In this document: positions 1-64,000 of the stretch, one piece after another
How the letters are laid out: each line of letters opens with the position of its first letter
How positions within the stretch are numbered: position 1 is the stretch's first letter
Origin: a virus
IMG/VR virus record: IMGVR_UViG_3300043392_000054
Span: 96,001-160,000 of that record
Direction: 5' to 3' (one strand)
DNA: 64,000 nucleotides
Made by a program: the position numbers and the translations under genes
Notes under the pieces: model-generated
The model's database searches: none
What the model saw: only the letters and a program-made list of their open reading frames with translations
Told to the model about the DNA's origin: nothing

Positions 1-16
1 TGTTGGTAAATTTCCA

Positions 17-442
17 ATGATTTCTAGAACAGCTAAACATGAAACAGAATTATCCTTAATTAGAACTGTTAATGCAAAAATGGCGAATATTTCAAATTCA
101 AAGCCACATATGCAAATGCAACGATATATCGGCGGAGAAGGATTTTATGCTTGGCATAGAGAAAATTATACAGATAATCCAACTATGTCGAAGCGTGAAA
201 TGTTTTACATCATTTATTTGAATGATGTTGAAGAATCTGGAGAAACAGAGTTTTTATTTAATCCAATGAAAGTTAAACCTAAAGCTGGCAGTATTATTTT
301 AGCTCCTGCTTTTTGGACTCATACACATAGAGGAAATCCATTATCTGACCCTAATGCTAGAAAATATATTATTACAGGTTGGTTAGAATTTACAGAAAAT
401 GTAAATGTTAATTATGATTTTTTAGAAGATTATACTATATAA
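17..442 (+). CDS. 2OG-Fe(II) oxygenase (probably 5'-truncated by the window edge)
   Basis: HxE/D (WHRENY) and distal HTHRGN motifs; frame is open back to the window start. Confidence 0.8.
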   Translation: MISRTAKHETELSLIRTVNAKMANISNSKPHMQMQRYIGGEGFYAWHRENYTDNPTMSKREMFYIIYLNDVEESGETEFLFNPMKVKPKAGSIILAPAFWTHTHRGNPLSDPNARKYIITGWLEFTENVNVNYDFLEDYTI

Positions 443-505
443 AAAGAAACTTTTTTACAAACTTTAATATAATTTATTCAATTTATACATTTAAATTCAA
501 ATAAA

Positions 506-1078
506 ATGGCTAAGAAAAGCACAAAAACAGAAAAGCAACAAGTTACGTTGCAAGATTTACAAAATTTACGAACAGAATTAGAGAAAGAGGCAGCAGAAAA
601 ACAAGTTGAATTAGCTAAACGTACTTATGAAATCGATTTTGAAAACATTTCAAACGTAACACGTACATTAGCTCATTTAAATAAAGATGTTAATTGGTCT
701 ACAAAGAATGCAGCTTTATTAGTATCTTTAAGTGATGCTTTATGGGATGAGCAAGCTCGTTTAAAGGCAGAAGATTCTAAAACTAGTGCAGTTGTTTCTT
801 TAAAGCAAGTAGACGTTAATACTTTGTACCAATCTCTTTTATCTGTACAAAGCACTGGAATCGAATCAGCTAGAAACTATGTTAAGTTATTAACTAATAT
901 CGGTGCACAGATTACGCAAGCAATGCAAGCAATGGCAACTGCAAATCAAGAAATTCAATCAATCCACGTTGAATTAGCAGAATTAGACCAACGTATTGAC
1001 CAAGAAACTGGTACTAATACTGAGGAATCTCAAGCAGAATCAACATTAGAAGCTGTAACAAATGAAACTATCCAGTAA
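506..1078 (+). CDS. hypothetical coiled-coil protein
   Basis: 190-aa ORF with normal codon usage and no recognised motif. Confidence 0.7.
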   Translation: MAKKSTKTEKQQVTLQDLQNLRTELEKEAAEKQVELAKRTYEIDFENISNVTRTLAHLNKDVNWSTKNAALLVSLSDALWDEQARLKAEDSKTSAVVSLKQVDVNTLYQSLLSVQSTGIESARNYVKLLTNIGAQITQAMQAMATANQEIQSIHVELAELDQRIDQETGTNTEESQAESTLEAVTNETIQ

Positions 1079-1598
1079 ATCTAAAAGTAGATTAGAATTA
1101 TTAGACATGATTGCAGAGGGCATTTCAAGCCCTGATGTATTCAACGTCATTAATTACAAATCTCAATCAGAGGATAAGATTAAGCAATTTGTATATCCTC
1201 ATTTAGTTGATGCTTTAACCGAATGGGTAATGCAAAAGAAAGATTTTAGTAGAGCCTTAGCAAAAGAAAAAGCTAAGGCCATGCTAAAATGGGAGGGTAA
1301 TGTAAACACTACAATTAATCATACTCATTTTATGGGTACGGCCAATAGACCTGATATGATTGTAGAAACAAATGACCTTAAAATTGCAATTGAATTTAAA
1401 AGAGGGACAGCAGGTTCAGATTTACGTTCAGGTTTTGGTCAATGTATGATTTACTCTACTATCTATGATTTTGTGTTATACATGTTTATTGATACCACGT
1501 CAGATTCTAAAATAGCTAGAGCTTCTAATGGAATTGCAGAACAAAATTTCTTAGAAGATTTATGGAATAATTTTAATATTAAATTCGTCATCGTTTAA
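1062..1598 (+). CDS. PD-(D/E)xK nuclease-fold protein
   Basis: RPDMIVE...IAIEFK motif followed by GQCMIY. Confidence 0.6.
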   Translation: MKLSSKSKSRLELLDMIAEGISSPDVFNVINYKSQSEDKIKQFVYPHLVDALTEWVMQKKDFSRALAKEKAKAMLKWEGNVNTTINHTHFMGTANRPDMIVETNDLKIAIEFKRGTAGSDLRSGFGQCMIYSTIYDFVLYMFIDTTSDSKIARASNGIAEQNFLEDLWNNFNIKFVIV

Positions 1599-2119
1599 TG
1601 AAGATATTTTTTACAGGTAATTTACAGTTTGGTCGACCAAGCGCAATCAAACAATTTAAGCGTCCATTTGAGGATGTTAATCACATGAATCAGGTTCTAG
1701 TTGAAAATTGGAATAAAACAATTACAGATGAAGATATTGTATATGTTTTAGGTAATTTTGCATGGGACCCAACTACAGCTGAAGAGATGTTAGGCAAATT
1801 AAATGGCACTATTGTAATTGTACCTGGAGAAATTGATGAACCTATAATCGAATTAAATGATAAGGATTTAATGCCAGAAAATAGTGCGTTAATAGAAAGC
1901 ATATTTAGTTCATACGAAGATGGCTTAACTGTTTCATATTGGCCTTTAATGGAATGGCCACACAAATCAAAGGGTCATTATTCTTTCTTTGGTTTTCCAA
2001 GTGCTAAATATAAAACAGACCATAAGAAAAAAATGGTTAATATGGCATGTGATTTCTGGGGTTATAAACCACAATCTTTAGATTCTATTTTAGATTTATT
2101 TAAAGATATTGAATCTTAA
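1598..2119 (+). CDS. calcineurin-like metallophosphoesterase homolog with degenerate metal ligands
   Basis: FFTGNLQFG / VLGNF / VPGEID align with the canonical FTSDxHFxH / LGDF / GNHD blocks, but the key residues are substituted. Confidence 0.65.
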   Translation: MKIFFTGNLQFGRPSAIKQFKRPFEDVNHMNQVLVENWNKTITDEDIVYVLGNFAWDPTTAEEMLGKLNGTIVIVPGEIDEPIIELNDKDLMPENSALIESIFSSYEDGLTVSYWPLMEWPHKSKGHYSFFGFPSAKYKTDHKKKMVNMACDFWGYKPQSLDSILDLFKDIES

Positions 2120-2685
2120 TGGTAGGCAGAAAAGAAATTCCTTATTTCTTACAAAGAACTGATTTAGTAGGAGTCGAGATTGGAGTACAACATGGTGTTT
2201 TTAGCATGTATTTACTCGAATCTGGACTCTTTAAAAAATTATATTCAATTGACCCATATCCAGTAAAAATTCCTGGTGTTTTTCAAAATGGAGAACAATA
2301 CTATTGCAATGATTCAAATGAAACATATGAGATAGCTGTACAAAATCTATCTCAATATGAGGAATCGGAGTTGATTAGAAAATATTCTAATGTAGCAGTC
2401 TTTGATTTTAAAGATGCTTCATTAGATTTTATTTTTATAGATGGTGACCACACTTATGAAGGTGTAATGAATGACCTTACTTTATGGTGGCCTAAATTAA
2501 AAGTTGGAGGCATTATGTCAGGTCATGATTACTGGGATATGGAAATGGATTGTGGTGATAATATTATTTCTACATTTAAGGTAAAATCAGCAGTGGATGA
2601 TTTTGCCAAAGAACACAATATAAAGGTACAAACTGTCAAAGAGGAATCTTTGGAAGATTGGTATAGCTGGTTTTTTTTAAAATAA
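2119..2685 (+). CDS. class I SAM methyltransferase (Methyltransf_24-like)
   Basis: VEIGVQHG, LDFIFIDGDHTYE and GGIMSGHDY motifs. Confidence 0.85.
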   Translation: MVGRKEIPYFLQRTDLVGVEIGVQHGVFSMYLLESGLFKKLYSIDPYPVKIPGVFQNGEQYYCNDSNETYEIAVQNLSQYEESELIRKYSNVAVFDFKDASLDFIFIDGDHTYEGVMNDLTLWWPKLKVGGIMSGHDYWDMEMDCGDNIISTFKVKSAVDDFAKEHNIKVQTVKEESLEDWYSWFFLK

Positions 2686-2704
2686 TTTAAAAAAATATAC
2701 TGCA

Positions 2705-2739
2705 ATATTTTTTATTGTCAAATATTTTTGTTAGATTTA
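2705..2739 (+). promoter_or_regulatory. Bacteroidota sigma70-type promoter
   Basis: T-tract/TTGTCA, then TAGATTTA at 2732-2739. Confidence 0.65.
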
Positions 2740-2776
2740 CATCATAATAATTAACAATACAACTTAATCCAATTTT

Positions 2777-3385
2777 ATGCAATTAACTTATAGAGAATTA
2801 ACAGAAAACTATTTAGCATCTCGTTCTGAAAAAGACTTTACTGCTCTTTATCGAAAAGTTAAACCAGGTTTACGTTCTTATATTTATAAAATTATCAAAG
2901 ACCAAGAGGCAACTGAAGATGTTTTAGTTAACACTCTTGCAAAAATGTGGACCAAAATTGAACAATATGACCCACAATATCAAATCACAACATGGTTATA
3001 TCGTATTGCATTTAATGAATGTATTGGTTTTATTAATGACCGAAACAAGAAAACTTCTTTAAATAAATTATCTGAATTTGGAATTGAAGTTGAAGACGGT
3101 GGTTTAATTAGAGAAGAATTGTCTATTCTATTAGAAGATGCTGAAGCTAAGACAGAACAAGACTTTTTAGATGAAGACTTGGAATTAGAATTACAGTATA
3201 CTAATTGCTTAAAAGCTATTCAAGACCTTAAACCCATCTACAAAGAAATTGTTATAGATAGATTAATCCATAATATGAAGTATGAGGATATTGCAGAGAA
3301 ATATGATTTACCTTTGCAAACTATTAAGAATCGTATTCTTCGTGGAAAAAGAATTATTGCTGAACAAATTGAAAACAAGGATTAA
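2777..3385 (+). CDS. ECF-type RNA polymerase sigma factor
   Basis: Region 2 (TTWLYRIAFN) and region 4 (YEDIAEKYDLPLQTIKNRILRGK) motifs. Confidence 0.9.
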   Translation: MQLTYRELTENYLASRSEKDFTALYRKVKPGLRSYIYKIIKDQEATEDVLVNTLAKMWTKIEQYDPQYQITTWLYRIAFNECIGFINDRNKKTSLNKLSEFGIEVEDGGLIREELSILLEDAEAKTEQDFLDEDLELELQYTNCLKAIQDLKPIYKEIVIDRLIHNMKYEDIAEKYDLPLQTIKNRILRGKRIIAEQIENKD

Positions 3386-3603
3386 TGGCATCTTATCCTG
3401 ATGTATTGATAATTTATAAAGCTTCTAAAACAAGTAAAAAATATCAATTAAAGATATTTGAAAATACTCACGTTGATACGATTTTAGAAACTATAAAAAG
3501 GAAACCTCTAATTCCTAAAGAATGGCAATTAGAGGTTATTTCAGTTGGAACTAGTGACGCTAATGTGCTAGCTTTAAAAAAGAAATACAATATTAAAAAA
3601 TGA
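3385..3603 (+). CDS. hypothetical protein
   Basis: 72-aa ORF coupled to its neighbours. Confidence 0.6.
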   Translation: MASYPDVLIIYKASKTSKKYQLKIFENTHVDTILETIKRKPLIPKEWQLEVISVGTSDANVLALKKKYNIKK

Positions 3604-4505
3604 AGACAATTTGGGTTCTTGAAAACATCCGAAAAGACTTTGACTTCTATCAGCGATTTAATCTATTAAATCTAATAGCATCAACTGCTTTATGGAGAAA
3701 ATGGCATCCTAATGATACGACTGAATTATATTGCGATTTAGGAACTTATCAGCTTTTAAATTACTTTCAAGTTTTAGACCTATGGGATAAAGTTGACTAT
3801 TCTATTTTAAGCAAAGAATCTAAAATAGATAAAAATTGCATGTGGGCCGCATCTAAATTAGAAGTTTTAACCACAATACAAGAACCTGTGACAATGGCTG
3901 ACAATGATTGGTTAGCTTTTGGAAATTTTGATGATATTAGAACTTTATCAGATGTTGTTTATTCACATGATGAAAACGGAGATGATTACTATTTAGCAGA
4001 CCATGAATGGTATTTAACTGATTTAAAATATACTCCTATTAAAGAAACTCTTTTTCCTACAACACAACAAGCTGCAAATGTTTCATTTTTAACCTTTAAC
4101 AATACCGATATTCTTTCAAAATATGCTAATATGTCAGTAGACTTAATGACAGAATGGACGGAAATGGGTATTAAAGACAATAGACTTATTATTTATGCTG
4201 AACAAAAACTATTAAAGCAAATGCTAATGAAAAATAATATTAGTCATTCTCCTTTAATTAAAGATATTTGGCATTGCAAAGAAAATAAATGGTCAACTGA
4301 CTTTAATGAATCTGGAATTTGGAATTCTACTGAAATCTGGAGTAAATTTAAACATTATGGACCAGATAAAAGAAAGTATAAAGATAATGAGCCTGGATTT
4401 GAGTATGAAAGAGAAGTTAGATTTTTATACAATGCAATAGGTTCTAGCAAAAGAGTTGATGTAGAACTACTTAAAAATAAAATAAAAGTAATACCAAATG
4501 TCTAG
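3600..4505 (+). CDS. hypothetical, possible GT-A-fold glycosyltransferase-like protein
   Basis: MADND (DxD-like) and YAEQKLL motifs; sits in a glycan gene cluster. Confidence 0.45.
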   Translation: MKTIWVLENIRKDFDFYQRFNLLNLIASTALWRKWHPNDTTELYCDLGTYQLLNYFQVLDLWDKVDYSILSKESKIDKNCMWAASKLEVLTTIQEPVTMADNDWLAFGNFDDIRTLSDVVYSHDENGDDYYLADHEWYLTDLKYTPIKETLFPTTQQAANVSFLTFNNTDILSKYANMSVDLMTEWTEMGIKDNRLIIYAEQKLLKQMLMKNNISHSPLIKDIWHCKENKWSTDFNESGIWNSTEIWSKFKHYGPDKRKYKDNEPGFEYEREVRFLYNAIGSSKRVDVELLKNKIKVIPNV

Positions 4506-5463
4506 CAAATATAACAATCCTAAATTTTGGGTAGCAGAGCAAATAGGATTTGATAATTGGCCAAAACCAAAGGAACCTATTAAAAATACAGGTGATAAAC
4601 CACTAGCAGTTGTCTATCAAACTTGGAGTACTGAAGCGTATTTACCATATATGTACCATTCTATTTTATCTCAGTTGATGTACACTGATATTTTAGAAAA
4701 GTGCGATGTTTACATTTTTGTTGATGAAGAAAGATATGAATATACTAGTTGGTTATTTAAAGATTTAATTGATTCTAGTTCAATTATCAAAGTATCAAGA
4801 ATGATGGCAGTTAAATATATGGTGACATGTCATCCTGTATTACATAAATATAAAGCAGTTTCAGTTTGTGATTCAGATATGTTTTTTTATAGTGAATCAA
4901 AATTAGATTTCTATCAAAAGATTGAGGATAAATTTGAAACAAGCAATGATATTCTAATGATTGAGGATAATTTACCAGCTAAGAAAATATTTTGGGAGCG
5001 TCATAGAGACCTAAATAATAGAGTAAAGGCTGAAGATTATCTTGATTTTTTTGTAGAAAATACCGGGATTTATAAGGAACAATTAGAAGATTGGATAAAT
5101 TCAAATCCTTGGTACTTAAGCCCTTTATTTGTTTATAACCCTAAAACATATATCAATCCAAGATATTATAAGTATGCTATTAATTGTGCATATAACGAAT
5201 TTTATTGTGATGAAACAGTGTGGATGGTTTGGGCTAAAGCTAGAATGATAGATTTTAAACCAGTTCATAAAGAAATAAAAGACACGGATGTTGTAGTAGA
5301 TTTTGTTCACACTAAATTAAAGGATTATCTTAAATATAGAGTTGACAATAATTTAGGTTTAACTCTAATTCATCCATTATGTGGAGACCAAAGGATTAAT
5401 CCAGTTTGTGCAGAATTATTATTTAAAATACAAAAAGATTTTAGAGTATATTCTTTATCATAA
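4498..5463 (+). CDS. hypothetical GT-like protein, paralog of the N-terminus of 5463..7085
   Basis: KFWVAEQ..TEAYLPYMYHSILSQL..CDSDMFF. Confidence 0.5.
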   Translation: MSSKYNNPKFWVAEQIGFDNWPKPKEPIKNTGDKPLAVVYQTWSTEAYLPYMYHSILSQLMYTDILEKCDVYIFVDEERYEYTSWLFKDLIDSSSIIKVSRMMAVKYMVTCHPVLHKYKAVSVCDSDMFFYSESKLDFYQKIEDKFETSNDILMIEDNLPAKKIFWERHRDLNNRVKAEDYLDFFVENTGIYKEQLEDWINSNPWYLSPLFVYNPKTYINPRYYKYAINCAYNEFYCDETVWMVWAKARMIDFKPVHKEIKDTDVVVDFVHTKLKDYLKYRVDNNLGLTLIHPLCGDQRINPVCAELLFKIQKDFRVYSLS

Positions 5464-7085
5464 TGGAATTAAAAAAATATACGTATAGTAAATTTTGGTT
5501 AGCAGAGCAATTTGATTTTGATAAATTACCCGTTTCTCATAATCTCATAAAGAATACTGGTAAATCAGTTGCAATTACATATCATTTATGGAATACAGAG
5601 GCATATATGCCTTATATCTATTATTCTATTTTATCACAATTAGCATATACTGATGCTAGTAAAGAAGCAGACATATATCTTTTTGTTCAAGAAGAATTTT
5701 ATGACTATACGGTATACGTATTTAGAAATCTTCTAGATAAAAACTGTATAATTAAAGTAAGCCGTGAGGAGGCACAAAAAGATAATACTCTTGCAAATTC
5801 TATTTTACAAAATTATGAAGTTGTAATAAGTTGTGATGCAGATTTATTTTTTAAATCAAATGATAACTTTAATAGTTTTGAATTCTATAGAAGATTAAAA
5901 AAATACTATGAAAACTATGAAGGTATTATAGTAGATGAAATTCACGAAGAATTACTAAAGTTACCTATATTTATTTATAAACCAAATCGTAATATAGCAT
6001 GGCCAGCCTCATGGCCACCTAAAAGAGGTATGAGCATAATATATTTAGATGTATTTGATTCAGAACTAAAATTTTCAAAGCTTCTTATAAAAGGAAATGA
6101 ATTTAATACAGATAATTTAAATGTATTAAAGCAGATAGAAAGGGATTTTAAAATTAAAAGAAATAAGGAAAATACAAATTTAGTTGTTTCTAGAAGTTGG
6201 AGAGAATTTAAAGAACAACAGTTTGTAGCTATATGTGAACTAGTAAATAAATTTGAAGATTATAAACTAGATATTCATATTAACATAAATTTAGAAATAG
6301 ACCAAGTCTTGTTAAAGAAACTTGATAATTATTTATTAGAATCTGGTCATGTTTTGACTATTTATACTGATAATGAATTAGACCAATATGCATTAAAAAA
6401 TGGAGCAACCCAATCACATTTAGCTAAGTTTAAAGAATGGGGTTGGATTTATCATTTGTTATTATACCATAAATTATATTATGAATTTGGTGTAAATTAT
6501 CTGTTAACATACGATGATGATATTTTCTTTAATGAAAAACCAATTGGTGAATTATTGTATCTTGTAAATAATCAGGTTCCTTTTGCATGCGCTGACCAAT
6601 ATGCAGATTCAGATAAATGTATGATGGGTAAATTATGCGTTTTATTTGGAGCAGAAATCAATGATGAGTATTACGCAAATACATCTGCTTTATATTCTAC
6701 TAACTCTGGCTTAATGGGGCTTGATAATACTATGTTTAGTAAATTTGAAACCGGAGATAATTTTAGAAAGATGCTAGACCTGTTTGAATATAGAAAATGG
6801 GACCATAAAACTATGTCAAATTTAGGTTATGATGATTATAAAATACTTCTACAAGAACAGTCTTTTTTGGGCATCTTAAACAGAGTTTTTAGTAATAGAA
6901 CGCATAGAATCTTAGATGAACATGATGAATATATTATTTCATCAGACTTAGAACAAATTAGAAAATCAAAAGTCGAACATTATGTGAGTGTCTCTAAATA
7001 TAGTGATGAATACTCACAAAAATTACAAAACAAATTAATAGAATACACAAATAAAATTGAAACTTTATTAAATCAATTGGTATAA
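5463..7085 (+). CDS. two-domain GT-like protein
   Basis: KFWLAEQ..TEAYMPYIYYSILSQL..CDADLFF, then a second DxD domain (YDDDIFF, NSGLM, QEQSF). Confidence 0.5.
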   Translation: MELKKYTYSKFWLAEQFDFDKLPVSHNLIKNTGKSVAITYHLWNTEAYMPYIYYSILSQLAYTDASKEADIYLFVQEEFYDYTVYVFRNLLDKNCIIKVSREEAQKDNTLANSILQNYEVVISCDADLFFKSNDNFNSFEFYRRLKKYYENYEGIIVDEIHEELLKLPIFIYKPNRNIAWPASWPPKRGMSIIYLDVFDSELKFSKLLIKGNEFNTDNLNVLKQIERDFKIKRNKENTNLVVSRSWREFKEQQFVAICELVNKFEDYKLDIHININLEIDQVLLKKLDNYLLESGHVLTIYTDNELDQYALKNGATQSHLAKFKEWGWIYHLLLYHKLYYEFGVNYLLTYDDDIFFNEKPIGELLYLVNNQVPFACADQYADSDKCMMGKLCVLFGAEINDEYYANTSALYSTNSGLMGLDNTMFSKFETGDNFRKMLDLFEYRKWDHKTMSNLGYDDYKILLQEQSFLGILNRVFSNRTHRILDEHDEYIISSDLEQIRKSKVEHYVSVSKYSDEYSQKLQNKLIEYTNKIETLLNQLV

Positions 7086-7109
7086 TTTAAGAATTTAATC
7101 AATATCAAC

Positions 7110-8552
7110 ATGAATTTCGTAGACGCTTTAAGACAAGAAAATATGACAACCGAGAATGGTATGACTACTAACTCAACGTCACTAAACGCATGTGTTGACA
7201 TGTTCTTTAATATTGGGGCGATGCGAGCTTTAGATAAACAACGTTTAATTGCAGAATTTTCTAAAGCATTTAATGAAGATTCAACAAGAGCATTAAAGAT
7301 TCTTTTTTGGGCTCGTGATGTTAGAGGTGGTGCTGGAGAACGTCAAATCTTTCGTGATATTATTCAATACATGGCTGAAAATCATACATCGGCTCTACAA
7401 AATAACATTCAATATATTCCATTATATGGTCGTTGGGACGACTTATTAAGTTTAGTTGGTACTCGTCTTGAAAAACAAGCATTTGAATTTATTCAAATGG
7501 GTCTTAGTGCTAAAGATGGACTTGCAGCTAAATGGATGCCACGTAAAGGCCAAATTGCTGAAAAATTACGTAAGTTTATGGGCATGTCTCCAAAACAATA
7601 TCGTAAAACATTAGTTAATTTAACTAATGTAGTTGAAACTAAAATGTGTGCAAAAGAATGGGATGCAATCGATTTCGGTAAGATTCCTTCGTTAGCATCA
7701 GCACGTTATCAAAAAGCTTTCGGTAGAAATGCTTATGAAAAATATTCACAATACATTCAATCCTTACAAAAAGGAGAGGCTAAAATTAATGCAGGTGCAG
7801 TATATCCTTATGATGTAGTTAAGTCTTTAAATCATGGAAACTGGGAAGTTGCAAATGAGCAATGGAAAGCTCTACCAAATTGGATGGAAGGCTCGAACGA
7901 AATGTTATTACCATTGGTGGACGTTTCTGGTTCAATGTCAACTTCAGCTGGTGGAAATCCAAATGTGACTTGTATGGATGTTGCAATCTCTTTAGGTCTT
8001 TACATTTCTGAAAAGAATGAAGGTCCTTTTAAAGATGCGTTTATTACATTCTCTGCTAATCCTGAATTACAAGTATTAAGTGGCTCATTAAAGGAACGCT
8101 ACACACAGATGAAAGGTGCCGACTGGGGCATGAACACAAATCTTGAGGCAGCCTTTAAACTGATTTTAAATCAGGCCACTCGTCATTCATTATCTCAAGA
8201 AGATATGCCAAGCAAACTCTTAATCTTATCAGATATGGAATTTGACGAAGCTACAAGTGCTCGAGGAGGTTGGTTTGCTCCAAATGAAGAAAATGTTAAT
8301 TGGAATCCAACTGCACAGCAAATGATTGAACAAATGTATGCAGACGCAGGTTATGCAATGCCTCAAATTGTATACTGGAACATTCAATCCAGAAATGGTG
8401 GTGTGCCAGTTGCATTTGACAAAGAGGGAACTGCTTTAGTATCAGGATTCTCTCCAGCAATTATGACCTCTTTAATTAAAGGTGAAATTACTTCAGCTCA
8501 ACAAATAATGGATACAACCATTATGAGTGAGAGATACGCAAATATTGGTTAA
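7110..8552 (+). CDS. DUF2828-family TROVE/Ro60-like helical + vWA protein
   Basis: TENG..STSLNACVDMFF, ARDVRGGAGER, YGRWDDL, AKWMPR, MIDAS DVSGSM, ILSDMEFD, VYWN. Confidence 0.85.
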   Translation: MNFVDALRQENMTTENGMTTNSTSLNACVDMFFNIGAMRALDKQRLIAEFSKAFNEDSTRALKILFWARDVRGGAGERQIFRDIIQYMAENHTSALQNNIQYIPLYGRWDDLLSLVGTRLEKQAFEFIQMGLSAKDGLAAKWMPRKGQIAEKLRKFMGMSPKQYRKTLVNLTNVVETKMCAKEWDAIDFGKIPSLASARYQKAFGRNAYEKYSQYIQSLQKGEAKINAGAVYPYDVVKSLNHGNWEVANEQWKALPNWMEGSNEMLLPLVDVSGSMSTSAGGNPNVTCMDVAISLGLYISEKNEGPFKDAFITFSANPELQVLSGSLKERYTQMKGADWGMNTNLEAAFKLILNQATRHSLSQEDMPSKLLILSDMEFDEATSARGGWFAPNEENVNWNPTAQQMIEQMYADAGYAMPQIVYWNIQSRNGGVPVAFDKEGTALVSGFSPAIMTSLIKGEITSAQQIMDTTIMSERYANIG

Positions 8553-8565
8553 TATATAAAAATAT

Positions 8566-8616
8566 TGGTTCCTTACAGCAAATTATAAAACTATATGGCT
8601 TAGAAAAGGGGAACCA
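8566..8616 (+). ncRNA. small RNA: terminal stem + UACAGCAA motif (copy A)
   Basis: TGGTTCC (8566-72) pairs with GGAACCA (8610-16); TTACAGCAA follows the 5' strand. Confidence 0.55.
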
Positions 8617-8618
8617 GA

Positions 8619-8869
8619 TGGAACGATACAGCAAAAAGTATCTAAATTCTATGATCAGGTTGGGAACTAGTGTGGAGCGCAAGCGATGAAGCACCCCGAC
8701 GAGACCCGGAGAATAGTGCCCTGGTTTAAAACTAAAAGTCACGTCATCAACTTCTCATTGTAGGTGAAGAAGCCCAAAACCGTCGAAGTATAGTAGACCG
8801 TTGAAGCAGAAGCCGAAGATGTAAAAAGAGATATAGCTGCCGAGCTGAATAAAGACGAACTTCGTTCCA
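8619..8869 (+). ncRNA. ~250-nt structured RNA: terminal stem + UACAGCAA motif (copy B)
   Basis: TGGAACGA (8619-26) pairs with TCGTTCCA (8862-69); TACAGCAA follows; GC-rich with no credible ORF. Confidence 0.55.
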
Positions 8870-8878
8870 GTTAAATTT

Positions 8879-8922
8879 AATCCTGAAAAAAACTTTGAAA
8901 AAAGTTGCTTCAGGATTTTTTT
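8879..8922 (+). terminator. intrinsic terminator
   Basis: AATCCTGAA/TTCAGGATT with inner AACTTT/AAAGTT stem and a T-tract. Confidence 0.6.
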
Positions 8923-8947
8923 ATGTCGAATCTTTTTAGTATATTTA
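8914..8947 (+). promoter_or_regulatory. Bacteroidota sigma70-type promoter
   Basis: TATATTTA at 8940-47. Confidence 0.65.
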
Positions 8948-8969
8948 CAGTATACTAATAAACAAAGAC

Positions 8970-9428
8970 ATGGAAAAATTAACTTACATCAAAACATCTG
9001 AAGCTATTGAAGGTTATGCTGATTCTTTAATTGCTAAAAATGAGTACAATGATTGTGTTGTTAGAGCTTTTGCTTCATCAATTGAAATGCCGTATGAAAA
9101 AGCACATGCTTTTGTTACAAAAACGTTTAAAAGAAAACCTAAAAAAGGAGTTCCAACATTTCCTTTAATAAACTGGTTAAAAGAAAATTATCAAATTATT
9201 GGAGATAAAAGAACCACTTTTAGTAAATATGAATCTCCGTGTACCTATTATAAAGAACGTAGATTTCAAATGAGTGTTGGTAAATTTGCAAAATTACATC
9301 CAGTTGGAAATTATTTCTTATTAGTTAGCGGCCATGCTTTTACAATTAAAGATGGTTGTGTAATTGGAAATGTTGCAGATGCAATGAAACCCAGAACTAT
9401 TGTACAATTTGCATTTAAAATAAAATAA
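8970..9428 (+). CDS. conserved phage protein, possible Cys-His peptidase-like fold
   Basis: NDCVVRA...VSGHAF motifs. Confidence 0.45.
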   Translation: MEKLTYIKTSEAIEGYADSLIAKNEYNDCVVRAFASSIEMPYEKAHAFVTKTFKRKPKKGVPTFPLINWLKENYQIIGDKRTTFSKYESPCTYYKERRFQMSVGKFAKLHPVGNYFLLVSGHAFTIKDGCVIGNVADAMKPRTIVQFAFKIK

Positions 9429-9432
9429 CAAA

Positions 9433-10173
9433 ATGAAAATAGTTACAATCTCAGATACACATAATTCTCATTATGCTTTACGCGGAGAATTTGAATTACC
9501 AGATGGAGACTTATTAATCCATGCTGGTGATTTTACTATGTATGGTTATAAGCATGAAGTAGAAAGCTTTTTTTCATTCTTAAAAAAACAAGTTCATAAA
9601 TATAAATACGGGATTGTGTTTATTGCAGGCAATCATGACCGTTCATTTGACCCTAAATATTTTAAGGAATATGAAGACCATGACCTATTTTCAAAACATA
9701 TAGAGCCAGATAAACCTTATTGGTTACAGAATTTAATAAAAGGACTTCCAGATAATATACATTATTTAGAGAATTCATCTATTGAAATTAATGGTGTTAA
9801 TATTTGGGGCTCTCCTATTACACCTTGGTTTTTTGGAGACCGTTGGGCTTTTAATTCGCATCGCCATGAAATTGAAAAGTATTGGGAAACTATACCGAAT
9901 AACACTGATATAATAGTAACTCATGGTCCTTGTTTTGGTAAATTAGACCGAGTTAAAGATGGTCTTAATGTTGGTTGTGAAGCTTTGCTAGAACGAGTAG
10001 AAGAAATACAGCCAGTGTTGCATATTTCTGGCCATATTCATGAGGGTTATGGAAGTTCTAGAAATGAAACAACTGATTTTATTAATGCTAGTTTTTTAGA
10101 TGAAAGATATTTTAATAAACACACAGCTATTACATATGAAATTTACGGACCTAATTCAGACTATATAAAATAA
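9433..10173 (+). CDS. metallophosphoesterase (MPPED-like)
   Basis: SDTH, HAGD, GNHD, THGP and GHIHE motifs intact. Confidence 0.9.
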   Translation: MKIVTISDTHNSHYALRGEFELPDGDLLIHAGDFTMYGYKHEVESFFSFLKKQVHKYKYGIVFIAGNHDRSFDPKYFKEYEDHDLFSKHIEPDKPYWLQNLIKGLPDNIHYLENSSIEINGVNIWGSPITPWFFGDRWAFNSHRHEIEKYWETIPNNTDIIVTHGPCFGKLDRVKDGLNVGCEALLERVEEIQPVLHISGHIHEGYGSSRNETTDFINASFLDERYFNKHTAITYEIYGPNSDYIK

Positions 10174-10892
10174 TGAAAGATATTGCAATTTGTTTATTGG
10201 CATTTAAGGCACCAACAAGAGATATGAATGTCTTGGAAACAGAAGCCGATAATTTTTATCTTGAATCTGCAAAAAGACTAATCAAAAGAATCAATAAACA
10301 TTCGACTGCAGGTGTTTGTTTAATGACAAATATACCTTCTTATTTTCAAGATGTAGAAGTTGACATGTTAGTCGAAACTGAAGATGTTACAGCATATACT
10401 GATAAAATCAAAATATGTGAATATGCTTTATATGAATATAAAACAGCATTATATGTAGATTCTGACTGTAGATTTTTTATTGATATGATACCCGAACTAG
10501 ACTGGGAGCCTGGCTTTCATTCAGTTGGTGGTTGGTTTACTAATAATGATACAGCAGATTCTATTAAGTCTATTAGTTATTTTAAGTCAATTAGAGATTA
10601 TTGTGAATTAACAGGTCTTAATTTCGATAAAGCTCCATTGATTAATGAAAGGATGTTTGCAATTACGGGTCGTAAAGAACATAAAGCTTTTTTTGAATTG
10701 TATAAAGAATTAGCAGAAATTACAAAAGCAAATGATATGCAATTAGGTAATTATCCTATTGGCCGAGGGGAGGGTTTAGCAATGGGCCTTTCTATTCTTA
10801 ATTCTAAAATTAAATGGAATGATAAAAGTGATTCTATCATGAAATTGTATTCAACTTTAAGACATAATCCACAAAATGATGAAAATAAGTAG
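10173..10892 (+). CDS. hypothetical GT-like protein
   Basis: LYVDSD (DxD) motif. Confidence 0.4.
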   Translation: MKDIAICLLAFKAPTRDMNVLETEADNFYLESAKRLIKRINKHSTAGVCLMTNIPSYFQDVEVDMLVETEDVTAYTDKIKICEYALYEYKTALYVDSDCRFFIDMIPELDWEPGFHSVGGWFTNNDTADSIKSISYFKSIRDYCELTGLNFDKAPLINERMFAITGRKEHKAFFELYKELAEITKANDMQLGNYPIGRGEGLAMGLSILNSKIKWNDKSDSIMKLYSTLRHNPQNDENK

Positions 10893-10899
10893 TCATTAA

Positions 10900-10931
10900 T
10901 TTTTTTATTTCAAGAATTATAGTTATATTTG
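10900..10931 (+). promoter_or_regulatory. Bacteroidota sigma70-type promoter
   Basis: TATATTTG at 10924-31; 39 nt identical to 13108-13146. Confidence 0.75.
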
Positions 10932-10951
10932 CTTATCAAACAAAATAAAAG

Positions 10952-11800
10952 ATGATAAAATTAGACTTAGTAAACGCAGAAAAATCCGAGATTAAATATA
11001 AAATTAGTCAATTTCCGGATGGACAACAAACTATCGACCTAACGGAATGGAGCGCAATTGAGAGATATACTGACGTAATTCGTATTCATACACGCTTAAG
11101 TTCGTTTAAAGACGTTGAACTTTTAATTTGTGCAACACAAGCACTTCGTAATTTCACAGACCGTCCTATTACCCTATATGCACCTTATTTTTTAGGTTCA
11201 CGTTCAGACCGTAGATTTCAAAAAGGCGGAGTTAATTACTTAAAGCAGGTGATTTGTCCAATTATTAACTCATTGAATTTCGCAGAGGTTGCAGTATTAG
11301 ACCCACATTCAGACGTATTAGAAGCATGTTTAAATAATTATATAAAAGTTCCTAATCATATTATGGTTAAACATGCTCTAAAGGATATTAACGTAGATAA
11401 AAGTCAAATTTGTCTAGTAAGTCCTGATGCTGGAGCCTATAAGAAAATCTTTGATGTTGCAAAAGAATTTGGCATTGAGAAAATTATCACCGCTAATAAA
11501 GTACGTGACATGAAAACCGGAGAGATTCTTCAAACAGAAATTCCAACCCTGGACCAACACAATGATATTAAATATATTGTCATTGACGATATTTGTGATG
11601 GCGGCAGAACTTTTGTAGAATTAGCAAATGCAATCAAATGGGGTAGACCGAGCGCTCAAATTTATTTAGTCGTAACTCATGGCATTTTTAGTGCTGGATA
11701 TACTAAACTAGAAGAGTGTTTTGAAAGCATTTATACCACCAATTCTTACAAAGACATTGAAGGTGCTTCCGATAAAGTAAAACAATTTAATGTATTTTAA
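10952..11800 (+). CDS. prs: ribose-phosphate pyrophosphokinase-like protein (candidate Adps of NARP1)
   Basis: FPDGQ, PYFLGSRSDRRF, VSPDAGA, IVIDDICDGGRTF and VTHGIFS motifs. Confidence 0.88.
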   Translation: MIKLDLVNAEKSEIKYKISQFPDGQQTIDLTEWSAIERYTDVIRIHTRLSSFKDVELLICATQALRNFTDRPITLYAPYFLGSRSDRRFQKGGVNYLKQVICPIINSLNFAEVAVLDPHSDVLEACLNNYIKVPNHIMVKHALKDINVDKSQICLVSPDAGAYKKIFDVAKEFGIEKIITANKVRDMKTGEILQTEIPTLDQHNDIKYIVIDDICDGGRTFVELANAIKWGRPSAQIYLVVTHGIFSAGYTKLEECFESIYTTNSYKDIEGASDKVKQFNVF

Positions 11801-11817
11801 TATAAAATATAAAAACA

Positions 11818-12117
11818 ATGAGACGAACTGGTAAAACAACAAGAATTGCAAATTATGCAATTGACCAACTTCTAAGTTGTGGCAATGTAGTAGTTGCAGA
11901 CCACTCTGCGTTTGAAACGAATTATCCAGCCCATCCACAAGAACATTTAATTAATATGGTACTTGAAATTTGGGATAAATGTTACGCTAAAATATCACCA
12001 AATATTGAAGTAGATGTTAAAATGCATGCACTTCGGGATTTTGATAAATTTATAAGAGTTATTCATTTTAGTTTAAAACATAAAGAACCAATTACTGGCT
12101 CAGAACCTACGTTATGA
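11818..12117 (+). CDS. hypothetical protein
   Basis: 99-aa ORF with an N-terminal RRTGKTT (P-loop-like). Confidence 0.55.
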   Translation: MRRTGKTTRIANYAIDQLLSCGNVVVADHSAFETNYPAHPQEHLINMVLEIWDKCYAKISPNIEVDVKMHALRDFDKFIRVIHFSLKHKEPITGSEPTL

Positions 12118-12635
12118 AATCAATAGAAATTAGTGATGAAATGTATGATAAGCTCATTACACTTGCAACGGAAATGACAACGCAAGACCCAAGAGCTACG
12201 AGAATGCCATATCTTTTTCAAATCAGAGATTGGAAACGTGTTTATGATTGGGATTTAAATGGAAATACAACATGTTGGGTAGATACCAATGGTGATTTTT
12301 GTGTTGTAGAAACTTTAGAAGATTTAAAAGATTATTTAGAAAGATATGGCATTATTCCACCTGAAAATCTAGAAGAATTATGGGAAGATAGTTATAATAT
12401 GCAAGATTGGATTGAAGAGAACTGTGAAGATTTACAAGAATGTTCATATTCAATGGAACCAGTTTATATAAATTCATTCTTAACAGCGAAGGCAGCGCAA
12501 GCACATTTAGATTTAAATGATTATCATTATCATAAAGACGCTGATGTCTATTTGAATCATGCTTGGAGAAATCCAGAAGCAGAATTAGTTTCAGAATTTT
12601 TATGTAGTTTAGTTAATAAAAAAATGCACACTTAA
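12114..12635 (+). CDS. hypothetical protein
   Basis: 173-aa acidic ORF. Confidence 0.65.
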   Translation: MKSIEISDEMYDKLITLATEMTTQDPRATRMPYLFQIRDWKRVYDWDLNGNTTCWVDTNGDFCVVETLEDLKDYLERYGIIPPENLEELWEDSYNMQDWIEENCEDLQECSYSMEPVYINSFLTAKAAQAHLDLNDYHYHKDADVYLNHAWRNPEAELVSEFLCSLVNKKMHT

Positions 12636-12649
12636 AAAAATAAAAAAAG

Positions 12650-12925
12650 ATGGCAATAGGACCAGAACAATTACGTGAAAATTTCATGAAAGAAGTTAAT
12701 GAGTTTGAAGAAATAATAGATTCAAAATTGTTAAAATCTAAATTACAAGGTAAAATCATGATTGATGCTCCAAATGGAATGACAGCATCGCACTTTATAA
12801 TTTTAAAGGACAGATATTTAAAGGCAGGTTGGGATGTGGTTAAACAAGAATTTGGAAACCAGAGAGACCCATGTAATTTAATTGTATTTGGACTAAACTT
12901 TTTCGAGGAAAATGGCACACGCTAA
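12650..12925 (+). CDS. hypothetical protein
   Basis: 91-aa ORF in operon. Confidence 0.6.
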   Translation: MAIGPEQLRENFMKEVNEFEEIIDSKLLKSKLQGKIMIDAPNGMTASHFIILKDRYLKAGWDVVKQEFGNQRDPCNLIVFGLNFFEENGTR

Positions 12926-13100
12926 ACTTCACATGATTTGTGGCAACTGTGGTCAAAATGACATGTTTGACTATCACATTTCTACGGAAATCGATGATGA
13001 CACTGATGAGGAATATCAAGTAGTTTATATCGGTTGCAATAACTGTAATACCCTACACGTCTTAGATGATAACGCAGAATTAATTAAAGAAAATAATTAG
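12912..13100 (+). CDS. small Zn-ribbon protein
   Basis: CGNC...CNNC. Confidence 0.6.
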   Translation: MAHAKLHMICGNCGQNDMFDYHISTEIDDDTDEEYQVVYIGCNNCNTLHVLDDNAELIKENN

Positions 13101-13107
13101 TCAAATA

Positions 13108-13139
13108 TTTTTTTATTTCAAGAATTATAGTTATATTTG
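13108..13139 (+). promoter_or_regulatory. Bacteroidota sigma70-type promoter
   Basis: TATATTTG at 13132-39; identical to the prs promoter. Confidence 0.75.
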
Positions 13140-13160
13140 CTTATCATAAAAACATAAGAT

Positions 13161-13226
13161 ATGAATCCTTTATTTTTAACAGATGGTTACATTATCAGAA
13201 GGATACAAAACCTAACAATAAATTAG
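13161..13226 (+). pseudogene. orphan 5' remnant of NAMPT
   Basis: Encodes MNPLFLTDGY, identical to the 10 NAMPT residues at 14005-14034, then 11 unrelated codons and TAG. Confidence 0.85.
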
Positions 13227-13250
13227 ATATATAAATAAAAACAAATCTTT

Positions 13251-13988
13251 ATGAATTTTTATATTTATAAAATTACTAATTTGATTAATGATAAGATTTA
13301 TATTGGTAAAAGAAAAACTAATAAACTTATCGCAGAAGACGATTATTTTGGTTCTGGCGTGTTAATATTGAAAGCCATTGAAAAATATAAATTAGAGAAT
13401 TTTAAAAAGGAAATATTAGAAGAATGCACTGAAGAATCAATTAATGATAGAGAAATTTATTGGATTAATGTTTATAATTCAAATGACTTAAATGCTGGTT
13501 ATAACATATCTAGCGGCGGTGATGGTGGAGATTTAATATCTAATCATCCAAACCGAGAGGAAATTAGAGAAAGAATAAACAATTCTCTTAAAAATAGAGA
13601 ATTTACAGAAGAGCATAGAAAAAAATTATCAGAATCTAAACAAGGTGGTAAAAATCCAATGTATGGTACAAATCTTACTGAAGAAGAAAAAATACATTTA
13701 AGCACTTTGATAAAAGGTAGAAAAATGTCAAATCAATTTAAAGAAAATGTTTCTAAAGGTAAAAAAGGAGTTAAATTCACAGAAGAACATAAAGCTAATC
13801 TATCTAAGAATCATGCAGATTTTAAAGGTTATAAGCACTCTGAACAAAGTAAAGCAAATATGAGTGCAGCCAAAAAAGGAGCTATTTTAAATAAACCACA
13901 TGAATGTAAAAATTGTGGAAGATTTATATCAAGTATTCATAATTTAAACAAACACTATAATAAATGTATAACTATTAAAAATAAATAA
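13251..13988 (+). mobile_element. free-standing GIY-YIG homing endonuclease with NUMOD3 repeats
   Basis: YIYKITNLINDKIYIG, YFGSG, GYN motifs; repeated HRKKLSES/HKANLSKN. Confidence 0.9.
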
Positions 13989-13989
13989 A

Positions 13990-15516
13990 ATGAGTACAAT
14001 ATCAATGAATCCATTATTTCTTACAGACGGTTATAAATGTGGACATAGAGAACAATATCCTAAAGGAACCACTTTAGTTTATTCAAACTTCACACCTCGC
14101 AGTAACAAGTATGCTCCGAAAGGATGTGAACAGGTAGTTTCATTTGGACAGCAAATGGTTGTACAACAAATTCACGAAGCATTTCAAAATGAATTCTTTA
14201 GTAAACCAAAAGATGAAGTTTGTGGTGAAATGAAACGCGAGTTATCATTGTACTTAGGTACTGATTATGATGTATCACATTTTGAAGCTCTACACGACCT
14301 AGGTTACTTACCTATCAATGTTAAAGCAATTGAAGAGGGAACATTAGTACCAATCAAAGTACCGGTATTAACAATTTACAATACACATCCTGATTTCTAT
14401 TGGGTAACAAATTACTTAGAGACAATTATCTCTAATTTGTTATGGAAGCCAATGACGTCAGCTACAATCGCTCACACATACAGAAAAATATTGACTAAAT
14501 GGCAAGAAAAAACAGATGCTGAACGCGGATGGTTTATTGATTGGCAAGGACATGACTTCTCAATGCGTGGTATGGATTCAGTTGACGCTGTTATTAGCTC
14601 AGGATTAGGTCACTTAACATCATTTAGTGGAACTGATTCATTACCTACATTGTATGGTGCTAGAAAATACTATGGAGAAACTGGATTTGTAGGTGGTAGT
14701 GTTAATGCAACTGAGCATAGTGTAATGTGCGCTGGTGGTTCTGACGATGAGGTAGGTACATTCAGACGTTTAATTGAAACATATCCAACCGGTATTTTAT
14801 CAATTGTATCAGATACATGGGACTTATGGAAAGTTTGCACTGAGCACGTAGCTACTCTTAAAGAAGAGATTTTAGCACGTGATGGTAAATTGGTTATTCG
14901 TCCTGATTCAGGCGACCCTGTAGATATTCTATGTGGAGAACCAATTATATCTCGTGATTATAGAGATGTTGTTGAAAACGCACAATTAGATTTAACACAT
15001 CCGAAATATAAAGGAGTTATCGAATTACTTTGGGATGTATTTGGTGGAACAATCAACGAACAAGGTTACAAAGTATTAGATTCTCATATTGGAGCCATTT
15101 ATGGTGACTCAATTACAATCGACAGGGCCGATGAAATTTGTAAGCGATTAGAAGCAAAAGGTTTCGCATCTACAAACGTTGTATTAGGTATTGGTTCATT
15201 CACATATCAATTTAATACTCGTGACACATTTGGTTTCGCAATGAAAGCAACCTATGTTGAGGTAAATAAACCTAAATTTAATGGTGATTTTAATCCTGAA
15301 GGTAGAGAAATCTTCAAAGACCCAATCACAGATGATGGAACTAAAAAATCAGCAACTGGGTTATTATTTGTCGGGAGAAATGATAATCTGGACATTGCTT
15401 TATATGATAGAGTAGATTGGTTATCTGAAAGTATGGGATTACTTCAACCCATTTACAAAGATGGTGAATTCTATAACGAAACAACATTAACTCAAATTCG
15501 TGAACGCTTAAAGTAA
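13990..15516 (+). CDS. nadV: nicotinamide phosphoribosyltransferase-like protein (candidate Namat)
   Basis: LTDGYK, HDFSMRG, ATEHSVM, SIVSDTWD, IRPDSGDP, YGDSIT and KKSATG motifs. Confidence 0.92.
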   Translation: MSTISMNPLFLTDGYKCGHREQYPKGTTLVYSNFTPRSNKYAPKGCEQVVSFGQQMVVQQIHEAFQNEFFSKPKDEVCGEMKRELSLYLGTDYDVSHFEALHDLGYLPINVKAIEEGTLVPIKVPVLTIYNTHPDFYWVTNYLETIISNLLWKPMTSATIAHTYRKILTKWQEKTDAERGWFIDWQGHDFSMRGMDSVDAVISSGLGHLTSFSGTDSLPTLYGARKYYGETGFVGGSVNATEHSVMCAGGSDDEVGTFRRLIETYPTGILSIVSDTWDLWKVCTEHVATLKEEILARDGKLVIRPDSGDPVDILCGEPIISRDYRDVVENAQLDLTHPKYKGVIELLWDVFGGTINEQGYKVLDSHIGAIYGDSITIDRADEICKRLEAKGFASTNVVLGIGSFTYQFNTRDTFGFAMKATYVEVNKPKFNGDFNPEGREIFKDPITDDGTKKSATGLLFVGRNDNLDIALYDRVDWLSESMGLLQPIYKDGEFYNETTLTQIRERLK

Positions 15517-15522
15517 GCATAA

Positions 15523-16161
15523 ATGAAAGTAATATTCCTAGATATAGACGGGGTGATGAATTCCAGGGTCTTTTATGAACAGAGACATCGCCAGAGATGG
15601 AGAAAACCAATCACTTGGTGGTGGGATTTAAAGAGCCTATTTAGAAAAATATTTGGAATCAAATCCAACGGAGTTTCTATGGCAGATTATAAAACGCCTA
15701 GAGACTTTTACACCTTTGATTATCAATTTGAAAGATTGGCAGAGGAAACTTGCCCTCAAAAGTGGAGATGGTTAAGTAGATGGTGTAATGAAACCGGCAC
15801 AAAGATTTGTATCTCATCGGTTTGGAAAAATCATTTTGCTGAGAACGTTTACGTATCAGCTCCTGAACGATGGGAAAAGGCCCTGGTAAGACTTGGCTTC
15901 AAGTCCGGAACCTATGTAGGAATTACAGGTGAGAGAAGAACCTTAAGAGGTGAAGAGATTCAAGAGTGGTTGGATGTGCATCCTGAAGTCGAAGACTATG
16001 CAATCCTAGATGATGATTCAGATATGCTGACAGAACAATTTGCAAAGTTTTATCATTCAGACCCTTGGTTCGGCCTAACGCCGAACCACTTATATAGAAT
16101 TGAAAGACAATTTAGCAAACTAAACAATTACGAACATCTTAATATAACCAGAAAAAAATGA
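15523..16161 (+). CDS. HAD-domain protein (Swiss-army-knife RNA-repair type)
   Basis: FLDIDGV, ISSVW, RGEEIQEWL and YAILDDDSD motifs. Confidence 0.8.
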   Translation: MKVIFLDIDGVMNSRVFYEQRHRQRWRKPITWWWDLKSLFRKIFGIKSNGVSMADYKTPRDFYTFDYQFERLAEETCPQKWRWLSRWCNETGTKICISSVWKNHFAENVYVSAPERWEKALVRLGFKSGTYVGITGERRTLRGEEIQEWLDVHPEVEDYAILDDDSDMLTEQFAKFYHSDPWFGLTPNHLYRIERQFSKLNNYEHLNITRKK

Positions 16162-16754
16162 AAGTAATATTTTTAGACCACGATGGTGTGATTTGCCTCT
16201 CTAGCGAATGGGGCACTCGTCACAAGAAGCAGGAGGCCGCACGTAGAAAATTGAGTCAATCAGTCATGGCATTACCAGTTCTGGCTAGATACGATGACTT
16301 TAATAAGGAGGCGATTCAGGTCCTGAACGAGATTCTGGAAGAGACCGGAGCTGAGATCGTAGTTAGCTCAGATTGGAAGCGATGGGCGGATGTCGAGGAG
16401 ATGGGAGAATACTACTTATCACAGGGCATTATTAAGAAGCCGATTGACTTTACACCTTACTGTTCAGATTTACAGCGAGAGGGTAGAATTCCAGACTATG
16501 ATAATTTCAAGTGGAATCGAAGTGAAGATTTAGAACAAGAGAGACACTTTGAAATCTTAGACTGGTTAAGCCGACATCCGGAGGTGACTCATTGGGTTGC
16601 GGTCGATGACTTACACATGGGCATTCATGTTGAGAATAGCAGTTACGGACCGTTTGACAGGGACTGGGGTCTTCAAAACTTTGTCTGGACACCTCAAAAT
16701 AATGAAGGCATCAAACAACCCGGAGTAAAAGAAAAAATATTGAATTTTTTATAA
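16158..16754 (+). CDS. HAD-domain protein (SAK type)
   Basis: FLDHDGV, VSSDW and WVAVDDL motifs. Confidence 0.8.
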   Translation: MKVIFLDHDGVICLSSEWGTRHKKQEAARRKLSQSVMALPVLARYDDFNKEAIQVLNEILEETGAEIVVSSDWKRWADVEEMGEYYLSQGIIKKPIDFTPYCSDLQREGRIPDYDNFKWNRSEDLEQERHFEILDWLSRHPEVTHWVAVDDLHMGIHVENSSYGPFDRDWGLQNFVWTPQNNEGIKQPGVKEKILNFL

Positions 16755-16769
16755 AATAATTAGCCCGAA

Positions 16770-16803
16770 TATTTTTTTATTTGGGCTTTTTTAGTTATAT
16801 TTA
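16770..16803 (+). promoter_or_regulatory. Bacteroidota sigma70-type promoter
   Basis: TATATTTA at 16796-803. Confidence 0.65.
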
Positions 16804-16825
16804 CAGTATACTAATAAACAAAGTT

Positions 16826-17083
16826 ATGGAATTTTATCTTGGATTCGAACAAACACCAAAACGTAAATACGTTAAACGCGAAAAGTTAATTAAAGGTTCA
16901 CCTAAATACAAATTAATCAAAGAATATCCCGGTTCTAAACCATTGGGTACAATATTTGTACATGTTGAAGGTCATTTATGTTATGGAACGGAATATACAC
17001 CCGGTTTATATGAATACAATACAATGTGGGAACCTGAGTATTTTGCAAATTGGGTAGGTGAATATTATAAAATAATTAAATAA
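16826..17083 (+). CDS. hypothetical protein
   Basis: ATG at 16826 after promoter and A-rich leader. Confidence 0.6.
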   Translation: MEFYLGFEQTPKRKYVKREKLIKGSPKYKLIKEYPGSKPLGTIFVHVEGHLCYGTEYTPGLYEYNTMWEPEYFANWVGEYYKIIK

Positions 17084-17090
17084 TAAAGTC

Positions 17091-17264
17091 ATGATAGAAT
17101 ACTTTGAATACTACCAATTACATTTAACAGACGGAAAAATTATTACAGGTCTAACTGAAGAGGAAGCCAAAATTCGTAGAGAATCTGGTTTATCTCCTGA
17201 AGAATTTCTAGTAGGACCTTATACTGGAATGAGAAATAAAGAAGATGAAAAAGAACAAGCCTAA
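17091..17264 (+). CDS. small hypothetical protein (57 aa, not in ORF track)
   Basis: MIEYFEYYQLHLTDG...; fills the gap in the operon. Confidence 0.5.
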   Translation: MIEYFEYYQLHLTDGKIITGLTEEEAKIRRESGLSPEEFLVGPYTGMRNKEDEKEQA

Positions 17265-17372
17265 TCCAAAATTAAATGGCCTTACTGACCGACACGTTGC
17301 GCAAATCATTAGACGTAAGATGATTCAAAAAGACCACGGCGATAAGAACAAGTATAATAGAAAAGACAAATC

Positions 17373-17612
17373 ATGGAAAAAACAGCAATGATGCAAATGT
17401 TGGAGTGGGTAAGAAAAACCTTTCCAATGGACTTAGATACACCAAGAATGATTGAAGAAAAAATTGAATCATTATTAAAGGTGGAGAAAGAGCAGATAAT
17501 GAATGCTTGGGATAAAGGAGATTGCTGTATCGACTTACCTAATGGAGATTGGGAGCAAAAATATAAATCTGCAGAAGAATATTACAACAAAATTTACGGC
17601 AATGATAAATAA
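17373..17612 (+). CDS. hypothetical protein
   Basis: 79 aa; EKEQIMNAW..AEEYY motif typical of small phage proteins. Confidence 0.65.
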   Translation: MEKTAMMQMLEWVRKTFPMDLDTPRMIEEKIESLLKVEKEQIMNAWDKGDCCIDLPNGDWEQKYKSAEEYYNKIYGNDK

Positions 17613-18201
17613 TCTAGAGCTTATTAAGCCCCTTTTAAACTTCGATAATGAAGGTGACTTCTATATGCTGTATATCTTTAAGCGTAAGAAAGACCAACCC
17701 GAAGGAGAACGCGACAATCACCAGTCAGTAAGAACTATTAAGACTTACTGTATTGATAGCGTTGAATACTTAGAGAAGAGATATGATGAGATTCAGCAAC
17801 TCTGTGAAATGTTTAAGGCCAGAGCATACATCCATATTCAGAAACAGAATCACAAGGATGTCGCGATGAATATGATTACCGAGATTGTTAATCGTATTCA
17901 ATCAGGTCAAATTAATCAAAAACACGTATTTGATTCCGTAGTTGGTCAAATTAAAACTCAAGAGAAGAGATGGATTGCGGATATTGATACTAAAGAAAAT
18001 GGAATTGAAAATCTAATCAGTAATGAAATCTATCAATTAAGACCTGTTGGTCCAAAGGTAGAAGCTATTATTCCAACTAAGAGTGGTTTTCATCTAATCA
18101 CTAAAAGATTTGATGTACAGGAGTTTAAGAAGCAATACCCCGACATTGACATACAAAAGAAGAACCCAACGGTTTTGTATATTCCACAATCGTTGATGTA
18201 A
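17602..18201 (+). CDS. conserved phage protein with AEP primase-polymerase-like motifs
   Basis: WIADID (DxD) and PTKSGFHL; start placed at ATG 17602. Confidence 0.5.
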   Translation: MINNLELIKPLLNFDNEGDFYMLYIFKRKKDQPEGERDNHQSVRTIKTYCIDSVEYLEKRYDEIQQLCEMFKARAYIHIQKQNHKDVAMNMITEIVNRIQSGQINQKHVFDSVVGQIKTQEKRWIADIDTKENGIENLISNEIYQLRPVGPKVEAIIPTKSGFHLITKRFDVQEFKKQYPDIDIQKKNPTVLYIPQSLM

Positions 18202-18209
18202 AAAAATAT

Positions 18210-18749
18210 ATGGAAACAAGTATAATTTTTATAGACATTGATGGACCTTTAGCCTGGGCGACTTGGAATGAAGGTCGAGTTACGTTGCGAGAGGATACTC
18301 AATTTGAATTTAGGATACCATACCCATGGGTTAAAGAGGATTGTAAAGCATTACAAGAAATATGTGATGAAACTGATGCATCTTTAGTAATTAGTTCAGA
18401 TTGGAAAAAACATTATAGCATCATTCAATTAAGACATATATTCCGACATTATGGCATTACAGCACCTATTATAGACATAACTACTCATCAAGTTCTATGG
18501 AAAAAACTAAGTAGATGTTCTATTGATTGGGAAAGAGCTGCTGAAATCAAGAAATGGGCAAAAGACAACAAAGTTTCTAATTGGATTGCAATCGATGACC
18601 TAAATTTAGCAAAAGAATTTAAATGGTTAGGGATTCCGCAATGGAGACATATTAGAGTTGACGGTGATTTTGGTCACGGTGGTAGATTAAGAGATAAAGT
18701 TGATGAATGTATTAAAAAACTAAACAAAAAACAAAATGAAAGTAATTAA
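18210..18749 (+). CDS. HAD-domain protein (SAK type)
   Basis: FIDIDGPL, ISSDW and WIAIDDL motifs. Confidence 0.8.
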   Translation: METSIIFIDIDGPLAWATWNEGRVTLREDTQFEFRIPYPWVKEDCKALQEICDETDASLVISSDWKKHYSIIQLRHIFRHYGITAPIIDITTHQVLWKKLSRCSIDWERAAEIKKWAKDNKVSNWIAIDDLNLAKEFKWLGIPQWRHIRVDGDFGHGGRLRDKVDECIKKLNKKQNESN

Positions 18750-18999
18750 AATCTTTGCAATTCTTACTGTTGTATTGTTATCTTCATGTGGCGAGAGTAA
18801 ACCAAATGTTAAACGCGTGTATAAGTATAAAGTCGGAGATGTAGTTTCATTGAAACCAGATGGACAACGAGCTACAATAATGGCACGCTACAATGTTAGT
18901 GATTATTATGACTATGTTGTAAAATATTATGTCGCAGACGATGAAAGATACTCCGAAGATTTAATTAAAGAGTTTGAAATTTTTAATAAGGTACAATAA
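18736..18999 (+). CDS. putative lipoprotein
   Basis: LLSSC lipobox after a hydrophobic N-terminus. Confidence 0.55.
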   Translation: MKVIKIFAILTVVLLSSCGESKPNVKRVYKYKVGDVVSLKPDGQRATIMARYNVSDYYDYVVKYYVADDERYSEDLIKEFEIFNKVQ

Positions 19000-19002
19000 G
19001 AT

Positions 19003-19887
19003 ATGAGTTTAATTCCTGATTTTGATGAAGGTAAATATGTTCCGTTTAATAGAACGGATGATATTCATTTTAAACAGGTCTTTGAAGGAATTCCCAAGTC
19101 CATCATGAAATTCAATAAGGATAAATTCTTGATGGATTTAATTGATGACGATGATAGTGACTTGGGTAAAATTGAAGGAGAGGCAAAAGCCCGTGGGGGT
19201 GGATATGCAAAAAATCTAAGGTACTCTATTTACAATCCGAAACAGGCTAAATTTATCATAGAATATTTCACAGAACCGGGTTATACAATATTAGACCCAT
19301 TTTCTGGCCGTGGAACCAGAATGATGACCTCTTTGTATTTAAGTAGAAATTACAGAGGATATGATACTTCATCTGAAACTATTAAACTAAATCAAGACTT
19401 ATTAGAAAAAAAGAAGGGACTTTTAAATTCTAATTTTAAATGTGACTTAATTCATGGAGATGGAACTAAACTTTTGTATGAAGAATTAAATTCAGTCGAT
19501 GCAGTTTTCAGTTGTCCTCCATATTATGAGATTGAGCAATATTCTGGAGAAGAAGGCGATATTAGTATGCTTAAACCAGATGCGTTTGACCAGCAAATAG
19601 AAAGTATGTTTGAAAATCTTTATACGGTTATTAAGACTTCAAACTATGCAGATAAAAAATATCATCCGGTTATATTTACAGTTGGTACAATTAGAAGAGG
19701 CAAAGAAGGCGTGGTAGATATGGATTTTAAATTTCAGCAAGCAGCATATAAAGCTGGCTTTGTTTTATATGATAAATTGTTTACTGAAAATAATACACCG
19801 GGTGCAGGTTTTACATTTAGAAGAAACTACCAATGCGGATTTTTAACTAAATCTCATGAAACTACTCTGGTTTTTATGAAATTTTAA
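19003..19887 (+). CDS. DNA amino-methyltransferase (N4C/N6A type)
   Basis: LDPFSGRGT SAM motif and FSCPPYY catalytic motif. Confidence 0.8.
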   Translation: MSLIPDFDEGKYVPFNRTDDIHFKQVFEGIPKSIMKFNKDKFLMDLIDDDDSDLGKIEGEAKARGGGYAKNLRYSIYNPKQAKFIIEYFTEPGYTILDPFSGRGTRMMTSLYLSRNYRGYDTSSETIKLNQDLLEKKKGLLNSNFKCDLIHGDGTKLLYEELNSVDAVFSCPPYYEIEQYSGEEGDISMLKPDAFDQQIESMFENLYTVIKTSNYADKKYHPVIFTVGTIRRGKEGVVDMDFKFQQAAYKAGFVLYDKLFTENNTPGAGFTFRRNYQCGFLTKSHETTLVFMKF

Positions 19888-19914
19888 TTTATATTTAAGA
19901 ATAATTAGTTAAAA

Positions 19915-19948
19915 GTTTTTTTATTCTCAAATCTTTTAGTTATATTTA
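19915..19948 (+). promoter_or_regulatory. Bacteroidota sigma70-type promoter
   Basis: TATATTTA at 19941-48. Confidence 0.65.
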
Positions 19949-19982
19949 CAGTATAATAATAAGAAACAATAATAACAAGAAA

Positions 19983-20249
19983 ATGATAAAAGGAGATAAT
20001 ATGTCAAACGCCCAATCTTGGGAACTTGAGATTGTGTGTAAAAATAAAAAATACCTTGATGCAGTTGTATCGGCAGTATTGAAGCGCGGTCTGATTAGTT
20101 TTGAAGTTGAAATTGTTGAGTTTTTTACTAATCATGATGGGTCAATTGATGGCAGGTATCTTGTTTTGATGTGGAGTAGTTGGTTTAATAATTTATCACC
20201 ATTAGCCGCTGATTTACAAAAAATAGAAGAAGAATTAGATGATTTTTAA
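19983..20249 (+). CDS. hypothetical protein
   Basis: 88-aa ORF. Confidence 0.6.
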   Translation: MIKGDNMSNAQSWELEIVCKNKKYLDAVVSAVLKRGLISFEVEIVEFFTNHDGSIDGRYLVLMWSSWFNNLSPLAADLQKIEEELDDF

Positions 20250-20269
20250 AATATCTAAACAACAAAAAA

Positions 20270-20521
20270 ATGACTAAAAATGAAAAAAGAGCTGCACTAC
20301 GTGTGTTTGCCGGATTACTATCAATAAGTGTGTTCGTAGTTGGATTGGTTTGGTTTCCGTATTTAACGATGGGACTAGTCTTAATTTTAAGTTTACTATT
20401 TATGATTCTTAAAGTTTATGTAGACATTGTAAATTCTTTAGATGCAGAAGATGCAGAAGATGCAAAAAAAGAATGGCAGGATCGTAAGCTCCGAGAAATA
20501 AAAAATGACATGTTATCATAA
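20270..20521 (+). CDS. small membrane protein
   Basis: Two hydrophobic segments. Confidence 0.6.
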   Translation: MTKNEKRAALRVFAGLLSISVFVVGLVWFPYLTMGLVLILSLLFMILKVYVDIVNSLDAEDAEDAKKEWQDRKLREIKNDMLS

Positions 20522-20532
20522 CAACAAGACAA

Positions 20533-20772
20533 ATGACATACGAAGAAGCGGAAGAAATATCATTACGAGTAAAGTGGAAAACAGCCACATGTGGAGAAGG
20601 TGAACAATGTTGGTGCAGAAAGATTGTACCAGAAGTACCTATACTCTTTAAAAAAACAGAAACATCTGATGAAGATGAGTTTATAATAGTAGGTCCAGCC
20701 GAAATGCCTAAAGAATTAGCTGAACACTTTGTTAGATTACATAATAATTGGATAGATGGTGATGGCAATTAA
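20533..20772 (+). CDS. hypothetical protein
   Basis: 79-aa ORF with C/W motif. Confidence 0.6.
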   Translation: MTYEEAEEISLRVKWKTATCGEGEQCWCRKIVPEVPILFKKTETSDEDEFIIVGPAEMPKELAEHFVRLHNNWIDGDGN

Positions 20773-20786
20773 ACAGCAATAAGACA

Positions 20787-21101
20787 ATGACAAAGATTAA
20801 AACGTGGAAATCAATATTCTTCCATCAGATGGATGAATACCCAACTTGGAAGAACATTAAAGACATTCAATTTGAGGATGATGATAGAATCAGAGTCTCA
20901 TACGAAGAACCATATCATTACGAAAATGAGTCATCCAATGGTGGGTGGGTTATTGAAGTGGAAAGAGAAATGGAGGAAACTGATGAGGAGTATGAAAAGA
21001 GAATGAAAAGAATAAAGTCGGATGAGGAATGGCAAAAGAAACGAAATTATGAAACCTATCTTAAGTTGAAAAAACAATTTGAAAATGATTTAACAGATTA
21101 A
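20787..21101 (+). CDS. hypothetical protein
   Basis: 104-aa acidic ORF. Confidence 0.6.
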   Translation: MTKIKTWKSIFFHQMDEYPTWKNIKDIQFEDDDRIRVSYEEPYHYENESSNGGWVIEVEREMEETDEEYEKRMKRIKSDEEWQKKRNYETYLKLKKQFENDLTD

Positions 21102-21118
21102 CGGTAAACAATAAGACA

Positions 21119-22204
21119 ATGGAAAGAAAATTAGCAAGCATTCAAAAAGTAGCCAGTATTAGACCGATTGAAGGAGCTGATGCCATCGAGGTGGCTCGTA
21201 TCAATAACTGGGATGTTGTAGTTAAAAAAGGAGAGTACAAACCCGGCTATCTATGTGTTTACTGTGAGATTGACTCCTTCTTACCAATCAAAGAGGAGTT
21301 TGAATTCTTACGTAAAAGTTCTTATAAGAAGATGGCAGACCGTGAAGGTTTCCGTTTAAGAACTATTAAATTAAGAGGTCAAATAAGTCAAGGTCTTTTA
21401 TTACCTCTTTCAGTTTTAGAAGGAGAAGATGAGATGAAAATTGGCACATGTACACAGGAGCATGGTATATTGCAACTAGGACCCTATGATGACGCTTTAG
21501 TTATTGAAGAAGGTGTAGATGTGACAGATTTATTAGATATTGTTAAGTATGAAGCTCCAATCCCGGCCGAGTTAAGTGGTAAAGTTAAGGGTAATTTTCC
21601 ATCCTTTTTGAGAAAAACCGATGAGGAGCGGGTCCAAAACTTAAGTAAAGAATATCAAAAATGGGTTGCAGAAGAATTAAATTTTTATGTGACTGAGAAG
21701 TTAGATGGCAGTTCAGCTACTTTTTATTTAAATGATGGTCAGTTTGGAGTTTGCTCTAGAAACTTAGACCTATTAGAGACTGAAGACAACACATTTTGGA
21801 GAGTGGCCAGAGAAATGAAAATTGAGGAGAAGTTAAGAGCCAATGATAACCATAATATGGCTATACAAGGAGAGCTGATTGGTGAAGGTATCCAAGGCAA
21901 TCCTTATAAAATCAAAGGGCAGACAGTTAAGTTCTTTAATGCCTTTGATATTGATAGACAGGAGTATTATGGCTTACCGATATTCCTGGCTCTTTTCAGA
22001 CACCAGTTTCAATTAGACACAGTACCAATCTTGACTAATTTAACAATGAAGTTACCAGAAACTATCGACGAATGCTTAGCCTACGCTGATGCTAAGTCAG
22101 TATTGAATCCCGAGTTTGACCGAGAAGGAGTTGTGTTTAGAACAATGAATCGTAAGATTAGCTTTAAGGCTATCTCAAATAAATTTTTAATGAACGAAAA
22201 ATAA
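21119..22204 (+). CDS. RNA ligase, DRB0094/Rnl2-like family
   Basis: RKLASIQ N-terminus, LRGQISQGL, KTDEERVQN, TEKLDGSS, QGELIG, REGVV and FKAISNKFL motifs. Confidence 0.9.
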   Translation: MERKLASIQKVASIRPIEGADAIEVARINNWDVVVKKGEYKPGYLCVYCEIDSFLPIKEEFEFLRKSSYKKMADREGFRLRTIKLRGQISQGLLLPLSVLEGEDEMKIGTCTQEHGILQLGPYDDALVIEEGVDVTDLLDIVKYEAPIPAELSGKVKGNFPSFLRKTDEERVQNLSKEYQKWVAEELNFYVTEKLDGSSATFYLNDGQFGVCSRNLDLLETEDNTFWRVAREMKIEEKLRANDNHNMAIQGELIGEGIQGNPYKIKGQTVKFFNAFDIDRQEYYGLPIFLALFRHQFQLDTVPILTNLTMKLPETIDECLAYADAKSVLNPEFDREGVVFRTMNRKISFKAISNKFLMNEK

Positions 22205-22473
22205 TGAATCTACTATCCCGATTTAAGAGCTCAGAGAATCCTCGCTACAAAATAGTTGAGTGTAAGAAAATAAATCATTTTGGTGAAGTCACTGACCGTA
22301 AATACCTTGTCTTGGAGAGAAAATGGCGTATTATTTATGTTTATTTTCAAATGACAGATAGCTATCATTACCCTGCACTTTTTGACACTTTAAAGCAAGC
22401 AGAAGAATACTTAGCAAAAGTATTGACGCCTGAGCCAAATATAGTTGCAACTGTAATTAAAGAAATTTTATAG
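22204..22473 (+). CDS. hypothetical protein
   Basis: 89-aa ORF. Confidence 0.55.
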   Translation: MNLLSRFKSSENPRYKIVECKKINHFGEVTDRKYLVLERKWRIIYVYFQMTDSYHYPALFDTLKQAEEYLAKVLTPEPNIVATVIKEIL

Positions 22474-22476
22474 AAA

Positions 22477-23193
22477 ATGAAACTAGGAGAATTTATCAAG
22501 AGCTTTAGCCATAACAATATGATTAGGTTACACTATGAAATGGAAAGTGGAACTAAATGCGTATTAGGAGATTGGGATAATGTGTCAATGGACCATGAGA
22601 TTCTAAAAGGCAAAGGTAAGAATCGACATTATATTAATAACGAGGTCTTAGGATTAGTCGGTATTAATTTCCAAGGTTCATCTACTCATTATCCTGAAGC
22701 AATTAATATTGTTATTGAATATTTAGAAAATCAACCAATCGTCGATGAGGTAGTTGATGGACTTGATATAATGTTTAATGAGATTGAAATTTCGACAAAC
22801 AAACAATTAGAACAGTTAAAGGCTCATCTTGAAAGTCCAGAGGGCAAGGCTTCACTTAGCAAATGGGCTAAGAAGTATGCAAATGAGATGGAAGTTAAAG
22901 ATAGATGGGTTGAAAAGATTAAAAAGTATTATGGTGACAATATTGACCTTTTAATCGAAAAGTTAATGGACAAATATTATTCTAAAGAGTATACTGATAG
23001 AGAACATAAAATGAATGTAGAACCAAGAGAACCTCTCTTATGGCTACTTCGAGATTATGCTGCAACGTATGGTGAAGAGTGCGAGGATGAAAAGTACTTT
23101 AATGATTTTACAGCAGAAGCTTATTATATAGGTTCCTACGTTATTCAGCTCATGATAGGTCAAGGCTCATGCATTAGAATTGATGAAAAATAA
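22477..23193 (+). CDS. hypothetical protein (possibly two fused domains)
   Basis: 238-aa ORF. Confidence 0.6.
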   Translation: MKLGEFIKSFSHNNMIRLHYEMESGTKCVLGDWDNVSMDHEILKGKGKNRHYINNEVLGLVGINFQGSSTHYPEAINIVIEYLENQPIVDEVVDGLDIMFNEIEISTNKQLEQLKAHLESPEGKASLSKWAKKYANEMEVKDRWVEKIKKYYGDNIDLLIEKLMDKYYSKEYTDREHKMNVEPREPLLWLLRDYAATYGEECEDEKYFNDFTAEAYYIGSYVIQLMIGQGSCIRIDEK

Positions 23194-23202
23194 TTAGCCC
23201 TA

Positions 23203-23236
23203 AATTTTTTTATGTCGTACTTTTTTTGTAGATTTG
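23203..23236 (+). promoter_or_regulatory. Bacteroidota sigma70-type promoter
   Basis: TAGATTTG at 23229-36. Confidence 0.7.
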
Positions 23237-23260
23237 TATTATAATTAAAACAAACACATT

Positions 23261-23443
23261 ATGAGCATTTTTTCAAAAAGAATAGAAGATTTAAAATCAC
23301 GAGGATTTAGAGAAACTAAAGTAGGAATGACAAATGATAAATACGCTTTCCTATGGTATCAAATAGATACAGATGAAATATCTGATAGCGAATGGGAGGA
23401 TTACCTCTTGAAATTAACTAACACTCAAACAAAATCAATATGA
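23261..23443 (+). CDS. hypothetical protein
   Basis: 60-aa ORF after promoter. Confidence 0.55.
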   Translation: MSIFSKRIEDLKSRGFRETKVGMTNDKYAFLWYQIDTDEISDSEWEDYLLKLTNTQTKSI

Positions 23444-23721
23444 AAAAATTATTAGCAGTATGGATTGTAGCATTAACAATCATGACGCTTATTTATGGTT
23501 GCACTGAAAATCAGAGCGCTAGAAATTATGGTGGAACAGAAACAGTTCAGCTAGAAAAAGGAGTTCGCGTAGTAAACGTTACTTGGAAAGGCGATGAGCA
23601 GCTTGGTTCTTTATGGATTCTCACTAAAAAGGACACTACTACTAAGCCTACTACATATTCATTCAAAGAGAAATCAAATTTTGGTGTAATGGAAGGCACC
23701 GTAATTATTATAGAAAAATAA
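23440..23721 (+). CDS. putative lipoprotein
   Basis: LIYGC lipobox; ARNYGGT motif. Confidence 0.6.
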   Translation: MKKLLAVWIVALTIMTLIYGCTENQSARNYGGTETVQLEKGVRVVNVTWKGDEQLGSLWILTKKDTTTKPTTYSFKEKSNFGVMEGTVIIIEK

Positions 23722-23752
23722 TTTTAAAATTTATTAAAAATAATTAGCCCGA

Positions 23753-23786
23753 TATTTTTTAATGTCGGGTTTTTTGTTTATATTTG
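23753..23786 (+). promoter_or_regulatory. Bacteroidota sigma70-type promoter
   Basis: TATATTTG at 23779-86. Confidence 0.7.
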
Positions 23787-23814
23787 TATTGTAATTAAAA
23801 CAAATAAACAAATC

Positions 23815-24726
23815 ATGGAAAATTCAATCAAAGTAGGTTACGATTCCCAAACTGGTTTTTATACATTTAAAAACACGTATAATGCAACAGCAGAAATGAA
23901 CGGCAAGTCTCTTACAGACCCATTGAAAGGTTTTAGAAGTGGAGAACTTGTAGTAACTTCTGAGAAACCAGAAACTATTACATATAAAACGTCTGGCCGT
24001 AAATTAATCGGTTATGACAATATTGAAGATTTAACTACTATTTCCGTAGAGAAATATAAAGAACTTGAAGCTAAAATTAAATTAACTAGAGAATGGGATG
24101 AAGATTCTGAAGAATTTACATACTCTAATTTAGAAGATGAGGTTTTTGCTTTAAGATTTGCAAGAACTTACAAACCTATTTATGAAAATGTTGAAGAAGT
24201 TCATAATTTAGAAATTGAGTTTATTGAATATCCTGTAAGTGCTTACAAATGTATTATTCCATTGTATTCTCTAGATGCAAATAATGTATTTGAAACAAAA
24301 TGTAAATATGTGCCTAATAATATTGAAATGTTTTTTGATATTTGTGCCTCATTTGGTATTGATAAAGGCAGAATTGATTTACCTAATCATTCTGGTTTAA
24401 GATTTGTTAAAATCGACGATAAATTTGTAGCAGGTATGGAAGATCATGAAAGGACTTTTGCACCAACAATTATTGATACTTATGAAGGATGTATTACTAG
24501 AATGGAATCTACTCGTAAAAAATTAGAAGATATAGTTAGTTTTCATGTTGCTAAACAATCTCAAAAGATTGTAGACACATCGACTATTGGGTATCTTTTA
24601 ACTCAATTAAAATCTGTGCAAAACTCAATTTCTAGTTTAGAAGTTAAACAAAAAGAATATAATTCACAGAGAGCCATTTTAAATAGAGTTGGAGAATTAA
24701 TTAATACTTATAAAGAACAAGCATAA
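23815..24726 (+). CDS. hypothetical protein
   Basis: 303-aa ORF with its own promoter. Confidence 0.7.
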   Translation: MENSIKVGYDSQTGFYTFKNTYNATAEMNGKSLTDPLKGFRSGELVVTSEKPETITYKTSGRKLIGYDNIEDLTTISVEKYKELEAKIKLTREWDEDSEEFTYSNLEDEVFALRFARTYKPIYENVEEVHNLEIEFIEYPVSAYKCIIPLYSLDANNVFETKCKYVPNNIEMFFDICASFGIDKGRIDLPNHSGLRFVKIDDKFVAGMEDHERTFAPTIIDTYEGCITRMESTRKKLEDIVSFHVAKQSQKIVDTSTIGYLLTQLKSVQNSISSLEVKQKEYNSQRAILNRVGELINTYKEQA

Positions 24727-24782
24727 TTTTAAAACTGTGTCAGAATCTGCAATTAAAAAAAATAGAAAAATAAAACATCGAT

Positions 24783-24816
24783 TATTTTTTATTGTCAGAT
24801 AAATGTGTTATATTTA
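24783..24816 (+). promoter_or_regulatory. Bacteroidota sigma70-type promoter
   Basis: TTGTCA...TATATTTA at 24809-16. Confidence 0.65.
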
Positions 24817-24841
24817 CATATCTAATTAAAACAACCAAGTT

Positions 24842-25498
24842 ATGAAAATTGTAGTAAATCCAGGTCAACGAGTATTCTTTACTTCAGATACCCATTATAA
24901 TCACAGTAATATTTGCAGAGGTGTTTCTAACTGGGAGGGAAATAGAGAAAACCGAACTCGTGATTATGATACGTTGAATCAAATGAATATTGACCTTATT
25001 GATAATATCAATATGCTAGTAATGGAGGATGATATTTTGATTCACTTAGGAGATTGGTCTTTTGGAGGTTTTGAATCAATTACTGAATTTAGAAATCAAT
25101 TGAATTGTAAAAATATTCACCTTTTTTTGGGCAATCATGACCATCATATTTTAAATAATAAAGATAATGTACGCGACTTATTCTCTTCGGTTAATGAGCA
25201 ACGAATGGTAACTATTGTGATGCCTCCATCAATAAAGAACGGTCCATCTGAGAAACATAGATTTGTTTTAAGTCATTATCCAATTGCTTCTTGGCAAAAT
25301 ATGGGAGAGGGCGTAATGCACTTGCATGGTCATATTCACACTCCGCATGAATTTAAAATTGGACCAGGTAGAATGATGGATGTTGGAATTGATGGAAATC
25401 CAGATTTTCAACCATACACAATTCAACAAGTTTTGAAACTAATTGCTAATAGACCTATAAAATCTTTATTACAACATCAGCTTGACCATCATGAATAA
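24842..25498 (+). CDS. metallophosphoesterase
   Basis: FFTSDTHYNH, HLGDW, GNHD, SHYP and HLHGHIH motifs. Confidence 0.9.
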   Translation: MKIVVNPGQRVFFTSDTHYNHSNICRGVSNWEGNRENRTRDYDTLNQMNIDLIDNINMLVMEDDILIHLGDWSFGGFESITEFRNQLNCKNIHLFLGNHDHHILNNKDNVRDLFSSVNEQRMVTIVMPPSIKNGPSEKHRFVLSHYPIASWQNMGEGVMHLHGHIHTPHEFKIGPGRMMDVGIDGNPDFQPYTIQQVLKLIANRPIKSLLQHQLDHHE

Positions 25499-25973
25499 AG
25501 AATCTAAGCGAACTGTTTCAAAACAAAAACAGGTCAAAGAAAAAACTTCTGAAGTGTTAAAACAATTTAATGAGCATCTTAACGATGAAGAATTAAAAAG
25601 AAATTATGATGGTTTTATAAAAACAAAAAGTATTATTGAAGTAAGAGTTGAAAGGTATATTACACAAATAAATTCTTTACAAGATAATATTAATAAGCAT
25701 AGAAACTGTATCATAGATACTCTTAAATTGGGTTATACAGATATTTCGTATCTTATTGGAGGTTTATCTCAATTGGAATCTGATTTAGAAAGAGTAAATG
25801 AGGACTTGTTTAAATCAAAGACAGAATTAGATAAAATTAATAGCAATATAGAACGTTATGAAGAATTATCTGAAAGAACTAAATTAACTTATTTTAAATT
25901 ATTATCTAATTCAGGCGATATTAAAGGAACTTGGTTAGAATTTAAAGAACAATACAAAGATAAAATATTTTAA
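25482..25973 (+). CDS. hypothetical coiled-coil protein
   Basis: 163-aa ORF. Confidence 0.55.
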   Translation: MTIMNKESKRTVSKQKQVKEKTSEVLKQFNEHLNDEELKRNYDGFIKTKSIIEVRVERYITQINSLQDNINKHRNCIIDTLKLGYTDISYLIGGLSQLESDLERVNEDLFKSKTELDKINSNIERYEELSERTKLTYFKLLSNSGDIKGTWLEFKEQYKDKIF

Positions 25974-25977
25974 AATA

Positions 25978-26361
25978 ATGAAAGAGTTAATATTATTGAG
26001 AGGGTTACCTGGTAGCGGTAAATCAACGTTTGCTGATTTAATCGGTGGTTTTCGTTGTGAAGCTGATATGTTTTTTATGGAAGATGGAGAATATAAGTTT
26101 GATGTTAATCGTCTTAAAGAAGCACATCTTTGGTGTAAAAAGGAATGTGAATCATTTATGGTTAGAGAAAAACCAAAGGTAATAGTATCCAATACATTTA
26201 CTCAAGAATGGGAAATGGAGGATTATTACAAATTGGCAAAAAAATATGGCTATAAAGTAACATCACTTATTGTTGAAAATAGACATGATGGTAAAAGTAT
26301 TCATAGTGTTCCAGATGCAACATTAGGTAATATGAGAAATCGTTTTGAAATTAAACTATGA
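25978..26361 (+). CDS. P-loop kinase (AAA_33 / polynucleotide kinase-like)
   Basis: RGLPGSGKST, VIVSNTF and HSVP motifs. Confidence 0.8.
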   Translation: MKELILLRGLPGSGKSTFADLIGGFRCEADMFFMEDGEYKFDVNRLKEAHLWCKKECESFMVREKPKVIVSNTFTQEWEMEDYYKLAKKYGYKVTSLIVENRHDGKSIHSVPDATLGNMRNRFEIKL

Positions 26362-26543
26362 AAAGCTTATTTGATTTAGAAAGTACTCCTAAAACTGAAG
26401 TAGAGTGGGATAAAGTATTAGACCATTGGATGGTAGATACTGGAATAAAAGACCCGAAAGATGATAACTTCAATACCCCACCACAAATAGTAAAGTTAGC
26501 AATTTGGTTAGAAGAAAGATATACAAAGCCCTTTAAAAAATGA
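26358..26543 (+). CDS. hypothetical protein
   Basis: 61-aa coupled ORF. Confidence 0.5.
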   Translation: MKSLFDLESTPKTEVEWDKVLDHWMVDTGIKDPKDDNFNTPPQIVKLAIWLEERYTKPFKK

Positions 26544-26776
26544 TAAAAAAGATATTTCTATTAGCATTAACGATTGGTCTTTTTTCTATGGGTTATAGAA
26601 GTTTAAAAAAAGAACAATGTTCAGTTGCTCGTAAATTTGAAATAGAAAATAATGGTAAATTAGAAAAACACTTTTTAGTTAAATTTACAGATGGAACTAT
26701 TCAAGATGAAATAGTTTCAGATGTAGTTTATAGAAATATAAAAGAATTAGATTTTTATTATGCAATTAAACAATAA
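26540..26776 (+). CDS. hypothetical secreted/membrane protein
   Basis: N-terminal hydrophobic segment. Confidence 0.5.
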   Translation: MIKKIFLLALTIGLFSMGYRSLKKEQCSVARKFEIENNGKLEKHFLVKFTDGTIQDEIVSDVVYRNIKELDFYYAIKQ

Positions 26777-26954
26777 TATTATGTACGTAACAATTTTAAA
26801 TTTTGAAAGCGGTAAAATTGATGTCTTAGAAATACCAATGTCAAATGCAGGTGATTCGGCTGAATTGTATATCGAAGAAACTTTAAACTATTCTCTTAGT
26901 AACTGTGATTGGATGATGACTGCTGAAAAACCAGAACTTAATTTTTTAAATTAA
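26760..26954 (+). CDS. hypothetical protein
   Basis: 64-aa ORF. Confidence 0.55.
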   Translation: MQLNNNIMYVTILNFESGKIDVLEIPMSNAGDSAELYIEETLNYSLSNCDWMMTAEKPELNFLN

Positions 26955-26963
26955 AGTTCCAAA

Positions 26964-26997
26964 TATTTTTTTATATCAATTATTTTAGTTATATTTG
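26964..26997 (+). promoter_or_regulatory. Bacteroidota sigma70-type promoter
   Basis: TATATTTG at 26990-97. Confidence 0.6.
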
Positions 26998-28098
26998 TAT
27001 ATGAAAATTAATCTACAAATACTAGAGCAATATGTGTCTGAAGGATATGTGACTAAGCAAGTCCACCCAAAATATCCATTAGCCATATATAATTATACGC
27101 AATCAACTCAATATGAAAAAAATTGGGATGAAATTACATTGTCTTGTAGAGGATTAATTATGGATACTGAAACTGGAGAAATTGTAGCTCGTTCTTTTCC
27201 AAAGTTTTTTAATTTAGAAGAGCTTGATGATAAAACTAAAGTATCGCTATTGTCAAATCATAGAGTATCTGTTCAAGAAAAAATAGATGGGTCTTTAGGA
27301 ATCATTTTTAATTATAAAGGTGAATGGATTCTTTGTACTAAAGGTTCATTTACATCAGAACAATCAATTAGAGGAACACAAATTTTAACTAAAAAATATG
27401 ACCTTAAAAAGTTTAACCCGGCTGTTTCGTATATCTGTGAAATCATTTATCCGGAAAATCGTATTGTTTGCGATTATCAGGACGCAGAAACACTTGTTTT
27501 TCTTACAGCATTTATTGACAATGTTGAATTAGAAGAGGATATAGTTCAAGAAGTTTTTCTAGAATCAGGTATAGAATTAGAGGATACTATTTATGATACA
27601 GCGTACCTTGAAGAAATTAACTTTGATTTATTATCAAGTCTTAAAGCTCAAAATAGTAAGGGTGAAGAGGGCTACGTATTAAGATTTTTACCTTCTAATT
27701 ATAGAATCAAAATTAAGTTTAGCGATTATATTGCATTACATAGGATAATGACGCAGTGCTCTTCTTATGACATCTGGGAGAACTTGTCTAAATTCAATAA
27801 AGTACCAGATGAATTATTAGATAATGTACCAGATGAGTTCTATGATTGGATTAGAGCTGAAGAAATTAGTATTCTATCAAATTTTGCACACATATATGCT
27901 TTACATGCTGCGTGCTTAACTAATTTAAATCTGTCAAAAACTTTACCAAGAGCTGAAGTTGCTAAAGCAATTACATCCGTAAATCAACACAAAATTAGTC
28001 ATAAGATTTTATTTGCAATGTATGATGGTAAATTAGTTCATGATATGATTTGGCCATTAGTAAAACCAGCGTATAGTAAACCTTTTAGTAAATTTTAA
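26995..28098 (+). CDS. T4 Rnl1-like RNA ligase
   Basis: LAIYNY, CRGLI, FPKFFN, QEKIDGSLG, EIIYPENRIV, EEGYV and KIKF motifs. Confidence 0.9.
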   Translation: MYMKINLQILEQYVSEGYVTKQVHPKYPLAIYNYTQSTQYEKNWDEITLSCRGLIMDTETGEIVARSFPKFFNLEELDDKTKVSLLSNHRVSVQEKIDGSLGIIFNYKGEWILCTKGSFTSEQSIRGTQILTKKYDLKKFNPAVSYICEIIYPENRIVCDYQDAETLVFLTAFIDNVELEEDIVQEVFLESGIELEDTIYDTAYLEEINFDLLSSLKAQNSKGEEGYVLRFLPSNYRIKIKFSDYIALHRIMTQCSSYDIWENLSKFNKVPDELLDNVPDEFYDWIRAEEISILSNFAHIYALHAACLTNLNLSKTLPRAEVAKAITSVNQHKISHKILFAMYDGKLVHDMIWPLVKPAYSKPFSKF

Positions 28099-28119
28099 TA
28101 TAATAAGAAAAATATTATT

Positions 28120-28662
28120 ATGGCAAAGATTGAAGAAATGCTTTCTGTGATTAAGGATTTAACATCTGACGTAACTATTCCCGGTTTAGATGTTGATACT
28201 GTTGTACCCGCAATGGTTGAAGCTAGATTTAAGAATGAATTGGGTATGATTGAAGATGCTAAACAAAAAGAGGCAGAAACTAAAAAAATGATTGAGTACT
28301 ATAAAACACAAGGTCGTGTTGAAGTAGAAACTCAAATTGCTACTATAAAAATGGGTTACAAAACAGTAAAATCTCAAGTAATTCAAATTACAGCAGCAGC
28401 AAAAACAGCAGTTGCTAGTAATTTAATTCCACCTGTGATTTCAGTACCTCCAGCTGTACCAAATCCTGCTTATGTTTTGGTTGAAAACGCAACAAAGGTT
28501 AGTAATTTTATTTCAATGATTGAAGGAGCTTTAGCTAAATTTGGAGAGATGTTATTAGCAGCTGTTAAAATTGCATTTGAAATTCCAGATATGATTATGG
28601 ATTTATTGAAGACTTTACTAGACCTTAAAAAGACAGTGACTGCAATTCCTGTACCAGCATAA
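28120..28662 (+). CDS. hypothetical protein
   Basis: 180-aa ORF. Confidence 0.65.
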   Translation: MAKIEEMLSVIKDLTSDVTIPGLDVDTVVPAMVEARFKNELGMIEDAKQKEAETKKMIEYYKTQGRVEVETQIATIKMGYKTVKSQVIQITAAAKTAVASNLIPPVISVPPAVPNPAYVLVENATKVSNFISMIEGALAKFGEMLLAAVKIAFEIPDMIMDLLKTLLDLKKTVTAIPVPA

Positions 28663-29231
28663 TGGAACATTTTTACGAAAGTATTGGAGAAAATTGGTTT
28701 AACTATCAAGACGTTTATAAAAAAATGGTTGAGATAGCTAAACCAAATTCTCATTTTGTAGAAGTAGGTAGTTGGAAGGGTAGAAGTGCAGCTTTTATGG
28801 CAGTTGAAATCATAAACTCCATTAAAAAAATACAATTCGACTGTGTAGATACATGGGAAGGTTCAATTGAGCATACTGAAAATAATAGTGTAGTTAATAG
28901 AACTCTATATGACGAATTTCTATTCAATATTGAACCAGTTTCAAATGTTATTAAACCTATTCAAAAGCTTTCTCTAGAGGCTGCTCAAGATTATGCAGAC
29001 CAAAGTTTAGATTTTGTATTTATAGATGCTTCACATGAATATGAAGATGTTTTAAATGATATAAAGGCTTGGATGCCTAAAATAAAATCTGGTGGATGGA
29101 TTGCAGGTCATGATTATGTAGAAGGCAGAAAATATTGGGAAGGTGTATATGATGCTGTAAATGAATACTTTAAAGAAATTCCCTTTCAAACAATGAGCCA
29201 TTGTGATGCATGGCTTTATCAAAAACCATAA
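28662..29231 (+). CDS. class I SAM methyltransferase (Methyltransf_24-like)
   Basis: VEVGSWKGRS, FVFIDASHEYE and AGHDY motifs. Confidence 0.85.
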   Translation: MEHFYESIGENWFNYQDVYKKMVEIAKPNSHFVEVGSWKGRSAAFMAVEIINSIKKIQFDCVDTWEGSIEHTENNSVVNRTLYDEFLFNIEPVSNVIKPIQKLSLEAAQDYADQSLDFVFIDASHEYEDVLNDIKAWMPKIKSGGWIAGHDYVEGRKYWEGVYDAVNEYFKEIPFQTMSHCDAWLYQKP

Positions 29232-29410
29232 TGGAAATCATTTTTTTTATTTTAATTATCATAGTGCCGATTCTAATTTGGAATTGGGTGAAAGCCATAT
29301 TCACAAAATGGATATGGAATGAAACTCTTCCAAAAATGACAAATCATGTAAATAAAATAAGTACAAAACAGGCTTTTGTTATCAATGTGTTAAAAAATAA
29401 AAAAAAGTAA
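29210..29410 (+). CDS. small membrane protein
   Basis: Hydrophobic N-terminus; likely start at ATG 29231. Confidence 0.5.
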   Translation: MALSKTIMEIIFFILIIIVPILIWNWVKAIFTKWIWNETLPKMTNHVNKISTKQAFVINVLKNKKK

Positions 29411-29489
29411 AATATAATGTTAACCAATAAACTACTTATTGTACTTTTTTGATAATGTGTCAATTTTACAATATTAAAATAGTTATATA

Positions 29490-29927
29490 TTGTATACACA
29501 ACATAAACAACAAAGCGGCATGAAAAAGCAGATTATTTTTTTAACATTATCATTATCATTATTAGTAGTTTTATCTACAATTTTAGGATTTCACACAGTA
29601 AAACACTTAAATAGTACACATACAAAAACAGATACTCAAAATGAAATTTCAGTGTCTTCTACTATTGCAAACAAAACTGAAAATATTTCATCTACCAAAA
29701 AGATAAAACAATATAGAAAGGATAAAATAGAAACAGAAGTAAAAGCGGAAGAGATACAACAAATTTATTATACAGGACCTTCTTTATTTGAATTAGCAAA
29801 TGAATTAAATGTTCAAATTGGAAACATAGAAGAACCAATTAATACAGATATTCCGGTTCAACAGGATAATAGCAATATATTAAGTTTAGCAGAATTAATA
29901 GGATTATACGGCATTAAATCATTTTAA
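29490..29927 (+). CDS. membrane-anchored hypothetical protein
   Basis: One TM segment. Confidence 0.55.
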   Translation: MYTQHKQQSGMKKQIIFLTLSLSLLVVLSTILGFHTVKHLNSTHTKTDTQNEISVSSTIANKTENISSTKKIKQYRKDKIETEVKAEEIQQIYYTGPSLFELANELNVQIGNIEEPINTDIPVQQDNSNILSLAELIGLYGIKSF

Positions 29928-29963
29928 GGATATATAAGTTAATAACAATATATCCAATTACTT

Positions 29964-30626
29964 ATGGAAACCAAATCAAACTCAAAAATCTATCTCTGGT
30001 TAGCTATTGCGATATTAGCAATATTATTAGGCATTGAAAAATGTAATAAATCAGAGGAATCAGTTGCTCAAAATCAAGTGGCATTAGAAGCTAAACCAGC
30101 TAAAGTAGATACTATTTTGATTGAAGTTCCATCTAAGCCAAAAATTGTTTATATTACTAAATATAAAATTATTCCAAACGATAAGAGTAAATCGATTGAC
30201 ACAGCAAATAAAATTGTTGAGGTACCAGTTAAGGTAGATAGTTCTTTATTATTATCTAAATATTATGGTAGAAATTACCAAATTATCGAGACGACATTAG
30301 ACCCAGGTTATACTTCAATCGTAACTATTGACGCTATTTCAAGAAATAAAATCATTGCAAGAAGAACATATCTTAGAACATTTAAGAAAAGACCAAATTA
30401 TGTCAGTGTTTATCTTGTAGCTCCAGAAAAACCTAAGACTAGAGAATGGTATGTAGGTGGAGGAACTTCTGTTAGCAAATATGGTTTCAACACAATGCAT
30501 GGTTCTGTCCTGTTAAAGAACAAACATGATGAAATTTATCAATTAAGCGCAGGTATCACTAACACTTCACCATTAGGAGTATATGAGCCTTTTGTTGGTG
30601 CATCAATTTTATTTAAAGTAAAATAG
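29964..30626 (+). CDS. secreted/envelope hypothetical protein
   Basis: Signal-like N-terminus and beta-rich C-terminus. Confidence 0.6.
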   Translation: METKSNSKIYLWLAIAILAILLGIEKCNKSEESVAQNQVALEAKPAKVDTILIEVPSKPKIVYITKYKIIPNDKSKSIDTANKIVEVPVKVDSSLLLSKYYGRNYQIIETTLDPGYTSIVTIDAISRNKIIARRTYLRTFKKRPNYVSVYLVAPEKPKTREWYVGGGTSVSKYGFNTMHGSVLLKNKHDEIYQLSAGITNTSPLGVYEPFVGASILFKVK

Positions 30627-30631
30627 TCTTA

Positions 30632-30665
30632 GATTTTTATTTGTCAGATTTTTTAATTATATTTA
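30632..30665 (+). promoter_or_regulatory. Bacteroidota sigma70-type promoter
   Basis: TTTGTCA...TATATTTA at 30658-65. Confidence 0.65.
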
Positions 30666-30690
30666 CATATAGTTAAAGGATAAATATACA

Positions 30691-30990
30691 ATGAATTTAG
30701 AAAAACAAATACTTGCCTATAAAGCAGCTGCTGAAAATTATACTAAAGAAAATTTAGCGCATTGCCTAGGTAAAAATGTTGAAATCAATCAAGAAGAATA
30801 TCAATATATCGTCGATATTACAATGTCTATTTTAATGACTAGAGATGATATCGGTTATTCAGGCGGTCATTTTGCAAAAGCAATTGTAAATGATGATAAT
30901 GCCGGTATATTAGAGCACGGAGATGCAGTGTGTATAAAAGCCCTTAATTTTTTTATTACAGCTAATAAATGGTGTGCAGTTTCTTATTAA
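30691..30990 (+). CDS. hypothetical protein
   Basis: 99-aa ORF. Confidence 0.65.
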   Translation: MNLEKQILAYKAAAENYTKENLAHCLGKNVEINQEEYQYIVDITMSILMTRDDIGYSGGHFAKAIVNDDNAGILEHGDAVCIKALNFFITANKWCAVSY

Positions 30991-31061
30991 TTTTTGAAAC
31001 AATGCTAATTTAATAAGTATAATATATACAAAAAGAGTTAAAGAAAAGACTTTAATTTTTT

Positions 31062-31144
31062 GCTTCGGTGGTGGAATAGGTAGACACGCAAGACTTAAAA
31101 TCTTGTTCCTGTAAGGAGTGCCGGTTCGATTCCGGCCCGAAGTA
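31062..31144 (+). tRNA. tRNA-Leu(TAA)
   Basis: GCTTCGG/CCGAAGT acceptor; CAAGA-CT TAA AA-TCTTG; long variable arm. Confidence 0.95.
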
Positions 31145-31145
31145 C

Positions 31146-31255
31146 AATGTAACGACTTAGAAATAAGTGACGGAACAGACGCTAAGTATGAAATGGAAAC
31201 GTTTGAAGCTCGTATAAAGAAGCGGATTCGACACAAACCGTACAGACGTTACATT
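31146..31255 (+). ncRNA. orphan structured RNA between tRNAs
   Basis: AATGTAACG/CGTTACATT closing stem; internal ACTTAG/CTAAGT and GTTTG/CAAAC stems. Confidence 0.5.
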
Positions 31256-31269
31256 AATTTTTAAAATCC

Positions 31270-31341
31270 GGCCCTATAATTAAACGGATATAATGCGTCC
31301 CTTCTAAGGATGACTTGGGAGTTCGATTCTCTCTGGGGCTA
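31270..31341 (+). tRNA. tRNA-Arg(TCT)
   Basis: GGCCCTA/TGGGGCT; CGTCC-CT TCT AA-GGATG. Confidence 0.92.
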
Positions 31342-31342
31342 C

Positions 31343-31373
31343 AAAGCTCTATCATTAATGGTAGAGCTTTTTT
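31343..31373 (+). terminator. intrinsic terminator
   Basis: AAAGCTCTA/TAGAGCTTT plus T-tract. Confidence 0.75.
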
Positions 31374-31390
31374 AATTTACCAAGTATTGT

Positions 31391-31753
31391 ATGCAACTGT
31401 TAGCTACTAAAATTGTTAAAAAAATGGACCTTGGCTCTAACGGAAACCTATTCGGCGGAGAATTACTGGCATGGGTCGATGAAGCGGTTGCAGCATACGC
31501 AATGTTAATTCTTCAAAATAGGGAAATGGTAACTCTTAGTATTGATTCCCTTAAATTCGAAAGAGAAGTAAAAGAAGGTGCATTACTTCAAATTAATGCT
31601 GGTTTAATCAAAACAGGTACAACATCTGCAACCTTTGAAGTAGTTGTAAATACTTATGATGTAGTAGATAGTTCAATAGAAAGAGTCTTCAAAACTAATA
31701 TGACATTTGTCAGAGTCATCAATGGAAAACCCCATCCAATTAAGAAAACTTAA
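31391..31753 (+). CDS. HotDog-fold acyl-CoA thioesterase
   Basis: DLGSNGNLFGGELLAWVDE motif. Confidence 0.85.
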   Translation: MQLLATKIVKKMDLGSNGNLFGGELLAWVDEAVAAYAMLILQNREMVTLSIDSLKFEREVKEGALLQINAGLIKTGTTSATFEVVVNTYDVVDSSIERVFKTNMTFVRVINGKPHPIKKT

Positions 31754-31845
31754 AGACATGAAAGATAAAATTAAAGCGATAATAGCATTTATTATAGGAT
31801 TTGTTTCCTTTCAATTATTATTTCATTTAGTGATTTTAAAATAAT

Positions 31846-33153
31846 ATGAATAACATAGATAAACAATACCAAGCATTATTACAAGATATTTTAGATAACG
31901 GTGTAGAAAAATCAGACCGAACAGGTACAGGAACAATTTCAGTTTTTGGTAGACAGATTCGCCATAAAATGAGTGAAGGATTTCCATTATTAACCACAAA
32001 GAAAATGGCATTCAAAACTATGGTAACTGAATTACTATGGTTTTTACGTGGTGATACTAATATTAAATTCCTATTAGATTATAATTGTCATATTTGGGAC
32101 GGTGACGCATATAAGAACTATCAAACTTATATGAATAAAAACTTAACAGAGACTAAACATTGTAAAATAATAGAAGTTTCAGAAGACGATAGTGGTATAG
32201 GTGCTAAGGGTAGACACTATACAAAAGAAGAGTTCATCAACAAAATTAAAACTGATGATATATTTGCAAAACAATGGGGAGAATTAGGCCCGGTATATGG
32301 TAAACAATGGAGAGATTATAATGGTGAATTACGTACTGAATTAAGTACTACAAAGGGTGAAGATGGGTTCTATAAATACATAACAAAACATATTCCAGGG
32401 ATAGACCAAATTCAAAATCTGATTGACGACCTTAAAACAAATCCGGATTCAAGAAGATTGATGGTCTCGGCTTGGAATGTGGCAGCATTAAACCAAATGG
32501 TACTTCCGCCTTGTCATTATGGATTTCAAGTTTATACAAGAGAGTTGAGTTGGGAAGAGAGGTTTGAATTATTTAAGAAACAAAATAATGGTTCACATCC
32601 TTATGATAATGAAATGTTAGATGATTATAACATCCCAACCAGAGCATTATCTTTAATGTGGAATCAACGAAGTGTAGATACATTCTTAGGATTACCTTTC
32701 AACATTGCGTCATACGGTTTATTACTTGAAATACTAGCTAAAGAAGTAAATATGGTACCTGATGAATTAATTGGTAATTTAGGAGATGTTCATTTATATA
32801 AAAATCATATTGAACAAGCTAAAGAACAAATTGGCAGAGATTTAACTGATGAAGAGAGATACAATAAATGGTTTAATAATAATGTTGTATCTGGTATGGA
32901 AAAGTTCTTTGACCCAAATAACCTACCAAACTTTGAAGACCCATATTATGAACCAACACCAAAAAGTAGTCGAGAACCATATCCATTACCAAGGATTGAA
33001 ATTACTGAAAGAGATTGGTACCAACATGAAGCAGTTAAAGAACATTTAGGCCCAAAAACTTTTAATGAAAAGATTTTATCTTATAGACCTGATTGTTTTG
33101 AATTAATCGGATATAAATCGCATCCATCTATTAAAGCACCTTTATCAAATTAA
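31846..33153 (+). CDS. thyA: thymidylate synthase with insertions
   Basis: DRTGTGT, LLTTKK, GPVYGKQW, SRRLMVSAWN, LPPCHY, QRSVDTFLGLPFNIASY and DVHLYKNH motifs. Confidence 0.95.
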   Translation: MNNIDKQYQALLQDILDNGVEKSDRTGTGTISVFGRQIRHKMSEGFPLLTTKKMAFKTMVTELLWFLRGDTNIKFLLDYNCHIWDGDAYKNYQTYMNKNLTETKHCKIIEVSEDDSGIGAKGRHYTKEEFINKIKTDDIFAKQWGELGPVYGKQWRDYNGELRTELSTTKGEDGFYKYITKHIPGIDQIQNLIDDLKTNPDSRRLMVSAWNVAALNQMVLPPCHYGFQVYTRELSWEERFELFKKQNNGSHPYDNEMLDDYNIPTRALSLMWNQRSVDTFLGLPFNIASYGLLLEILAKEVNMVPDELIGNLGDVHLYKNHIEQAKEQIGRDLTDEERYNKWFNNNVVSGMEKFFDPNNLPNFEDPYYEPTPKSSREPYPLPRIEITERDWYQHEAVKEHLGPKTFNEKILSYRPDCFELIGYKSHPSIKAPLSN

Positions 33154-33317
33154 ATAAATTAATTATGGAATATAAAATAATTGTGGTAGTAGGTATATTT
33201 GCTATACTTGCAGTATTACATAAATTATCAAATAGAAATTATCGAAATCCGCACAATAGAAAATAATACACGATATTAATAAAGTTATATAACTTAAATT
33301 ATATAACTTTTTTATTA

Positions 33318-33908
33318 ATGGAATTATTAGATTCAACTATTTTATTATTTAAGCGTAAAGCTTCTGATAAAGTATTAAAGGAATTAGACCAATATTTTAA
33401 AGATGTTTTAATTATAAGAGATGAATTGTCAGTTGAATTAACTGATAAATCTCTAGACTTAATTAACGATTTCATTCAAAAAAATGTTAAGAACGATGTG
33501 CTTAATTATTTTGTAGAATTAAACCATCCAGATAGACCTGACCTAAAGGCATATTCTGCAGTTGCACATATCGACTTAGAGCATTATAAAAAAACAAAAG
33601 AATTTAGAAGTCTTTTAAAATTATCAAATAATTTTAAATTAGAATCCGGTAATGCAGTCCTTACTCACAGAGGAACTGTAATTTATGATGGTAATTTACT
33701 AAGATGGAAAGGAACCTTAAATAAATTTACGGTTTTAATAGGACTTAGTGAAGAACATGAACACGTTTCATATATTAAATTTCCAATTCAAGGTGTTTCA
33801 GTTCAATTAAATAGAGGCGATATATTAATTGCACCAGCTGGTATCACGCATCCTTTTACAGTGACAGATATAATTAATGGTAAATTCAAATTCATTGACT
33901 GTTTATGA
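33318..33908 (+). CDS. degenerate 2OG-oxygenase/cupin-fold protein (paralog of 37224..37817)
   Basis: C-terminal LNRGDILIAPAGITHP strand; first HxD not evident. Confidence 0.5.
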   Translation: MELLDSTILLFKRKASDKVLKELDQYFKDVLIIRDELSVELTDKSLDLINDFIQKNVKNDVLNYFVELNHPDRPDLKAYSAVAHIDLEHYKKTKEFRSLLKLSNNFKLESGNAVLTHRGTVIYDGNLLRWKGTLNKFTVLIGLSEEHEHVSYIKFPIQGVSVQLNRGDILIAPAGITHPFTVTDIINGKFKFIDCL

Positions 33909-34648
33909 TTTATTCATTTGGTTGCTCTTTTAGTACGAATTATATGGTTCCATTAGAAAATTTTTGGCTAAATATTTTAGCTAAAGAGATAGGTCATGAA
34001 TATGAATCATGGGGCAATGGAGGCACAGAAATGCATGAAGCTTTCCATAGATTAACCTGGTCTATGCGAGATTTTAAAAAGGGCGATATTATCATTTATC
34101 AATTTACAGAGCATCATAGAATAGGGCTAAGACATAATAATTATTATATTTCAACGTCAAGTTTAAAGCATAAAACCGCTAAAGAGGTATTAGATGCAAT
34201 TCATTTTTTAAGAGAAACTGTTAATATAAATAAAACAGATGAAGAATATTTAACCTTATTAGAATTCTCAAATACTTGGATGGATGGTCAAATGTTTTGG
34301 AATTATTGGAGAGTTTGGAATTTATTAAAATATCTAGAAGATAAAATAGGTATTAAATTTATCTTATTATTTTTAGACCAAACTTGGGCAAATGTAATTC
34401 CAAAAGAACATTATACAAATATTCCTATCTTTAAAATACCTAATAATATTCAAACCGATAAATGGTCTTCTTCACCAGATACTAATATAGCGTTAGACCT
34501 ATTTTGCTCTGAAAATAAATGGGCTATAAAAGATGACCTTAAATATAAAAACCATCCAAATTGGCATATAGGAGATGGACATCCTGGAGACCTAGGCCAT
34601 CTTGGAATCGCAAATACATTAATCAAACATATTAATGAAAACAATTAA
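33905..34648 (+). CDS. SGNH/GDSL hydrolase-like protein (paralog of 37814..38596)
   Basis: FGCSFS block I, GNGG block II and DGHPG block V. Confidence 0.65.
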   Translation: MIYSFGCSFSTNYMVPLENFWLNILAKEIGHEYESWGNGGTEMHEAFHRLTWSMRDFKKGDIIIYQFTEHHRIGLRHNNYYISTSSLKHKTAKEVLDAIHFLRETVNINKTDEEYLTLLEFSNTWMDGQMFWNYWRVWNLLKYLEDKIGIKFILLFLDQTWANVIPKEHYTNIPIFKIPNNIQTDKWSSSPDTNIALDLFCSENKWAIKDDLKYKNHPNWHIGDGHPGDLGHLGIANTLIKHINENN

Positions 34649-35441
34649 AAACATTGTAATAATCGGTACTTCATTTACAGCTGGAGGTGGATTTGAAGAA
34701 ACAAATCCTAATAGAAAAATATTAGGAAAATATGAGTCTATTCCAGATAGAATGGAAGATTGTGCATGGCCAGCGTTTCTTAAAAAGAATTTAAATGGTA
34801 TTAATGTTTATAATTTAGCAATTCCTGGCTCGGGTGTAGATTATTTAATTAGAACTGTAAATGAATGGATTGATAAAAATCCTTTGATTTATAAAGATAC
34901 TTTATTTCTATTAGAAGTTTCAGGTTATGGTAGATTAGAATTATGGTCAAACGAATATCAAAGACATTTAGTTTGTAATTGGGACTATGGTGTTAGAAAT
35001 GAAAAATTTTATGCAACTTTACATACTGGCAATTATTGGAAAGACCCGATTGATTTAGCAGCTAAAATAGAAGAAAATAATCCATTAGTTGAAAAATGGT
35101 TAAATACATTTGCAGACCCAAGTATGCTAGTTGAACAGGTTCAAGAGCGCATGTTTAATTTTTTATGTAGATTAAATTATATGGGTTTGGAATTTAAAAT
35201 ATTTTCAGAAGGTTTTTGCAATCCATTTTTAGATGAAGACCCGTTAGTACAAGATAATTGTCTAAAATTAAATAGTAGTAAAGGAGAATATAGGTCTATA
35301 CATCACTATTTAATAGATACAAAATTACAGATAAAGGATTTTACAAATGGTGAATGTGACGATTTCCATGGTACTTTACAAGCTAATAGAATTATAGCAG
35401 AGCAATATTACGCCCAGCTAAAAGCTATATATAATATATGA
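34635..35441 (+). CDS. SGNH/GDSL hydrolase-like protein
   Basis: IGTSFT, NLAIPGSG and DDFH motifs. Confidence 0.6.
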   Translation: MKTIKNIVIIGTSFTAGGGFEETNPNRKILGKYESIPDRMEDCAWPAFLKKNLNGINVYNLAIPGSGVDYLIRTVNEWIDKNPLIYKDTLFLLEVSGYGRLELWSNEYQRHLVCNWDYGVRNEKFYATLHTGNYWKDPIDLAAKIEENNPLVEKWLNTFADPSMLVEQVQERMFNFLCRLNYMGLEFKIFSEGFCNPFLDEDPLVQDNCLKLNSSKGEYRSIHHYLIDTKLQIKDFTNGECDDFHGTLQANRIIAEQYYAQLKAIYNI

Positions 35442-37105
35442 TACAGTTAGGTATTTCAGCTTTTTATCACGATTCTTCAGCCTGCATCGTTAAAGATGGA
35501 GTAGTTCTTGCTGCAGTTGAAGAAGAGCGCTTTACTGGTATTAAGCACGATGATTCTTTTCCAACGCAATCTATTAATTGGCTTTTTGATTATTGTAAAT
35601 TAACATTACAAGATATTGACCAAGTATGTTGGTATGAAAAGCCAAAAATCAAACAAAATAGAGTTTATTCAATTTTTAATAAGCACTATTTTAAAACTCT
35701 ATGGAATAGAATTAAATTTCATCATAGAAATAGAACAGAAGGCAATATACCTGTTTTATTATTAAATAAATTAGGTTATATGGGACCTATTAAATATACA
35801 ACACACCATAAATCTCATGCAGCCTTTTCATTTTATACCTCTCCATATAAAGAAGCTGTTGTAGTTTCAATTGATGGAGTTGGAGAATGGGAAACAGTTT
35901 CAGTTTATCATGGTAAAAGAAATAAGTTAACTAGAGTTTCAAACTCAGTATTTCCTAATTCGTTAGGAATGTTATATTCTACTATTACAGCTTTTTTAGG
36001 ATTTAAACCTAATGAAGGCGAATATAAAGTAATGGGTTTAGCACCTTATGGGAATCCTAATAAGTACTATGATATTTTAATGAGTGTAATTGAAATTTTA
36101 CCAAAGGGTAATTTCAAAATACAACAAGATTATTTTACTTGGGAATATTCTGATAAGATAATGTTTAATCATAATTTGTGTGAGCTTTTGCAGTTATCTC
36201 CAAGATTAAATGGTCAAGAATTAACACAAGACCATAAAGATTTAGCTGCTGCAATCCAAAGGGTATATGAAACTGTATTTATGCATATTTTAGAATGGGC
36301 TAAAAAAGAAACTGGAGCTACTAATTTATGTTTAGGCGGAGGTTGTGCCTATAATGGAGTTGCAAATAATAAAGCTTATTCTTTATTTGATAGTATTTGG
36401 ATTCCATTTTCTCCATCTGATTCAGGCTCAGCTATTGGAACTTGTTTAAATCATTGTAAAAAAATAAGCAGAGAAAATACCTCGCCATATTTAGGCCCTG
36501 AAATAGAAAATGCAGAATTAAAAAAAGCTATTGATAAATTTAAAGACTTAATAAAGGTAGAAGAAAACATTTCTCAAAAGATAATAGAAAAAGCAGCGTA
36601 TGATATTGCAAATGGATTTGTAATAGGTTGGTGTCAAGGCCAAATGGAATTTGGAGCTAGAGCTCTTGGTAATAGGTCTATTCTAGCTTCTCCTAAATTT
36701 AAATATATGAAAAATACTTTAAATAAAGTAATTAAAAAAAGAGAAGGATTTAGACCATTTGCGCCAACTTGTATAGAATCAAAGGCGAATACTTTTTTTA
36801 AAATAGAAGAGCCTATTCCATACATGAATCAAGTGGTAGAAGTTAGACCTGAATTTAATTTACCAGCTATTACGCATATTGATGGGAGTGCAAGGGTTCA
36901 AACTATAACAAAATCACAAAATTCAAAATACTATAATTTATTACTAAAGGTTGAAGAATTAACAGGTTATCCTATAGTTTTAAATACATCATTTAATTTT
37001 AAAGACCAAACCATAACTATGACAGCTGAGCAAGCAATAGAAAGATTTTTAGATTGTGAAATGCATTCATTAGTTATTAATAATACTTATATAACTAAAA
37101 AATGA
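35438..37105 (+). CDS. carbamoyltransferase (NodU/CmcH family)
   Basis: FYHDSSA, EEERFTGIKHD, HHKSHAA, DGVGEW, GEYKVMGLA, GGCAYN, GARALGNRSI, RPFAP, DGSARVQT and LNTSFN motifs. Confidence 0.95.
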   Translation: MIQLGISAFYHDSSACIVKDGVVLAAVEEERFTGIKHDDSFPTQSINWLFDYCKLTLQDIDQVCWYEKPKIKQNRVYSIFNKHYFKTLWNRIKFHHRNRTEGNIPVLLLNKLGYMGPIKYTTHHKSHAAFSFYTSPYKEAVVVSIDGVGEWETVSVYHGKRNKLTRVSNSVFPNSLGMLYSTITAFLGFKPNEGEYKVMGLAPYGNPNKYYDILMSVIEILPKGNFKIQQDYFTWEYSDKIMFNHNLCELLQLSPRLNGQELTQDHKDLAAAIQRVYETVFMHILEWAKKETGATNLCLGGGCAYNGVANNKAYSLFDSIWIPFSPSDSGSAIGTCLNHCKKISRENTSPYLGPEIENAELKKAIDKFKDLIKVEENISQKIIEKAAYDIANGFVIGWCQGQMEFGARALGNRSILASPKFKYMKNTLNKVIKKREGFRPFAPTCIESKANTFFKIEEPIPYMNQVVEVRPEFNLPAITHIDGSARVQTITKSQNSKYYNLLLKVEELTGYPIVLNTSFNFKDQTITMTAEQAIERFLDCEMHSLVINNTYITKK

Positions 37106-37224
37106 TAAACAAACTTATAAATTGGGTAAAAGCTAAATTAGCTGAAAGAAAAAAGAAGGCAGCTTTTAAAAAAGCTATGGACAAATATAAAAAGCAAGAC
37201 CCATTTAATTATAAAAATTTCTAA
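37102..37224 (+). CDS. small basic protein (40 aa)
   Basis: MINKLINW...KKQDPFNYK; overlaps both neighbours; not in ORF track. Confidence 0.6.
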   Translation: MINKLINWVKAKLAERKKKAAFKKAMDKYKKQDPFNYKNF

Positions 37225-37817
37225 TGGAACTTTTAAGTGATTCTATTCTCTTTTTTAAAAACATTGTACCCTCAAAATTACTTAATGAGTTAGATACCTA
37301 TTTTGATAATTGTCAAATAGATGAACACCTATTTGAAGTAAATGGAACAGATGAAACTAATGCTAAAATCGATTTATTTTTACAAAAAGAAATAATTCCG
37401 AATATACTGCAATATTTTTTACATCTTAAACATCCTAAACGAGATGACCTAAATGATTTTTCATGGTCTTATTATTTAGATAGGGAATTGTATAATAAAA
37501 CCGGTAAAATGGAACATTTTATCGAAAGATACATGAATATCAAGGTTAATACAACTTGTTTTAGATTAGTTCATCGAAATAATAGTACATACGATGGAAA
37601 TTTTATAAAATATATGGGTAATATGAATAATTTTACTTTCATATTAGGTTTATCAAAAGATAACGAGCATGATTCTAATCTTATATTTCCTATTCAAAGT
37701 GTAAATGTTAAATTAAATAGAGGAGACATATTAATAGTTCCAGCTGGTATTACACATCCCTATGGTATAAATTATATTGTTAATGGAAAATTTAAATTTG
37801 TTGAAACTATACAATGA
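37224..37817 (+). CDS. degenerate 2OG-oxygenase/cupin-fold protein (paralog of 33318..33908)
   Basis: MELL.S.IL.FK start; FPIQ.V.V.LNRGDILIVPAGITHP. Confidence 0.5.
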   Translation: MELLSDSILFFKNIVPSKLLNELDTYFDNCQIDEHLFEVNGTDETNAKIDLFLQKEIIPNILQYFLHLKHPKRDDLNDFSWSYYLDRELYNKTGKMEHFIERYMNIKVNTTCFRLVHRNNSTYDGNFIKYMGNMNNFTFILGLSKDNEHDSNLIFPIQSVNVKLNRGDILIVPAGITHPYGINYIVNGKFKFVETIQ

Positions 37818-38596
37818 GAGGAAAAATATATTCGTTTGGTTGTTCTTTTAGTACAAAGCAATTATTGCCAAAAAAATTATTTTGGTTAGACATATTAGCT
37901 AATAAGTATGGCGTAAAATACGAACAATGGGGCCATGGAGGCTCTGAATATCAAGAAGCTTTTCATAGATTAACTGGAGCCATGAAAGATTTTAAGAAAG
38001 ATGACTTAATTATTTTTCAGTTTACAGACCATAATAGAATAGGCTTTAATTATCATAATCACTATAATACAACAGCAACGTTAAATGACCACGAGACTGA
38101 TAAAATGCTCAATAAATTTAAAGCTGCTAGAGAAATAATTAGGTTTAATAAATCTGATGAAGATTATTTAAATCTATTTGAATTTGCAAATACTTGGGCA
38201 GATGGTCAAATATTCTATCATTATTGGAAGGTTTGGAATCTTTTATCTTATTTAAAAGATACAATTGGTATAGATTTTATTCTTCTTTTTTTAGACCAAA
38301 CATGGATTAATACTATTCATGATTCTCATTATAAACATATACCTATTTTTAAAACTCTTGAAAGGTCTTATTATGATAAAGCTATTAATACTAATGCAGA
38401 TAAAAATATTTCATTAGCACATTTTTGTAGAATGGATGGTTATGCAGTAGGTCATGAGCTTAAATGGAAAGATATACCGGGTTGGCATCCAGAGGATGGT
38501 CATCCAGGAGAATTAGGCAACCAAAAAATGGTAGAAGTAATTATGGAGCACATCAATACTAATTGGGATGAAACAAATCCATGGGTTTTAATATAA
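37814..38596 (+). CDS. SGNH/GDSL hydrolase-like protein (paralog of 33905..34648)
   Basis: IYSFGCSFS, WGHGG and DGHPG motifs. Confidence 0.65.
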   Translation: MRGKIYSFGCSFSTKQLLPKKLFWLDILANKYGVKYEQWGHGGSEYQEAFHRLTGAMKDFKKDDLIIFQFTDHNRIGFNYHNHYNTTATLNDHETDKMLNKFKAAREIIRFNKSDEDYLNLFEFANTWADGQIFYHYWKVWNLLSYLKDTIGIDFILLFLDQTWINTIHDSHYKHIPIFKTLERSYYDKAINTNADKNISLAHFCRMDGYAVGHELKWKDIPGWHPEDGHPGELGNQKMVEVIMEHINTNWDETNPWVLI

Positions 38597-38614
38597 ATTA
38601 AAACAATATACTAA

Positions 38615-39034
38615 ATGAAACATAAAATATTAAAGTGGTTAATTGGTGATGAATTTGAATTGGTTCCTAAAAAACAACCTATTGCATTAGGAATTAAAAG
38701 TAAAAAGGAATTAATAGAAGAATGTTTAGAAAATATTGATTTTACAGATATTCGTGAAGCAATGGTTTTATTAGAATGGACATGGATAGATTCTAGAACA
38801 CCACCTTCAGTTGAAGAACTAAGAGAAGCTGCAGAAGAAAGATTATATTCTGCATGCTCAGTTGCTTTTGACCCTGAATATAATGGAGAAAAAGATGGAG
38901 ATAAAATAATAGGACCATTTATGTCTTCATGTGGGGGTTTTAGAGCTGAAGCATATTTAGATAAAACATTTAGCCATATTGAAGCTGTAAGATTAGCATT
39001 TGAATTAGCTGAATGGCAAGCAGAACAAGATTAA
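38615..39034 (+). CDS. hypothetical protein
   Basis: 139-aa ORF. Confidence 0.65.
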   Translation: MKHKILKWLIGDEFELVPKKQPIALGIKSKKELIEECLENIDFTDIREAMVLLEWTWIDSRTPPSVEELREAAEERLYSACSVAFDPEYNGEKDGDKIIGPFMSSCGGFRAEAYLDKTFSHIEAVRLAFELAEWQAEQD

Positions 39035-39040
39035 TATAAA

Positions 39041-39289
39041 ATGGATTCAACACCTGAAGAAAGAAGATGTCTTAAATTAAAAGACTTGAAGCAGTGGCTT
39101 AATATGCTACCGAATGAATTTTTAGAATATGACCTAGTTACAGCTAATAATGGTATTTTAGCAACTGGAGTGCATGTATATGAAAAAGAATTTAATATTA
39201 GAGGCTTTGATATTGATGAAGCATATAAACAAATTCTATTTCTACATGCAATTGATGAAAGTAAAAGGTCAAATAAAATAATCACATAA
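39041..39289 (+). CDS. hypothetical protein
   Basis: 82-aa ORF. Confidence 0.55.
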   Translation: MDSTPEERRCLKLKDLKQWLNMLPNEFLEYDLVTANNGILATGVHVYEKEFNIRGFDIDEAYKQILFLHAIDESKRSNKIIT

Positions 39290-40437
39290 TGAATATATCA
39301 ACAAAGCCTACATTGGCATTCGTTACAATGTGTAAAGACGAAGCTCATTGTATTAGAAAAACATTAGATTCAGTTGCTCCATATATTGACTATTTAGTAC
39401 TATATGATACGGGTTCAACTGATAATACAATTGAAGTAGTACAACAATTTATGGATGAAACTGGAATTCCAGGAGAAATCTTTACGGGTACATTTGATGG
39501 TTTTGGTAAAACTAAAACTTTAATGATGGAAAAAGTGTATAATAAAACTGATTATGTTTTACACTTTGATGCCGATGATGTTTTAGAAGGTGATTTTAGC
39601 TTTAATCAATCTGATACAGGTTATGATACCTATTATATGACGATGACTAAAGGTAATTCAAATTTAACATATTTGTCTACAGTAATATACAATAATAGAC
39701 TTAAGTGGAAATTTGCAGGTGTAGCACATACGATTATTAAATGTATCGATAAGCCAAATTATAGTATAGGAACTTTAAATAAGGGTTCTGTTTGTTGTGA
39801 TTCTGTAGGAGCTCGTTCATTTGACCCTGAGAAGTATTTAAAAGATGCTAATAAACTAACAGGCCAGTTTTTTGAAACTCTTTACGATGACCCAGATGGT
39901 CTTAATGCACGTTCTGTTTTCTATGCAGCACAAAGCTATATGGATTATGGCGACTATGAATCAGCTTTAAGATGGTACTCATTATATACTAGATTAAACA
40001 ATACATGGATAGAAGAGAAATTTGAATCTATTATGAGAATGGGTATATGTTTAATGCGTTTAGGCAAATCAAAGAATGAAATCTTATTACAATTAGATAA
40101 TGCATCTTCTATTTTTCCAGACAGAGCTGAACCATATTATAGAGCAGGTGAATATCTATTAGGTATTGGTGAATACCAATTAGCTTATAATTATTTTAGT
40201 AAAGCTAAATCTTGTAAATTAAAAAATGCTAAAGACAAATATGTGTTATTTATTTTAGATGAATGTTATGAATTAGGTTGTAATGATAATTTATCAGTAG
40301 CTTGTTCTCATTTAAATAAAACTGAAGAGGGAATCAAATTAATTTTAGAAATAATTGATTTACCAAAATATGCTGAGCATAAAGAAAGATTAACTAGAAA
40401 TCTAGAATACTTTTTTAGTTTACAACATGCACAATAA
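39289..40437 (+). CDS. GT2 glycosyltransferase with C-terminal TPR repeats
   Basis: MCKDEAHCI, YDTGSTDNT, HFDADD; RSVFYAAQSY and RAEPYY TPR motifs. Confidence 0.85.
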   Translation: MNISTKPTLAFVTMCKDEAHCIRKTLDSVAPYIDYLVLYDTGSTDNTIEVVQQFMDETGIPGEIFTGTFDGFGKTKTLMMEKVYNKTDYVLHFDADDVLEGDFSFNQSDTGYDTYYMTMTKGNSNLTYLSTVIYNNRLKWKFAGVAHTIIKCIDKPNYSIGTLNKGSVCCDSVGARSFDPEKYLKDANKLTGQFFETLYDDPDGLNARSVFYAAQSYMDYGDYESALRWYSLYTRLNNTWIEEKFESIMRMGICLMRLGKSKNEILLQLDNASSIFPDRAEPYYRAGEYLLGIGEYQLAYNYFSKAKSCKLKNAKDKYVLFILDECYELGCNDNLSVACSHLNKTEEGIKLILEIIDLPKYAEHKERLTRNLEYFFSLQHAQ

Positions 40438-41533
40438 ACAATATGATTATCTAATTATTGGTTCTGGTTTTTATGGAGCAGTTTGTGCTTATGAATTAAA
40501 TCGTCTAGGTAAAAAGGTTCTTATAATTGAAAAAAGAAATCATATTGCGGGTAATGCGCATACTGAAAGGGTAGAAGATATTGATGTTCATAAATATGGT
40601 CCTCATATTTTTCATACTAATGATAAAACAATATGGGATTGGATTCAACAATTTGGTGAATTCAATAATTTTAGAAATACTTCAATAGCTAATTATAAAG
40701 GTGAAATCTATTCTCTTCCATTTTCAATGTGGACCTTTAATAAATTATGGGGCGTTTCAAAACCAGAAGAGGCCAAAAAAATTATAGAATCACAAAGATA
40801 TACTGGCAAAATTACTAATCTAGAAGAGCAAGCTTTGGCTTTAGTAGGTTCTGATGTCTATGAAAAATTAATTAAAGGTTATACTGAAAAACAATGGAAG
40901 AAAGAGGCTAAACTTTTACCAGCTTCTATTATCAAAAGACTGCCTGTTCGTTTTACTTGGGATAATAACTATTTTAATGACAGATACCAGGGTATCCCAG
41001 TAGATGGGTATACCAAATTATTTGAAAGAATGTTAGACGGAATTCCTGTAGAATTAAATGTAGATTATTTTAAAGACCGAGATTATTGGAATGCAAAAGC
41101 TAATAAAATTATTTATACTGGACCAATAGATGCTTATTTTAATTATGAGCACGGAGAATTAGAATACAAAACAGTAGAATTTAAAAGCCTATTTTTAGAA
41201 AATACTGATTTTCAAGGGAATGCTATAGTAAATTATACAGAGGCAGAAATTCCATATACTAGAATCGTAGAACATAAGCACTTTAATTTTACTGGTCAAA
41301 AAAATACAATGGTTTCTTGGGAATATCCCGTTGATTATAAACGCGGAGTAGAACCGTATTACCCTGTCAATGACGAAAAGAACACAAATATTTATAAAAA
41401 ATATAAGCAAGTTGCAGATACTTTTGAAAACATTCATTTCGGTGGAAGATTAGCAGAATATAAGTACTATGACATGCATCAAGTCATTGCATCAGCTCTT
41501 TCAAACTTAAATAAAAATATTTTCTTTAAATAA
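40427..41533 (+). CDS. glf: UDP-galactopyranose mutase
   Basis: GSGFYG, HKYGPHIFHT, YTEKQW, YQGIP, TRIVEHKHF, EPYYP and GRLAEYKYYDMHQV motifs. Confidence 0.95.
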   Translation: MHNKQYDYLIIGSGFYGAVCAYELNRLGKKVLIIEKRNHIAGNAHTERVEDIDVHKYGPHIFHTNDKTIWDWIQQFGEFNNFRNTSIANYKGEIYSLPFSMWTFNKLWGVSKPEEAKKIIESQRYTGKITNLEEQALALVGSDVYEKLIKGYTEKQWKKEAKLLPASIIKRLPVRFTWDNNYFNDRYQGIPVDGYTKLFERMLDGIPVELNVDYFKDRDYWNAKANKIIYTGPIDAYFNYEHGELEYKTVEFKSLFLENTDFQGNAIVNYTEAEIPYTRIVEHKHFNFTGQKNTMVSWEYPVDYKRGVEPYYPVNDEKNTNIYKKYKQVADTFENIHFGGRLAEYKYYDMHQVIASALSNLNKNIFFK

Positions 41534-41565
41534 TTTTTATTTGTCAATTATTTTGTGTAGATTTG
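41532..41565 (+). promoter_or_regulatory. Bacteroidota sigma70-type promoter
   Basis: TTTGTCA...TAGATTTG at 41558-65. Confidence 0.7.
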
Positions 41566-41586
41566 TATAAATCAAAAAAATAAAAT

Positions 41587-41970
41587 ATGAAAAACATTCT
41601 AAATTTATTCAATCTGAATTTATCAAAAAAATCACCCAAAATTATGGATGAAGAGCAACAATTAATTCATGATATTGTTGCTAAATTATGTGAAAGCTCA
41701 GATTCTATTATTATTGCAAATGATATAAATGGAATTGGAACGCAATATCACATTCATAATGAGGCAAATGGTTATTTTGTAGTATTAACTGGAAATTGTA
41801 TTAAGGTTACTAATAATGAATTGTATATTGTTCGTTACTTTGAATTAGATATGATTGAAAATCTAATAAAATTAGTAATTAGCAGAATCAATGACGATGT
41901 AAATCGTATTCATAATGCTGTAACAATGAGTGAATTGCAAGTTCTTCAAAGTATGAAAGATTCTTTATAG
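41587..41970 (+). CDS. hypothetical protein
   Basis: 127-aa ORF. Confidence 0.6.
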   Translation: MKNILNLFNLNLSKKSPKIMDEEQQLIHDIVAKLCESSDSIIIANDINGIGTQYHIHNEANGYFVVLTGNCIKVTNNELYIVRYFELDMIENLIKLVISRINDDVNRIHNAVTMSELQVLQSMKDSL

Positions 41971-42002
41971 AGTGAAACAATACATCTTATTTTAATATAA
42001 CT

Positions 42003-42023
42003 AAGGAGCTTCGGCTCCTTTTT
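42003..42023 (+). terminator. intrinsic terminator
   Basis: AAGGAGC-TTCG-GCTCCTT-TTT. Confidence 0.85.
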
Positions 42024-42043
42024 AATTTAAAAAATAAATCTGT

Positions 42044-42517
42044 ATGAAAATAGTTATTGTTGGTAAAGCAGCTTCTGGTAAAGATTATTTAAGAAAAAGA
42101 ATGATTCAACAAGGAGCTAAATACGGTGTTAGTTATACGTCAAGACCTCCTAGAGAAGGTGAAATTGAAGGTGTAGATTATTATTTTACGTCTAAAGAAA
42201 ATTTTGAAAAGCTAATTACAGAGAATAAATTAATCGAATATCAACAGTTTAATGGTTGGTATTATGGTATGACATACGATACATTTAATGAAAGCGATTG
42301 CATGATATTAAATGTTGATGGCTTATCACAATTACCAGCAGAAATTAGAAAACAGTGTTTTGTTATTTATGTTGATATTGATATGTCAATTAGAAAGCAA
42401 AGATTAAGTGAAAGAAATGATAATAACGATTCTATCACTAGAAGAATAGAAGCTGACGAGGAGCAATTTAAAGACTTTAATAATTACGATTTTCGCATTA
42501 CAAATCCAGATTTCTAG
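42044..42517 (+). CDS. gmk: guanylate kinase
   Basis: GKAASGKD, SYTSRPPREGEIEGVDYYF and GWYYG motifs. Confidence 0.85.
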   Translation: MKIVIVGKAASGKDYLRKRMIQQGAKYGVSYTSRPPREGEIEGVDYYFTSKENFEKLITENKLIEYQQFNGWYYGMTYDTFNESDCMILNVDGLSQLPAEIRKQCFVIYVDIDMSIRKQRLSERNDNNDSITRRIEADEEQFKDFNNYDFRITNPDF

Positions 42518-42548
42518 ATATATAGAATAAAATAAAAGATTCTTTATA

Positions 42549-43064
42549 ATGGCATCAGGCTTAAGTATTTCGGGCACAACATATAACGTAGGCACTACAA
42601 ACGTTTCAATTATAGTACCACATGACCAAACATCGGTTGGTTCAATGTATACTACAGCAACAAGATATAGATACCCTAGAGCAACTACAAATATTGGTGT
42701 AGGTTCTTTATACAGAGGTAAAACTTTTAATAGATTACAATATGTTGGAGCATTAAGTACTAGATTAACGGGTACTACTACAATTTCAGTTAACTGGGGA
42801 CTTATTTCTTGGACTTCTGGAAATATTATTATTGGAGCAACTAATACAAACTTTGGAACACAGGAGCCACTTGGACCAGATGGTTATAGAGTTTATATGG
42901 ATACAGCTTCAAGCACTACGGCTACTATTTCAGTTGGAACTTCTCTTTATGGAGGTGTTTTTTCTGGTTGGAGAAATCAATCTAATACATTAATTAGTAC
43001 GTCAAATCCTTTTTCATGGAATGGTTTAGCTACAGCTAATTCATTATATGCATATTGGACATAG
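42549..43064 (+). CDS. putative virion structural protein
   Basis: T/S/G-rich, beta-rich; preceded by GATATATA. Confidence 0.5.
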   Translation: MASGLSISGTTYNVGTTNVSIIVPHDQTSVGSMYTTATRYRYPRATTNIGVGSLYRGKTFNRLQYVGALSTRLTGTTTISVNWGLISWTSGNIIIGATNTNFGTQEPLGPDGYRVYMDTASSTTATISVGTSLYGGVFSGWRNQSNTLISTSNPFSWNGLATANSLYAYWT

Positions 43065-43088
43065 TTTTTACATTTAAATAAATTAAAT

Positions 43089-43691
43089 ATGGGTTTTATT
43101 ATTAATAAAAGTTACTCGAGAGATATTAAATCAATTGATAATTTTTATGCTAGAATTGAACAAGTAACAATTGAAAGATTACCTGGTACTGCTTATGCAA
43201 TGATTCAGTATTTTAGAAGCAAAGAGGATGCTGCTAAATATACAATGGGATATAGTCGTGAAACATGGGAAACAGAATTAGTTGATATTCCATTCGAATC
43301 TTTTCCATTAGATTTTGATGAAGAAACTTTAATTGATGGAGTTTCTTTTAAAATGCCAGAACCATATACAACTGGATTTAGAATTGGTTGCTATGGTTTC
43401 TATTTTCCTTTAGGAGATTTAGAAGAAACTGTTGATGAAGAATATGAAATGGTAGATGGTTTTGTAGAAATGCCATATATTGATTTTGATGACGATGGTA
43501 ACCCCATTGAAATGACAAAAAAGATTCCTTGTAAGGACCGAGTTTTAGTTAAGTCAACAAGGGTAGTTAAAACTAAAATCAATATAATGCAACCAGAGTT
43601 ATTAGAGAATCCTTATAAATATCTATATACGAGAATTAAACCAGAATTAGAGAAAATATTCGGTGAAGGTTCAATTATAGATGACTTATAA
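43089..43691 (+). CDS. hypothetical protein
   Basis: 200-aa ORF in the structural block. Confidence 0.6.
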   Translation: MGFIINKSYSRDIKSIDNFYARIEQVTIERLPGTAYAMIQYFRSKEDAAKYTMGYSRETWETELVDIPFESFPLDFDEETLIDGVSFKMPEPYTTGFRIGCYGFYFPLGDLEETVDEEYEMVDGFVEMPYIDFDDDGNPIEMTKKIPCKDRVLVKSTRVVKTKINIMQPELLENPYKYLYTRIKPELEKIFGEGSIIDDL

Positions 43692-43746
43692 GAAATTAAG
43701 GAAGGATATATACAATAATAAGTAAAAAAAGGTATTTTAGTATAAT

Positions 43747-44742
43747 ATGGCAAGTTTAAAAAATACAACCATTAATGATACAGGATTTTTAGGTTTACCT
43801 GCAGGTACAACTGCACAAAGACCTTCCCCATCTAATGGTATGATTAGATATAATACAAGCTCTGGTCAAATGGAAGCCTACGTTAACGGAGCATGGACAA
43901 CTGTTAGCACGGATTACACTATTGAAATGGTTTTAGTTGCTGGCGGTGGAGCTGGTGGCGGTGGCTCTAACGGTGGCGGAGGCGGTGGTGGCGGAGGCGT
44001 CATTATTAATAGTGGTATATTAGTTACACCAGGCGCGGGTTATTCAATAGTAATTGGTGGTGGTGGCTCAGCTGTTATCGGTGGAGGTGTAAGTGGTAAC
44101 CAAGGTGGTAATAGTACAGCATTTGGTTTTACAGCTATCGGTGGTGGTGGAGGTGCCCCAAACGGTTCATACGGAGGAGCTCAAAATAATGGTGGTTCTG
44201 GCGGCGGCGGAGGTCGCGATACCGTATTTGGTGATGGATTTTCATTTGGATATGGTACAGTAGGTCAAGGAAATAATGGAGCAGGTGCTTATAAAAACGG
44301 TTATGCTTCTGCCGGTGGTGGAGGAGGAGCAGGTAATGGTGGATACACAGGAGGTGATGACTTAAATGGTAGATATGACCCAATATCTTGCGGAGGTGAA
44401 GGTGCTCTAATAAACTGGACAGGAACTAATTTCTATTATGGTCCTGGTGGCGGTGGTTCTTTTGAAAATGCATACGGAAATGCAAATGGTCCTGCTCCTG
44501 GAGGAAGAGGTCTTGGTGATGGAGGAGGAAATGGTTCTACAAATCAAGTAGCCCCAACAGCAGGAACAGCTAATAGAGGCGCTGGTGGTGGAGGAGCTAA
44601 AAGTAGTTGGTCTGGCGCAGGCGGTTCAGGCAGATGTATCATAAGATACCCTGGTCCACAAAGAGGTTCAGGCGGAACAATTACATCATATAATGGATAT
44701 ACAATTCATACATTTGATGGAACATCAACATATACAGCATAA
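43747..44742 (+). CDS. glycine-rich tail-fibre-like virion protein
   Basis: GTTAQRP..GMIRYNT head plus VAGGGAGG/GGGGA repeats and HTF C-terminus. Confidence 0.7.
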   Translation: MASLKNTTINDTGFLGLPAGTTAQRPSPSNGMIRYNTSSGQMEAYVNGAWTTVSTDYTIEMVLVAGGGAGGGGSNGGGGGGGGGVIINSGILVTPGAGYSIVIGGGGSAVIGGGVSGNQGGNSTAFGFTAIGGGGGAPNGSYGGAQNNGGSGGGGGRDTVFGDGFSFGYGTVGQGNNGAGAYKNGYASAGGGGGAGNGGYTGGDDLNGRYDPISCGGEGALINWTGTNFYYGPGGGGSFENAYGNANGPAPGGRGLGDGGGNGSTNQVAPTAGTANRGAGGGGAKSSWSGAGGSGRCIIRYPGPQRGSGGTITSYNGYTIHTFDGTSTYTA

Positions 44743-44745
44743 ATT

Positions 44746-45798
44746 ATGGCAAGTTTAAAGAATACAAATATTAATGACACTGGGTTTTTACAATTACCCT
44801 CAGGTACAACAGCTCAAAGACCGACAGGTGTCAATGGTATGATGAGATATAATACTACTTTAAATGTAGTTGAAATATTTAATGGAGCAACATCTACTTG
44901 GAATATAGTAGCTGCAAGCGGTTATACAGTTGATGTATTAATTGCAGCAGGTGGTGGCGGTGGTGGAGCTGGCGGTACCATTTGGTATGGTGGAGGCGGT
45001 GGCGGTGGAGCCGGCGGTCTTCGTGTTATTAGTAATATTGGAGTAACAGTAAATTCCTCATATGCTATTGTAGTTGGTGCAGGTGGTTGTGGCTCTCAAA
45101 GTAATAGTCAAGGTGTAATTTATTGGGGTTCTAACGGCGGAGATTCTTCTGCTTTTGGATACACATCAATAGGTGGCGGGCATGGAGGTAGTTTTAATGG
45201 AGATGGGCCTTATTGGTATGGACAAGCAGGTGGTTCTGGTGGAGGTTCAGGTCGTGATAAAACAGACGGTAATGGTGCAGGAACTGCTGGCCAAGGCAAT
45301 GGTGGAGGAACAGCTTACGCAGGTGGTTATGCATCAGCTGGCGGCGGAGGAGGTGCTGGAGAAGGTGGATGGACTGGTGGTGCAGATGGACAAGGTCAAT
45401 ATGTTTCAGGAAATCAATCTGCTGGAGGTATTGGATTAGCATATAACTGGACAGGCACTAATATTTACTATTGTGGCGGCGGTGGAGGTTCATTTTCTTC
45501 AGCATACGGTGGAGTTGGTGGATTAGGAGGAAGAGGATATAATGATGGTGGAGGACAAGGTTCAGGTAGTCAACAAATAGGTGGAACTGCTGGATTAGCA
45601 AATAGAGGACAAGGTGGAGGTGGAGCCCACTCAAACAAAGGAGACAACGGTGGATACGGTTCTACGGGTTATGCTGGCGGCTCTGGTGTAGTATTAATTA
45701 GATATTCTGGACCTCCTAGAGGTAGAGGCGGAATTATTACACAATCTGGAGGTTATACTTGTCATCAATTCAATGGTTCCGGAAACTTTATAGCTTAA
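44746..45798 (+). CDS. glycine-rich tail-fibre-like virion protein (paralog)
   Basis: Same MASLKNT.INDTGFL head and Gly-rich body. Confidence 0.7.
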   Translation: MASLKNTNINDTGFLQLPSGTTAQRPTGVNGMMRYNTTLNVVEIFNGATSTWNIVAASGYTVDVLIAAGGGGGGAGGTIWYGGGGGGGAGGLRVISNIGVTVNSSYAIVVGAGGCGSQSNSQGVIYWGSNGGDSSAFGYTSIGGGHGGSFNGDGPYWYGQAGGSGGGSGRDKTDGNGAGTAGQGNGGGTAYAGGYASAGGGGGAGEGGWTGGADGQGQYVSGNQSAGGIGLAYNWTGTNIYYCGGGGGSFSSAYGGVGGLGGRGYNDGGGQGSGSQQIGGTAGLANRGQGGGGAHSNKGDNGGYGSTGYAGGSGVVLIRYSGPPRGRGGIITQSGGYTCHQFNGSGNFIA

Positions 45799-45816
45799 TA
45801 ACATATAATTAATAAC

Positions 45817-45993
45817 ATGTCAACTTTAAAAAATACAACCATTAACGATACTGGATTTATACAAATACCAGCTGGTACTACTGCTCAACGTGTAGGTACA
45901 ACAAATGGAATGATAAGAGTAAATACAAATACAACACCCTACGTATTAGAAATATACCAAGGCGGTTGGAGAACTTTAAAAATATTAAACTAA
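45817..45993 (+). CDS. head-domain-only third paralog (58 aa, not in ORF track)
   Basis: MSTLKNTTINDTGFIQIPAGTTAQRVGTTNGMIRVNT... Confidence 0.7.
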   Translation: MSTLKNTTINDTGFIQIPAGTTAQRVGTTNGMIRVNTNTTPYVLEIYQGGWRTLKILN

Positions 45994-46000
45994 ATAAAAT

Positions 46001-46408
46001 ATGGCACATTTTGCAGAAATAGATGAGAACAACGTTGTTGTAAGAGTAGTAGTAGTTCCAGATGAGCATGAATCTCGCGGACAAGAATATTTATCACAAG
46101 ACTTAAATCTTGGAGGTACATGGTTAAAAACATCATATAATACATTTGCAGGAACTCACACTGGTGGAGGAACTCCATATAGATTAAACTTTGCAGCAGT
46201 AGGAGATATTTATGACCCTCAATTAGATGGATTTATTAAGAAATCACCATTCTCATCTTGGGTAAATATTGACCCTGCAACAGGTTTCCGTATTCCACCG
46301 GTTGCTAAACCGGCAGATGCGCCAGATTATTCTTATTATCATGAATGGGATGAATCTAACTTAGCGTGGGTACAAGTTCAAAATCCATCATTTATAAATC
46401 CTGAATAA
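46001..46408 (+). CDS. conserved phage protein accompanying Gly-rich fibres (possible assembly chaperone)
   Basis: MAHFAEIDENNVVVRVVV, WLKTSYN, FAAVGDIYD and WDE motifs. Confidence 0.65.
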   Translation: MAHFAEIDENNVVVRVVVVPDEHESRGQEYLSQDLNLGGTWLKTSYNTFAGTHTGGGTPYRLNFAAVGDIYDPQLDGFIKKSPFSSWVNIDPATGFRIPPVAKPADAPDYSYYHEWDESNLAWVQVQNPSFINPE

Positions 46409-46459
46409 TTTTTGAAACAAAAGGATATATAGAAGTATAACATACAAATTAAATTAACA

Positions 46460-46567
46460 ATGCAACAGCAAGTGCTACATATTATAGAAAACAATTATTG
46501 GTTTAGTAACAAACCGACGAATTGTGATATGTCTAACGTAGGGCTCAAAGTTGTATTTATGAATTAA
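46460..46567 (+). CDS. 35-aa leader-like peptide
   Basis: MQQQVLHIIENNYWFSNKPTNCDMSNVGLKVVFMN, after GATATATA and before a terminator. Confidence 0.4.
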   Translation: MQQQVLHIIENNYWFSNKPTNCDMSNVGLKVVFMN

Positions 46568-46599
46568 ATTAAATTTACATTAAATATAATAGTTAAAGG

Positions 46600-46623
46600 A
46601 GCCCGATTTTATCGGGCTTTTTT
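46600..46623 (+). terminator. intrinsic terminator/attenuator
   Basis: AGCCCGA-TTTTA-TCGGGCT-TTTTT. Confidence 0.8.
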
Positions 46624-46639
46624 ATTGCATAAACAAAAG

Positions 46640-46710
46640 GTTCTTATAGTGAAAAGGTATCACGTCTGACTGTTAATCAGTTATTATTGGTTCGAATCCA
46701 ATTAGGAACG
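46640..46710 (+). tRNA. tRNA-Asn(GTT)
   Basis: GTTCTTA/TAGGAAC, G73; CTGA-CT GTT AA-TCAG. Confidence 0.85.
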
Positions 46711-46737
46711 CAAAAAAATTGAAAATAATTCGCTAAA

Positions 46738-46771
46738 TATTTTTTTTATTCGAGAATTATTAGTAGATTTA
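46738..46771 (+). promoter_or_regulatory. Bacteroidota sigma70-type promoter of tRNA operon
   Basis: TAGATTTA at 46764-71. Confidence 0.65.
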
Positions 46772-46785
46772 CATAACTTAAAACA

Positions 46786-46800
46786 GTTCTTTGACATATT
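46786..46800 (+). promoter_or_regulatory. boxA-like antitermination element
   Basis: GTTCTTTGACATATT; repeated at 47372 and 53179. Confidence 0.6.
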
Positions 46801-46810
46801 GGTAAAAGTT

Positions 46811-46891
46811 GCCCGGGTGATGGAATGGTAGACATAACGGTCTTAGAAACCGTGGTCGAAAGACGTGAGAGTTCGAGTCTCTCCCTGGGTA
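46811..46891 (+). tRNA. tRNA-Leu(TAG)
   Basis: GCCCGGG/CCTGGGT; ACGGT-CT TAG AA-ACCGT. Confidence 0.95.
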
Positions 46892-46898
46892 CAAATAA

Positions 46899-46968
46899 GT
46901 ACGAGTTGGTCGTGGCGGCCAGCAGGTCTGCAAAATCTGCGGAGTCAGTTCGATTCTGACCTTGTACT
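46899..46968 (+). tRNA. tRNA-Cys(GCA)
   Basis: GTACGAG/CTTGTAC, U73; CAGGT-CT GCA AA-ATCTG; short D-loop. Confidence 0.85.
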
Positions 46969-47049
46969 CTACATCCTGTCTCCACAGACACACACATCCG
47001 GGAGATGAGCAGGATTACGTCGAATAAAGGAGAGGAATAAGACGATTCT

Positions 47050-47125
47050 GGACCAGTAGCTCAGCTGGTAGAGCACTAGACTGAAGATCTAGGTGTCGCA
47101 GGTTCGAATCCTGCCTGGTCCACCA
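47050..47125 (+). tRNA. tRNA-Phe(GAA)
   Basis: GGACCAG/CTGGTCC; CTAGA-CT GAA GA-TCTAG; CCA encoded. Confidence 0.97.
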
Positions 47126-47128
47126 TAT

Positions 47129-47203
47129 TGCGGGATGCGTAGAAAATGGTTATCTCATCGGTCTCATAAGCCGAGGTTCCGGGTTCGAGTCCCGGTCCCG
47201 CAA
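47129..47203 (+). tRNA. tRNA-Met(CAT), initiator-like
   Basis: TGCGGGA/TCCCGCA; TCGGT-CT CAT AA-GCCGA. Confidence 0.9.
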
Positions 47204-47209
47204 CAACAT

Positions 47210-47282
47210 AGAGTAGTATATCAATGGCTAGATTACACGTTTTGGGTGCGTGAGGTTGCAGGTTCGAGTCCTGCCTACTCTA
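47210..47282 (+). tRNA. tRNA-Pro(TGG)
   Basis: AGAGTAG/CTACTCT; CACGT-TT TGG GT-GCGTG. Confidence 0.9.
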
Positions 47283-47316
47283 CTTAAAAAAAATAATTTA
47301 AAAATAATTAGCAAAA

Positions 47317-47350
47317 TATTTTTTTATATCAAGAATTATAGTTATATTTA
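47317..47350 (+). promoter_or_regulatory. Bacteroidota sigma70-type promoter of tRNA operon
   Basis: TATATTTA at 47343-50. Confidence 0.65.
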
Positions 47351-47371
47351 CATAAGAATTTAAATAAGAGA

Positions 47372-47386
47372 GTTCTTTGACATATT
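47372..47386 (+). promoter_or_regulatory. boxA-like element
   Basis: GTTCTTTGACATATT. Confidence 0.6.
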
Positions 47387-47396
47387 AGTAAAATAA

Positions 47397-47469
47397 GCAG
47401 GTATCGTATAATGGCTTATTACTCTAGCCTTCCAAGCTGGAGATGAGAGTTCGATTCTCTCTACCTGCT
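47397..47469 (+). tRNA. tRNA-Gly(TCC)
   Basis: GCAGGTA/TACCTGC, U73; CTAGC-CT TCC AA-GCTGG. Confidence 0.95.
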
Positions 47470-47472
47470 CTA

Positions 47473-47567
47473 AATCATGAGGCCATTGGTTGGCAGCACC
47501 TCCCCAAGGTTGAATCTTAGGATTCTTTATGGCAAAGCTGAAATTGGTTCGAATCCAATCATGATTA
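47473..47567 (+). ncRNA. tRNA-shelled RNA 1 (no canonical anticodon arm)
   Basis: AATCATG/CATGATT acceptor, GCC/GGC D-stem, ATTGG-TTCGAAT-CCAAT T-arm; middle is ACCT/AGGT and GAATC-TTAG-GATTC hairpins. Confidence 0.7.
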
Positions 47568-47573
47568 CAATAT

Positions 47574-47652
47574 TGCGATGCAGGTGCATTGACGGTCTCA
47601 TGAGCCGTATTGGTAGATATACCCAACAGAGGTTCGAGTCCTCTAATCGCAA
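47574..47652 (+). tRNA. atypical tRNA(CAT) with reduced D-arm and long variable arm
   Basis: TGCGAT/ATCGCA; ACGGT-CT CAT GA-GCCGT; TTGG/CCAA variable stem; AGAGG-TTCGAGT-CCTCT. Confidence 0.7.
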
Positions 47653-47701
47653 CAAATCTTAGGAGTAATTAACTTAAGACTGACAGGTTCGAAACTGTCG
47701 A

Positions 47702-47774
47702 TTGATTATGGTGTAAAGGCGCACAGAGACCGTAATTGGAGCTCAGGATTAAGGTTCGAATCCTTATTAATCAG
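47702..47774 (+). ncRNA. tRNA-shelled RNA 2 / degenerate tRNA
   Basis: TGATTA/TAATCA acceptor, GTG/CAC D-stem, TAAGG-TTCGAAT-CCTTA; anticodon arm does not pair canonically. Confidence 0.55.
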
Positions 47775-47780
47775 CAATAT

Positions 47781-47852
47781 TGAGTATTAGCTCAGCGGTA
47801 GAGCTCTCGACTGTTAATCGAGCGGTCCTAGGTTCGAATCCTAGATACTCAG
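47781..47852 (+). tRNA. tRNA-Asn(GTT)
   Basis: TGAGTAT/ATACTCA, G73; CTCGA-CT GTT AA-TCGAG. Confidence 0.97.
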
Positions 47853-47857
47853 CAATG

Positions 47858-47924
47858 TATTTAACGCTCCAACTTAGGTTGGTAAGCATCCGATAGTAAC
47901 CTCGGACGGGCAATGTGTTAAATA
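47858..47924 (+). ncRNA. orphan structured RNA
   Basis: TATTTAAC/GTTAAATA closing stem; CCAAC-TTAG-GTTGG and TCCGA/TCGGA hairpins. Confidence 0.55.
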
Positions 47925-47949
47925 AGCGGTAAGGAAAAGACGAAAATAT

Positions 47950-48073
47950 TGTCAAGAGGCGAGAGGAACACGCCCCGAAACATTGATTCAAAACTTTCTG
48001 ACAGAAGAACGGAGTCTCTGCTTTATCAATGTGCTGATGGAGACTATCACTGGTTCGAATCCAGTATTGACAA
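47950..48073 (+). ncRNA. tRNA-shelled RNA 3 with pseudoknot insert
   Basis: TGTCAA/TTGACA acceptor, GCG/CGC D-stem, ACTGG-TTCGAAT-CCAGT; insert ACATTGAT/ATCAATGT crossed by AGTCTC/GAGACT. Confidence 0.7.
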
Positions 48074-48074
48074 C

Positions 48075-48258
48075 TAAAACAACTAACTGATTAACACTAA
48101 ATAGTAACACTATCGGCAGTACGATTCTGCACTAGAAATTGGATTTGATGTGTTATCTCACAGTCTAAGATGTGAATAGTTTAGGTTAATGTAAACATAA
48201 AGTAGCTTATGGCCAAATGTAAAGTGTTTATCCACTTAGAAGGCAGTTAGTTGTTTTA
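48075..48258 (+). ncRNA. ~185-nt orphan structured RNA
   Basis: 15-bp terminal stem TAAAACAACTAACTG/CAGTTAGTTGTTTTA with several internal helices. Confidence 0.65.
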
Positions 48259-48264
48259 AAATAT

Positions 48265-48357
48265 AGTCAGGTGACGGAATGGTAGACGTATTTGGGTTCT
48301 CTGCCCGATACCTTTGTAAAGGCAAAAAGCTTACAGGTTCGAATCCTGTCCTGACTA
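48265..48357 (+). ncRNA. tRNA-shelled RNA 4 (AGTCAGG family; possible CTC loop)
   Basis: AGTCAGG/CCTGACT-A; Leu-type D-arm; TTGGG-TTCTCTG-CCCGA; ACAGG-TTCGAAT-CCTGT. Confidence 0.7.
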
Positions 48358-48371
48358 CAATATTAAAATAC

Positions 48372-48539
48372 GGTCAAGTAGCGGAATGTTTGCACTAGAG
48401 GTTTATTTCTGATGGTGTTGACTTGGTTAAACGCTAAGTAGTAAAGCTAACTACAGACAAAGCTGTGACGGACCCTGAAGTACAAAGGGTTGAAGTAGAA
48501 GATTACGCACGGTTATAGGTTCGAATCCTGTCTTGACCA
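48372..48539 (+). ncRNA. tRNA-shelled RNA 5 (168 nt; inserts in D-loop and anticodon region)
   Basis: GGTCAAG/CTTGACC-A; TAGCGGAATG..TGGTTAAACGCT split D-arm; ATAGG-TTCGAAT-CCTGT. Confidence 0.7.
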
Positions 48540-48612
48540 CAAGGAGTTCCCAATCTCAAGTGCTGGTTAACCTTAAAAAGTTATCCGTATGAGCCCATCA
48601 AAATTGGAATTT

Positions 48613-48692
48613 GCCTGTATCGCATAGCGGCAATTGCGGCTGACTGTAAATCAGCTCCTTCGGGTTCAGAGGTTCGAGTCCTTTTGCAGGCA
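48613..48692 (+). tRNA. tRNA-Tyr(GTA)
   Basis: GCCTGTA/TGCAGGC; GCTGA-CT GTA AA-TCAGC. Confidence 0.95.
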
Positions 48693-48749
48693 CGATTAAA
48701 CAAAAATATTTACGTAAGTATAATTAATACAACTATTAAAATTAAAATT

Positions 48750-48968
48750 ATGACATCTAACGAATTCACTTATTGGTTACAAGGTTTTTTTGAAATTTCA
48801 AAAGCTGCTAATGTAAAAGAACTTGATGAAGTGCAAACTCAAATTATCAAAGACCATTTAGAATTAGTTTTTAAAAAAGAAACACCTAATAGAACATGGT
48901 CCGATACGGGTGGAAATAGAGGCACGTGCGGAACTGCGGGAACTGCGGGAATTCCGTTTGGAATGTAA
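48750..48968 (+). CDS. small conserved phage protein inside tRNA cluster
   Basis: MTSNEFTYWLQGFFE..QIIKDHLELVFKK; 9-nt GCGGGAACT repeats at the 3' end. Confidence 0.7.
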   Translation: MTSNEFTYWLQGFFEISKAANVKELDEVQTQIIKDHLELVFKKETPNRTWSDTGGNRGTCGTAGTAGIPFGM

Positions 48969-48979
48969 GATATTAATTT

Positions 48980-49060
48980 GGGAGTATTGAGCAATTGGTT
49001 GGCTCGCCGGTCTGTAAAATCGGTCCTTCGGGCATGTAGGTTCGAGTCCTACTGCTCCCA
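48980..49060 (+). tRNA. tRNA-Tyr(GTA)
   Basis: GGGAGTA/TGCTCCC; CCGGT-CT GTA AA-ATCGG; variable arm. Confidence 0.9.
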
Positions 49061-49065
49061 CTAAA

Positions 49066-49165
49066 GTATTAGTAATTCAGTGGTAAGACTGGCGTCCCCT
49101 CATGGTTAAGGGCCGAAAAGCTGGGAATAAGACGATCGCCGTTGGTTCGAGTCCAACCTAATACT
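49066..49165 (+). ncRNA. tRNA-shelled RNA 6
   Basis: GTATTAG/CTAATAC; D-loop AGTGGTAA; GTTGG-TTCGAGT-CCAAC; insert CGTC/GACG with CCCT/AGGG hairpin. Confidence 0.7.
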
Positions 49166-49171
49166 TTAAAT

Positions 49172-49242
49172 ACGAGTGTGGTGCAATGGTAGCATTCCGG
49201 TCTCCAAAACCGTCGATGGGAGTTCGAATCTCTCCACTCGTG
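49172..49242 (+). tRNA. tRNA-Trp(CCA)
   Basis: ACGAGTG/CACTCGT, G73; CGGT-CT CCA AA-ACCG. Confidence 0.95.
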
Positions 49243-49305
49243 CAAATAGTTTTACAGGTCGTTCTGTCCTTGGGTTCTATAAATCAAAAATCCTAAAAAA
49301 GGCCA

Positions 49306-49379
49306 GGACTCTTAGCTCAGTTGGTTAGAGCACCCGACTCATAATCGGTAGGTCGTAGGTTCAAGCCCTACAGGGTCCA
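49306..49379 (+). tRNA. tRNA-Ile2-like (CAT)
   Basis: GGACTCT/AGGGTCC; CCGA-CT CAT AA-TCGG; body resembles bacterial lysidine-modified Ile2. Confidence 0.85.
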
Positions 49380-49384
49380 CATTT

Positions 49385-49456
49385 GATTCTTTAGGCTAAC
49401 GGATAAACCTCTCGGCTACGAACCGAGGATTGAATGTTCGAATCATTCAGGAATCA
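49385..49456 (+). tRNA. tRNA-Arg(ACG)
   Basis: GATTCTT/AGGAATC; CTCGG-CT ACG AA-CCGAG. Confidence 0.92.
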
Positions 49457-49462
49457 CAATAT

Positions 49463-49536
49463 TGCGATATGGTAGAGATGGTTTCTTACGGTGCTCTCAT
49501 AAGGCACAGACATTGGTTCAAATCCAATTGTCGCAA
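49463..49536 (+). tRNA. tRNA-Met(CAT)
   Basis: TGCGATA/TGTCGCA; GTGCT-CT CAT AA-GGCAC. Confidence 0.85.
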
Positions 49537-49588
49537 CAAAAGTTTTTACGGTGGTTCTGGTTCTTCAAAAACGCTATCACCTCCACCA

Positions 49589-49662
49589 GACTCCGTAGCT
49601 CAGTTGGTTAGAGCACCTCACTTTTAATGAGGGGGTCAATGGTTCGAGTCCATTCGGGGTCA
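49589..49662 (+). tRNA. tRNA-Lys(TTT)
   Basis: GACTCCG/CGGGGTC; CCTCA-CT TTT AA-TGAGG. Confidence 0.97.
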
Positions 49663-49668
49663 CAATAT

Positions 49669-49762
49669 GCTTCATACACAATTCTGCAATCTCTCAGTTA
49701 AAAGCTGTTGCAGACGTAAATGAATAATCCAACATGGTTATTAGTTGTGAACAATATGAAGC
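49669..49762 (+). ncRNA. orphan structured RNA (multi-way junction)
   Basis: GCTTCATA/TATGAAGC, CACAA/TTGTG, TCTGCAA/TTGCAGA and AATAATC/GGTTATT stems. Confidence 0.65.
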
Positions 49763-49767
49763 TCCAT

Positions 49768-49841
49768 GCACCTTTAGCTCAGTTGGTTAGAGCACCGACC
49801 TGATACGTCGGGGGTCGAAGGTTCGAGTCCTCCAAGGTGCA
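49768..49841 (+). tRNA. tRNA-Ile(GAT)
   Basis: GCACCTT/AAGGTGC; CCGAC-CT GAT AC-GTCGG. Confidence 0.95.
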
Positions 49842-49850
49842 CAATTATAT

Positions 49851-49926
49851 GGTGTTTATCGTCTAACGGTTAGGACGCTGGTTTGTGGTACCAGCAATCT
49901 GAGTTCGATTCTCAGTAGACACCCCA
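49851..49926 (+). tRNA. tRNA-His(GTG)
   Basis: G-1:C73; GTGTTTA/TAGACAC; CTGGT-TT GTG GT-ACCAG; CCA encoded. Confidence 0.95.
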
Positions 49927-49928
49927 AT

Positions 49929-50013
49929 GGAAGTTTGTCCGAGTGGCTTATGGTGACACTTTGCTAAAGTGTTGGATGTAATAGTCCCACAGGTTCGAAT
50001 CCTGTAACTTCCT
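49929..50013 (+). tRNA. tRNA-Ser(GCT)
   Basis: GGAAGTT/AACTTCC; ACACT-TT GCT AA-AGTGT; long variable arm; U73. Confidence 0.92.
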
Positions 50014-50037
50014 CAATGACAAAAACAATCGATAAAA

Positions 50038-50071
50038 GATTTTTATTTATTGAAACTTTTAGTTACATTTA
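50038..50071 (+). promoter_or_regulatory. Bacteroidota sigma70-type promoter
   Basis: TACATTTA at 50064-71. Confidence 0.55.
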
Positions 50072-50104
50072 CAGTATATTAATATATACCAAATTTGACT
50101 TATA

Positions 50105-50485
50105 ATGGGAAATAGCCTGAAAAATGAATTTGCAGCATACGAACATGCATTGGCTGTAAAAGAATTAGGGTTTAATTGGAAGTGTTTTGGCTTCTATGAT
50201 AGTCCAACCCTTCAATTAATGCATTGTATAAACTCTGAGCCTTGGATGGGAAATGCAGTTGTTGCAGCACCGCTAAAAAGTCAACTATTTAGATTCTTTC
50301 GGGAGAAGTATAATCAAAATTCATTTATTGAATTAGTTTATCAAGATGGAATAAAATATGATTATGTTTTATATGCAGATAAAGATGAAGAAGTATGCGG
50401 AAATTTTGGAGATGGACCTTTTAATACTTACGAAGAAGCAGAGAATGCTTGTATCGATAAACTTATAGAACTAGCTAAACAATAA
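50105..50485 (+). CDS. hypothetical protein (paralog of 63561..63932)
   Basis: EF..YE.A.A..ELGF, AAPLK, FREKY, YE.AE..IDKLIELAKQ. Confidence 0.7.
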   Translation: MGNSLKNEFAAYEHALAVKELGFNWKCFGFYDSPTLQLMHCINSEPWMGNAVVAAPLKSQLFRFFREKYNQNSFIELVYQDGIKYDYVLYADKDEEVCGNFGDGPFNTYEEAENACIDKLIELAKQ

Positions 50486-50486
50486 A

Positions 50487-50720
50487 ATGAAAACAAGAAT
50501 TCATGTTAATCAACACAATATTCGTTCAAATAAAACAAAGGGTACAGATTTACCAGTTATAACTATTAAACAGGGTAAAAAAAATACTTATTGTAATGAA
50601 GTAGAAATACTTGGTCCTAGTAAAATTATTTATTCAGGCTCAGGTTGTGATACTGCAGCTTTATTAGGTTGTGGTGCTAGAGTAGTGATAGAAACAGAAT
50701 CAGATGTGATAATTAAATAA
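50487..50720 (+). CDS. conserved phage hypothetical protein
   Basis: RIHVNQHNIRSN..LPVITIK..CGARVVIET. Confidence 0.7.
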   Translation: MKTRIHVNQHNIRSNKTKGTDLPVITIKQGKKNTYCNEVEILGPSKIIYSGSGCDTAALLGCGARVVIETESDVIIK

Positions 50721-50895
50721 ACAATAAATTATGAAATGGTTAGATAGAAATATTTTGTATATTACCTTTGGCTTTTTAGCAGCTTGTATTCTTTTTCAAA
50801 TGTGGTATATTCAAAAATTAAAAAGTGAATTAAAGTTGTTTAATCAAAAACAAATTGTTATGCCAAAAAAATAATTTGAAAATAAAGGCTCAAAT

Positions 50896-50929
50896 ATTTT
50901 TTATTGTCACCGGAATTTAGTAGATTTAC
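50896..50929 (+). promoter_or_regulatory. Bacteroidota sigma70-type promoter
   Basis: TTGTCA...TAGATTTA at 50922-29. Confidence 0.65.
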
Positions 50930-50953
50930 AGTATACTAATAAACAATAAGACA

Positions 50954-51184
50954 ATGACTGAAGAACAAATCTACAACGAGCAACAGGAATACAATCGTTA
51001 CCAAGAGTTGATTAATACAAAGGAAATCTTAACTCAAGAAGAGTATGAACTTTGTAAAGCTTGGAATGCTGATGAGGCTTGGAAATATTTAAATGATATT
51101 GGTAATGGTCAATGGTTAAACATCAACGTTTACTCTGAAGTGGATAAAGAAGAGTTTGACCTTAGAAAGGAAATGGGTTTTTAA
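50954..51184 (+). CDS. hypothetical protein
   Basis: 76-aa ORF after promoter. Confidence 0.65.
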   Translation: MTEEQIYNEQQEYNRYQELINTKEILTQEEYELCKAWNADEAWKYLNDIGNGQWLNINVYSEVDKEEFDLRKEMGF

Positions 51185-51225
51185 TTATTGAAACTATATA
51201 AAAATAGTACATATAATATATACAT

Positions 51226-51297
51226 TGCGGGGAGGACAAATGGTAAGTCGTTAGTCTCATAAGCTAAAGAAGGTAGTTCAATTCTACCCCCACGCAA
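51226..51297 (+). tRNA. tRNA-Met(CAT), initiator-like, bulged acceptor stem
   Basis: TGCGGGG/CCC(A)CGCA; TTAGT-CT CAT AA-GCTAA. Confidence 0.8.
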
Positions 51298-51299
51298 CA

Positions 51300-51514
51300 A
51301 TGAGTAAGAGATACTCAGCAGTCTTTAATCCAAGACTCATTTAACAATGGATAGGGTAATGGACCGGACATCCTAACTATATAAAAAGCCGGTCTCATGG
51401 GGATAAAGGAACGGGGACACGGTTCCTTCCCAGTAAGTGTTGACTTTTTAAGCGGTAAGACGCGTTGGGTTTTTGAAAGCAAAAAACTATAAATATCTAC
51501 CCATCTAGAATCTC
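51300..51514 (+). ncRNA. ~210-nt structured RNA with ACUCAGCA motif
   Basis: GAGAT-ACTCAGCA...ATCTC; GACCGG/CCGGTC, AAGGAAC/GTTCCTT and GGGTA/TACCC helices. Confidence 0.5.
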
Positions 51515-51577
51515 AAGGTGGGGAAAGAAGTTCTGAGGTTGGCGAGCTCTTCTATAAAAAAGCAATCCATCCACTAT

Positions 51578-51692
51578 AGTCAGGTGGCGGAATGGTAAAC
51601 GCAGGTTCGGTGGAGCAAAAGAACTCCATACCAGAGTAAGCAATTAGTTTATGACTAACACCTATTTACAGGTTCGAATCCTGTCCTGACTA
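51578..51692 (+). ncRNA. tRNA-shelled RNA 7 (AGTCAGG family)
   Basis: AGTCAGG/CCTGACT-A; TGGCGGAATGGTAAACGC D-arm; AGGT/ACCT-closed insert with GGAG/CTCC and TTAGT/ACTAA hairpins. Confidence 0.75.
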
Positions 51693-51708
51693 CTAAACAA
51701 ATAACATT

Positions 51709-51897
51709 ATGAGAAAAGAAGAAACATTAATTTTAAGCAGAGAAGATATGATTGCAGCTGTAAGTGATAAAGATGTTCAGCATATTAATTGTTCTGACTT
51801 TAAGATTGATAGTAACCTATTTCAAAAAAGTAGTATTGTTTTGTTCATAGACGATAATAATCAATCTAAGATTCTTAAAAACCGATACGGCTTATAG
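51709..51897 (+). CDS. small hypothetical protein flanked by duplicated T-arm/acceptor 3' half
   Basis: 62-aa ORF; stop codon overlaps ATAGG-TTTGAAT-CCTGT-TTTGACTA. Confidence 0.6.
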   Translation: MRKEETLILSREDMIAAVSDKDVQHINCSDFKIDSNLFQKSSIVLFIDDNNQSKILKNRYGL

Positions 51898-51918
51898 GTT
51901 TGAATCCTGTTTTGACTA
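51894..51918 (+). repeat. orphan 3' half of AGTCAGG-family shell
   Basis: Imperfect direct repeat of 51668-51692. Confidence 0.65.
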
Positions 51919-51920
51919 CG

Positions 51921-52056
51921 GTTCTGTGCTGCCTGAACGTACAGAAGGTTTTAAGTGACCTTGCTTAGATACTTAATGACTGATGGAAAGACATCGAATT
52001 CAATAGTACCTGAACAGTTAAATAGAGTGGGTATCCGCACAAAATGCTATTGAATT
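51921..52056 (+). ncRNA. orphan structured region
   Basis: TTCTGT/ACAGAA, AAGGT/ACCTT, GATG-GAAAGA-CATC and 10-bp AATTCAATAG/CTATTGAATT stems. Confidence 0.45.
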
Positions 52057-52060
52057 ATTT

Positions 52061-52150
52061 AGTCAGGTGGCGGGAGTCTACACGGAGGCATCTGTGTGTT
52101 GGTTCGAGTCCAACGAGGTGTAAATACAGGTTCGAATCCTGTCCTGACTT
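52061..52150 (+). ncRNA. tRNA-shelled RNA 8 (AGTCAGG family) with a nested second T-arm
   Basis: AGTCAGG/CCTGACT; insert TACAC/GTGTA contains GTTGG-TTCGAGT-CCAAC. Confidence 0.7.
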
Positions 52151-52153
52151 CAA

Positions 52154-52244
52154 AATAATTAGAGAGAATGTGGGTTCGAATCCCACCTGGGCTGTCCGGT
52201 GAGGAGGGCCCGGTAGTGGAAAGGGACAAAGCACTCTATTTATT
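52154..52244 (+). ncRNA. circularly permuted tRNA-like RNA (YrlA/Y-RNA architecture)
   Basis: Terminal stem AATAATTAGAG/CTCTATTTATT; T-arm GTGGG-TTCGAAT-CCCAC; loop-closed acceptor CTGGGCT/GGCCCGG; TA + D-like GG loop. Confidence 0.6.
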
Positions 52245-52263
52245 AAAGTATTGTAATAAACAT

Positions 52264-52350
52264 AGTCGGGTGACGGAGAGGAAACGCATGGTAAGACGCG
52301 TAATTACTTACACGGCTCACCACACACAGGTTCGAATCCTGTCCTGACTA
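52264..52350 (+). ncRNA. tRNA-shelled RNA 9 (AGTCAGG family)
   Basis: AGTCGGG/CCTGACT-A; TGGT/ACCA-closed insert with GTAAG/CTTAC hairpin. Confidence 0.7.
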
Positions 52351-52545
52351 CAATGTATCAAATGTGCAGTGAAAATTAGTGTAGGCATACATTGATGAGG
52401 TGGGTTCGATTCCCGTTTAATAATTCCTAACTATGGAGGAAGCCAAGTAGCTGAGAACACATTATAGCCGGAATGGGTTGTGCACCTTGTCTAAGAGACC
52501 CTAATAGTTCCTAATAGGTCGGTATGGAACTGATACATAGTAATA

Positions 52546-52680
52546 TAGGTTGATTGGGGAATGGTTATGTCGATAGTTCGAGAGTGAATGCTGACTGACA
52601 TAATCGGAGTTTAGAAGTATTCACCATAGTAAAGCCAATCATAAAAGTAGATGTCCACTGAACCATCTTCTACTTTCCTA
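52546..52680 (+). ncRNA. orphan pseudoknotted RNA
   Basis: TGATTGG/CCAATCA; GGTTATGTC/GACATAATC crossed by GTGAATGCT/AGTATTCAC; AAAGTAGA/TCTACTTT. Confidence 0.6.
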
Positions 52681-52685
52681 ATAAA

Positions 52686-52804
52686 TAAGAGGCGGTGAAA
52701 GCTGTAATGATGAGCTTACGAGGTTAAGGTTTGAAAAAGGGTTAATAGTACGACTTAAAGCCTGCACTCATCATCAGTAACCCTGAAAGACCCGTAGCCT
52801 CTTA
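52686..52804 (+). ncRNA. orphan structured RNA
   Basis: TAAGAGGC/GCCTCTTA and ATGATGAG/CTCATCAT stems, GAAA loops. Confidence 0.6.
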
Positions 52805-52807
52805 ATT

Positions 52808-52880
52808 GCTTCCATAGCTCAGTTGGTAGAGCAGCTGATTTGTAATCAGCAGGTCGTTGGTTCGAACCCGACTGGAAGCT
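52808..52880 (+). tRNA. tRNA-Thr(TGT)
   Basis: GCTTCCA/TGGAAGC; GCTGA-TT TGT AA-TCAGC. Confidence 0.97.
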
Positions 52881-52883
52881 CGC

Positions 52884-52944
52884 TGGATTATTGAATTGAA
52901 TGATACGAGCCCCGAAAGTTCGAAATGAGTCATTCGATAATCCA
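52884..52944 (+). ncRNA. orphan hairpin RNA
   Basis: TGGATTAT/ATAATCCA plus GAATGA/TCATTC. Confidence 0.5.
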
Positions 52945-52948
52945 AATT

Positions 52949-53087
52949 GATTCTATAGTTGTTTAGGTCGCTCCGAAAACAACGAGTGGGTTAATGATGG
53001 TTTAATATTACTGTCCAATATTCTAGATAAAGTGATAAGTGATTAAACAAGTAATTAACAAGATGGGTTCGATTCCCATTAGAATCG
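52949..53087 (+). ncRNA. tRNA-shelled RNA 10 (139 nt)
   Basis: GATTCTA/TAGAATC-G; 7-bp D-stem GTTGTTT/AAACAAC; ATGGG-TTCGATT-CCCAT; AT-rich nested insert. Confidence 0.65.
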
Positions 53088-53092
53088 CATTT

Positions 53093-53166
53093 GGTTCGTT
53101 AGTAGAGTTGGTTACAATGTCGCCCTGTCACGGCGAAGGTCACGGGTTCGAGTCCCGTACGAACCG
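53093..53166 (+). tRNA. tRNA-Asp(GTC)
   Basis: GGTTCGT/ACGAACC, G73; TCGCC-CT GTC AC-GGCGA. Confidence 0.97.
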
Positions 53167-53167
53167 C

Positions 53168-53555
53168 ATTACATTATCGTTCTTTGACATATAGGAGAAA
53201 ACAAATTATGGATATACTATCATTCGTTTTAGGGATTGCTGTTGTCGTGGTTATTGGATTATCAATAGTTGCGGTTATTGCATTTGTTAAGGCAAAGAAA
53301 ATAGAAAAACAATTAGAAAACGTAGAATCTCATATTTTCAGAATATTGCAATCTGAAATATCAGATACACATCTAAAAATTGATGAAGTTGAAAAAGGAA
53401 CTCATCAGTTAATTGATGAAGTTGAAAAAGGAACTCATCAAAGAATAGATGAATTAGAAAACAACGTCTTTTCTCAAATGGATTCGAGATTAGATAAACT
53501 AGAAAACAAATTAACAACTAAAAAATAAAAATTAGTTGAAGAACGATAATGTAAT
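53168..53555. repeat. 17-bp perfect inverted repeat enclosing an ORF
   Basis: ATTACATTATCGTTCTT (53168-84) / AAGAACGATAATGTAAT (53539-55); overlaps boxA-like GTTCTTTGACAT. Confidence 0.8.
53208..53528 (+). CDS. membrane-anchored coiled-coil protein
   Basis: N-terminal TM; 33-nt tandem duplication (IDEVEKGTHQ x2). Confidence 0.7.
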   Translation: MDILSFVLGIAVVVVIGLSIVAVIAFVKAKKIEKQLENVESHIFRILQSEISDTHLKIDEVEKGTHQLIDEVEKGTHQRIDELENNVFSQMDSRLDKLENKLTTKK

Positions 53556-53558
53556 TTT

Positions 53559-53630
53559 GGCCCTATCGACAAGCGGTTAAGTCACGTCTCTTTCTAAGAT
53601 GAGTCACGGGTTCGAATCCCGTTGGGGCTA
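53559..53630 (+). tRNA. tRNA-Glu(TTC), U at position 37
   Basis: GGCCCTA/TGGGGCT; CGTCT-CT TTC TA-AGATG. Confidence 0.85.
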
Positions 53631-53638
53631 CTTTAAAT

Positions 53639-53709
53639 TATTCCATGGTGTAACGGTAACACTACTGTTTTTGGTGCAGTCGTTGGAGGTTCGAATCCTT
53701 CTGGAATAA
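53639..53709 (+). tRNA. tRNA-Gln(TTG)
   Basis: TATTCCA/TGGAATA; ACTGT-TT TTG GT-GCAGT. Confidence 0.93.
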
Positions 53710-53732
53710 CAGCTTAAAACCGCATCGGGTAT

Positions 53733-53813
53733 CGTGAACAAGGGAGGCCTGCAACTTGAAATAAAGACAAATCACGTTAAATCTCTCCATTGAAGGTGCT
53801 ATCGGTGACCTTC
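53733..53813 (+). ncRNA. orphan structured RNA, possible pseudoknot
   Basis: CGTGA/TCACG; CAAG/CTTG loop GGAG can pair with CTCC 53785-88; GAAGGT/ACCTTC. Confidence 0.45.
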
Positions 53814-53818
53814 TAAAT

Positions 53819-53892
53819 AGTGGTATAGCTCAGTTGGTTAGAGCATCGATCTGATACGTCGGGGGTCCCTGGTTCGAGTCCAGGTATCACTA
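53819..53892 (+). tRNA. tRNA-Ile(GAT)
   Basis: AGTGGTA/TATCACT; TCGAT-CT GAT AC-GTCGG. Confidence 0.9.
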
Positions 53893-53907
53893 CTAAATTT
53901 TATCAAT

Positions 53908-54996
53908 ATGAAAAGTAATGAGTTCTTAAAGGCATACTTAAATGCCTATTCACCGGTTGCGCAAGAGGCCGAAGGTCAACAAATATGGGTTGACTATGTA
54001 AAACAATTCACCAATGAAGTTAAGGTAGATGCTTATGGTACTGCGGTTGCTAGAGTTCAAGGTTTTCAACCTATTTTACAACATAGAATGGGAGTGCCAT
54101 ACAAAGTTGTAATTGAAGCACACTGTGATGAGATTGCCTGGATTGTAACTCAAATTGAAAAAGAAGGCTTTATTAGAGTTGCAAGACACGGTGGTTCTGA
54201 TAATATGATTGCTGCTTCTAAAACAGTTTTAATTCACACTCATACAGGACAAAAAGTACCAGGTGTTTTCGGACACCCGGCAATTCATACTAGAAAAACG
54301 GTTACAGAAATGGGACCAGAATATCATGAATTATGGATTGACTTAGGCGTCGAGTCTGATGAAAAGGTAAAAGAACTTGGAGTTGAGGTTGGTAACGTAG
54401 TTACGTTTGATGACCAATTCAGTGAGCTTGGAGACTACTATGTTGGTCGCTCATTAGATAATAAGATTGGTGGTTTTATCATCGCAGAGGCCTTGAGAAG
54501 AATCACAGAGCTAAAAGAAAAGCTACCTTATGACCTATATGTAGTTAACTCGGTACAGGAAGAGGTTGGTTTATATGGTGCAAAGATGATTGCTAAGAGT
54601 TTAAAGGCTGATTTGGCTTTAGTGCATGATGTTTGTCATAATACAAATACACCAAAGATGAATAAGGCAAAGGATTCTGATGTGAAAGGCGGTAAGGGAC
54701 CAACATTAGAATTTACAGCCCAAAATCATAGAATGATTATCTCTAAGTTAAGAGAAGTGGCCGAAAAGACTGAAATCGACCTACAACTACAAGTTGGTAG
54801 TTATGGTAATGACACAATGGCATTCTTTTTAGAGAACACACCAACTGCAATCGTTGCAACTCCATTAAAGTATATGCATTCAACTTGTGAAATGGCTCAT
54901 AAAGAGGATGTAGAAAATTGTATTAAATTATTTGTGAATTTCTTACTCAATATTAAGCCCGAGTGGATAGATACTGTAAAAGGTGAAACATTCTAA
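53908..54996 (+). CDS. M42/M20-family metallo-aminopeptidase
   Basis: EAHCDE, SLDNKIG, QEEVGLYGA, VHDV, GNDT and HSTCE motifs. Confidence 0.9.
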   Translation: MKSNEFLKAYLNAYSPVAQEAEGQQIWVDYVKQFTNEVKVDAYGTAVARVQGFQPILQHRMGVPYKVVIEAHCDEIAWIVTQIEKEGFIRVARHGGSDNMIAASKTVLIHTHTGQKVPGVFGHPAIHTRKTVTEMGPEYHELWIDLGVESDEKVKELGVEVGNVVTFDDQFSELGDYYVGRSLDNKIGGFIIAEALRRITELKEKLPYDLYVVNSVQEEVGLYGAKMIAKSLKADLALVHDVCHNTNTPKMNKAKDSDVKGGKGPTLEFTAQNHRMIISKLREVAEKTEIDLQLQVGSYGNDTMAFFLENTPTAIVATPLKYMHSTCEMAHKEDVENCIKLFVNFLLNIKPEWIDTVKGETF

Positions 54997-55698
54997 GTGA
55001 AATTTCTTATTGCATTTCTATTACTATCATTTAGCATATTCGGGCAGGACACTACTAAACACAAGGCCTCAATTATGCTAAATGGTAGTTTTTCTGATAT
55101 AAATGGGCAATCTCAAATTGCAGCCAATATTAGTAATTCATATTCTATTACTAGAAAACACATAGAAAATTTAGTTCTTGTTAAATATTTATATGCGAAT
55201 GAAAATGGACAAATAATTATTAATGACTTTATTGTTAGAATTCAACCTAGATATTTAAGAAAAGACTGGAGTGCTTTTGCATATCATCAATTTTCAAGTG
55301 TTTTATCTAGAAAGATTAATAATAGAAATGAAATTGCATTAGGAGCTGGGCGTTATTTAATTAAGAAAAAAGATTTCTATTCTACACTATCATACGCTAC
55401 CATTTATGTTAATACTAGATATATTACAGATTTAAATATTACAAGTGTTAGACACTCAACTAGAATTCAAGTAGGTGGTAATATTAAAAGAGTGACATAT
55501 ACAATGGAAGCATTTTATCAACCCTCATTTCAAGACCTAAGTAATATTAACTATACATACGACATAAAGGTATCTGTACCAATTGTAAAAAAACTTGCAT
55601 TTAATATAAATTCATACGGTAATTATGAGTCTTTTAATTTAAAGGGAGTTAGTAGTTCTAATGATATTTTAAGCCTAGGCGTCATTTATAATTACTGA
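54997..55698 (+). CDS. outer-membrane beta-barrel protein (DUF481-like)
   Basis: Signal peptide (GTG start), alternating amphipathic strands, GAGRY, EAFYQP, aromatic C-terminus (GVIYNY). Confidence 0.6.
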   Translation: MKFLIAFLLLSFSIFGQDTTKHKASIMLNGSFSDINGQSQIAANISNSYSITRKHIENLVLVKYLYANENGQIIINDFIVRIQPRYLRKDWSAFAYHQFSSVLSRKINNRNEIALGAGRYLIKKKDFYSTLSYATIYVNTRYITDLNITSVRHSTRIQVGGNIKRVTYTMEAFYQPSFQDLSNINYTYDIKVSVPIVKKLAFNINSYGNYESFNLKGVSSSNDILSLGVIYNY

Positions 55699-55741
55699 TA
55701 TATAATGAAACAATCAATTTAATTATTATATAAATTAAGCA

Positions 55742-56068
55742 ATGGCAAAATGCGTTCATCATATTTGGAATACAACAGATACTGAGCCCTGTTGGCAATG
55801 CGAAGAATTAAAATATAGTGATAGATTAAAAACAATTACTAATATGGCAAAGGAAACTTGTGTAATGTGCGGAGTTGAAACTAAATATGACATTAATGAC
55901 CATGTCGATTTTAGACATGGTTACGTTGAAGGTTTAGGTCAAACTTGTCCTAAATGTTCAGGTCTTCATAATATCAATGAAGTAATGATTGAAATTCCAG
56001 GGGAAATGATTAGAAATACACCTAATAATTATGAATTAGGTGAAAAGGTTAGAAGACTATTAGATTAA
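55742..56068 (+). CDS. Zn-finger hypothetical protein
   Basis: CWQC, CVMC and CPKC motifs. Confidence 0.6.
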   Translation: MAKCVHHIWNTTDTEPCWQCEELKYSDRLKTITNMAKETCVMCGVETKYDINDHVDFRHGYVEGLGQTCPKCSGLHNINEVMIEIPGEMIRNTPNNYELGEKVRRLLD

Positions 56069-56071
56069 ATT

Positions 56072-57331
56072 ATGCTAAATATTAATTTTATTAAACAAAA
56101 TGCAGATTTTGTTAAGGAAAGACTTTTATTCAAAGGATTTAAAGATATTAATCTTGTAGATGACCTAATAGACGCATCTAAAGATAAGCATGCATTACAG
56201 CAAAAAAGTGAATTGATTCAATATGAAATCAATCAAGTTTCAACACAAATCGGTGTTTTATTTAAAAACGGAGAGGATGTTACTAAATTAAAGGCATCTA
56301 TTTCACCACTTAAACAAGATTTAGTAGTTTTAGTAGAAGATATACGTCAACTTGAAGATAAAATACAAAATATTTTATATCAATTACCAAATCTACCTAA
56401 TGAAGAGGTTCCTTATGGTGAAAGTGCTGAACAAAATGAAGTAGTGTACCAAGAAGTAGTTAATACAGAAAAAGCTCCTTTAGCACAATATGATTTAATT
56501 GAAAAATATAATTTAGTTAATTTTGAATTAGGTTCTAAAATTACAGGTCGTGGATTTCCAGTTTTTATTGGAGATGGTGCAAAATTACAAAGAGCATTAA
56601 CCCAATACTTTTTAGATTTTAATACTAATGCAGGTTATTTAGAATACATTCCGCCATTTATGGTAAATGAAGACTCAGCTTTAGCAACTGGTCAATTACC
56701 TGATAAAGATGGACAGATGTACTATATGGAAAAAGATGAACTTTATCTAATTCCAACTGCTGAGGTACCTGTAACAAATGTTTATCGAGATACTATTATT
56801 AAAGAGTCAGATTTACCAATTAAAATGACAGCACATTCTCCTTGTTTTAGAAGAGAAGCTGGTAGTTTTGGTAAAGAAGTTAGAGGATTGAATAGAGTAC
56901 ATCAATTTGAAAAGGTTGAAATCATTCAGATTGCGCATCCTGAAAAGAGTGAAACTGCATTAAATGAAATGGTTGAGCATGTTAAAAATTTGTTAGAATC
57001 TCTAGAATTACCATATAGAATTTTAAAATTGTGTAGCCATGATATGAGTTTTACCTCAGCTATTACTTATGATTTTGAAGTTTGGAGCCCAGGTCAACAA
57101 ATGTGGTTAGAAGTAAGTTCAGTTTCTAATTTCAATACATATCAAACGCATAGAATGAAATGTAGATTTAAAGACCAGAATGGTAAAATGCAAAATCCGC
57201 ATTCTTTAAATGGTAGTGCATTAGCTTTACCAAGAATTTATGCAGCTTTAATTGAAACATTCCAAACAGAAAGGGGTATAAAGATACCAGAGGTGTTAAA
57301 GCCTTATTTTGGAAAAGATTATATAGAGTAA
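56072..57331 (+). CDS. serS: seryl-tRNA synthetase
   Basis: N-terminal coiled coil, LPNLP, GQLP, LIPTAEVP, CFRREAG, RVHQFEKVE, EVSSVSN and LNGSALA motifs. Confidence 0.97.
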   Translation: MLNINFIKQNADFVKERLLFKGFKDINLVDDLIDASKDKHALQQKSELIQYEINQVSTQIGVLFKNGEDVTKLKASISPLKQDLVVLVEDIRQLEDKIQNILYQLPNLPNEEVPYGESAEQNEVVYQEVVNTEKAPLAQYDLIEKYNLVNFELGSKITGRGFPVFIGDGAKLQRALTQYFLDFNTNAGYLEYIPPFMVNEDSALATGQLPDKDGQMYYMEKDELYLIPTAEVPVTNVYRDTIIKESDLPIKMTAHSPCFRREAGSFGKEVRGLNRVHQFEKVEIIQIAHPEKSETALNEMVEHVKNLLESLELPYRILKLCSHDMSFTSAITYDFEVWSPGQQMWLEVSSVSNFNTYQTHRMKCRFKDQNGKMQNPHSLNGSALALPRIYAALIETFQTERGIKIPEVLKPYFGKDYIE

Positions 57332-57334
57332 CAT

Positions 57335-57493
57335 TGTAGTGTGGCGAAATGCGTACGCTCGGCAGACGCACCCTCCTGTCTCGGGGGTGAGGAGTTCAAA
57401 ATAAAGTAAGGATATCGGGGTAGACCACCAGCTTGCAAGCGCTATTGTCCTTTACCTAATTGCCTCGTGGTGGTTCGACTCCACCCACTACAG
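57335..57493 (+). ncRNA. giant tRNA-like RNA (GTC anticodon, ~80-nt variable arm, G73) directly after serS
   Basis: TGTAGTG/CACTACA-G; Leu-type D-arm with GCGT/ACGC insert; CCCTC-CT GTC TC-GGGGG; GGTGG-TTCGACT-CCACC. Confidence 0.75.
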
Positions 57494-57514
57494 CTATAAA
57501 AAAACTAAGTAGAA

Positions 57515-58033
57515 ATGAATTTTATTATTAGAATTGGTAAACCAGGTCTTGATTTAATTAAAGAATTTGAATCCCTACAGTTAAAACCATATCTATGCCC
57601 AGCCGGTGTTCCTACTATTGGATACGGAAGCACTTATTACGAGGATGGAAAAACAGTAACTTTGAAAGATAAAGAAATTACTGCTAAAAGAGCTGAAGAA
57701 TTATTAATGAATACTTTAGCAATGTATGAAAAAACAGTTGCAACATTTGTACAAACTACTATTAATGGCCACCAATTTGATGCTTTAGTATCTTTTTGTT
57801 TTAATGTCGGTGTTTCTGCTTTCAAAAATAGTACATTACTTAAAAAGGTTAACTCTATACCAAATGACCCGTCTATTGAATTTGAATTCTTAAAGTGGTG
57901 TAAAGCCGATGGTGCCAATAATGGTATAGACGATGATAATGACGGACAGATTGATGAAAAGGGAGAAAAGAGAATTCTTAAAGGTCTACTAAAAAGAAGA
58001 CAAGCTGAGGCTAAATTATATTTCTCTAAATAA
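57515..58033 (+). CDS. GH24 lysozyme / endolysin
   Basis: IKEFESL..Y.CPAGVPTIGYG, QFDALVSFCFNVG and GLLKRRQAE motifs. Confidence 0.92.
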   Translation: MNFIIRIGKPGLDLIKEFESLQLKPYLCPAGVPTIGYGSTYYEDGKTVTLKDKEITAKRAEELLMNTLAMYEKTVATFVQTTINGHQFDALVSFCFNVGVSAFKNSTLLKKVNSIPNDPSIEFEFLKWCKADGANNGIDDDNDGQIDEKGEKRILKGLLKRRQAEAKLYFSK

Positions 58034-58616
58034 TATCATCGCTTTCTAATAAAGTATACGTGAAAGAGTTTCCATGGATTTTGGAAGCTCTTTTGCATAT
58101 AGCCATAAATTCAGCAAAATCCTTTGCTTTTTTAAAAACTTGACAACCTTCACTCCAGTTTTCAACCCATGTTGATTCTGTTTTAGAATTAGATTTATGA
58201 ATGTTGATACCAAATAAACCTGTTTGTGGTTTAACTTCATCGAATTTAGTATCCTTATTAGCATCTCTAAAAACGGTTAGAGGCTTAGATTGACAAAGAG
58301 CTTCATATTTGCCTTTGTGCATTCCTATATAATAAGCACTTCTATATTGTCCAGGTACTAAAATAGCTACACCAATTGGATTAGTTACTGTTTGCATAGC
58401 TTTTGTACCTGGGTCTGTTGTAATTGGCCATTCAAAATACTTCCACTCACCGCCCTCTTTAAAGCTAATAGTAATTATATCATCGAATAGGTTAGTAACC
58501 TTATCATTAGTCTTTTTATTTCTAATACCAACTATGTTAACGTCAAGGTCTCCATTTGTGAACCATTTATAACCCTTCTTAAGCATTGCGGCTTCAATTT
58601 GTTCTTTCGAATACAT
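58026..58616 (-). CDS. L,D-transpeptidase-like (YkuD-type H..C motif) peptidoglycan enzyme candidate
   Basis: NIVGIR, TTDPG, GINIHK..WSEGCQV; start placed at MYSKEQ; only minus-strand gene. Confidence 0.55.
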   Translation of the reverse strand: MYSKEQIEAAMLKKGYKWFTNGDLDVNIVGIRNKKTNDKVTNLFDDIITISFKEGGEWKYFEWPITTDPGTKAMQTVTNPIGVAILVPGQYRSAYYIGMHKGKYEALCQSKPLTVFRDANKDTKFDEVKPQTGLFGINIHKSNSKTESTWVENWSEGCQVFKKAKDFAEFMAICKRASKIHGNSFTYTLLESDDII

Positions 58617-58664
58617 GTTGTAAACTTTTTTCTTTTTGTATATATAATACTTAAACACATAGCT

Positions 58665-59270
58665 ATGAAATTAACATTTGGTGATTCATTTCTTGATAGT
58701 ATTGATAGAGTAATATTCGAACAGTCTAAACTATATAAAATCTATTCTATTTTTAGAAGAGACTTATGGCATTTCTTTAAAAATATTTATAGATTCAGAA
58801 AGATGTTATGGGCACATCGTTGGTGGGATTATAACTTTACGCTTCATGCAATGCAAACCTCTTTACAGATTATGGAAAAAGGTATGCATAAAGGTTCAGA
58901 AATTAGAGAAAATCGTGATAAAAAAATAGCTAAGATGCAAAGAGCTATTCAAATCATTGAAAATATTAGAAATCAAGATTATATTGAAATCGTAGAATCT
59001 GTTGTTGGACCAATTAAGTTTGAAGATTTTGCATTTGAACCAGTTTTAGATGAAGCTGGTCGACCAACTAATCAATATACACTAAAGGATACTTTATCGG
59101 ATGAAGCAAAGGCTCATCGTGATTTTGTCTATAAAACAGTCGATTTATTAGAAGAGGCAGAATGGAATGAATTATGGAGTATTTTTAAAGGCCAAAATTG
59201 GAATGAATTTAGTGGTAATGACTGGGATACTAAATTTGATGGTACAGGTTTACGTTCTTGGTGGGATTAA
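58665..59270 (+). CDS. hypothetical protein
   Basis: Start at MKLTF; RWWDY and RSWWD motifs. Confidence 0.65.
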   Translation: MKLTFGDSFLDSIDRVIFEQSKLYKIYSIFRRDLWHFFKNIYRFRKMLWAHRWWDYNFTLHAMQTSLQIMEKGMHKGSEIRENRDKKIAKMQRAIQIIENIRNQDYIEIVESVVGPIKFEDFAFEPVLDEAGRPTNQYTLKDTLSDEAKAHRDFVYKTVDLLEEAEWNELWSIFKGQNWNEFSGNDWDTKFDGTGLRSWWD

Positions 59271-59291
59271 AATAAAAAAAATTAAAATAAA

Positions 59292-59858
59292 ATGAAGCAT
59301 ATTAAAGATTATTTGACATGGTTGTTTGAGTCTCAACAAGAAGATGTCAATGAAAAGAAGGCAACTTACGAGTATGGTTGCGCAATGTTATACTTTGATT
59401 TTCCAGAAATGGCAGAATTACATGATAAAATTGACCCTGAACACGTGTTCAAGGATCCAAATGACCCGACCTTTGGTCTAGAAGATGAACCGCATTGTAC
59501 TTTATTATATGGTCTACATAAAGAGGTCTCAGATGAAATGGTTGAAAATATTATGAAGAATTATGCATTTGGAAATTGTACAATTAAAAATGCTTCTCTA
59601 TTTGAGAATGAGAAGTTCGATGTGCTTAAATTCGATGTAGAAGGTGATAATTTACATGATTGTAATAAAGAACTTTGTAAGCTACCACATACTACAGATT
59701 ATCCAAACTATCATCCACACATGACAGTTGCTTATTTAAAACCTGGAATGGGAAAAGAATATGCTGACATGTTTAAGGATAGAATGCATGAATTAAAGCC
59801 TAAACATGTTGTTTATTCAAAACCTGATGGAAGTAAAACTATAATTGAATTAAAATGA
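59292..59858 (+). CDS. 2H phosphoesterase (Acb1/T4 gp57B-like or 2'-5' RNA ligase-like)
   Basis: Two HxT motifs: EPHCTLLY and HPHMTVAY. Confidence 0.75.
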   Translation: MKHIKDYLTWLFESQQEDVNEKKATYEYGCAMLYFDFPEMAELHDKIDPEHVFKDPNDPTFGLEDEPHCTLLYGLHKEVSDEMVENIMKNYAFGNCTIKNASLFENEKFDVLKFDVEGDNLHDCNKELCKLPHTTDYPNYHPHMTVAYLKPGMGKEYADMFKDRMHELKPKHVVYSKPDGSKTIIELK

Positions 59859-60061
59859 AAAAGCTAATAGTTACAGATGAATTTAGAACTAATCCATTAG
59901 CATTAACCCCAGGTGGTTCAGTTGTTGAAATAGTATATAAGGATGGGCGGAATATGGTTTATGATAAAATTAAATTTCCAGCTGCTTATATAGCAAAATT
60001 AGATTTAACTGAGATTAAACAGCTTTTTTTAAATAATAGAGAAATAAAAATTGTAAATTAA
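59855..60061 (+). CDS. hypothetical protein
   Basis: 68-aa ORF. Confidence 0.6.
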   Translation: MKKLIVTDEFRTNPLALTPGGSVVEIVYKDGRNMVYDKIKFPAAYIAKLDLTEIKQLFLNNREIKIVN

Positions 60062-60090
60062 TTAAAATTTTTTTAAAATAAAAGCCCAAA

Positions 60091-60124
60091 TATTTTTTTA
60101 TTTGGGCTTTTTTTATTATATTTA
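60091..60124 (+). promoter_or_regulatory. Bacteroidota sigma70-type promoter
   Basis: TTTG...TATATTTA at 60117-24. Confidence 0.65.
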
Positions 60125-60145
60125 CATATCTTAAATAATAACACA

Positions 60146-60388
60146 ATGAAAAAAATATTATTAATTGCAACCGCACTGGGAATGATGTCCTGCGAAGTAA
60201 AACCAACAAAATCTACGGCGACTGAAGTATCGACTGACGGTAAAGTCAGTTATGATTTCGGTGATGGATACTTTAACGTATATGTTGTAAATATAGATGG
60301 ATGTCAATATTTATTTAGAGCGCATGCTCGGAATGCATTATTAACTCATAAAGGTAACTGTACTAACTCTATTCATTCAGTACGATGA
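60146..60388 (+). CDS. putative lipoprotein
   Basis: MMSC lipobox; IDGCQY..HKGNCTN. Confidence 0.65.
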   Translation: MKKILLIATALGMMSCEVKPTKSTATEVSTDGKVSYDFGDGYFNVYVVNIDGCQYLFRAHARNALLTHKGNCTNSIHSVR

Positions 60389-60581
60389 AAAAGCTACTCC
60401 TTATCCCGCTCATTTGCTTCTCTTGTGAAGTCAAGGAACCACCAAAGCCAGTTAATGTGGCTAAGGTTACACAAATTTACTCGATTAATCATCAACCGCA
60501 CACAGGTGTATTTAATCAATATGTGCCAAACTTAGTATATTCTGGGAAATAAACTTTACCGTTTAATTTAATATAATAGAC

Positions 60582-61028
60582 ATGATACTAGAGAAACAAC
60601 TTATTCAAAATACTAAACCTAACTTGAATTCAAGAGTTTATCCATTAGAAACCCTCGAACATATTAAGTTACAGATTGAAAAATACAATACTGAAGTTGG
60701 GCTTGATTTAGGAACCTTAGGTTCTACTACTTCTCCCGTAGTTTTAATCAAAGATATTGCATTTAGATACTATAACCCTCAAATTGAAAACGAAGCACTT
60801 TACGTTGACATTGAAGTTTTAGAGACTAAAGCTGGTATTAAACTTAAAAAACTTTTAGAAAAAGATGTAGTAGTATTTAGACCTGCTGGTTATATTGAAC
60901 TTAAAGAAGACCACGATGCTCTTGATACTGCAAGGACTTTATTAAATTTAAATTATATCGTTGGATTGGATTATAAATTGACTACAATTAATGCTATTCC
61001 AAAAGAAGACGATTCATTAAACTTTTAA
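60582..61028 (+). CDS. T4 gp21-like prohead protease fold, catalytic residues apparently lost
   Basis: NLNSRVYP, LGTLG (vs LGELDHP), EVLETKAG (vs ILNTPxG), FRPAG (vs SSRG). Confidence 0.5.
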   Translation: MILEKQLIQNTKPNLNSRVYPLETLEHIKLQIEKYNTEVGLDLGTLGSTTSPVVLIKDIAFRYYNPQIENEALYVDIEVLETKAGIKLKKLLEKDVVVFRPAGYIELKEDHDALDTARTLLNLNYIVGLDYKLTTINAIPKEDDSLNF

Positions 61029-61032
61029 AATT

Positions 61033-61527
61033 ATGTGTTATAGCGAAATAGAAGGTAATTTATCAGAATTAGCACAAAGAGGCCATTTTGATGTAATTGT
61101 TAATTACTGTAACTGTTTTAATTTAAATCAAAATAATAAATCGTTTGTTGAAATTAATAAATGGGCAGATTGTTCTCAGTTTCCATTAGAGCATCCTGAA
61201 ACAAATGGTCAAATCAACAAACTAGGAATGATTGATTATGAAGTGTCAACATATGCTAATGCTGAACAAATTACATTGATTCCTTTTGCAGATTTTGACC
61301 TAGCAGTTGTTAATGCATATACTCAATATTTACCAGATTCTGCGGAAAAAACCTATTTTGATAAAGAAGCATTTACAATTTGTTTACGAAAAATCAATAA
61401 TGTTTTTCAAGGTAAAAGGGTAGCATTATTAAAGGTAGAAGATACTGATATGGGTTTATATTGGAATCAATATAAAGAAATTGTAAAAAGAGAATTAGCA
61501 GATTGTTGTGTCACTGTAATAAAATAA
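61033..61527 (+). CDS. macro domain protein (divergent)
   Basis: IEGNL, FDVIVNYCNCF, KLGMID and VVNAYTQY motifs. Confidence 0.65.
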   Translation: MCYSEIEGNLSELAQRGHFDVIVNYCNCFNLNQNNKSFVEINKWADCSQFPLEHPETNGQINKLGMIDYEVSTYANAEQITLIPFADFDLAVVNAYTQYLPDSAEKTYFDKEAFTICLRKINNVFQGKRVALLKVEDTDMGLYWNQYKEIVKRELADCCVTVIK

Positions 61528-61531
61528 AGTT

Positions 61532-61828
61532 ATGATATATCACCCGGAATTAGGAAAAATTAAAGTCTTATTAGAATATAATAGCGAAAAGAATTTTAAA
61601 TTAGTTAAAGCTTTTCTTAGAGTTGATTATGATTGGTATGGTACTCGTAGATTTGTTTGGTCAAATAAGAGTCGATATTACACTTTATGGGGTAACACTG
61701 ATAACTTAGAGGATATGGGTATCACTGAATTATTGACTCCTACTGGTCGAAGACCTTCCTTTAAATCTTGTGTTAATAAATTTTATACAATGGTCAAAAA
61801 TTCAGACCAAGTTAATTTTATAAAGTAA
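61532..61828 (+). CDS. hypothetical protein
   Basis: 98-aa ORF. Confidence 0.55.
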   Translation: MIYHPELGKIKVLLEYNSEKNFKLVKAFLRVDYDWYGTRRFVWSNKSRYYTLWGNTDNLEDMGITELLTPTGRRPSFKSCVNKFYTMVKNSDQVNFIK

Positions 61829-62415
61829 TGAATATACTTCAAACTTTTAAAGAGATAAAAAAGAGTCCATTTAAATTACCAACATGGACTCAGTATATTG
61901 GTAAATCACAATACGGTACACCTTATTTCTGGCCTATAAATTTCTGCTCTACTATTATTTCTATTAGACGATTAAAATTAAGGTCAGAAGAAGATTATCA
62001 AAAACGTATAGAGCAAAGAAAGCCTTATATTGTAAGTGAAGGATACAAAAAAGAAATTAGGTACCTTAATTTACCAATGGCTAGAAGAACAAAGAATTGG
62101 ATTATTAATGTATTTGGTCAAGAATTCTATATAGAACTCGGTTCTCCAATTGCTATCGATTCAACTCAATTGGGTTGGAAGCATAAATACGATACACCAA
62201 GATTTGAATGGGCTCCAAGTTTTAAAATCTTCTTTTTTAAATGGCAGTACTGTATTTGGTTAAATTCTCCAGGAGATGCTAGAGACGAATATTGGGAAAT
62301 GCTTTTATGGTATTTGTATTATGCTGATAAAGACATTAAAAAGGCAGAACAAACTTGGCCTTGGGTAAATTCTAAAATAAAAGAGAGTACGTGGAATAAA
62401 AGCTTATTAAAATAA
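61828..62415 (+). CDS. hypothetical protein
   Basis: 195-aa W-rich ORF. Confidence 0.65.
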   Translation: MNILQTFKEIKKSPFKLPTWTQYIGKSQYGTPYFWPINFCSTIISIRRLKLRSEEDYQKRIEQRKPYIVSEGYKKEIRYLNLPMARRTKNWIINVFGQEFYIELGSPIAIDSTQLGWKHKYDTPRFEWAPSFKIFFFKWQYCIWLNSPGDARDEYWEMLLWYLYYADKDIKKAEQTWPWVNSKIKESTWNKSLLK

Positions 62416-62419
62416 AGAA

Positions 62420-62614
62420 ATGATTAGATTTGAATTAACTGAAACACAAGAGGCCAAACTTGACGATTGGAAAGAGGCTATTAAAAAAGTTTATGGTAAT
62501 TATGGGACCTATGAATATAGATTTAGCCATGCTAGTGGAATCGGCTTAGAAGTTAGGGTTTATTCTAGTCTTGCTAGAACTGAATTAGACCTTACTGAAG
62601 TTGAAAATTGGTAA
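62420..62614 (+). CDS. hypothetical protein
   Basis: 64-aa ORF. Confidence 0.6.
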   Translation: MIRFELTETQEAKLDDWKEAIKKVYGNYGTYEYRFSHASGIGLEVRVYSSLARTELDLTEVENW

Positions 62615-62630
62615 TTAAAAGAAAATAATA

Positions 62631-62972
62631 ATGGATAAATTAGAAGCATATAAACGATTATTAGCAGATTCATTTCAATTAGATATGAATGCAGGAGATT
62701 TCTTTTATTATGCATGTGCTCAAATGTTACCAGTAGTTGCCGAAGATGTTGATTGGGTTGCGGAACACATTCAAGAATTTGAAGATGAAGGCCTATATTC
62801 AGCAATGGCATATATTCAAAATCAAGAACCAATTCTACCATACTTGACTCAGGATTTTGATAAAGCAATAAAAGTATTAATGGATAGAAAACAAGAAGTG
62901 TTTGGTGATATTGATTGGGATTTTCATGGATATAAAGATGCAGGTCCTTATAGAACTATAAACAAAGATTAG
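62631..62972 (+). CDS. hypothetical protein
   Basis: 113-aa ORF. Confidence 0.6.
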   Translation: MDKLEAYKRLLADSFQLDMNAGDFFYYACAQMLPVVAEDVDWVAEHIQEFEDEGLYSAMAYIQNQEPILPYLTQDFDKAIKVLMDRKQEVFGDIDWDFHGYKDAGPYRTINKD

Positions 62973-62975
62973 ATT

Positions 62976-63560
62976 ATGACAAATAATAAAACTATGACCT
63001 ACTCAGACGACAATATTGGTAATGTAGTGTACGACTATATAGAACAAGTAATTGATGACATAATTAAGAATGATGGTCAACCTCACAGAAAGGTGTTTGA
63101 TGAAACGCTTCAGTTATTCATATTTAATAGAGTTGACTATCTACAGTTTGTATTTAGGGATTTAAGGGTGAGTACTCATAATCCAATTCATTATTTGCAT
63201 GTTAAACCTATGCTATTTACTTTTAGCGAGAACCCAGGGTTACACACTCTCGAAACAGAAGTTATTAGCACAGCTTACGATAATCCACAGTTATATCTAG
63301 ACATAGATATTGAACGAAGCGATGTTCGACGAGTAAAGAAAATGGTTGCCACTGGATGGGGAGGATTTGGATATGGTAGAACGGTAGATGAATATACTGA
63401 AGTGGAAACAGTAGAAGGAGGTAATGTATTAAATCCCGAAGGTGTAAAAAGAAAGGCTCTTCTAGAATTAAAGAAACATGTTATGCCTGAGTTAGGAGCA
63501 TACCTAAACAGAACCACAATTTTTATTAACTCAACTGGTTTTCGGCCAAAGAATTTATAA
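62976..63560 (+). CDS. hypothetical protein
   Basis: 194-aa ORF. Confidence 0.6.
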   Translation: MTNNKTMTYSDDNIGNVVYDYIEQVIDDIIKNDGQPHRKVFDETLQLFIFNRVDYLQFVFRDLRVSTHNPIHYLHVKPMLFTFSENPGLHTLETEVISTAYDNPQLYLDIDIERSDVRRVKKMVATGWGGFGYGRTVDEYTEVETVEGGNVLNPEGVKRKALLELKKHVMPELGAYLNRTTIFINSTGFRPKNL

Positions 63561-63932
63561 ATGATGGAAAAAGAATTTGTTACTTATGAGCAAGCTGCAG
63601 CCTTAAGAGATTTAGGATTTAATGAGACGTGTTTGGGTTGTTATATTTATGAAGTTGAAACATTAACTTGGAAGTTAAATTATGCAATGTATGACAACGA
63701 TATTAGATGGGTTATAGCTGCCCCACTTAAACAACAAACATTCAAGTGGTTTCGGGAGAAGTATGATGTAGACTTTTACATTACTCGTAGCTTACCAAAT
63801 GTAATAAGTAAAGATATTTATCACATTGTATTGAATGATATATGGATTCCTAATGATTCTCATAGAAATTATGAAGATGCAGAAAATAGGTTAATTGATA
63901 ATTTGATAGAACTAGCTAAACAGAAAAAATAA
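63561..63932 (+). CDS. hypothetical protein (paralog of 50105..50485)
   Basis: Shared motifs along the whole length. Confidence 0.7.
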   Translation: MMEKEFVTYEQAAALRDLGFNETCLGCYIYEVETLTWKLNYAMYDNDIRWVIAAPLKQQTFKWFREKYDVDFYITRSLPNVISKDIYHIVLNDIWIPNDSHRNYEDAENRLIDNLIELAKQKK

Positions 63933-64000
63933 TGAAAGCAGAAATAGAAATATACAGCACAGAAATAATTTATCGAGTAGGTTATGAAGATGCTGACTAT
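63932..64000 (+). CDS. hypothetical protein, truncated by window end
   Basis: ATG overlapping the previous stop; open to the end. Confidence 0.45.
   Translation, partial: MKAEIEIYSTEIIYRVGYEDADY

Follow-up and report, generated by a model that had tools for sequence, protein, structure and literature searches.

Introduction

What are the genes that stand among the true tRNAs of a phage, retain a tRNA's upper body and yet cannot be read as decoding molecules? The DNA analysed here (the window) comprises 64,000 nucleotides of the virus record IMGVR_UViG_3300043392_000054, positions 96,001 to 160,000, and its phage tRNA gene cluster contains a dozen genes for RNAs with a tRNA upper body, in which unrelated inserts replace the decoding arm. 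An initial annotation made from the sequence alone had listed about eleven of these elements, had judged them to be under selection rather than decaying, and had offered several possible roles, some of which are considered below together with the evidence that bears on them.

A tRNA upper body around unrelated inserts

All eleven listed elements were present on the + strand. In each, a 5-bp T-stem closes a TTCGA-type loop, and the acceptor 3′ strand comes immediately after the stem. A 7-bp acceptor continuous with the 5-bp T-stem and a TTCRANY-type T-loop, as in canonical tRNAs, was found in nine of the eleven, and the other two (47703 and 47950) had six acceptor pairs. The list was real throughout but incomplete, as it missed a further element at 47574-47652. 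The elements are as follows.

47473..47567, + strand, element 1 ('class C'): acceptor AATCATG/CATGATT, 7/7 pairs; short D-arm, then a two-hairpin insert on a 3-bp stem; T-arm 47543-47559; discriminator A
47574..47652, + strand, extra tRNA-like element: CAT anticodon-type loop, long variable hairpin, acceptor 6/7
47703..47774, + strand, element 2: acceptor 6/7, D-arm, non-canonical middle, T-arm 47750-47766
47950..48073, + strand, element 3: acceptor 6/7, D-arm with GG loop, T-arm 48049-48065
48265..48357, + strand, element 4: AGTCAGG Leu-type shell, acceptor 7/7, variable-arm hairpin
48372..48539, + strand, element 5: GGTCAAG/CTTGACC shell variant, 7/7; D-loop insert plus an insert of ~90 nt
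49066..49165, + strand, element 6: acceptor GTATTAG/CTAATAC, 7/7; D-arm, ~50-nt insert, T-arm 49141-49157, discriminator T
51578..51692, + strand, element 7: AGTCAGG shell, acceptor 7/7, ~65-nt insert
51886..51912, + strand, orphan degenerate 3′ shell half: T-loop TTTGAAT, after a 62-codon ORF (51709-51897)
52061..52150, + strand, element 8: AGTCAGG shell, acceptor 7/7, second T-arm (52098-52114) within the insert
52264..52350, + strand, element 9: AGTCGGG/CCTGACT shell, seven pairs including one G-U; G15:C48 variant; ~35-nt insert
52949..53087, + strand, element 10: acceptor GATTCTA/TAGAATC, 7/7; 7-bp hairpin at the D position, ~75-nt A/T-rich insert, T-arm 53063-53079
57335..57493, + strand, element 11: complete cloverleaf, acceptor 7/7; D-loop hairpin insert and branched variable arm of ~80 nt

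Among 17 T-arms of the window outside ARAGORN tRNAs, 11 had a perfect 7-bp acceptor partner within ~300 nt, where ~0.3 is expected by chance (17 x 295/16384); one of these matches, at 52400 and all A/T, is probably itself due to chance. An anticodon arm of regular form (5-bp stem, 7-nt loop with U33 and a purine at position 37) was missing in 47473, 47950, 48372, 49066, 51578, 52061, 52264 and 52949, and replacement of the anticodon arm, as originally proposed, describes most elements. It does not describe 57335, which begins 3 nt past the SerRS gene (56072-57331), retains an anticodon-like hairpin (7-nt loop with GUC, U at position 37) and has the additional RNA in its D-loop and variable arm; an anticodon-like hairpin is likewise present in 48265 (loop UUCUCUG, U at 37), and 48372 has its D-loop insert in addition. 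The nested T-arm in 52061 was confirmed and is identical to the T-arm of 49066, while the ~75-nt insert of 47950 contains two legible crossing helices that may form a pseudoknot.

Scored against the Rfam tRNA model (RF00005, gathering cut-off 29 bits), elements 48265 and 51578 (44.5 bits each), 49066 (36.5) and 52264 (30.9) reached the cut-off, and 47473 (26.1, with 39 nt aligned where a tRNA has 13 nt of anticodon arm) and 47574-47652 (25) fell below it. No full-length match was obtained for 47703, 47950, 48372, 52061, 52949 or 57335; 48372 gave a partial match of 15.3 bits over its 3′ end, and 47703, called tRNA-Ile(aat) by ARAGORN, gave none. The elements and real tRNAs lie on the same strand, on which terminator-like sites did not exceed chance level, making their co-transcription plausible. 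Two odd CAT-anticodon tRNAs (47129-47203 and 51227-51297) had been overlooked in this region.

A large viral RNA family with a common shell

Five window elements have in common a Leu-tRNA-type shell, AGTCAGG...CCTGACT, the 24-nt 3′ end of which occurs in at least 120 viral contigs, in 1-11 copies per contig and nearly always on one strand. Among 185,579 species genomes the same 24-mer was found in 14 MAG contigs only, all 14 carrying inserts, and element 51578 was unmatched in 50,697 deposited phage genomes. A search for the shell-type architecture returned 387 shells versus 48 in a reversed-strand control. The RNA family is large, essentially confined to viral sequence and apparently previously undescribed.

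The shell was far more constant than the inserts, although its apparent constancy is inflated because the loci were gathered by an exact 24-mer of the shell. The 160 distinct inserts fell into 133 sequence clusters and are located at three different peripheral sites; the smallest members are nearly bare shells of 53-70 nt. Many members are solitary, lying on the coding strand between protein genes and away from any tRNA. ARAGORN made a call in only 40 of 174 shells, with scattered anticodons. As a set the inserts did not fold better than shuffled sequences (median z −0.4, with 10% below −2), no motif common to them was found and they had no antisense targets in the phage's own genome, so that no insert function can be named.

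Stems and recurrent inserts are under selection

Selection rather than decay was borne out by compensatory stems, by inserts conserved across unrelated flanks and by tRNA-like flank signals. Acceptor changes were mostly compensatory: in the anchored test 137 two-sided changes stayed Watson-Crick and 45 one-sided changes gave G-U, against 16 mismatches, and within the window the acceptor of 48372 differs from AGTCAGG by two compensated pairs. Covariation across homologs extended to the tertiary pair 15:48, which is A15:U48 in 125 of 173 shells, while G15 is accompanied by C48 in six of seven (Fisher p = 3e-7). It was also found in class C, the class of element 47473, present in 52 viral contigs as 29 distinct sequences with six acceptor stems (98% of alignment cells paired, double changes in 11 of 26 pairs), and in the 57335 class, where four sequences showed double, compensated changes in 19 of 40 predicted pairs. 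While the six acceptor stems of class C covary, its insert segment UCUUUAUGGYAAAG, which lay outside the search pattern used for the class, is invariant save for the C/U position.

Recurrent inserts were 73-100% identical between contigs, with their 120-nt flanks mostly at random level. Inserts of the window that recur elsewhere include that of 47574-47652 (98-100% identical in L146, L153 and L164), that of 47950 (94.6% identical in L082, partial in L078) and that of 51578 (95% identical in L020). A related insert to that of 52264 occurs in L125, 47703 has a homolog in L146, and 48265 has homologs in L136, L013 and L016, the last two with A-U in place of a G-C pair of the hairpin stem; for 52949 only a weak homolog was found. 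As most inserts are singletons, selection on inserts is established for the recurrent classes only, and recent horizontal movement of cassettes could also account for entire elements that are conserved although their flanks are unrelated.

tRNA-type flanks and leucine identity elements

The flanks of the shells resemble those of true tRNAs in the same contigs, with U-1 at a frequency of 0.84 versus 0.68, C74 at 0.98 versus 1.00, A-rich positions 75-77 in both and an encoded CCA in 3% versus 8%. Since shells and true tRNAs have U-1, C74, an A-rich trailer and the lack of an encoded CCA in common, tRNA-type maturation is indicated. Together with stem compensation and insert conservation, these signals lend family-wide, sequence-level support to the suggestion that a tRNA scaffold may allow a library of small RNAs to be processed and stabilised.

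The LeuRS of Escherichia coli requires A73, A15:U48, G18G19, U8:A14 and intact D/T-loop contacts, and it still charges tRNA-Leu from which the anticodon and variable arms are missing (PMC9976931). By these E. coli rules, the AGTCAGG shells have the tRNA-Leu identity set: A73 in 92%, U8 in 166 of 173, and A14-A15 with U48 in 125 of 173, G15:C48 being a compensated variant. Leucylation is suggested because most E. coli LeuRS elements are retained, and we tentatively consider that the AGTCAGG shell might be chargeable with leucine, while regarding this as somewhat doubtful.

Exchange of inserts within constant ends

Seven related phages have, at a single orthologous site, five unrelated versions of D-arm plus insert between identical shell ends, with flanks that align throughout at ~90% identity by eye. 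The breakpoints of this cassette replacement fall inside the shell, and the same insert class occurs in different shells. No recombinase or other gene was consistently adjacent to the shells. This phage encodes a UvsX-type recombinase.

Candidate partners

The window encodes a Ro60-like DUF2828/DUF7788 'RNA-binding protein' (7110-8552; phrog_850 match) and two RNA ligases (21119-22204 and 26995-28098), and the elements had been suggested to be ligands of the Ro60-like protein or pre-tRNAs spliced by the ligases. Neither generalised. DUF2828 was present in one of 25 other shell-bearing contigs and in none of seven near-complete ones, and no TROVE domain was found in this genome. In a screen covering the T4 Rnl1-type family, a ligase was found in four of 26 carriers and in none of the seven near-complete ones, and no element was readable as anticodon-arm exons. 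A CCA enzyme gene was likewise missing from most carriers. Absent from most carriers, the Ro60-like, Rnl1 ligase and CCA enzyme links, and splicing with them, are not general. A role as decoys for anticodon nucleases is unlikely for elements that lack an anticodon loop.

Proposed explanation and alternatives

We propose that the elements are non-decoding, tRNA-derived small RNA genes with tRNA-type processing and insert-borne activity that form a cassette-like library, a reading that, as a whole and judged from sequence, we hold at slightly better than even odds (roughly 0.55). The part of the tRNA that is kept comprises the helix of acceptor and T-arm, the elbow formed by D- and T-loop, and the discriminator base, and would be what the cell's tRNA machinery recognises. 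Each element carries an RNA module of its own, placed at the anticodon arm, the variable arm or the D-loop. Transcribed together with the tRNA array, the RNAs would be cut at their 5′ ends by host RNase P, trimmed at their 3′ ends to C74 and completed by a CCA-adding enzyme, accumulating as stable RNAs whose specific activity may reside in the insert. AGTCAGG, the commonest shell, would derive from a class II tRNA-Leu, and the short constant ends would serve, in the DNA, as junctions for the exchange of D-arm plus insert from phage to phage, rendering the family a cassette-like library.

The most serious competitor, though considerably less probable, is that the shell alone is functional, as an anticodon-less tRNA-Leu mimic for a factor that recognises tRNAs, such as LeuRS, EF-Tu, a toxin modifying tRNA ends or a sensor of tRNA, which would bind or charge it, with inserts merely tolerated at solvent-exposed sites. 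The greater constancy of the shell, its retained LeuRS identity elements and elbow, the three peripheral insert sites, the unremarkable folding of the inserts and the almost bare smallest members all agree with it; recurrent insert classes, however, are conserved even where their shells differ, with covariation and with single-stranded segments that do not change, and dosage alone hardly explains why a genome would have five or more copies with different loads. Processing punctuation, in which RNase P and 3′ processing cut polycistronic phage transcripts and the excised RNA is a by-product, has a precedent in the plant mitochondrial t-elements (PMC1920247). It would suit the single members between protein genes, on the coding strand and away from tRNAs, as well as flank signals that match tRNA processing sites, but it requires no insert, Leu-type D-arm or A73 and leaves conserved inserts and adjacent elements with no gene between them (48265/48372 and 52061/52264) unexplained, and we regard it as improbable.

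Less probable again is that the constant ends serve primarily as sites for DNA recombination in a mobile cassette system, with an incidental RNA product: replacement at the orthologous site with breakpoints within the shell, recurrence of an insert class in different shells and the UvsX-type recombinase fit such sites, which nevertheless have no need for RNA pairing, the 15:48 tertiary pair, U-1 or C74, and neither a recombinase nor any other gene is consistently adjacent. We consider it very unlikely that these are intron-interrupted tRNA genes spliced by phage RNA ligases into working tRNAs. The two ligases in the window, and the introns that ARAGORN proposes in intron mode for 57335 and 52264, would favor this, but the proposed introns are inconsistent (one of 490 nt spans several elements, another has 4 nt), no conserved exon-like anticodon-stem halves flank the inserts across 173 shells, and the Rnl1-type ligase, the only family screened, is missing in 22 of 26 carriers, including all seven near-complete ones. 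Group I introns, moreover, are far larger than these inserts. The least probable reading is neutral drift of decaying tRNA-gene duplicates or insertion remnants. The orphan 3′ half (51886-51912) and solitary T-arms (52170 and 52400) do show turnover in the array, but the reading is already contradicted by stems that change in a compensatory way, by covariation of the tertiary pair, by inserts conserved where flanks are unrelated and by flank signals intact in hundreds of copies.

Comparison with known RNAs

The closest precedent for the non-decoding small RNA genes proposed here is, by analogy, T4 species 1 RNA (rnaC), which with species 2 (rnaD) belongs to the small stable RNAs encoded in the T4 tRNA cluster and is still without known function (PMC9697503). 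As in the present elements, a gene in a phage tRNA cluster combines a T-arm and a terminal stem with a non-tRNA body: rnaC has CCGGG-UUCGAAU-CCCGG as a canonical T-arm, next to it a strand paired with the 5′ end, and two long hairpins in place of the tRNA body. It differs in two U-U mismatches in the acceptor-like stem and in that no Leu-type D-arm was noticed, rnaD has a fold without a clear T-arm, and each is single-copy. To our knowledge, T4 has no family in which one shell carries many inserts and exchanges them as cassettes.

Class II tRNA-Leu (RF00005) has the D-arm GGCGGAAU(U)GGUAGACGC, U8, A14, A15:U48, G18G19, the T-loop and A73 in common with the shell, and the insert class L065/L071/L100 still resembles tRNA-Leu(UAA), whereas most family members lack an anticodon stem-loop and the family acceptor begins with A1-U72. 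[quoted passage not shown] GOLLD and ROOL, phage non-coding RNAs near tRNA genes whose function is not known, have ~580-800 nt and conserved folds of their own without a tRNA shell (bioRxiv 10.1101/2024.12.08.627333). Neither was found here by Rfam.

The same design has been man-made: tRNA scaffolds were reportedly engineered by Ponchon and Dardel in 2007 for recombinant RNA expression in bacteria. With an insert in the place of the anticodon arm, such a chimera undergoes the processing of a tRNA and gains its stability, and the phage family would be the natural counterpart of these engineered scaffolds.

Array of tRNA-shelled elements and its genomic setting

The window spans bases 96001-160000 of a 182.8-kb uncultured-virus contig with an estimated completeness of 64%. 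The replication genes of the phage are T4-like (DNA polymerase, clamp loader, helicase and a UvsX-type recombinase), and it also encodes a portal and a terminase; NAD-salvage enzymes are also encoded within the window. The phage further possesses an unusually full RNA-maintenance set, missing from most of the other carriers, that is, the shell-bearing contigs examined:

7110-8552, DUF2828/DUF7788 protein ('RNA-binding protein'; phrog_850)
21119-22204 and 26995-28098, two RNA ligases
56072-57331, seryl-tRNA synthetase (SerRS)
G000:C1:92719-93129 (genome coordinates, ~3 kb upstream of the window), CCA-adding-enzyme-type nucleotidyltransferase

ARAGORN called 26 tRNA genes in the window, 24 of which form a plus-strand array at 46640-53893. 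We listed all 5-bp hairpins with a T-loop-type 7-nt loop and searched up to ~300 nt upstream for a strand pairing with the 7 nt directly after each hairpin. Perfect Watson-Crick 7-nt partners were found for 11 of the 17 T-arms lying outside the ARAGORN tRNAs, against a chance expectation of ~0.3. All 11 elements named in the initial annotation, designated here by their start coordinates, were recovered, with seven acceptor pairs in nine of them and six in two (47703 and 47950), and an additional element absent from that list was located at 47574-47652. The accompanying claim that foreign inserts replace the anticodon region held for elements such as 47473, in whose Rfam tRNA alignment 39 nt stand in place of 13 nt of the anticodon arm, but not for 57335 and 48265, which retain an anticodon-like hairpin; extra RNA lies within the D-loop of 57335 and 48372. 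With the Rfam tRNA model, four elements scored above the cut-off and the longer ones were missed.

Four elements (48265, 51578, 52061 and 52264) have in common the acceptor AGTCAGG/CCTGACT and one T-arm, hereafter the AGTCAGG shell; the acceptor of 52264 is AGTCGGG, with one G-U pair. The D-arm typical of tRNA-Leu is kept in 48265 and 51578 and divergent in 52061 and 52264, and in 48372, a variant of the shell, two acceptor pairs have changed by compensation. The T-arm nested in 52061 (52098-52114) is identical over 17 nt to that of 49066 (49141-49157), suggesting that part of one element may have been copied into another. Other features of the array are as follows:

47129-47203, 47574-47652 and 51227-51297, non-canonical tRNA-like genes that have a CAT anticodon loop and either an unusual D-arm or a long variable arm
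51709-51912, 62-codon ORF followed by a degenerate shell 3′ half (T-loop TTTGAAT)
47854-47949, 51298-51577 and 52350-52800, ORF-poor spacers
52150-52262, T-arm (52170-52186), then a capped GC-rich stem, then a segment resembling a D-arm

The three CAT-loop genes exist besides two normal tRNA-Met genes, and genes of the 47129 type were found in 10 further loci. The segment 51709-51912 looks like what is left of an insertion, or of an element since lost, and is evidence of array turnover. Segments of the spacers gave blastn matches of 75-95% in many unrelated viral loci (for example, 51298-51357 in seven and 51423-51526 in five) and none in Rfam; these spacers are likely to represent additional conserved non-coding RNAs that lack a tRNA shell. 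The order of parts in 52150-52262 is that expected of a putative circularly permuted tRNA module, with an Rfam YrlA score of 21.4 bits (cut-off 69) and no homolog among the fetched loci. A PreQ1-I riboswitch match at 57464-57514 (31.1 bits, cut-off 39), which uses the 57335 T-stem in another register and the A-rich ribosome-binding leader of a lysozyme gene (57515-58033), is probably due to chance, because its tail motif is not kept in relatives. Scans for sigma-70 promoters and terminators returned matches not above chance and were uninformative.

One shell with many inserts

The 24 nt forming the 3′ end of the AGTCAGG shell occur in at least 120 viral contigs. The 5′ half, which the search did not use, is likewise conserved there, whereas the middles span 2-139 nt and are mostly unrelated. 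After deduplication, 160 inserts of at least 20 nt from 105 loci fell into 133 sequence clusters. Each of the 26 contigs examined whole bears 1-11 copies, nearly always on the same strand. The AGTCAGG shell does not represent a host tRNA: among 185,579 prokaryotic species genomes (one genome per species), the same 24-mer was present in only 14 contigs, every one of which comes from a metagenome bin and bears inserts; the bins are taxonomically scattered, with about five from Bacteroidota. A blastn search of 50,697 deposited phage genomes gave no match to element 51578, the only near-identical DNA found in deposited phages consisted of single tRNAs, and the neighbouring SerRS protein led to no relatives among viral contigs. 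A search of the published literature found no description of a family of tRNA-shelled insert RNAs.

Selection on the shell and on recurrent inserts

We assessed the acceptor in 272 candidates anchored on the D-arm core and T-loop, so that pairing was not presupposed. All seven positions were paired in 195, and departures from the consensus comprised 137 two-sided changes that stayed Watson-Crick, 45 one-sided changes to G-U and 16 mismatches. The tertiary 15:48 pair also covaries, with A15 accompanied by U48 in 125 shells and G15 by C48 in six of seven (p = 3e-7). The shell is therefore selected as RNA, and the earlier proposal that the stems stay paired under selection rather than as decaying tRNA genes is supported by these compensatory changes.

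Recurrent inserts are also selected. Insert classes common to different contigs are 73-100% identical, whereas the 120-nt flanks on each side are mostly at random-pair identity. Class C, to which element 47473 belongs, was found in 52 viral contigs as 29 distinct sequences, among which the acceptor stem takes six forms and the T-stem and D-stem several each; on the proposed structure 98% of cells are paired, double changes are seen in 11 of 26 pairs, and none of 500 shuffles reached any of the pairing measures. Its insert contains a 14-nt single-stranded stretch, not included in the search pattern, that is invariant in 29/29 sequences save one C/U position. Given that this stretch is constant while the six stems vary, the class C insert is more constrained than its shell. 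Double changes likewise affect 19 of 40 predicted pairs in the class of element 57335 (four sequences). As a set, the inserts folded no better than shuffles, no shared motif was found among them, and comparison with Rfam revealed no known RNA family beyond tRNA; nested T-arms, present in 5 of 173 inserts, exceeded shuffles but were rare.

Exchange of inserts between constant ends

Seven related contigs carry an element at an orthologous site, which lies downstream of the terminase gene and is bordered by two morphogenesis-module genes. The flanks align throughout over 150 nt on each side at roughly 90% identity, as judged by eye, except in one contig (L065) whose downstream flank diverges shortly past the element. 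All seven have the same acceptor 5′ strand and the same T-arm/acceptor 3′ strand, and the D-arm and insert between them exist in five unrelated versions, giving total element lengths of 89-132 nt. Gradual drift cannot yield constant ends and flanks around unrelated middles, which instead points to replacement with breakpoints inside the shell. The same insert class is also found in different shells. Exchange at constant ends would itself help to keep the shell ends uniform.

Maturation signals and candidate partners

We compared the flanks of AGTCAGG shells with those of true tRNAs from the same contigs.

Processing signals flanking AGTCAGG shells and true tRNAs (feature; shells; true tRNAs)
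U at -1; 0.84; 0.68
A at -2 and -4; enriched; enriched
C74; 0.98; 1.00
Positions 75-77; A-rich; A-rich
CCA encoded; 3%; 8%

Bacterial RNase P contacts U-1 and C74, and the simplest reading of these signals is that shells and true tRNAs would undergo common 5′ and 3′ processing and CCA addition. Charging by E. coli LeuRS requires A73, the A15:U48 pair, G18G19, A20a and D/T-loop contacts, while the anticodon and variable arm are dispensable, and tRNA-Leu lacking both arms is still charged (PMC9976931). Since the LeuRS features that were tabulated, all but A20a, are retained by the AGTCAGG shell (A73 in 92%), its predicted leucylation is plausible by E. coli rules, which may not be those of the hosts. 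One insert class is still tRNA-Leu(UAA)-like and is the likely ancestor.

The idea that the elements are ligands of a Ro60-like protein found no backing, as the phage genome contains no TROVE domain and the DUF2828 family occurs in 1 of 25 other carriers and none of seven near-complete ones. Splicing by phage ligases fared similarly, with a T4 Rnl1-type ligase in only 4 of 26 carriers, and a CCA-enzyme-type gene was seen in this phage only among the carriers checked. We therefore rejected all three as general partners. No neighbour protein is universal, the best cluster reaching 12 of ~115 loci. Small protein paralogs of ~125 aa (50105-50485, 126 aa, and 63561-63932; weak phrog_12005 and phrog_25117 matches) belong to a family present in six of eight shell-bearing genomes, sometimes adjoining shells, and were rejected as a partner because the family is present at just 10 of 183 loci. 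Antisense matches of inserts within the phage's own genome were at chance level. With no general phage partner, the shell family appears to rely on universal host machinery, and neither Ro60 binding nor splicing accounts for it.

Discussion

Taking these observations together, we favour, at a probability of roughly 0.55, the view that the elements are processed, non-decoding RNAs whose inserts matter. A bolder proposal, which we consider rather unlikely, is a natural phage 'RNA display', in which a tRNA-Leu-derived handle is read by the host tRNA machinery, possibly leucylated and bound by EF-Tu, and hundreds of modules swapped at constant ends act as host-takeover or counter-defence effectors; these would be, for example, protein decoys, small-molecule sponges or seed regions. 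If true, such a display would parallel, at the RNA level, the known set of protein-coding 'moron' and anti-defence genes.

Few accessory genes are commoner in large phages than tRNA genes, which are usually taken as codon-usage aids only. Our results show that, in uncultured phages, a substantial fraction of the tRNA calls labelled 'odd' or 'pseudo' represents a distinct, selected class of non-decoding RNA, which is a constant tRNA handle with a very large exchangeable set of inserts. Phage tRNA counts and reports of 'suppressor' or 'undetermined' tRNAs need care, because these elements are misannotated or overlooked by tRNA finders and Rfam. If the non-decoding RNAs are made and processed as predicted, the 50-year-old puzzle of T4 species 1 RNA gains a testable function, RNA effectors enter the phage-host arms race beside proteins, and natural host-processed scaffolds and insert folds become available for RNA engineering.

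The closest precedent is this same species 1 RNA, T4 rnaC, which has a canonical T-arm and terminal stem at its end with two hairpins between. For YrlA, tmRNA and intron-bearing tRNAs alike, a defining feature is missing from the elements. We place the family with the tRNA-mimic non-coding RNAs, among which it is distinguished by its modular organisation of one shell with many inserts and by cassette exchange.

What the first reader, a model, noticed from the sequence alone, without database searches (positions are those of the whole stretch)
48265..52350. AGTCAGG sub-family: near-identical Leu-type shells carrying different cargos
Seen: 48265, 51578, 52061 and 52264 (and 48372 with GGTCAAG) share AGTC(A/G)GG...ACAGGTTCGAATCCTGTCCTGACT(A). 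Most have a tRNA-Leu-like D-arm (GGCGGAATGGTAGACGC type) and A73, but each middle is different. Established: bacterial LeuRS recognises A73 and the D/T elbow and largely ignores the anticodon. Inference: these RNAs could be leucylated and bound by EF-Tu without decoding. The identical ends also look like a recombination scaffold for swapping cargo.
Basis: partly seen in the sequence, partly recalled or inferred. Interest (0 to 1): 0.8.

Follow-up and report, generated by a model that had tools for sequence, protein, structure and literature searches.

The report
Phage tRNA-Leu shells with swappable cargo
A freshwater phage carries five genes for RNAs that keep the ends and elbow of a leucine tRNA but hold unrelated folded inserts where the anticodon should be. 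Related phages keep the same shells and swap the inserts, and what the RNAs do is still unknown.

Summary
Four elements (48265, 51578, 52061, 52264) share an exact 23-base T-arm/acceptor end, and a fifth (48372) is a base-pair-compensated variant; chance expects none.

They belong to a large phage-borne family. The same 23-mer occurs in at least 120 viral contigs (1-11 copies per record), nearly always with the matching AGTCAGG 5' strand. It occurs in only 18 of about 185,000 species genomes, all small metagenome-bin contigs, and in no isolated phage searched. About 239 distinct elements carry roughly 200 unrelated inserts, with compensatory changes in insert helices.

The elements show no anticodon or intron signal above a shuffled control. 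They keep U-1, U8, A14, GG, A73 and C74, so they look processed like tRNAs but cannot decode.

Cargo exchange is supported. A relative (L145) has flanks 87-96% and shells 88-100% identical but inserts 32-37% identical, and lacks one whole element. Conversely, 28 of 41 same-insert pairs from different contigs sit in unrelated flanks.

Leucylation is compatible with published LeuRS rules but untested. No phage LeuRS was found.

The closest known RNAs are T5 RNA1 and RNA2, annotated as tRNA-like stable RNAs of unknown function. This scan has already reported the same kind of RNA on other phage DNA.

The parts
48265..48357 (+). Shell element 1. It has an AGTCAGG/CCTGACT acceptor, a Leu-type D arm, a T arm and A73. 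Its 43-nt middle includes an anticodon-like hairpin (loop TTCTCTG) and a second hairpin.
   Evidence: The cargo is 90% identical to L018/L021 copies, with an A-T to G-C compensated pair in the hairpin, while the flanks are unrelated.
48372..48539 (+). Variant shell element. It has a GGTCAAG/CTTGACC acceptor (two compensated pairs), a hairpin inserted in the D loop, about 90 nt of cargo, a T arm and A73.
   Evidence: The block 48075-48517 is absent from relative L145, and a joint 47961->48519 is seen in run X17.
51578..51692 (+). Shell element with a 65-nt three-helix cargo in place of the anticodon and variable arms; A73.
   Evidence: The same cargo (97%) occurs only in L025 among viral contigs. 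L145 has a different 34-nt cargo in the same slot.
51894..51918 (+). Orphan, degenerate 3' half-shell (T arm plus acceptor 3' strand, four C-to-T changes). It overlaps the stop of ORF 51709-51897, and no 5' partner strand is present.
   Evidence: Read from the sequence and the ORF list; seen by eye, not scored.
52061..52150 (+). Shell element with a disrupted D arm. Its cargo has two hairpins, one of them a second T-arm-like hairpin. The discriminator is T.
   Evidence: The cargo is 82% identical to L037. Its inner 16-mer T arm is identical to that of the shell at 49066-49165. L145 has a different 130-nt middle here.
52264..52350 (+). Shell element with an AGTCGGG 5' strand (G.U wobble), a degenerate D arm and a 37-nt imperfect hairpin cargo; A73.
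   Evidence: It is a clean 98-nt insertion/deletion relative to L145, with flanks 94-96% identical.

Best explanation
These are genes for non-decoding RNAs built on a leucine-tRNA frame. They sit in the phage's tRNA array on the same strand as the tRNAs. The conserved frame is the 7-bp acceptor stem, the D/T elbow, U at -1, A73 and C74. I infer that this frame lets host RNase P, 3' trimming and CCA addition cut out a stable L-shaped RNA, as an engineered tRNA scaffold does. The variable middle is a folded module displayed where the anticodon and variable arms would be, sometimes with a second module in the D loop, and I take it to be the working part. At the DNA level, the two roughly 25-base shell halves are shared by many phages. 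They act as portable homology at which cargos, and whole elements, are exchanged. Shown here: the architecture, the phage-only distribution, the lack of decoding features, selection on cargo helices, and exchange at shell borders. Inferred: processing, stability, possible charging with leucine by the host LeuRS, and what the cargos bind.
For: Distribution: the shell is identical in at least 120 viral contigs (157 copies), with 1-11 co-oriented copies per record. It is essentially absent from cellular genomes (18 MAG contigs) and from isolated phages.
Shell conservation: stems are paired in nearly all of 230 unique copies, with compensated variants. U-1 is 76%, A73 91% and C74 98%, as in the array's true tRNAs.
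No decoding: with introns allowed, ARAGORN of 230 real elements against 150 of 230 with shuffled middles, and the anticodons are scattered.
Cargo: about 200 clusters come from 239 unique elements, with compensatory changes and almost no broken pairs in cargo helices.
Exchange: the window-versus-L145 identity profile shows conserved flanks and shells with unrelated cargo, a likely third allele appears in run X2, and 28 of 41 same-cargo pairs have unrelated flanks.
Precedent: T5 RNA1 and RNA2 share the architecture and are annotated as stable RNAs. The tRNA scaffold is an established way to stabilise inserted RNAs (PMC4923196).
Against: Transcription and end processing are not shown. Only assembled contigs from RNA libraries cover the elements, and DNA carry-over cannot be excluded.
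No function or partner for any cargo was found. There is no shared motif, no antisense match to the phage's own genome beyond shuffles and no Rfam family.
No phage protein was found to co-occur with the shells: LeuRS in 0 of 27 records and CCA-adding enzyme in 2 of 27.
Base-for-base identity of the shell across phages of 65-270 kb is more than a purely structural scaffold needs, and it is unexplained.
Confidence: 0.55

Rival explanations
1. Charged mimics. The host LeuRS leucylates the shells, and the function depends on the aminoacyl end. They might be EF-Tu-bound non-decoders, tmRNA-like ribosome entrants, leucine donors, or sinks for LeuRS or EF-Tu.
For: A73 and the U8-A14 and G18G19/T-loop core are retained. 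PMC2377443 reports that A73 and this core are the critical elements, and that deleting the anticodon stem-loop costs only 2.5-fold in affinity. The 5' acceptor-D-[insert]-T-3' acceptor topology is that of tmRNA.
Against: This was not tested. Variable-arm orientation matters for LeuRS, and the cargos differ wildly. 52061 has T73 and no proper D arm. A73 and the elbow are also what an ancestral tRNA-Leu would leave behind. No LeuRS, SmpB or L/F-transferase gene lies in the held 64% of the genome. Neither ARAGORN nor Rfam sees a tmRNA.
Confidence: 0.2
2. Decoys or baits for host tRNA-targeting defences. The tRNA-like top half would draw nucleases or sensors away from real tRNAs.
For: Phage tRNA arrays are linked to anti-defence in recent work, for example Septu cleaving tRNA-Tyr (PMC13096335 abstract). 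The shell is a class-II tRNA look-alike.
Against: A decoy for anticodon or variable-loop nucleases should keep that loop, yet here it is the part that differs in about 200 ways. Selection on cargo helices is not explained.
Confidence: 0.1
3. The function is at the DNA level only. The shells would be recombination sites, integron-like, for shuffling neighbouring cassettes including small ORFs, and the RNAs would be by-products.
For: Breakpoints fall at shell borders, and an ORF-bearing segment between two shells is replaced wholesale in L145. There is an orphan half-shell at 51894-51918.
Against: Cargos show compensatory substitutions and are conserved at 90-100% across unrelated contexts. The full tRNA tertiary signature and the U-1 and C74 processing signals are kept. 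No recombinase or homing endonuclease was detected among the array's ORFs.
Confidence: 0.08
4. Decaying duplicates of a phage tRNA-Leu gene, or intron-containing or split tRNA-Leu genes.
For: The elements are of tRNA-Leu ancestry, lie in a tRNA array, and one (48265) still has an anticodon-like hairpin.
Against: Shells are intact in 253 of 265 copies while only the middles differ. Middles are often longer than a tRNA's and are structured. There is no Leu anticodon enrichment over the shuffled control. Inserts of 20-130 nt are too short for group I introns, and no Intron_gpI hit falls in any element.
Confidence: 0.05

Closest known systems
Phage T5 RNA1 and RNA2 (AY543070, misc_RNA 'tRNA-like stable RNA with unknown functions')
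   Same: They lie inside the phage tRNA cluster on the tRNA strand. They have an acceptor-like stem, a T arm and no anticodon arm. RNA1 has a Leu-type D arm (GCCGGAATTGGTAGACGG) and an insert of about 85 nt. RNA2 shares 17 bases of the T arm with this shell and has an inner T-loop hairpin, as some cargos here do.
   Different: The acceptor sequences and inserts differ, with no cargo homology. T5 has single copies and is not known as a many-cargo family. The T5 RNAs are documented as stable RNAs, whereas expression here is not shown.
Phage T4 species 1 RNA (rnaC)
   Same: It is a small stable RNA at the end of the T4 tRNA cluster, with a canonical T arm close to its 3' end.
   Different: Its acceptor pairing is imperfect by eye, and no Leu-type D arm is seen. 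T4 rnaD shows no obvious T arm. Its function is likewise unknown.
tmRNA (Rfam RF00023)
   Same: It has the same topology: a tRNA-like domain made of both ends, with a large insert between the D-analogue and the T arm. It is charged and enters the ribosome without an anticodon.
   Different: It lacks the G3.U70 alanine identity (T3-A70 here) and no tag reading frame was recognised. There is no ARAGORN or Rfam tmRNA call and no SmpB gene. The inserts here are far shorter and hypervariable.
Engineered tRNA scaffold (Ponchon and Dardel 2007, as cited in PMC4923196)
   Same: An RNA of interest is embedded in a tRNA body to gain folding, processing and stability. This is the best analogy for how the shell would work.
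   Different: It is artificial. It keeps the anticodon stem and replaces only the loop. Here the whole anticodon and variable region is replaced, and sometimes the D loop is used too.
Bacterial Y RNA-like YrlA (RF02553)
   Same: It is a non-coding RNA with a tRNA-like module, and it also occurs in phages (PMC4201824, listed).
   Different: Only sub-threshold hits occur near the elements, not on them (21-23 bits against a gathering score of 69). YrlA ends form a Ro-binding stem, not an acceptor stem. No TROVE domain was found.

Membership tests
Decoding tRNA-Leu (Rfam RF00005, class II) | 7-bp acceptor stem with A73 | tested here: met
   All five fold with a closed acceptor stem. The discriminator is A in 4 of 5, and in 91% of 229 family copies.
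Decoding tRNA-Leu (Rfam RF00005, class II) | D arm with G18G19 and a T arm with a TTCGAAT loop | tested here: met
   The T arm is invariant. The Leu-type D arm is clear in 48265 and 51578, split in 48372, degenerate in 52264 and lost in 52061. About half of the family matches a strict Leu D-arm pattern.
Decoding tRNA-Leu (Rfam RF00005, class II) | Anticodon stem with a 7-nt loop carrying a Leu anticodon | tested here: not met
   The Rfam alignment shows 30-55-nt inserts in place of the arm. ARAGORN calls are no more frequent than with shuffled middles, and the anticodons are scattered. 48265 has a CTC loop with T at position 37.
tmRNA | tRNA-like domain with G3.U70, a tag reading frame, and detection by ARAGORN or RF00023 | tested here: not met
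   The 3-70 pair is T-A in 226 of 230 copies. There is no tmRNA call in the window. Only 13-17-nt T-arm fragments hit RF00023.
T5 RNA1/RNA2-type tRNA-like stable RNAs of phage tRNA clusters | Encoded within the tRNA cluster on the tRNA strand; acceptor stem plus T arm, with no anticodon arm | tested here: met
   arrays, same strand; T5 sequences read.
T5 RNA1/RNA2-type tRNA-like stable RNAs of phage tRNA clusters | Accumulates as a discrete stable RNA in infected cells | not testable with these tools
   Only assembled contigs from RNA libraries were available. They cover the elements but cannot show ends or rule out DNA.
Group I intron-interrupted tRNA-Leu | Group I catalytic core in the insert | tested here: not met
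   No Intron_gpI match lies in the window's array or in any element. The inserts are 20-130 nt.
YrlA / Y RNA | RF02553 score at gathering, and a Ro60 (TROVE) partner | tested here: not met
   The hits score 21-23 bits against a gathering score of 69 and lie beside, not on, the elements. PF05731 is absent.

The most novel reading that the evidence does not exclude
Freshwater phages share a horizontally exchanged library of hundreds of RNA modules, each plugged into one constant leucine-tRNA frame. The host would process and charge this frame. It would be an RNA counterpart of integron cassettes. The frame would give maturation, stability and perhaps access to LeuRS, EF-Tu or the ribosome, and the cargos would be effectors, for example aptamer-like inhibitors of host defence or translation factors, that phages trade by recombination at the shell halves.
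Probability: 0.2. Interest if true: 0.9.

Novelty: new variant of a known kind. Interest (0 to 1): 0.68.

Why it matters
Phage tRNA clusters have been known for decades to hold 'stable RNAs of unknown function' (T4 species 1 and 2; T5 RNA1 and RNA2). This sub-family suggests they are not oddities. One constant tRNA-Leu frame carries about 200 different structured inserts across many uncultured phages, with selection on the inserts and recombination at the frame.

That turns an old loose end into testable questions. Are these RNAs charged? What do the cargos bind? Is this a modular RNA arsenal?

It also matters for annotation. tRNA finders either miss these genes or call them as bogus tRNAs with random anticodons. 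It offers natural designs for RNA scaffolding as well.

I found no Rfam family and no paper describing the family in the libraries searched.

Tried and rejected
1. RNA evidence. Contigs from three metatranscriptome libraries cover parts of all elements; for example one 323-nt contig matches 52250-52572 without a difference. These are assemblies and may contain DNA, so I do not count them as proof of transcription or of ends. Apparent low cover of the ORFs at 50.0-51.1 kb in the RNA runs is not interpretable.
2. Cargo-specific scans of viral contigs. The 51578 cargo core gave one true relative (L025) and 29 chance hits in coding DNA. The 52061 cargo gave only L037. No wider cargo families were obtained.
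3. Antisense or guide idea. The longest matches of the five cargos to the phage's own 183 kb are no longer than for shuffled cargos. The first attempt timed out.
4. Shared cargo motif. k-mer enrichment over 194 cluster representatives returned only displaced D-arm pieces.
5. Rfam at permissive thresholds, on the window and on 27 array-bearing loci, gave only tRNA for the elements. One search failed on a size limit.
6. Partner genes. LeuRS, TROVE, reverse transcriptase, SmpB, L/F-transferase and RtcB are absent from the held 64% of the genome. The CCA-adding enzyme is present here but in only 2 of 27 other shell-bearing records, so it is not a family partner.
7. A hammerhead reading of the CUGAUGG/GAAAC cargo at 47951-48074 was rejected, because the helix order does not fit.
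8. Literature. Seven searches found no description of this family. The 2026 preprint on bacterial tRNA mimics concerns other, non-tRNA-derived motifs.
Full report
**Observation**

The window is bases 96001-160000 of a 182.8-kb IMG/VR phage record, estimated 64% complete. Between 46.6 and 53.9 kb it holds a one-strand array of tRNA genes; ARAGORN finds 26 in the window.

The 23-mer CAGGTTCGAATCCTGTCCTGACT occurs exactly at 48334, 51669, 52127 and 52327, and with three mismatches at 48516. None is expected by chance.

The 48372 copy pairs GGTCAAG with CTTGACC, so two base pairs changed on both sides. The middles are unrelated to each other.

Rfam's tRNA model accepts 48265, 51578 and 52264, but only by skipping 30-55 nt where the anticodon arm should be. 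All five fold with the acceptor stem closed.

**A phage-borne family**

Nearly all copies have AGTCAGG 53-181 nt upstream.

It is present in only 18 of about 185,000 species genomes. All 18 are short contigs of metagenome bins, about half labelled Bacteroidota. No isolated phage in the GenBank set has it. So it is not a host tRNA or an attachment site.

In 27 larger records the copy number is 1-11, and nearly all copies lie on one strand. Seven of these records are at least 90% complete and range from 65 to 270 kb. Holder runs are freshwater or aquatic metagenomes.

**Anatomy**

Across about 230 unique copies the following are conserved:

| Feature | Conservation |
|---|---|
| Acceptor and T stems | paired almost without exception, with occasional compensated variants |
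| U8 | 96% |
| A14 | 83% |
| D-loop GG | usual |
| T two bases before the T stem (the U48 place) | about 70% |
| Discriminator A73 | 91% |
| Base at -1 = T | 76% |
| Base 74 = C | 98% |

The true tRNAs of the array also have C74 without an encoded CCA. From U8 to C25 the commonest D arm is the universal bacterial tRNA-Leu D arm; this rests on my own knowledge of the E. coli sequence.

Cargo sits between position 26 and the T stem. In a minority, including 48372, a second insert sits in the D loop.

**Not decoders, not intron-bearing tRNAs**

The anticodons are spread over all amino acids.

No group I intron model hits any element. 48265 keeps an anticodon-like hairpin, confirmed by an A-T to G-C compensated pair against L018/L021, but with loop TTCTCTG.

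**Cargos are many and under selection**

The 239 unique elements fall into about 200 cargo clusters, 174 of them singletons. Where a cluster has several members, helices show changes on both sides and almost no broken pairs.

I found no shared motif, no Rfam family and no antisense match to the phage's own genome.

**Exchange**

L145 is a relative whose M42 aminopeptidase is 94% identical. Comparing the window with L145:

| Segment | Identity |
|---|---|
| Upstream non-coding (51297-51577) | 87% |
| 5' shell of element 1 | 88% |
| Cargo 1 | 37% |
| 3' shell of element 1 | 100% |
| ORF-bearing spacer | 45% |
| 5' shell of element 2 | 100% |
| Middle of element 2 | 32% |
| 3' shell of element 2 | 92% |
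| Downstream | 94-96% |

Element 52264-52350 is a clean 98-nt insertion/deletion. The block 48075-48517, which holds two elements, is missing in L145. L145 instead has two other AGTCAGG elements before the neighbouring shell.

A DNA contig from another study follows 50920-51602 with 12 differences in 683 bases. It then has about 72 other bases before a 3' shell, which I read as a third cargo at this slot.

Conversely, of 41 pairs of elements from different contigs with the same cargo (75-100% identical), 28 have neither 60-nt flank above the random level and only 4 have both. Cargos are therefore replaced inside constant shells, and whole elements move between contexts.

No reverse transcriptase is present, so a diversity-generating retroelement is unlikely. 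None of the nine ORFs scanned in and beside the array (44.7-55.7 kb) matches a homing-endonuclease family. I infer plain homologous recombination through the shared roughly 25-base halves.

**Leucylation**

Published work on bacterial LeuRS names A73 and the U8-A14, G18-U55 and G19-C56 core as critical. It reports that removing the whole anticodon stem-loop costs only 2.5-fold in affinity, but also that variable-arm orientation and a regular acceptor helix matter (PMC2377443). The shells keep the first set, so charging is plausible for most.

It is unproven. 52061 (T73, broken D arm) is a poor candidate.

LeuRS is absent from this record and from 27 other shell-bearing records, so any charging would be by the host enzyme. 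This phage encodes a CCA-adding-family enzyme and a class II synthetase core at window 56729-57259. The former is not general to the family.

**Known relatives**

T5's tRNA region carries RNA1 and RNA2, annotated 'tRNA-like stable RNA with unknown functions'. Read here, RNA1 has a Leu-type D arm, a T arm and an insert of about 85 nt. RNA2 shares 17 T-arm bases with this shell and has an inner T-loop hairpin. T4 rnaC has a T arm near its 3' end.

tmRNA shares the topology but fails its defining tests. The engineered tRNA scaffold is the best analogy for mechanism. Earlier follow-ups in this scan reached similar conclusions on other phages, so this is a further sub-family of that kind, not a first sighting.

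**Verdict**

This is a real, widespread, phage-specific sub-family of anticodon-less tRNA-Leu-framed RNAs with modular cargo. The function is unknown. My best reading is a natural tRNA scaffold that presents diverse RNA modules.

Noticed in passing
window 51297-51577: A conserved non-coding stretch of about 280 nt runs from the tRNA at 51227-51296 straight into the 5' end of the 51578 shell. It is 87% identical in L145, with partial homologues in L056, L134, L060, L080, L021 and L016. No Rfam family matches. RNA-library contigs cover it.
   Followed up: partly
window 52354-52802: A long non-coding region is 95.7% identical to L145 and holds a T-loop-like hairpin near 52400. RNA-library contigs match 52250-52807 without a difference. 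No Rfam family matches.
   Followed up: partly
window 47951-48074; L092, L096, L145:5005-5138: Another shell (TGTCAAG/ATTGACA, T stem ACTGG/CCAGT) carries a cargo that recurs in L092 inside the CCTGACT-type shell. The same cargo therefore sits in two different shells. The cargo has CUGAUGG and GAAAC boxes, but the helix order is not that of a hammerhead.
   Followed up: partly
window 49066-49165, 47473-47567, 52949-53087, 57335-53493: There are further tRNA-shaped elements with other acceptor sequences and discriminators (T, A, G, G); the last one lies at 57335-57493. The 16-base T arm of 49066-49165 recurs inside the cargo of the 52061 element.
   Followed up: partly
window 51227-51296: A tRNA with a CAT anticodon is found by Rfam (47.5 bits) but not by ARAGORN. 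It has one unpaired position in the acceptor stem.
   Followed up: no
window 51709-51919: A 62-codon ORF with no family match ends inside a degenerate orphan 3' half-shell. L145 has a different small ORF between the two corresponding shells.
   Followed up: partly
window 7110-8552 and 8553-8960: A DUF2828/DUF7788 protein (E 1e-33 and 9e-55) is followed by about 400 nt of non-coding DNA. Pfam TROVE itself does not match anywhere in the record.
   Followed up: partly
G000:C1:92719-93129 and window 56729-57259: The phage encodes a CCA-adding (PolyA_pol family) enzyme and a class II aminoacyl-tRNA synthetase core, consistent with the serS noted by another reader.
   Followed up: partly
L021:4124-4186: A freshwater-1 RNA (RF02979) match lies just under the gathering score (70.1 against 72 bits, E 4e-14). 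It sits inside the tRNA array of a shell-bearing phage, as a free-standing RNA and not inside a shell.
   Followed up: no
L014:7609-8193: A group I intron hit (97.8 bits) abuts a tmRNA hit (49.2 bits) in a shell-bearing viral contig. This may be an intron-interrupted phage tmRNA.
   Followed up: no

Follow-up and report, generated by a model that had tools for sequence, protein, structure and literature searches.

The window analysed here, a 64,000-nt stretch of phage DNA, encodes a 159-nt tRNA-like RNA on its plus strand (57335-57493). We consider this RNA to be most likely a carrier or regulator that can be charged with aspartate and does not decode, the phage copy of a Bacteroidota family, and the comparative sequence data give this reading somewhat better than an even chance. 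As judged from the same data, the RNA is one member of a large RNA family of Bacteroidota and phages, and that family is real and strongly conserved.

The gene runs from position 1 to the discriminator base G73 (57493) and is followed by C74 at 57494, with CCA not encoded; its flanks resemble in this respect (N73-C74) those of neighbouring phage tRNAs. It matches over its full length a covariance model, R1, built from 67 homologues (150.9 bits, E 1e-38), as against 41 bits for the best ordinary tRNA of the window, a tRNA-Leu, so that chance is no explanation for the match. A search with R1 found one copy in the 182.8-kb phage record. The acceptor stem comprises 7 bp, UGUAGUG (57335-57341) pairing with CACUACA (57486-57492), with U-A at 3-70. 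The D arm (57344-57369) has a 3-bp stem, GCG/CGC, and a tRNA-Leu-like loop, A14 A15 ... G18 G19 CAGA. The letters of this loop are AAAU-[GCGUACGC]-UCGGCAGA, the inner brackets enclosing a palindromic 8-nt insert, GCGUACGC (57351-57358); for comparison, the D arm of tRNA-Leu(taa) in the same window reads GUG-GAAUAGGUAGA-CAC. The anticodon arm, CCCUC-CUGUCUC-GGGGG (57371-57387), has a 5-bp stem with U30-G40 as its 30-40 pair, and its loop places G34, U35 and C36 at 57378-57380, U37 at 57381 and C38 at 57382. The T arm, GGUGG-UUCGACU-CCACC (57469-57485), is canonical, and both the elbow and the acceptor end are of the usual tRNA form. The cloverleaf with a GTC anticodon, G73 and a Leu-type D arm that the original prediction had drawn is therefore confirmed at exactly 57335-57493.

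The long variable arm, first put at about 80 nt, measures 81 nt (57388-57468), begins with U44 and closes with GU before the T stem. Its outermost helix, V1 (GAGG/CCUC, 57389-57392/57463-57466), has compensatory changes in 3 of 4 pairs according to RNAalifold and pair counts, and is followed by a 4-nt bulge and by helix V1b (CAA/UUG, 57397-57399/57460-57462; 3 of 3 pairs). An A-rich internal loop, AAUAAAG/ACCUAA, separates V1b from V2 (UAAGGAUA/UGUCCUUU, 57407-57414/57446-57453; 6 of 8 pairs), beyond which lies an inner domain. The pairing GTAAGGA/TCCTTTAC proposed earlier falls inside V2; in place of the branched arm drawn at the time, covariation favours one long irregular hairpin with conserved internal loops and a palindromic tip. 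Within the inner domain, a conserved, single-stranded-looking segment, GGGGUAGACCACC (57417-57429), corresponds to the family consensus GGGKWGACCAC, which is nearly invariant (95 of 97 phage members and most cellular copies) and is missing from the short variants L037, L082 and L345.

Folded as a single sequence, the RNA has no energy advantage over shuffles (z = -0.07), so the case for its structure is wholly comparative. Across the family alignment, 98.1% of cells pair, a figure that falls to 43-52% once partners are slid. Compensatory changes are seen in 23 of 35 pairs, and every helix has support from covariation. This includes the D and T stems and acceptor pairs 3-7, whereas pairs 1-72 and 2-71 never vary. 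The anticodon stem also covaries in relatives found through another motif (CCCAC/GUGGG, CCGUC/GACGG, UCCGC/GUGGA), and the cellular copies keep CCCUC...GGGGG in 17 of 18 cases. The family extends over at least 153 IMG/VR contigs, and all 100 phage loci tested score 90-167 bits on R1. Cellular copies are found in genomes of Cytophagales, Chitinophagales and Saprospiraceae as stand-alone, single-copy chromosomal genes, and the RNA is present in about 15 of 151 Bacteroidota species sampled; Marivirga sericea, Algoriphagus, Aquirufa and Cyclobacterium are examples of bearers. The window copy carries the traits that define the family: the R1 match, U1-A72, G2-C71 and G73 together with the loop, and V1/V1b/V2 with the A-rich loop. 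ARAGORN in default mode made no call on it, and a 451-nt slice gave no match to the Rfam tRNA model (RF00005) either at the gathering score of 29 bits or at E values up to 10. Rfam 15 holds no match to the family, and we found no description of it in the published full-text literature.

The case for charging without decoding comes from what this family keeps and what it lets go. Among 97 unique phage members the invariant positions are U1, G2, C71, A72, G73, C32, G34, U35, C36 and C38, together with G53, U54, U55, C56, A58 and C61 in the T arm; U1-A72 is equally invariant in 18 cellular copies. The anticodon loop of the family is [C/U]-N-G-U-C-Y-C, and variants retrieved when the loop was not used as a probe include CCGUCUC, CAGUCCC, CUGUCCC, UUGUCUC, UCGUCUC and CGGUCUC. 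Position 33 thus takes any of U, C, A or G (U in the window copy) and only pyrimidines occur at position 37 (U37 in the window copy), so that this copy has the U33 of an elongator tRNA and lacks the purine 37. The bacterial tRNA-Asp identity set consists of G73, G34, U35, C36 and C38, and also G10 (PMC9976931). The window copy has all of the first five and none varies among the 97 phage members, in keeping with the AspRS marks GUC, C38 and G73 noted originally; these five persist while positions 32, 33 and 37 drift. A loop in which 33 varies and 37 is always a pyrimidine appears suited to recognition by AspRS and not to decoding. Ordinary Asp decoding is already supplied by the window's own canonical tRNA-Asp (53093-53167; loop CUGUCAC, G1-C72, A37). 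The same three features (unfixed 33, pyrimidine 37, a canonical tRNA-Asp nearby) speak against a dual-identity decoder inserting Ser at Asp codons, which had been offered as one of three readings.

Several observations weigh against the aspartate-charging reading. G10 and G2-C71 are both present in the window copy, but no more than 19 of 97 phage members have G10, and the 1-72 pair is U-A throughout, in place of the G1-C72 of tRNA-Asp. A class II synthetase might collide with so large an arm on the side of the variable loop. In one cellular genome (L345), both of two short copies have UUC instead of GUC. No conserved protein partner was found beside the phage copies either: clustering of neighbours across 100 phage loci gave terminase, exonuclease, RNase H-like protein and phosphoesterase families, the commonest neighbour family occurring at 20 loci. 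On the other hand, at 28 of these 100 loci the RNA stands more than 3 kb from any ordinary tRNA, which indicates that it is retained in its own right.

If charging without decoding is the correct reading, the RNA would be transcribed together with the upstream seryl-tRNA synthetase gene and the downstream lysozyme gene, released by RNase P and 3' trimming, and then provided with CCA. Host AspRS would read exactly the nucleotides that are fixed in the family and attach aspartate, and the loop and the arm would exclude the RNA from the ribosome. The conserved arm (V1, V1b, A-rich internal loop, V2) might serve as a handle for a putative partner, and the RNA would either carry an aminoacyl group for use off the ribosome or serve as a regulator that depends on charging, with two phage copies possibly pairing through their arm tips.

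This last step draws on the palindromes. The arm tip of the window copy is a perfect 10-nt palindrome, GCUUGCAAGC (57431-57440), and most phage copies end in a palindrome of 8-12 nt. Perfect tip palindromes of at least 8 nt occur in 74 of 95 unique phage members (24 distinct palindromes), compared to 4.7% of shuffles. For the window tip, a predicted hairpin energy of -1.5 kcal/mol stands against -19.1 kcal/mol for a two-copy duplex; the corresponding values for the D-loop insert are -0.5 and -15.6 kcal/mol. The D-loop site carries an insert in 29 of 97 phage members (none in L002), which is a short palindrome (GCGTACGC, GCAATTGC, GGTGTACACC) in some and a hairpin of ~20 nt in others. The perfect tip palindromes in most phage copies suggest pairing between two RNA copies.

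A more elaborate proposal, which we advance only tentatively, is that the RNA is a self-associating aminoacyl-tRNA-like scaffold for a tRNA-dependent reaction off the ribosome, for instance the amidation by GatCAB of Asp loaded by AspRS, giving asparagine. Large Bacteroidota phages would have copied the RNA, added a stronger dimerising tip and redirected the reaction during infection, and neighbouring tRNA-Ser or serS genes may mark a second, serine-linked input. RNA-attached Asp might be converted into Asn by GatCAB via U1-A72. Bacterial GatCAB uses U1-A72 as its positive determinant, and an additional base in the D loop is known to act as an antideterminant (PMC2330236). The RNA has the required U1-A72, but its Leu-type D loop of 11 nt, with a further 8-nt insert in the window copy, is oversized, which argues against the GatCAB version. 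GatB was found in 24 of 25 RNA-bearing genomes tested and, among the 151 Bacteroidota genomes, in 15 of 15 RNA bearers; this co-occurrence is uninformative since 126 of the 151 have GatB anyway. AsnA is present in 4 of the 151 genomes and in none of the 15 RNA bearers. GatA, AspRS/AsnRS and AsnB were looked for in the phage record and none was found. A link to the aminoacyl-lipid synthase domain DUF2156 (PF09924) was considered separately and rejected, the domain being present in 2 of 15 RNA bearers.

The genomic context raises the question of serine. The gene serS (56072-57331, plus strand) encodes a seryl-tRNA synthetase of 419 aa with the Pfam domains Seryl_tRNA_N and tRNA-synt_2b, and its stop codon TAA (57329-57331) leaves a gap of 3 nt to the RNA, which is indeed located directly behind serS as first noted. 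The protein is 62% identical to a Chitinophagaceae SerRS and has closer homologues in P0006 and P0007 (80% and 73% identity). On the other side, 21 nt past the RNA, begins a phage lysozyme gene (57515-58033, plus strand; Pfam Phage_lysozyme), and the order RNA then lysozyme is retained in L146/L329, L168, L193 and L197. The linkage to serS, which was to be checked in related genomes, turned out not to be conserved, being absent near about 200 other phage copies. A tblastn search with the window SerRS found no serS near the RNA at 198 viral loci, and a profile scan of IMG/VR recovered one SerRS relative on an RNA-bearing contig (G161), 38 kb from the RNA. Likewise, serS is absent upstream of the RNA in two metagenome relatives of the window-copy subgroup, and the cellular copies have neither tRNA-Ser nor serS adjacent. 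On these gene orders, the serS adjacency is a local arrangement of the window phage and lies outside the mechanism. They also count against a dedicated ligand of the phage SerRS, another of the readings first put forward, as there is no nearby serS at about 200 phage loci and the cellular copies stand alone. A weaker tie to serine is left: at 42 of 100 phage loci the first tRNA upstream of the RNA is a tRNA-Ser (tga or gct), often at a distance of 4-10 nt and sometimes with no other tRNA nearby. Clustering at 80% identity gives 12 clusters with a tRNA upstream, and in 8 of these the nearest one is tRNA-Ser; the share of Ser among the tRNAs of those phage loci is 15%.

It could be argued from this that host or phage SerRS recognises the class II body and G73 and attaches serine to the RNA, making it a second substrate, a regulator, a sink for SerRS or a convertible Ser carrier as with tRNA-Sec. 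Besides the serS gene 3 nt ahead in the window and the frequent upstream tRNA-Ser, such charging would agree with the long arm, G73, G2-C71, A4-U69 and the C11-G24 of the window copy, all listed bacterial Ser determinants, and A73G is reported to switch Leu to Ser identity (PMC9976931). The window copy indeed has the Ser set G73, G2-C71, R4-Y69, C11-G24 and a large variable region, but it lacks the Ser marks C72 and G30-C40: A72 is invariant in place of the C72 of bacterial tRNA-Ser, and U30-G40 replaces G30-C40. Across the family, C11 is present in 44 of 97 members and U11-A24 replaces C11-G24 in the other 53. In its D loop and at the foot of its arm (U44 before the stem, GU after), the RNA matches the window's tRNA-Leu and not its tRNA-Ser. 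The missing serS linkage at phage and metagenome loci (at 38 kb in G161) and the cellular copies away from tRNA-Ser and serS point the same way, and the tRNA-Ser neighbour could be a gene order inherited from one ancestral tRNA array. Finally, SerRS ignores the anticodon, so that charging with serine leaves the fixed GUC and C38 unexplained. We regard it as unlikely.

Similarly doubtful, in our opinion, is an uncharged mimic that works by binding alone, by titrating or regulating AspRS or some other factor that reads the GUC loop, or as a phage decoy for a host tRNA-targeting nuclease. The non-decoding loop would suit such a function, as would the conservation of the whole anticodon arm at the sequence level in the cellular copies (17 of 18), and dimerising palindromes might fit a dimeric protein target. 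Phages often carry tRNA genes that counter tRNA-cleaving defences, which also favours it. A precedent exists in a non-translating pseudo-tRNA of Bacillus cereus with regulatory effects (PMC3399842). Against the mimic, the acceptor end (U1-A72, G2-C71, G73, C74) is as strictly conserved as that of a tRNA that can be charged, beyond the needs of a pure anticodon-loop decoy. Furthermore, the cellular RNAs are single-copy chromosomal genes of free-living bacteria, with an Lrp/AsnC-type regulator gene beside 61 of 120 loci, which suggests a housekeeping function and not defence evasion.

That the RNA is an ordinary decoding tRNA-Asp, either as it is or after removal of an insert, is very improbable. 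The window copy does have U33 and GUC in its fold, and ARAGORN, when allowed introns (-i), reports a tRNA-Asp(gtc) interrupted by a 79-nt intron. However, that call puts a C-A mismatch in the anticodon stem, and for its "loop" it takes the V2 3' strand, a sequence that covaries with the strand opposite. Removal of this anticodon-loop intron accordingly leaves no credible cloverleaf, with a mismatched stem and a V2 strand used twice, and the candidate was rejected. A length of 79-81 nt is below the size of group I introns. The pyrimidine 37 of all members, the variable 33 and the canonical tRNA-Asp at 53093-53167 are further points against decoding. The original suggestion of an Asp tRNA with removable inserts finds no support in the arm itself, a covarying and conserved structure in every member.

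The remaining reading, in which the 3' part is a preQ1-I riboswitch for the lysozyme gene or the whole a chance fold, is excluded by the comparative data: in a scan of a small region, the segment 57464-57514 reaches 31.1 bits with Rfam PreQ1 (RF00522), but this is under the gathering score of 39, and the match, which includes a 7-nt insertion, consists of the T arm, part of the covarying cloverleaf, and an A-rich spacer. This spacer is not conserved in relatives that retain the RNA-then-lysozyme order. A tmRNA was also rejected, as ARAGORN -m finds nothing and the 3-70 pair is U-A instead of G3-U70.

If the RNA is charged yet never decodes, as we favour, it would represent a widespread, dedicated tRNA-derived carrier or regulator with a folded effector domain of its own. 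The family is common to a major bacterial phylum and phages and has been missed by tRNAscan-type tools and Rfam; in genome annotation such genes are now overlooked or at risk of being called tRNA-Asp with intron. The pattern of conservation, in which synthetase marks are kept and ribosome marks lost, makes the idea testable by simple charging assays, and the self-complementary tips would allow dimerisation between RNAs to be tested in a molecule of tRNA size.

Known RNAs share some of these traits. The species 1 and 2 RNAs of phage T4 (rnaC, rnaD) are stable, 120-140 nt long, located inside a phage tRNA cluster and co-processed with it; they have no known cellular counterpart. The non-proteinogenic tRNA-Gly of Staphylococcus has a chargeable acceptor end and is unused or poor in translation. 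The same is true of tRNA-Other of Bacillus cereus, which is tRNA-shaped like the RNA described here (PMC3399842). Unlike our RNA, both are of normal size, have no extra domain and are unrelated to it in sequence. To our knowledge, neither has a dimerisation signal.

The closest structural likeness is to class II tRNAs, especially tRNA-Leu (RF00005), with which the RNA shares the 7/5 acceptor/T arrangement, the 3-bp D stem, A14 A15 ... G18 G19 .. AGA, a variable stem preceded by a single unpaired U and followed by GU, a T loop of canonical form and the N73-C74 flank. It departs from tRNA-Leu in having G73 for A73, a GUC loop with pyrimidine 37 and unfixed 33, and a variable region of 81 nt with three covarying helices and conserved loops, against about 12-20 nt. 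With canonical tRNA-Asp(GUC) it has in common G73, G2-C71, G34-U35-C36 and C38 (PMC9976931), and it differs by U1-A72 for G1-C72, U37 for A37, its class II body and an unconserved G10. Allo-tRNAs (Mukai et al., PMC5389517), known from bacteria and phages, also combine a long arm and G73 with an anticodon that does not fit a Ser/Leu body. However, allo-tRNAs have 8/4 or 9/3 acceptor/T arrangements, long arms of ordinary length and varied anticodons (PMC5389517), whereas the RNA family described here has a 7/5 arrangement supported by covariation, one fixed triplet and an arm four times longer.

The RNA gene at 57335-57493 (+ strand) can be read directly as the cloverleaf of the original prediction. 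Its acceptor stem (UGUAGUG/CACUACA) is followed by U8 and G9 and by a D arm with a 3-bp stem (GCG/CGC) and a tRNA-Leu loop (A14 A15 ... G18 G19 CAGA), which in the window copy is interrupted by the 8-nt palindrome GCGUACGC. An anticodon arm (CCCUC-CUGUCUC-GGGGG), a variable region of 81 nt, a T arm (GGUGG-UUCGACU-CCACC) and discriminator G73 complete the structure. On its 5' side the RNA is 3 nt from the stop codon of serS (56072-57331; Pfam Seryl_tRNA_N and tRNA-synt_2b), and on its 3' side 21 nt separate it from the start of a phage lysozyme gene. ARAGORN with default settings called 26 tRNAs in the window, this RNA not among them, the Rfam tRNA model did not match it even at E = 10, and its single-sequence minimum free energy was not better than that of shuffles. 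On the single sequence alone, the fold would be unproven. An Rfam PreQ1-I match at 57464-57514 (31.1 bits, cut-off 39) covers the T arm and the A-rich stretch leading up to the lysozyme start; relatives do not conserve that stretch, so the match was judged to be chance.

An exact search with the T arm and acceptor returned two IMG/VR contigs carrying the same RNA behind unrelated genes. The anticodon-arm 17-mer and the arm motif GGGGTAGACCACCAG, searched separately, each matched more than 119 viral contigs, and a strict regular expression gave at least 153 viral loci with 103 distinct sequences. In an alignment of 67 unique copies, standard pairs filled 98.1% of the cells of the cloverleaf and three arm helices, against 43-52% with partners slid. 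Compensatory changes were present in 23 of the 35 pairs, none of 500 shuffles reached any of these pairing or covariation measures, and RNAalifold recovered the same helices independently. The window copy scored 150.9 bits with the family covariance model, R1, and the highest-scoring ordinary tRNA 41 bits. A single copy was found by R1 in the whole 182.8-kb phage record, and each of the 100 viral loci tested likewise had one (90-167 bits). No Rfam 15 family matched cellular or phage copies at E = 0.01 or better, and a literature search found no description of the RNA family.

The window contains other unusual tRNA-like sequences. Elements at 51578-51692, 52061-52150 and 52264-52350, with fragments near 51890-51920 and 52165-52190, share a near-identical acceptor and T arm (TAGTCAGG ... 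ACAGGTTCGAATCCTGTCCTGACTA) around oversized, unrelated cores. They were missed by ARAGORN, and two score 44.5 and 30.9 bits with the Rfam tRNA model; at 35 bits or less with R1, they were excluded from the family. The tRNA-Glu(ctc) called by ARAGORN at 48265-48358 is 94 nt long, far over the length expected of a class I tRNA.

Among 97 unique phage members, U1, G2, U8, G9, G12, A14, A15, G18 and G19 are invariant in the 5' part of the body, as are C32, G34, U35, C36 and C38 in the anticodon loop and the T-loop nucleotides, C71, A72 and G73 in the 3' part. The remaining acceptor, D, T and arm helix positions covary freely. So does the anticodon stem (CCCAC/GUGGG, CCGUC/GACGG, UCCGC/GUGGA), in members gathered by the arm motif and not by the loop. 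Loop variants in phages (CCGUCUC, CAGUCCC, CUGUCCC) and in cellular copies found only by the model (UUGUCUC, UCGUCUC, CGGUCUC) give the consensus [C/U]32-N33-G34-U35-C36-Y37-C38. Decoding tRNAs keep U33 and a purine at 37 almost universally. In the family, position 33 varies and a purine is never present at 37, so the proposal that the RNA decodes is not supported; nor is the proposal that its inserts are removed. A canonical tRNA-Asp is also encoded in the window; it has G1-C72, and its loop is CUGUCAC. The AspRS marks noted in the original prediction proved real and conserved: the G34, U35, C36, C38, G73 and G2-C71 kept by the family are the bacterial aspartate identity set (PMC9976931). The chief reason to expect recognition by AspRS rather than by the ribosome is that these marks are retained while the decoding features of the loop are lost.

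In its D arm, and at the foot of the variable arm, where a single unpaired U precedes the stem and GU follows it, the RNA matches the window tRNA-Leu(taa) and not the window tRNA-Ser. The 3' flank provides C74 and no CCA, as in every tRNA of the window, which fits shared processing and CCA addition.

A functional tie to the serine system may lie behind a recurrent neighbour. Counting tRNAs on the same strand within 300 nt, the nearest upstream tRNA is tRNA-Ser (UGA or GCU anticodon) in 42 of 100 phage loci, often 4-10 nt from the RNA and in several contigs the only other tRNA within 3 kb. When RNAs were collapsed at 80% identity, tRNA-Ser was the neighbour in 8 of the 12 clusters having any upstream tRNA; its share of tRNAs in these loci is 15%. 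Loci with the RNA directly behind tRNA-Ser (tga/gct) include L004, L006, L007, L009, L011, L014, L016, L022, L029, L031, L042, L043, L051, L056, L069, L071, L081, L083, L093, L111, L118 and L128 (each at element start minus 5). A single ancestral phage tRNA array may have handed this order down, or the order may reflect a functional tie. However, the RNA has A72 where C72 is expected for SerRS charging and U30-G40 where G30-C40 is expected, C11-G24 is not conserved in the family, the core is Leu-type, and SerRS charging would leave the conserved GUC and C38 without a reason. We regard a serine-type function as unlikely.

A dedicated partnership with the phage SerRS, as originally proposed, is not supported. 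In tblastn searches the window SerRS had no homologue in 198 viral loci with the RNA. Profile searching of IMG/VR turned up a single other phage SerRS (66% identical). A terminator-like hairpin follows its gene, and 38 kb away on the same contig is the RNA, again just 5' of the lysozyme gene. The window SerRS also has homologues at 94-95% identity, on short contigs, and others at 80% and 73%. In two metagenome relatives of the window subgroup, a tRNA-Leu or a structural-looking gene takes the place of serS upstream, and the order conserved in this subgroup is RNA then lysozyme (L146/L329, L168, L193, L197). Linkage to serS is thus not conserved, which on this point is the outcome that the original prediction had named as refuting it, and the serS neighbour is local to the window phage. 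The enzyme itself is full length and has its N-terminal coiled coil. Its identity to SerRS of Chitinophagaceae (Arachidicoccus, Sediminibacterium) is about 62%, a similarity that suggests a Chitinophagales host and fairly recent gene capture. Between the tRNA array and serS, at 53908-55698, the window carries genes for an M42-family aminopeptidase and a DUF481 protein (GTG start, directly abutting), unusual cargo for a phage. Beyond the RNA, a 188-aa ORF (59292-59858) weakly matches the 2'-5' RNA ligase/2H phosphoesterase superfamily and anti-CBASS Acb1, both barely over Pfam cut-offs.

Covariation supports three helices in the variable arm: V1 (4 bp), V1b (3 bp, after a 4-nt bulge) and V2 (8 bp, after an A-rich internal loop). 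The 5' strand of this loop has an invariant A at its second position and the 3' strand an AA, and V2 encloses a nearly invariant GGGKWGACCAC segment and the tip. In the short natural variants at L037, L082 and L345 the arm is reduced to V1, V1b, the internal loop and a small hairpin at V2, which identifies this module as the conserved core of the arm. A perfect tip palindrome of at least 8 nt occurs in 74 of 95 unique phage members versus 4.7% of shuffles. There are 24 different ones, among them GCUUGCAAGC, GCCGGCCGGC, UUGUGCACAA, UCCUGCAGGA and GCUGCGCAGC, and the self-complementarity spans the four central bases that would form a hairpin loop. For the tip of the window copy, ViennaRNA predicts -19.1 kcal/mol when two copies form a duplex, compared with -1.5 kcal/mol for a hairpin. 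The D-loop insert of the window copy is likewise a palindrome unable to form a hairpin (-0.5 versus -15.6 kcal/mol); its relatives have GCAAUUGC or GGUGUACACC at this site, and other members a real hairpin of ~20 nt. Tip palindromes occur in 34% of cellular copies, mostly as CGAGCUCG or AGAGCUCU. The simplest reading of the palindromes is that they would mediate pairing between RNA copies.

Scanning a species-representative genome collection yielded at least 120 loci, nearly all in Bacteroidota, with copies in Cyclobacteriaceae, Cytophagaceae, Flammeovirgaceae, Saprospiraceae and Chitinophagales and in the genera Aquirufa, Algoriphagus, Cyclobacterium, Marivirga and Persicobacter. In an even sample of Bacteroidota, 15 of 151 genomes had true members (R1 at least 72 bits and at least 109 nt). 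Near-identical copies ~170-250 nt apart form tandem arrays of five in Persicobacter diffluens (L217) and three in Marivirga sericea (L240). At L345 (G139:C1:3852069-3852399), one cellular genome has a tandem pair of 110-nt copies whose arm is minimal and whose loop is CUUUCUC; UUC here replaces GUC, the only departure from GUC seen. A tRNA neighbours the RNA in 1 of the 120 cellular loci listed. In 61 of these 120 a divergent gene for a 154-aa Lrp/AsnC-type regulator lies 130-175 nt upstream with sufB behind it; genes downstream of the RNA vary. This arrangement suggests amino-acid-responsive control, although the Lrp/AsnC name alone gives no tie to asparagine.

A role in aminoacyl-lipid synthesis was rejected, as PF09924, the synthase domain, is present in only 2 of 15 RNA-bearing genomes. 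Among 100 phage loci, the commonest protein family beside the RNA reaches 20, and in 28 there is no ordinary tRNA within 3 kb. On balance, we lean toward a tRNA-processed, probably Asp-charged, non-decoding tRNA-like RNA whose conserved arm would engage a partner and whose phage versions would pair tip to tip.

A putative role of the RNA as an Asp-to-Asn carrier is possible. GatB is encoded by 24 of 25 RNA-bearing genomes tested, but also by 126 of 151 genomes overall; AsnA is found in 4 of the 151 and is absent from RNA bearers. No gene for AspRS/AsnRS, AsnB or GatA was present in the phage record, which is 64% complete. For bacterial GatCAB, U1-A72 is a positive determinant and an extra D-loop base a negative one (PMC2330236); the RNA carries both, combining U1-A72 with extra D-loop bases.
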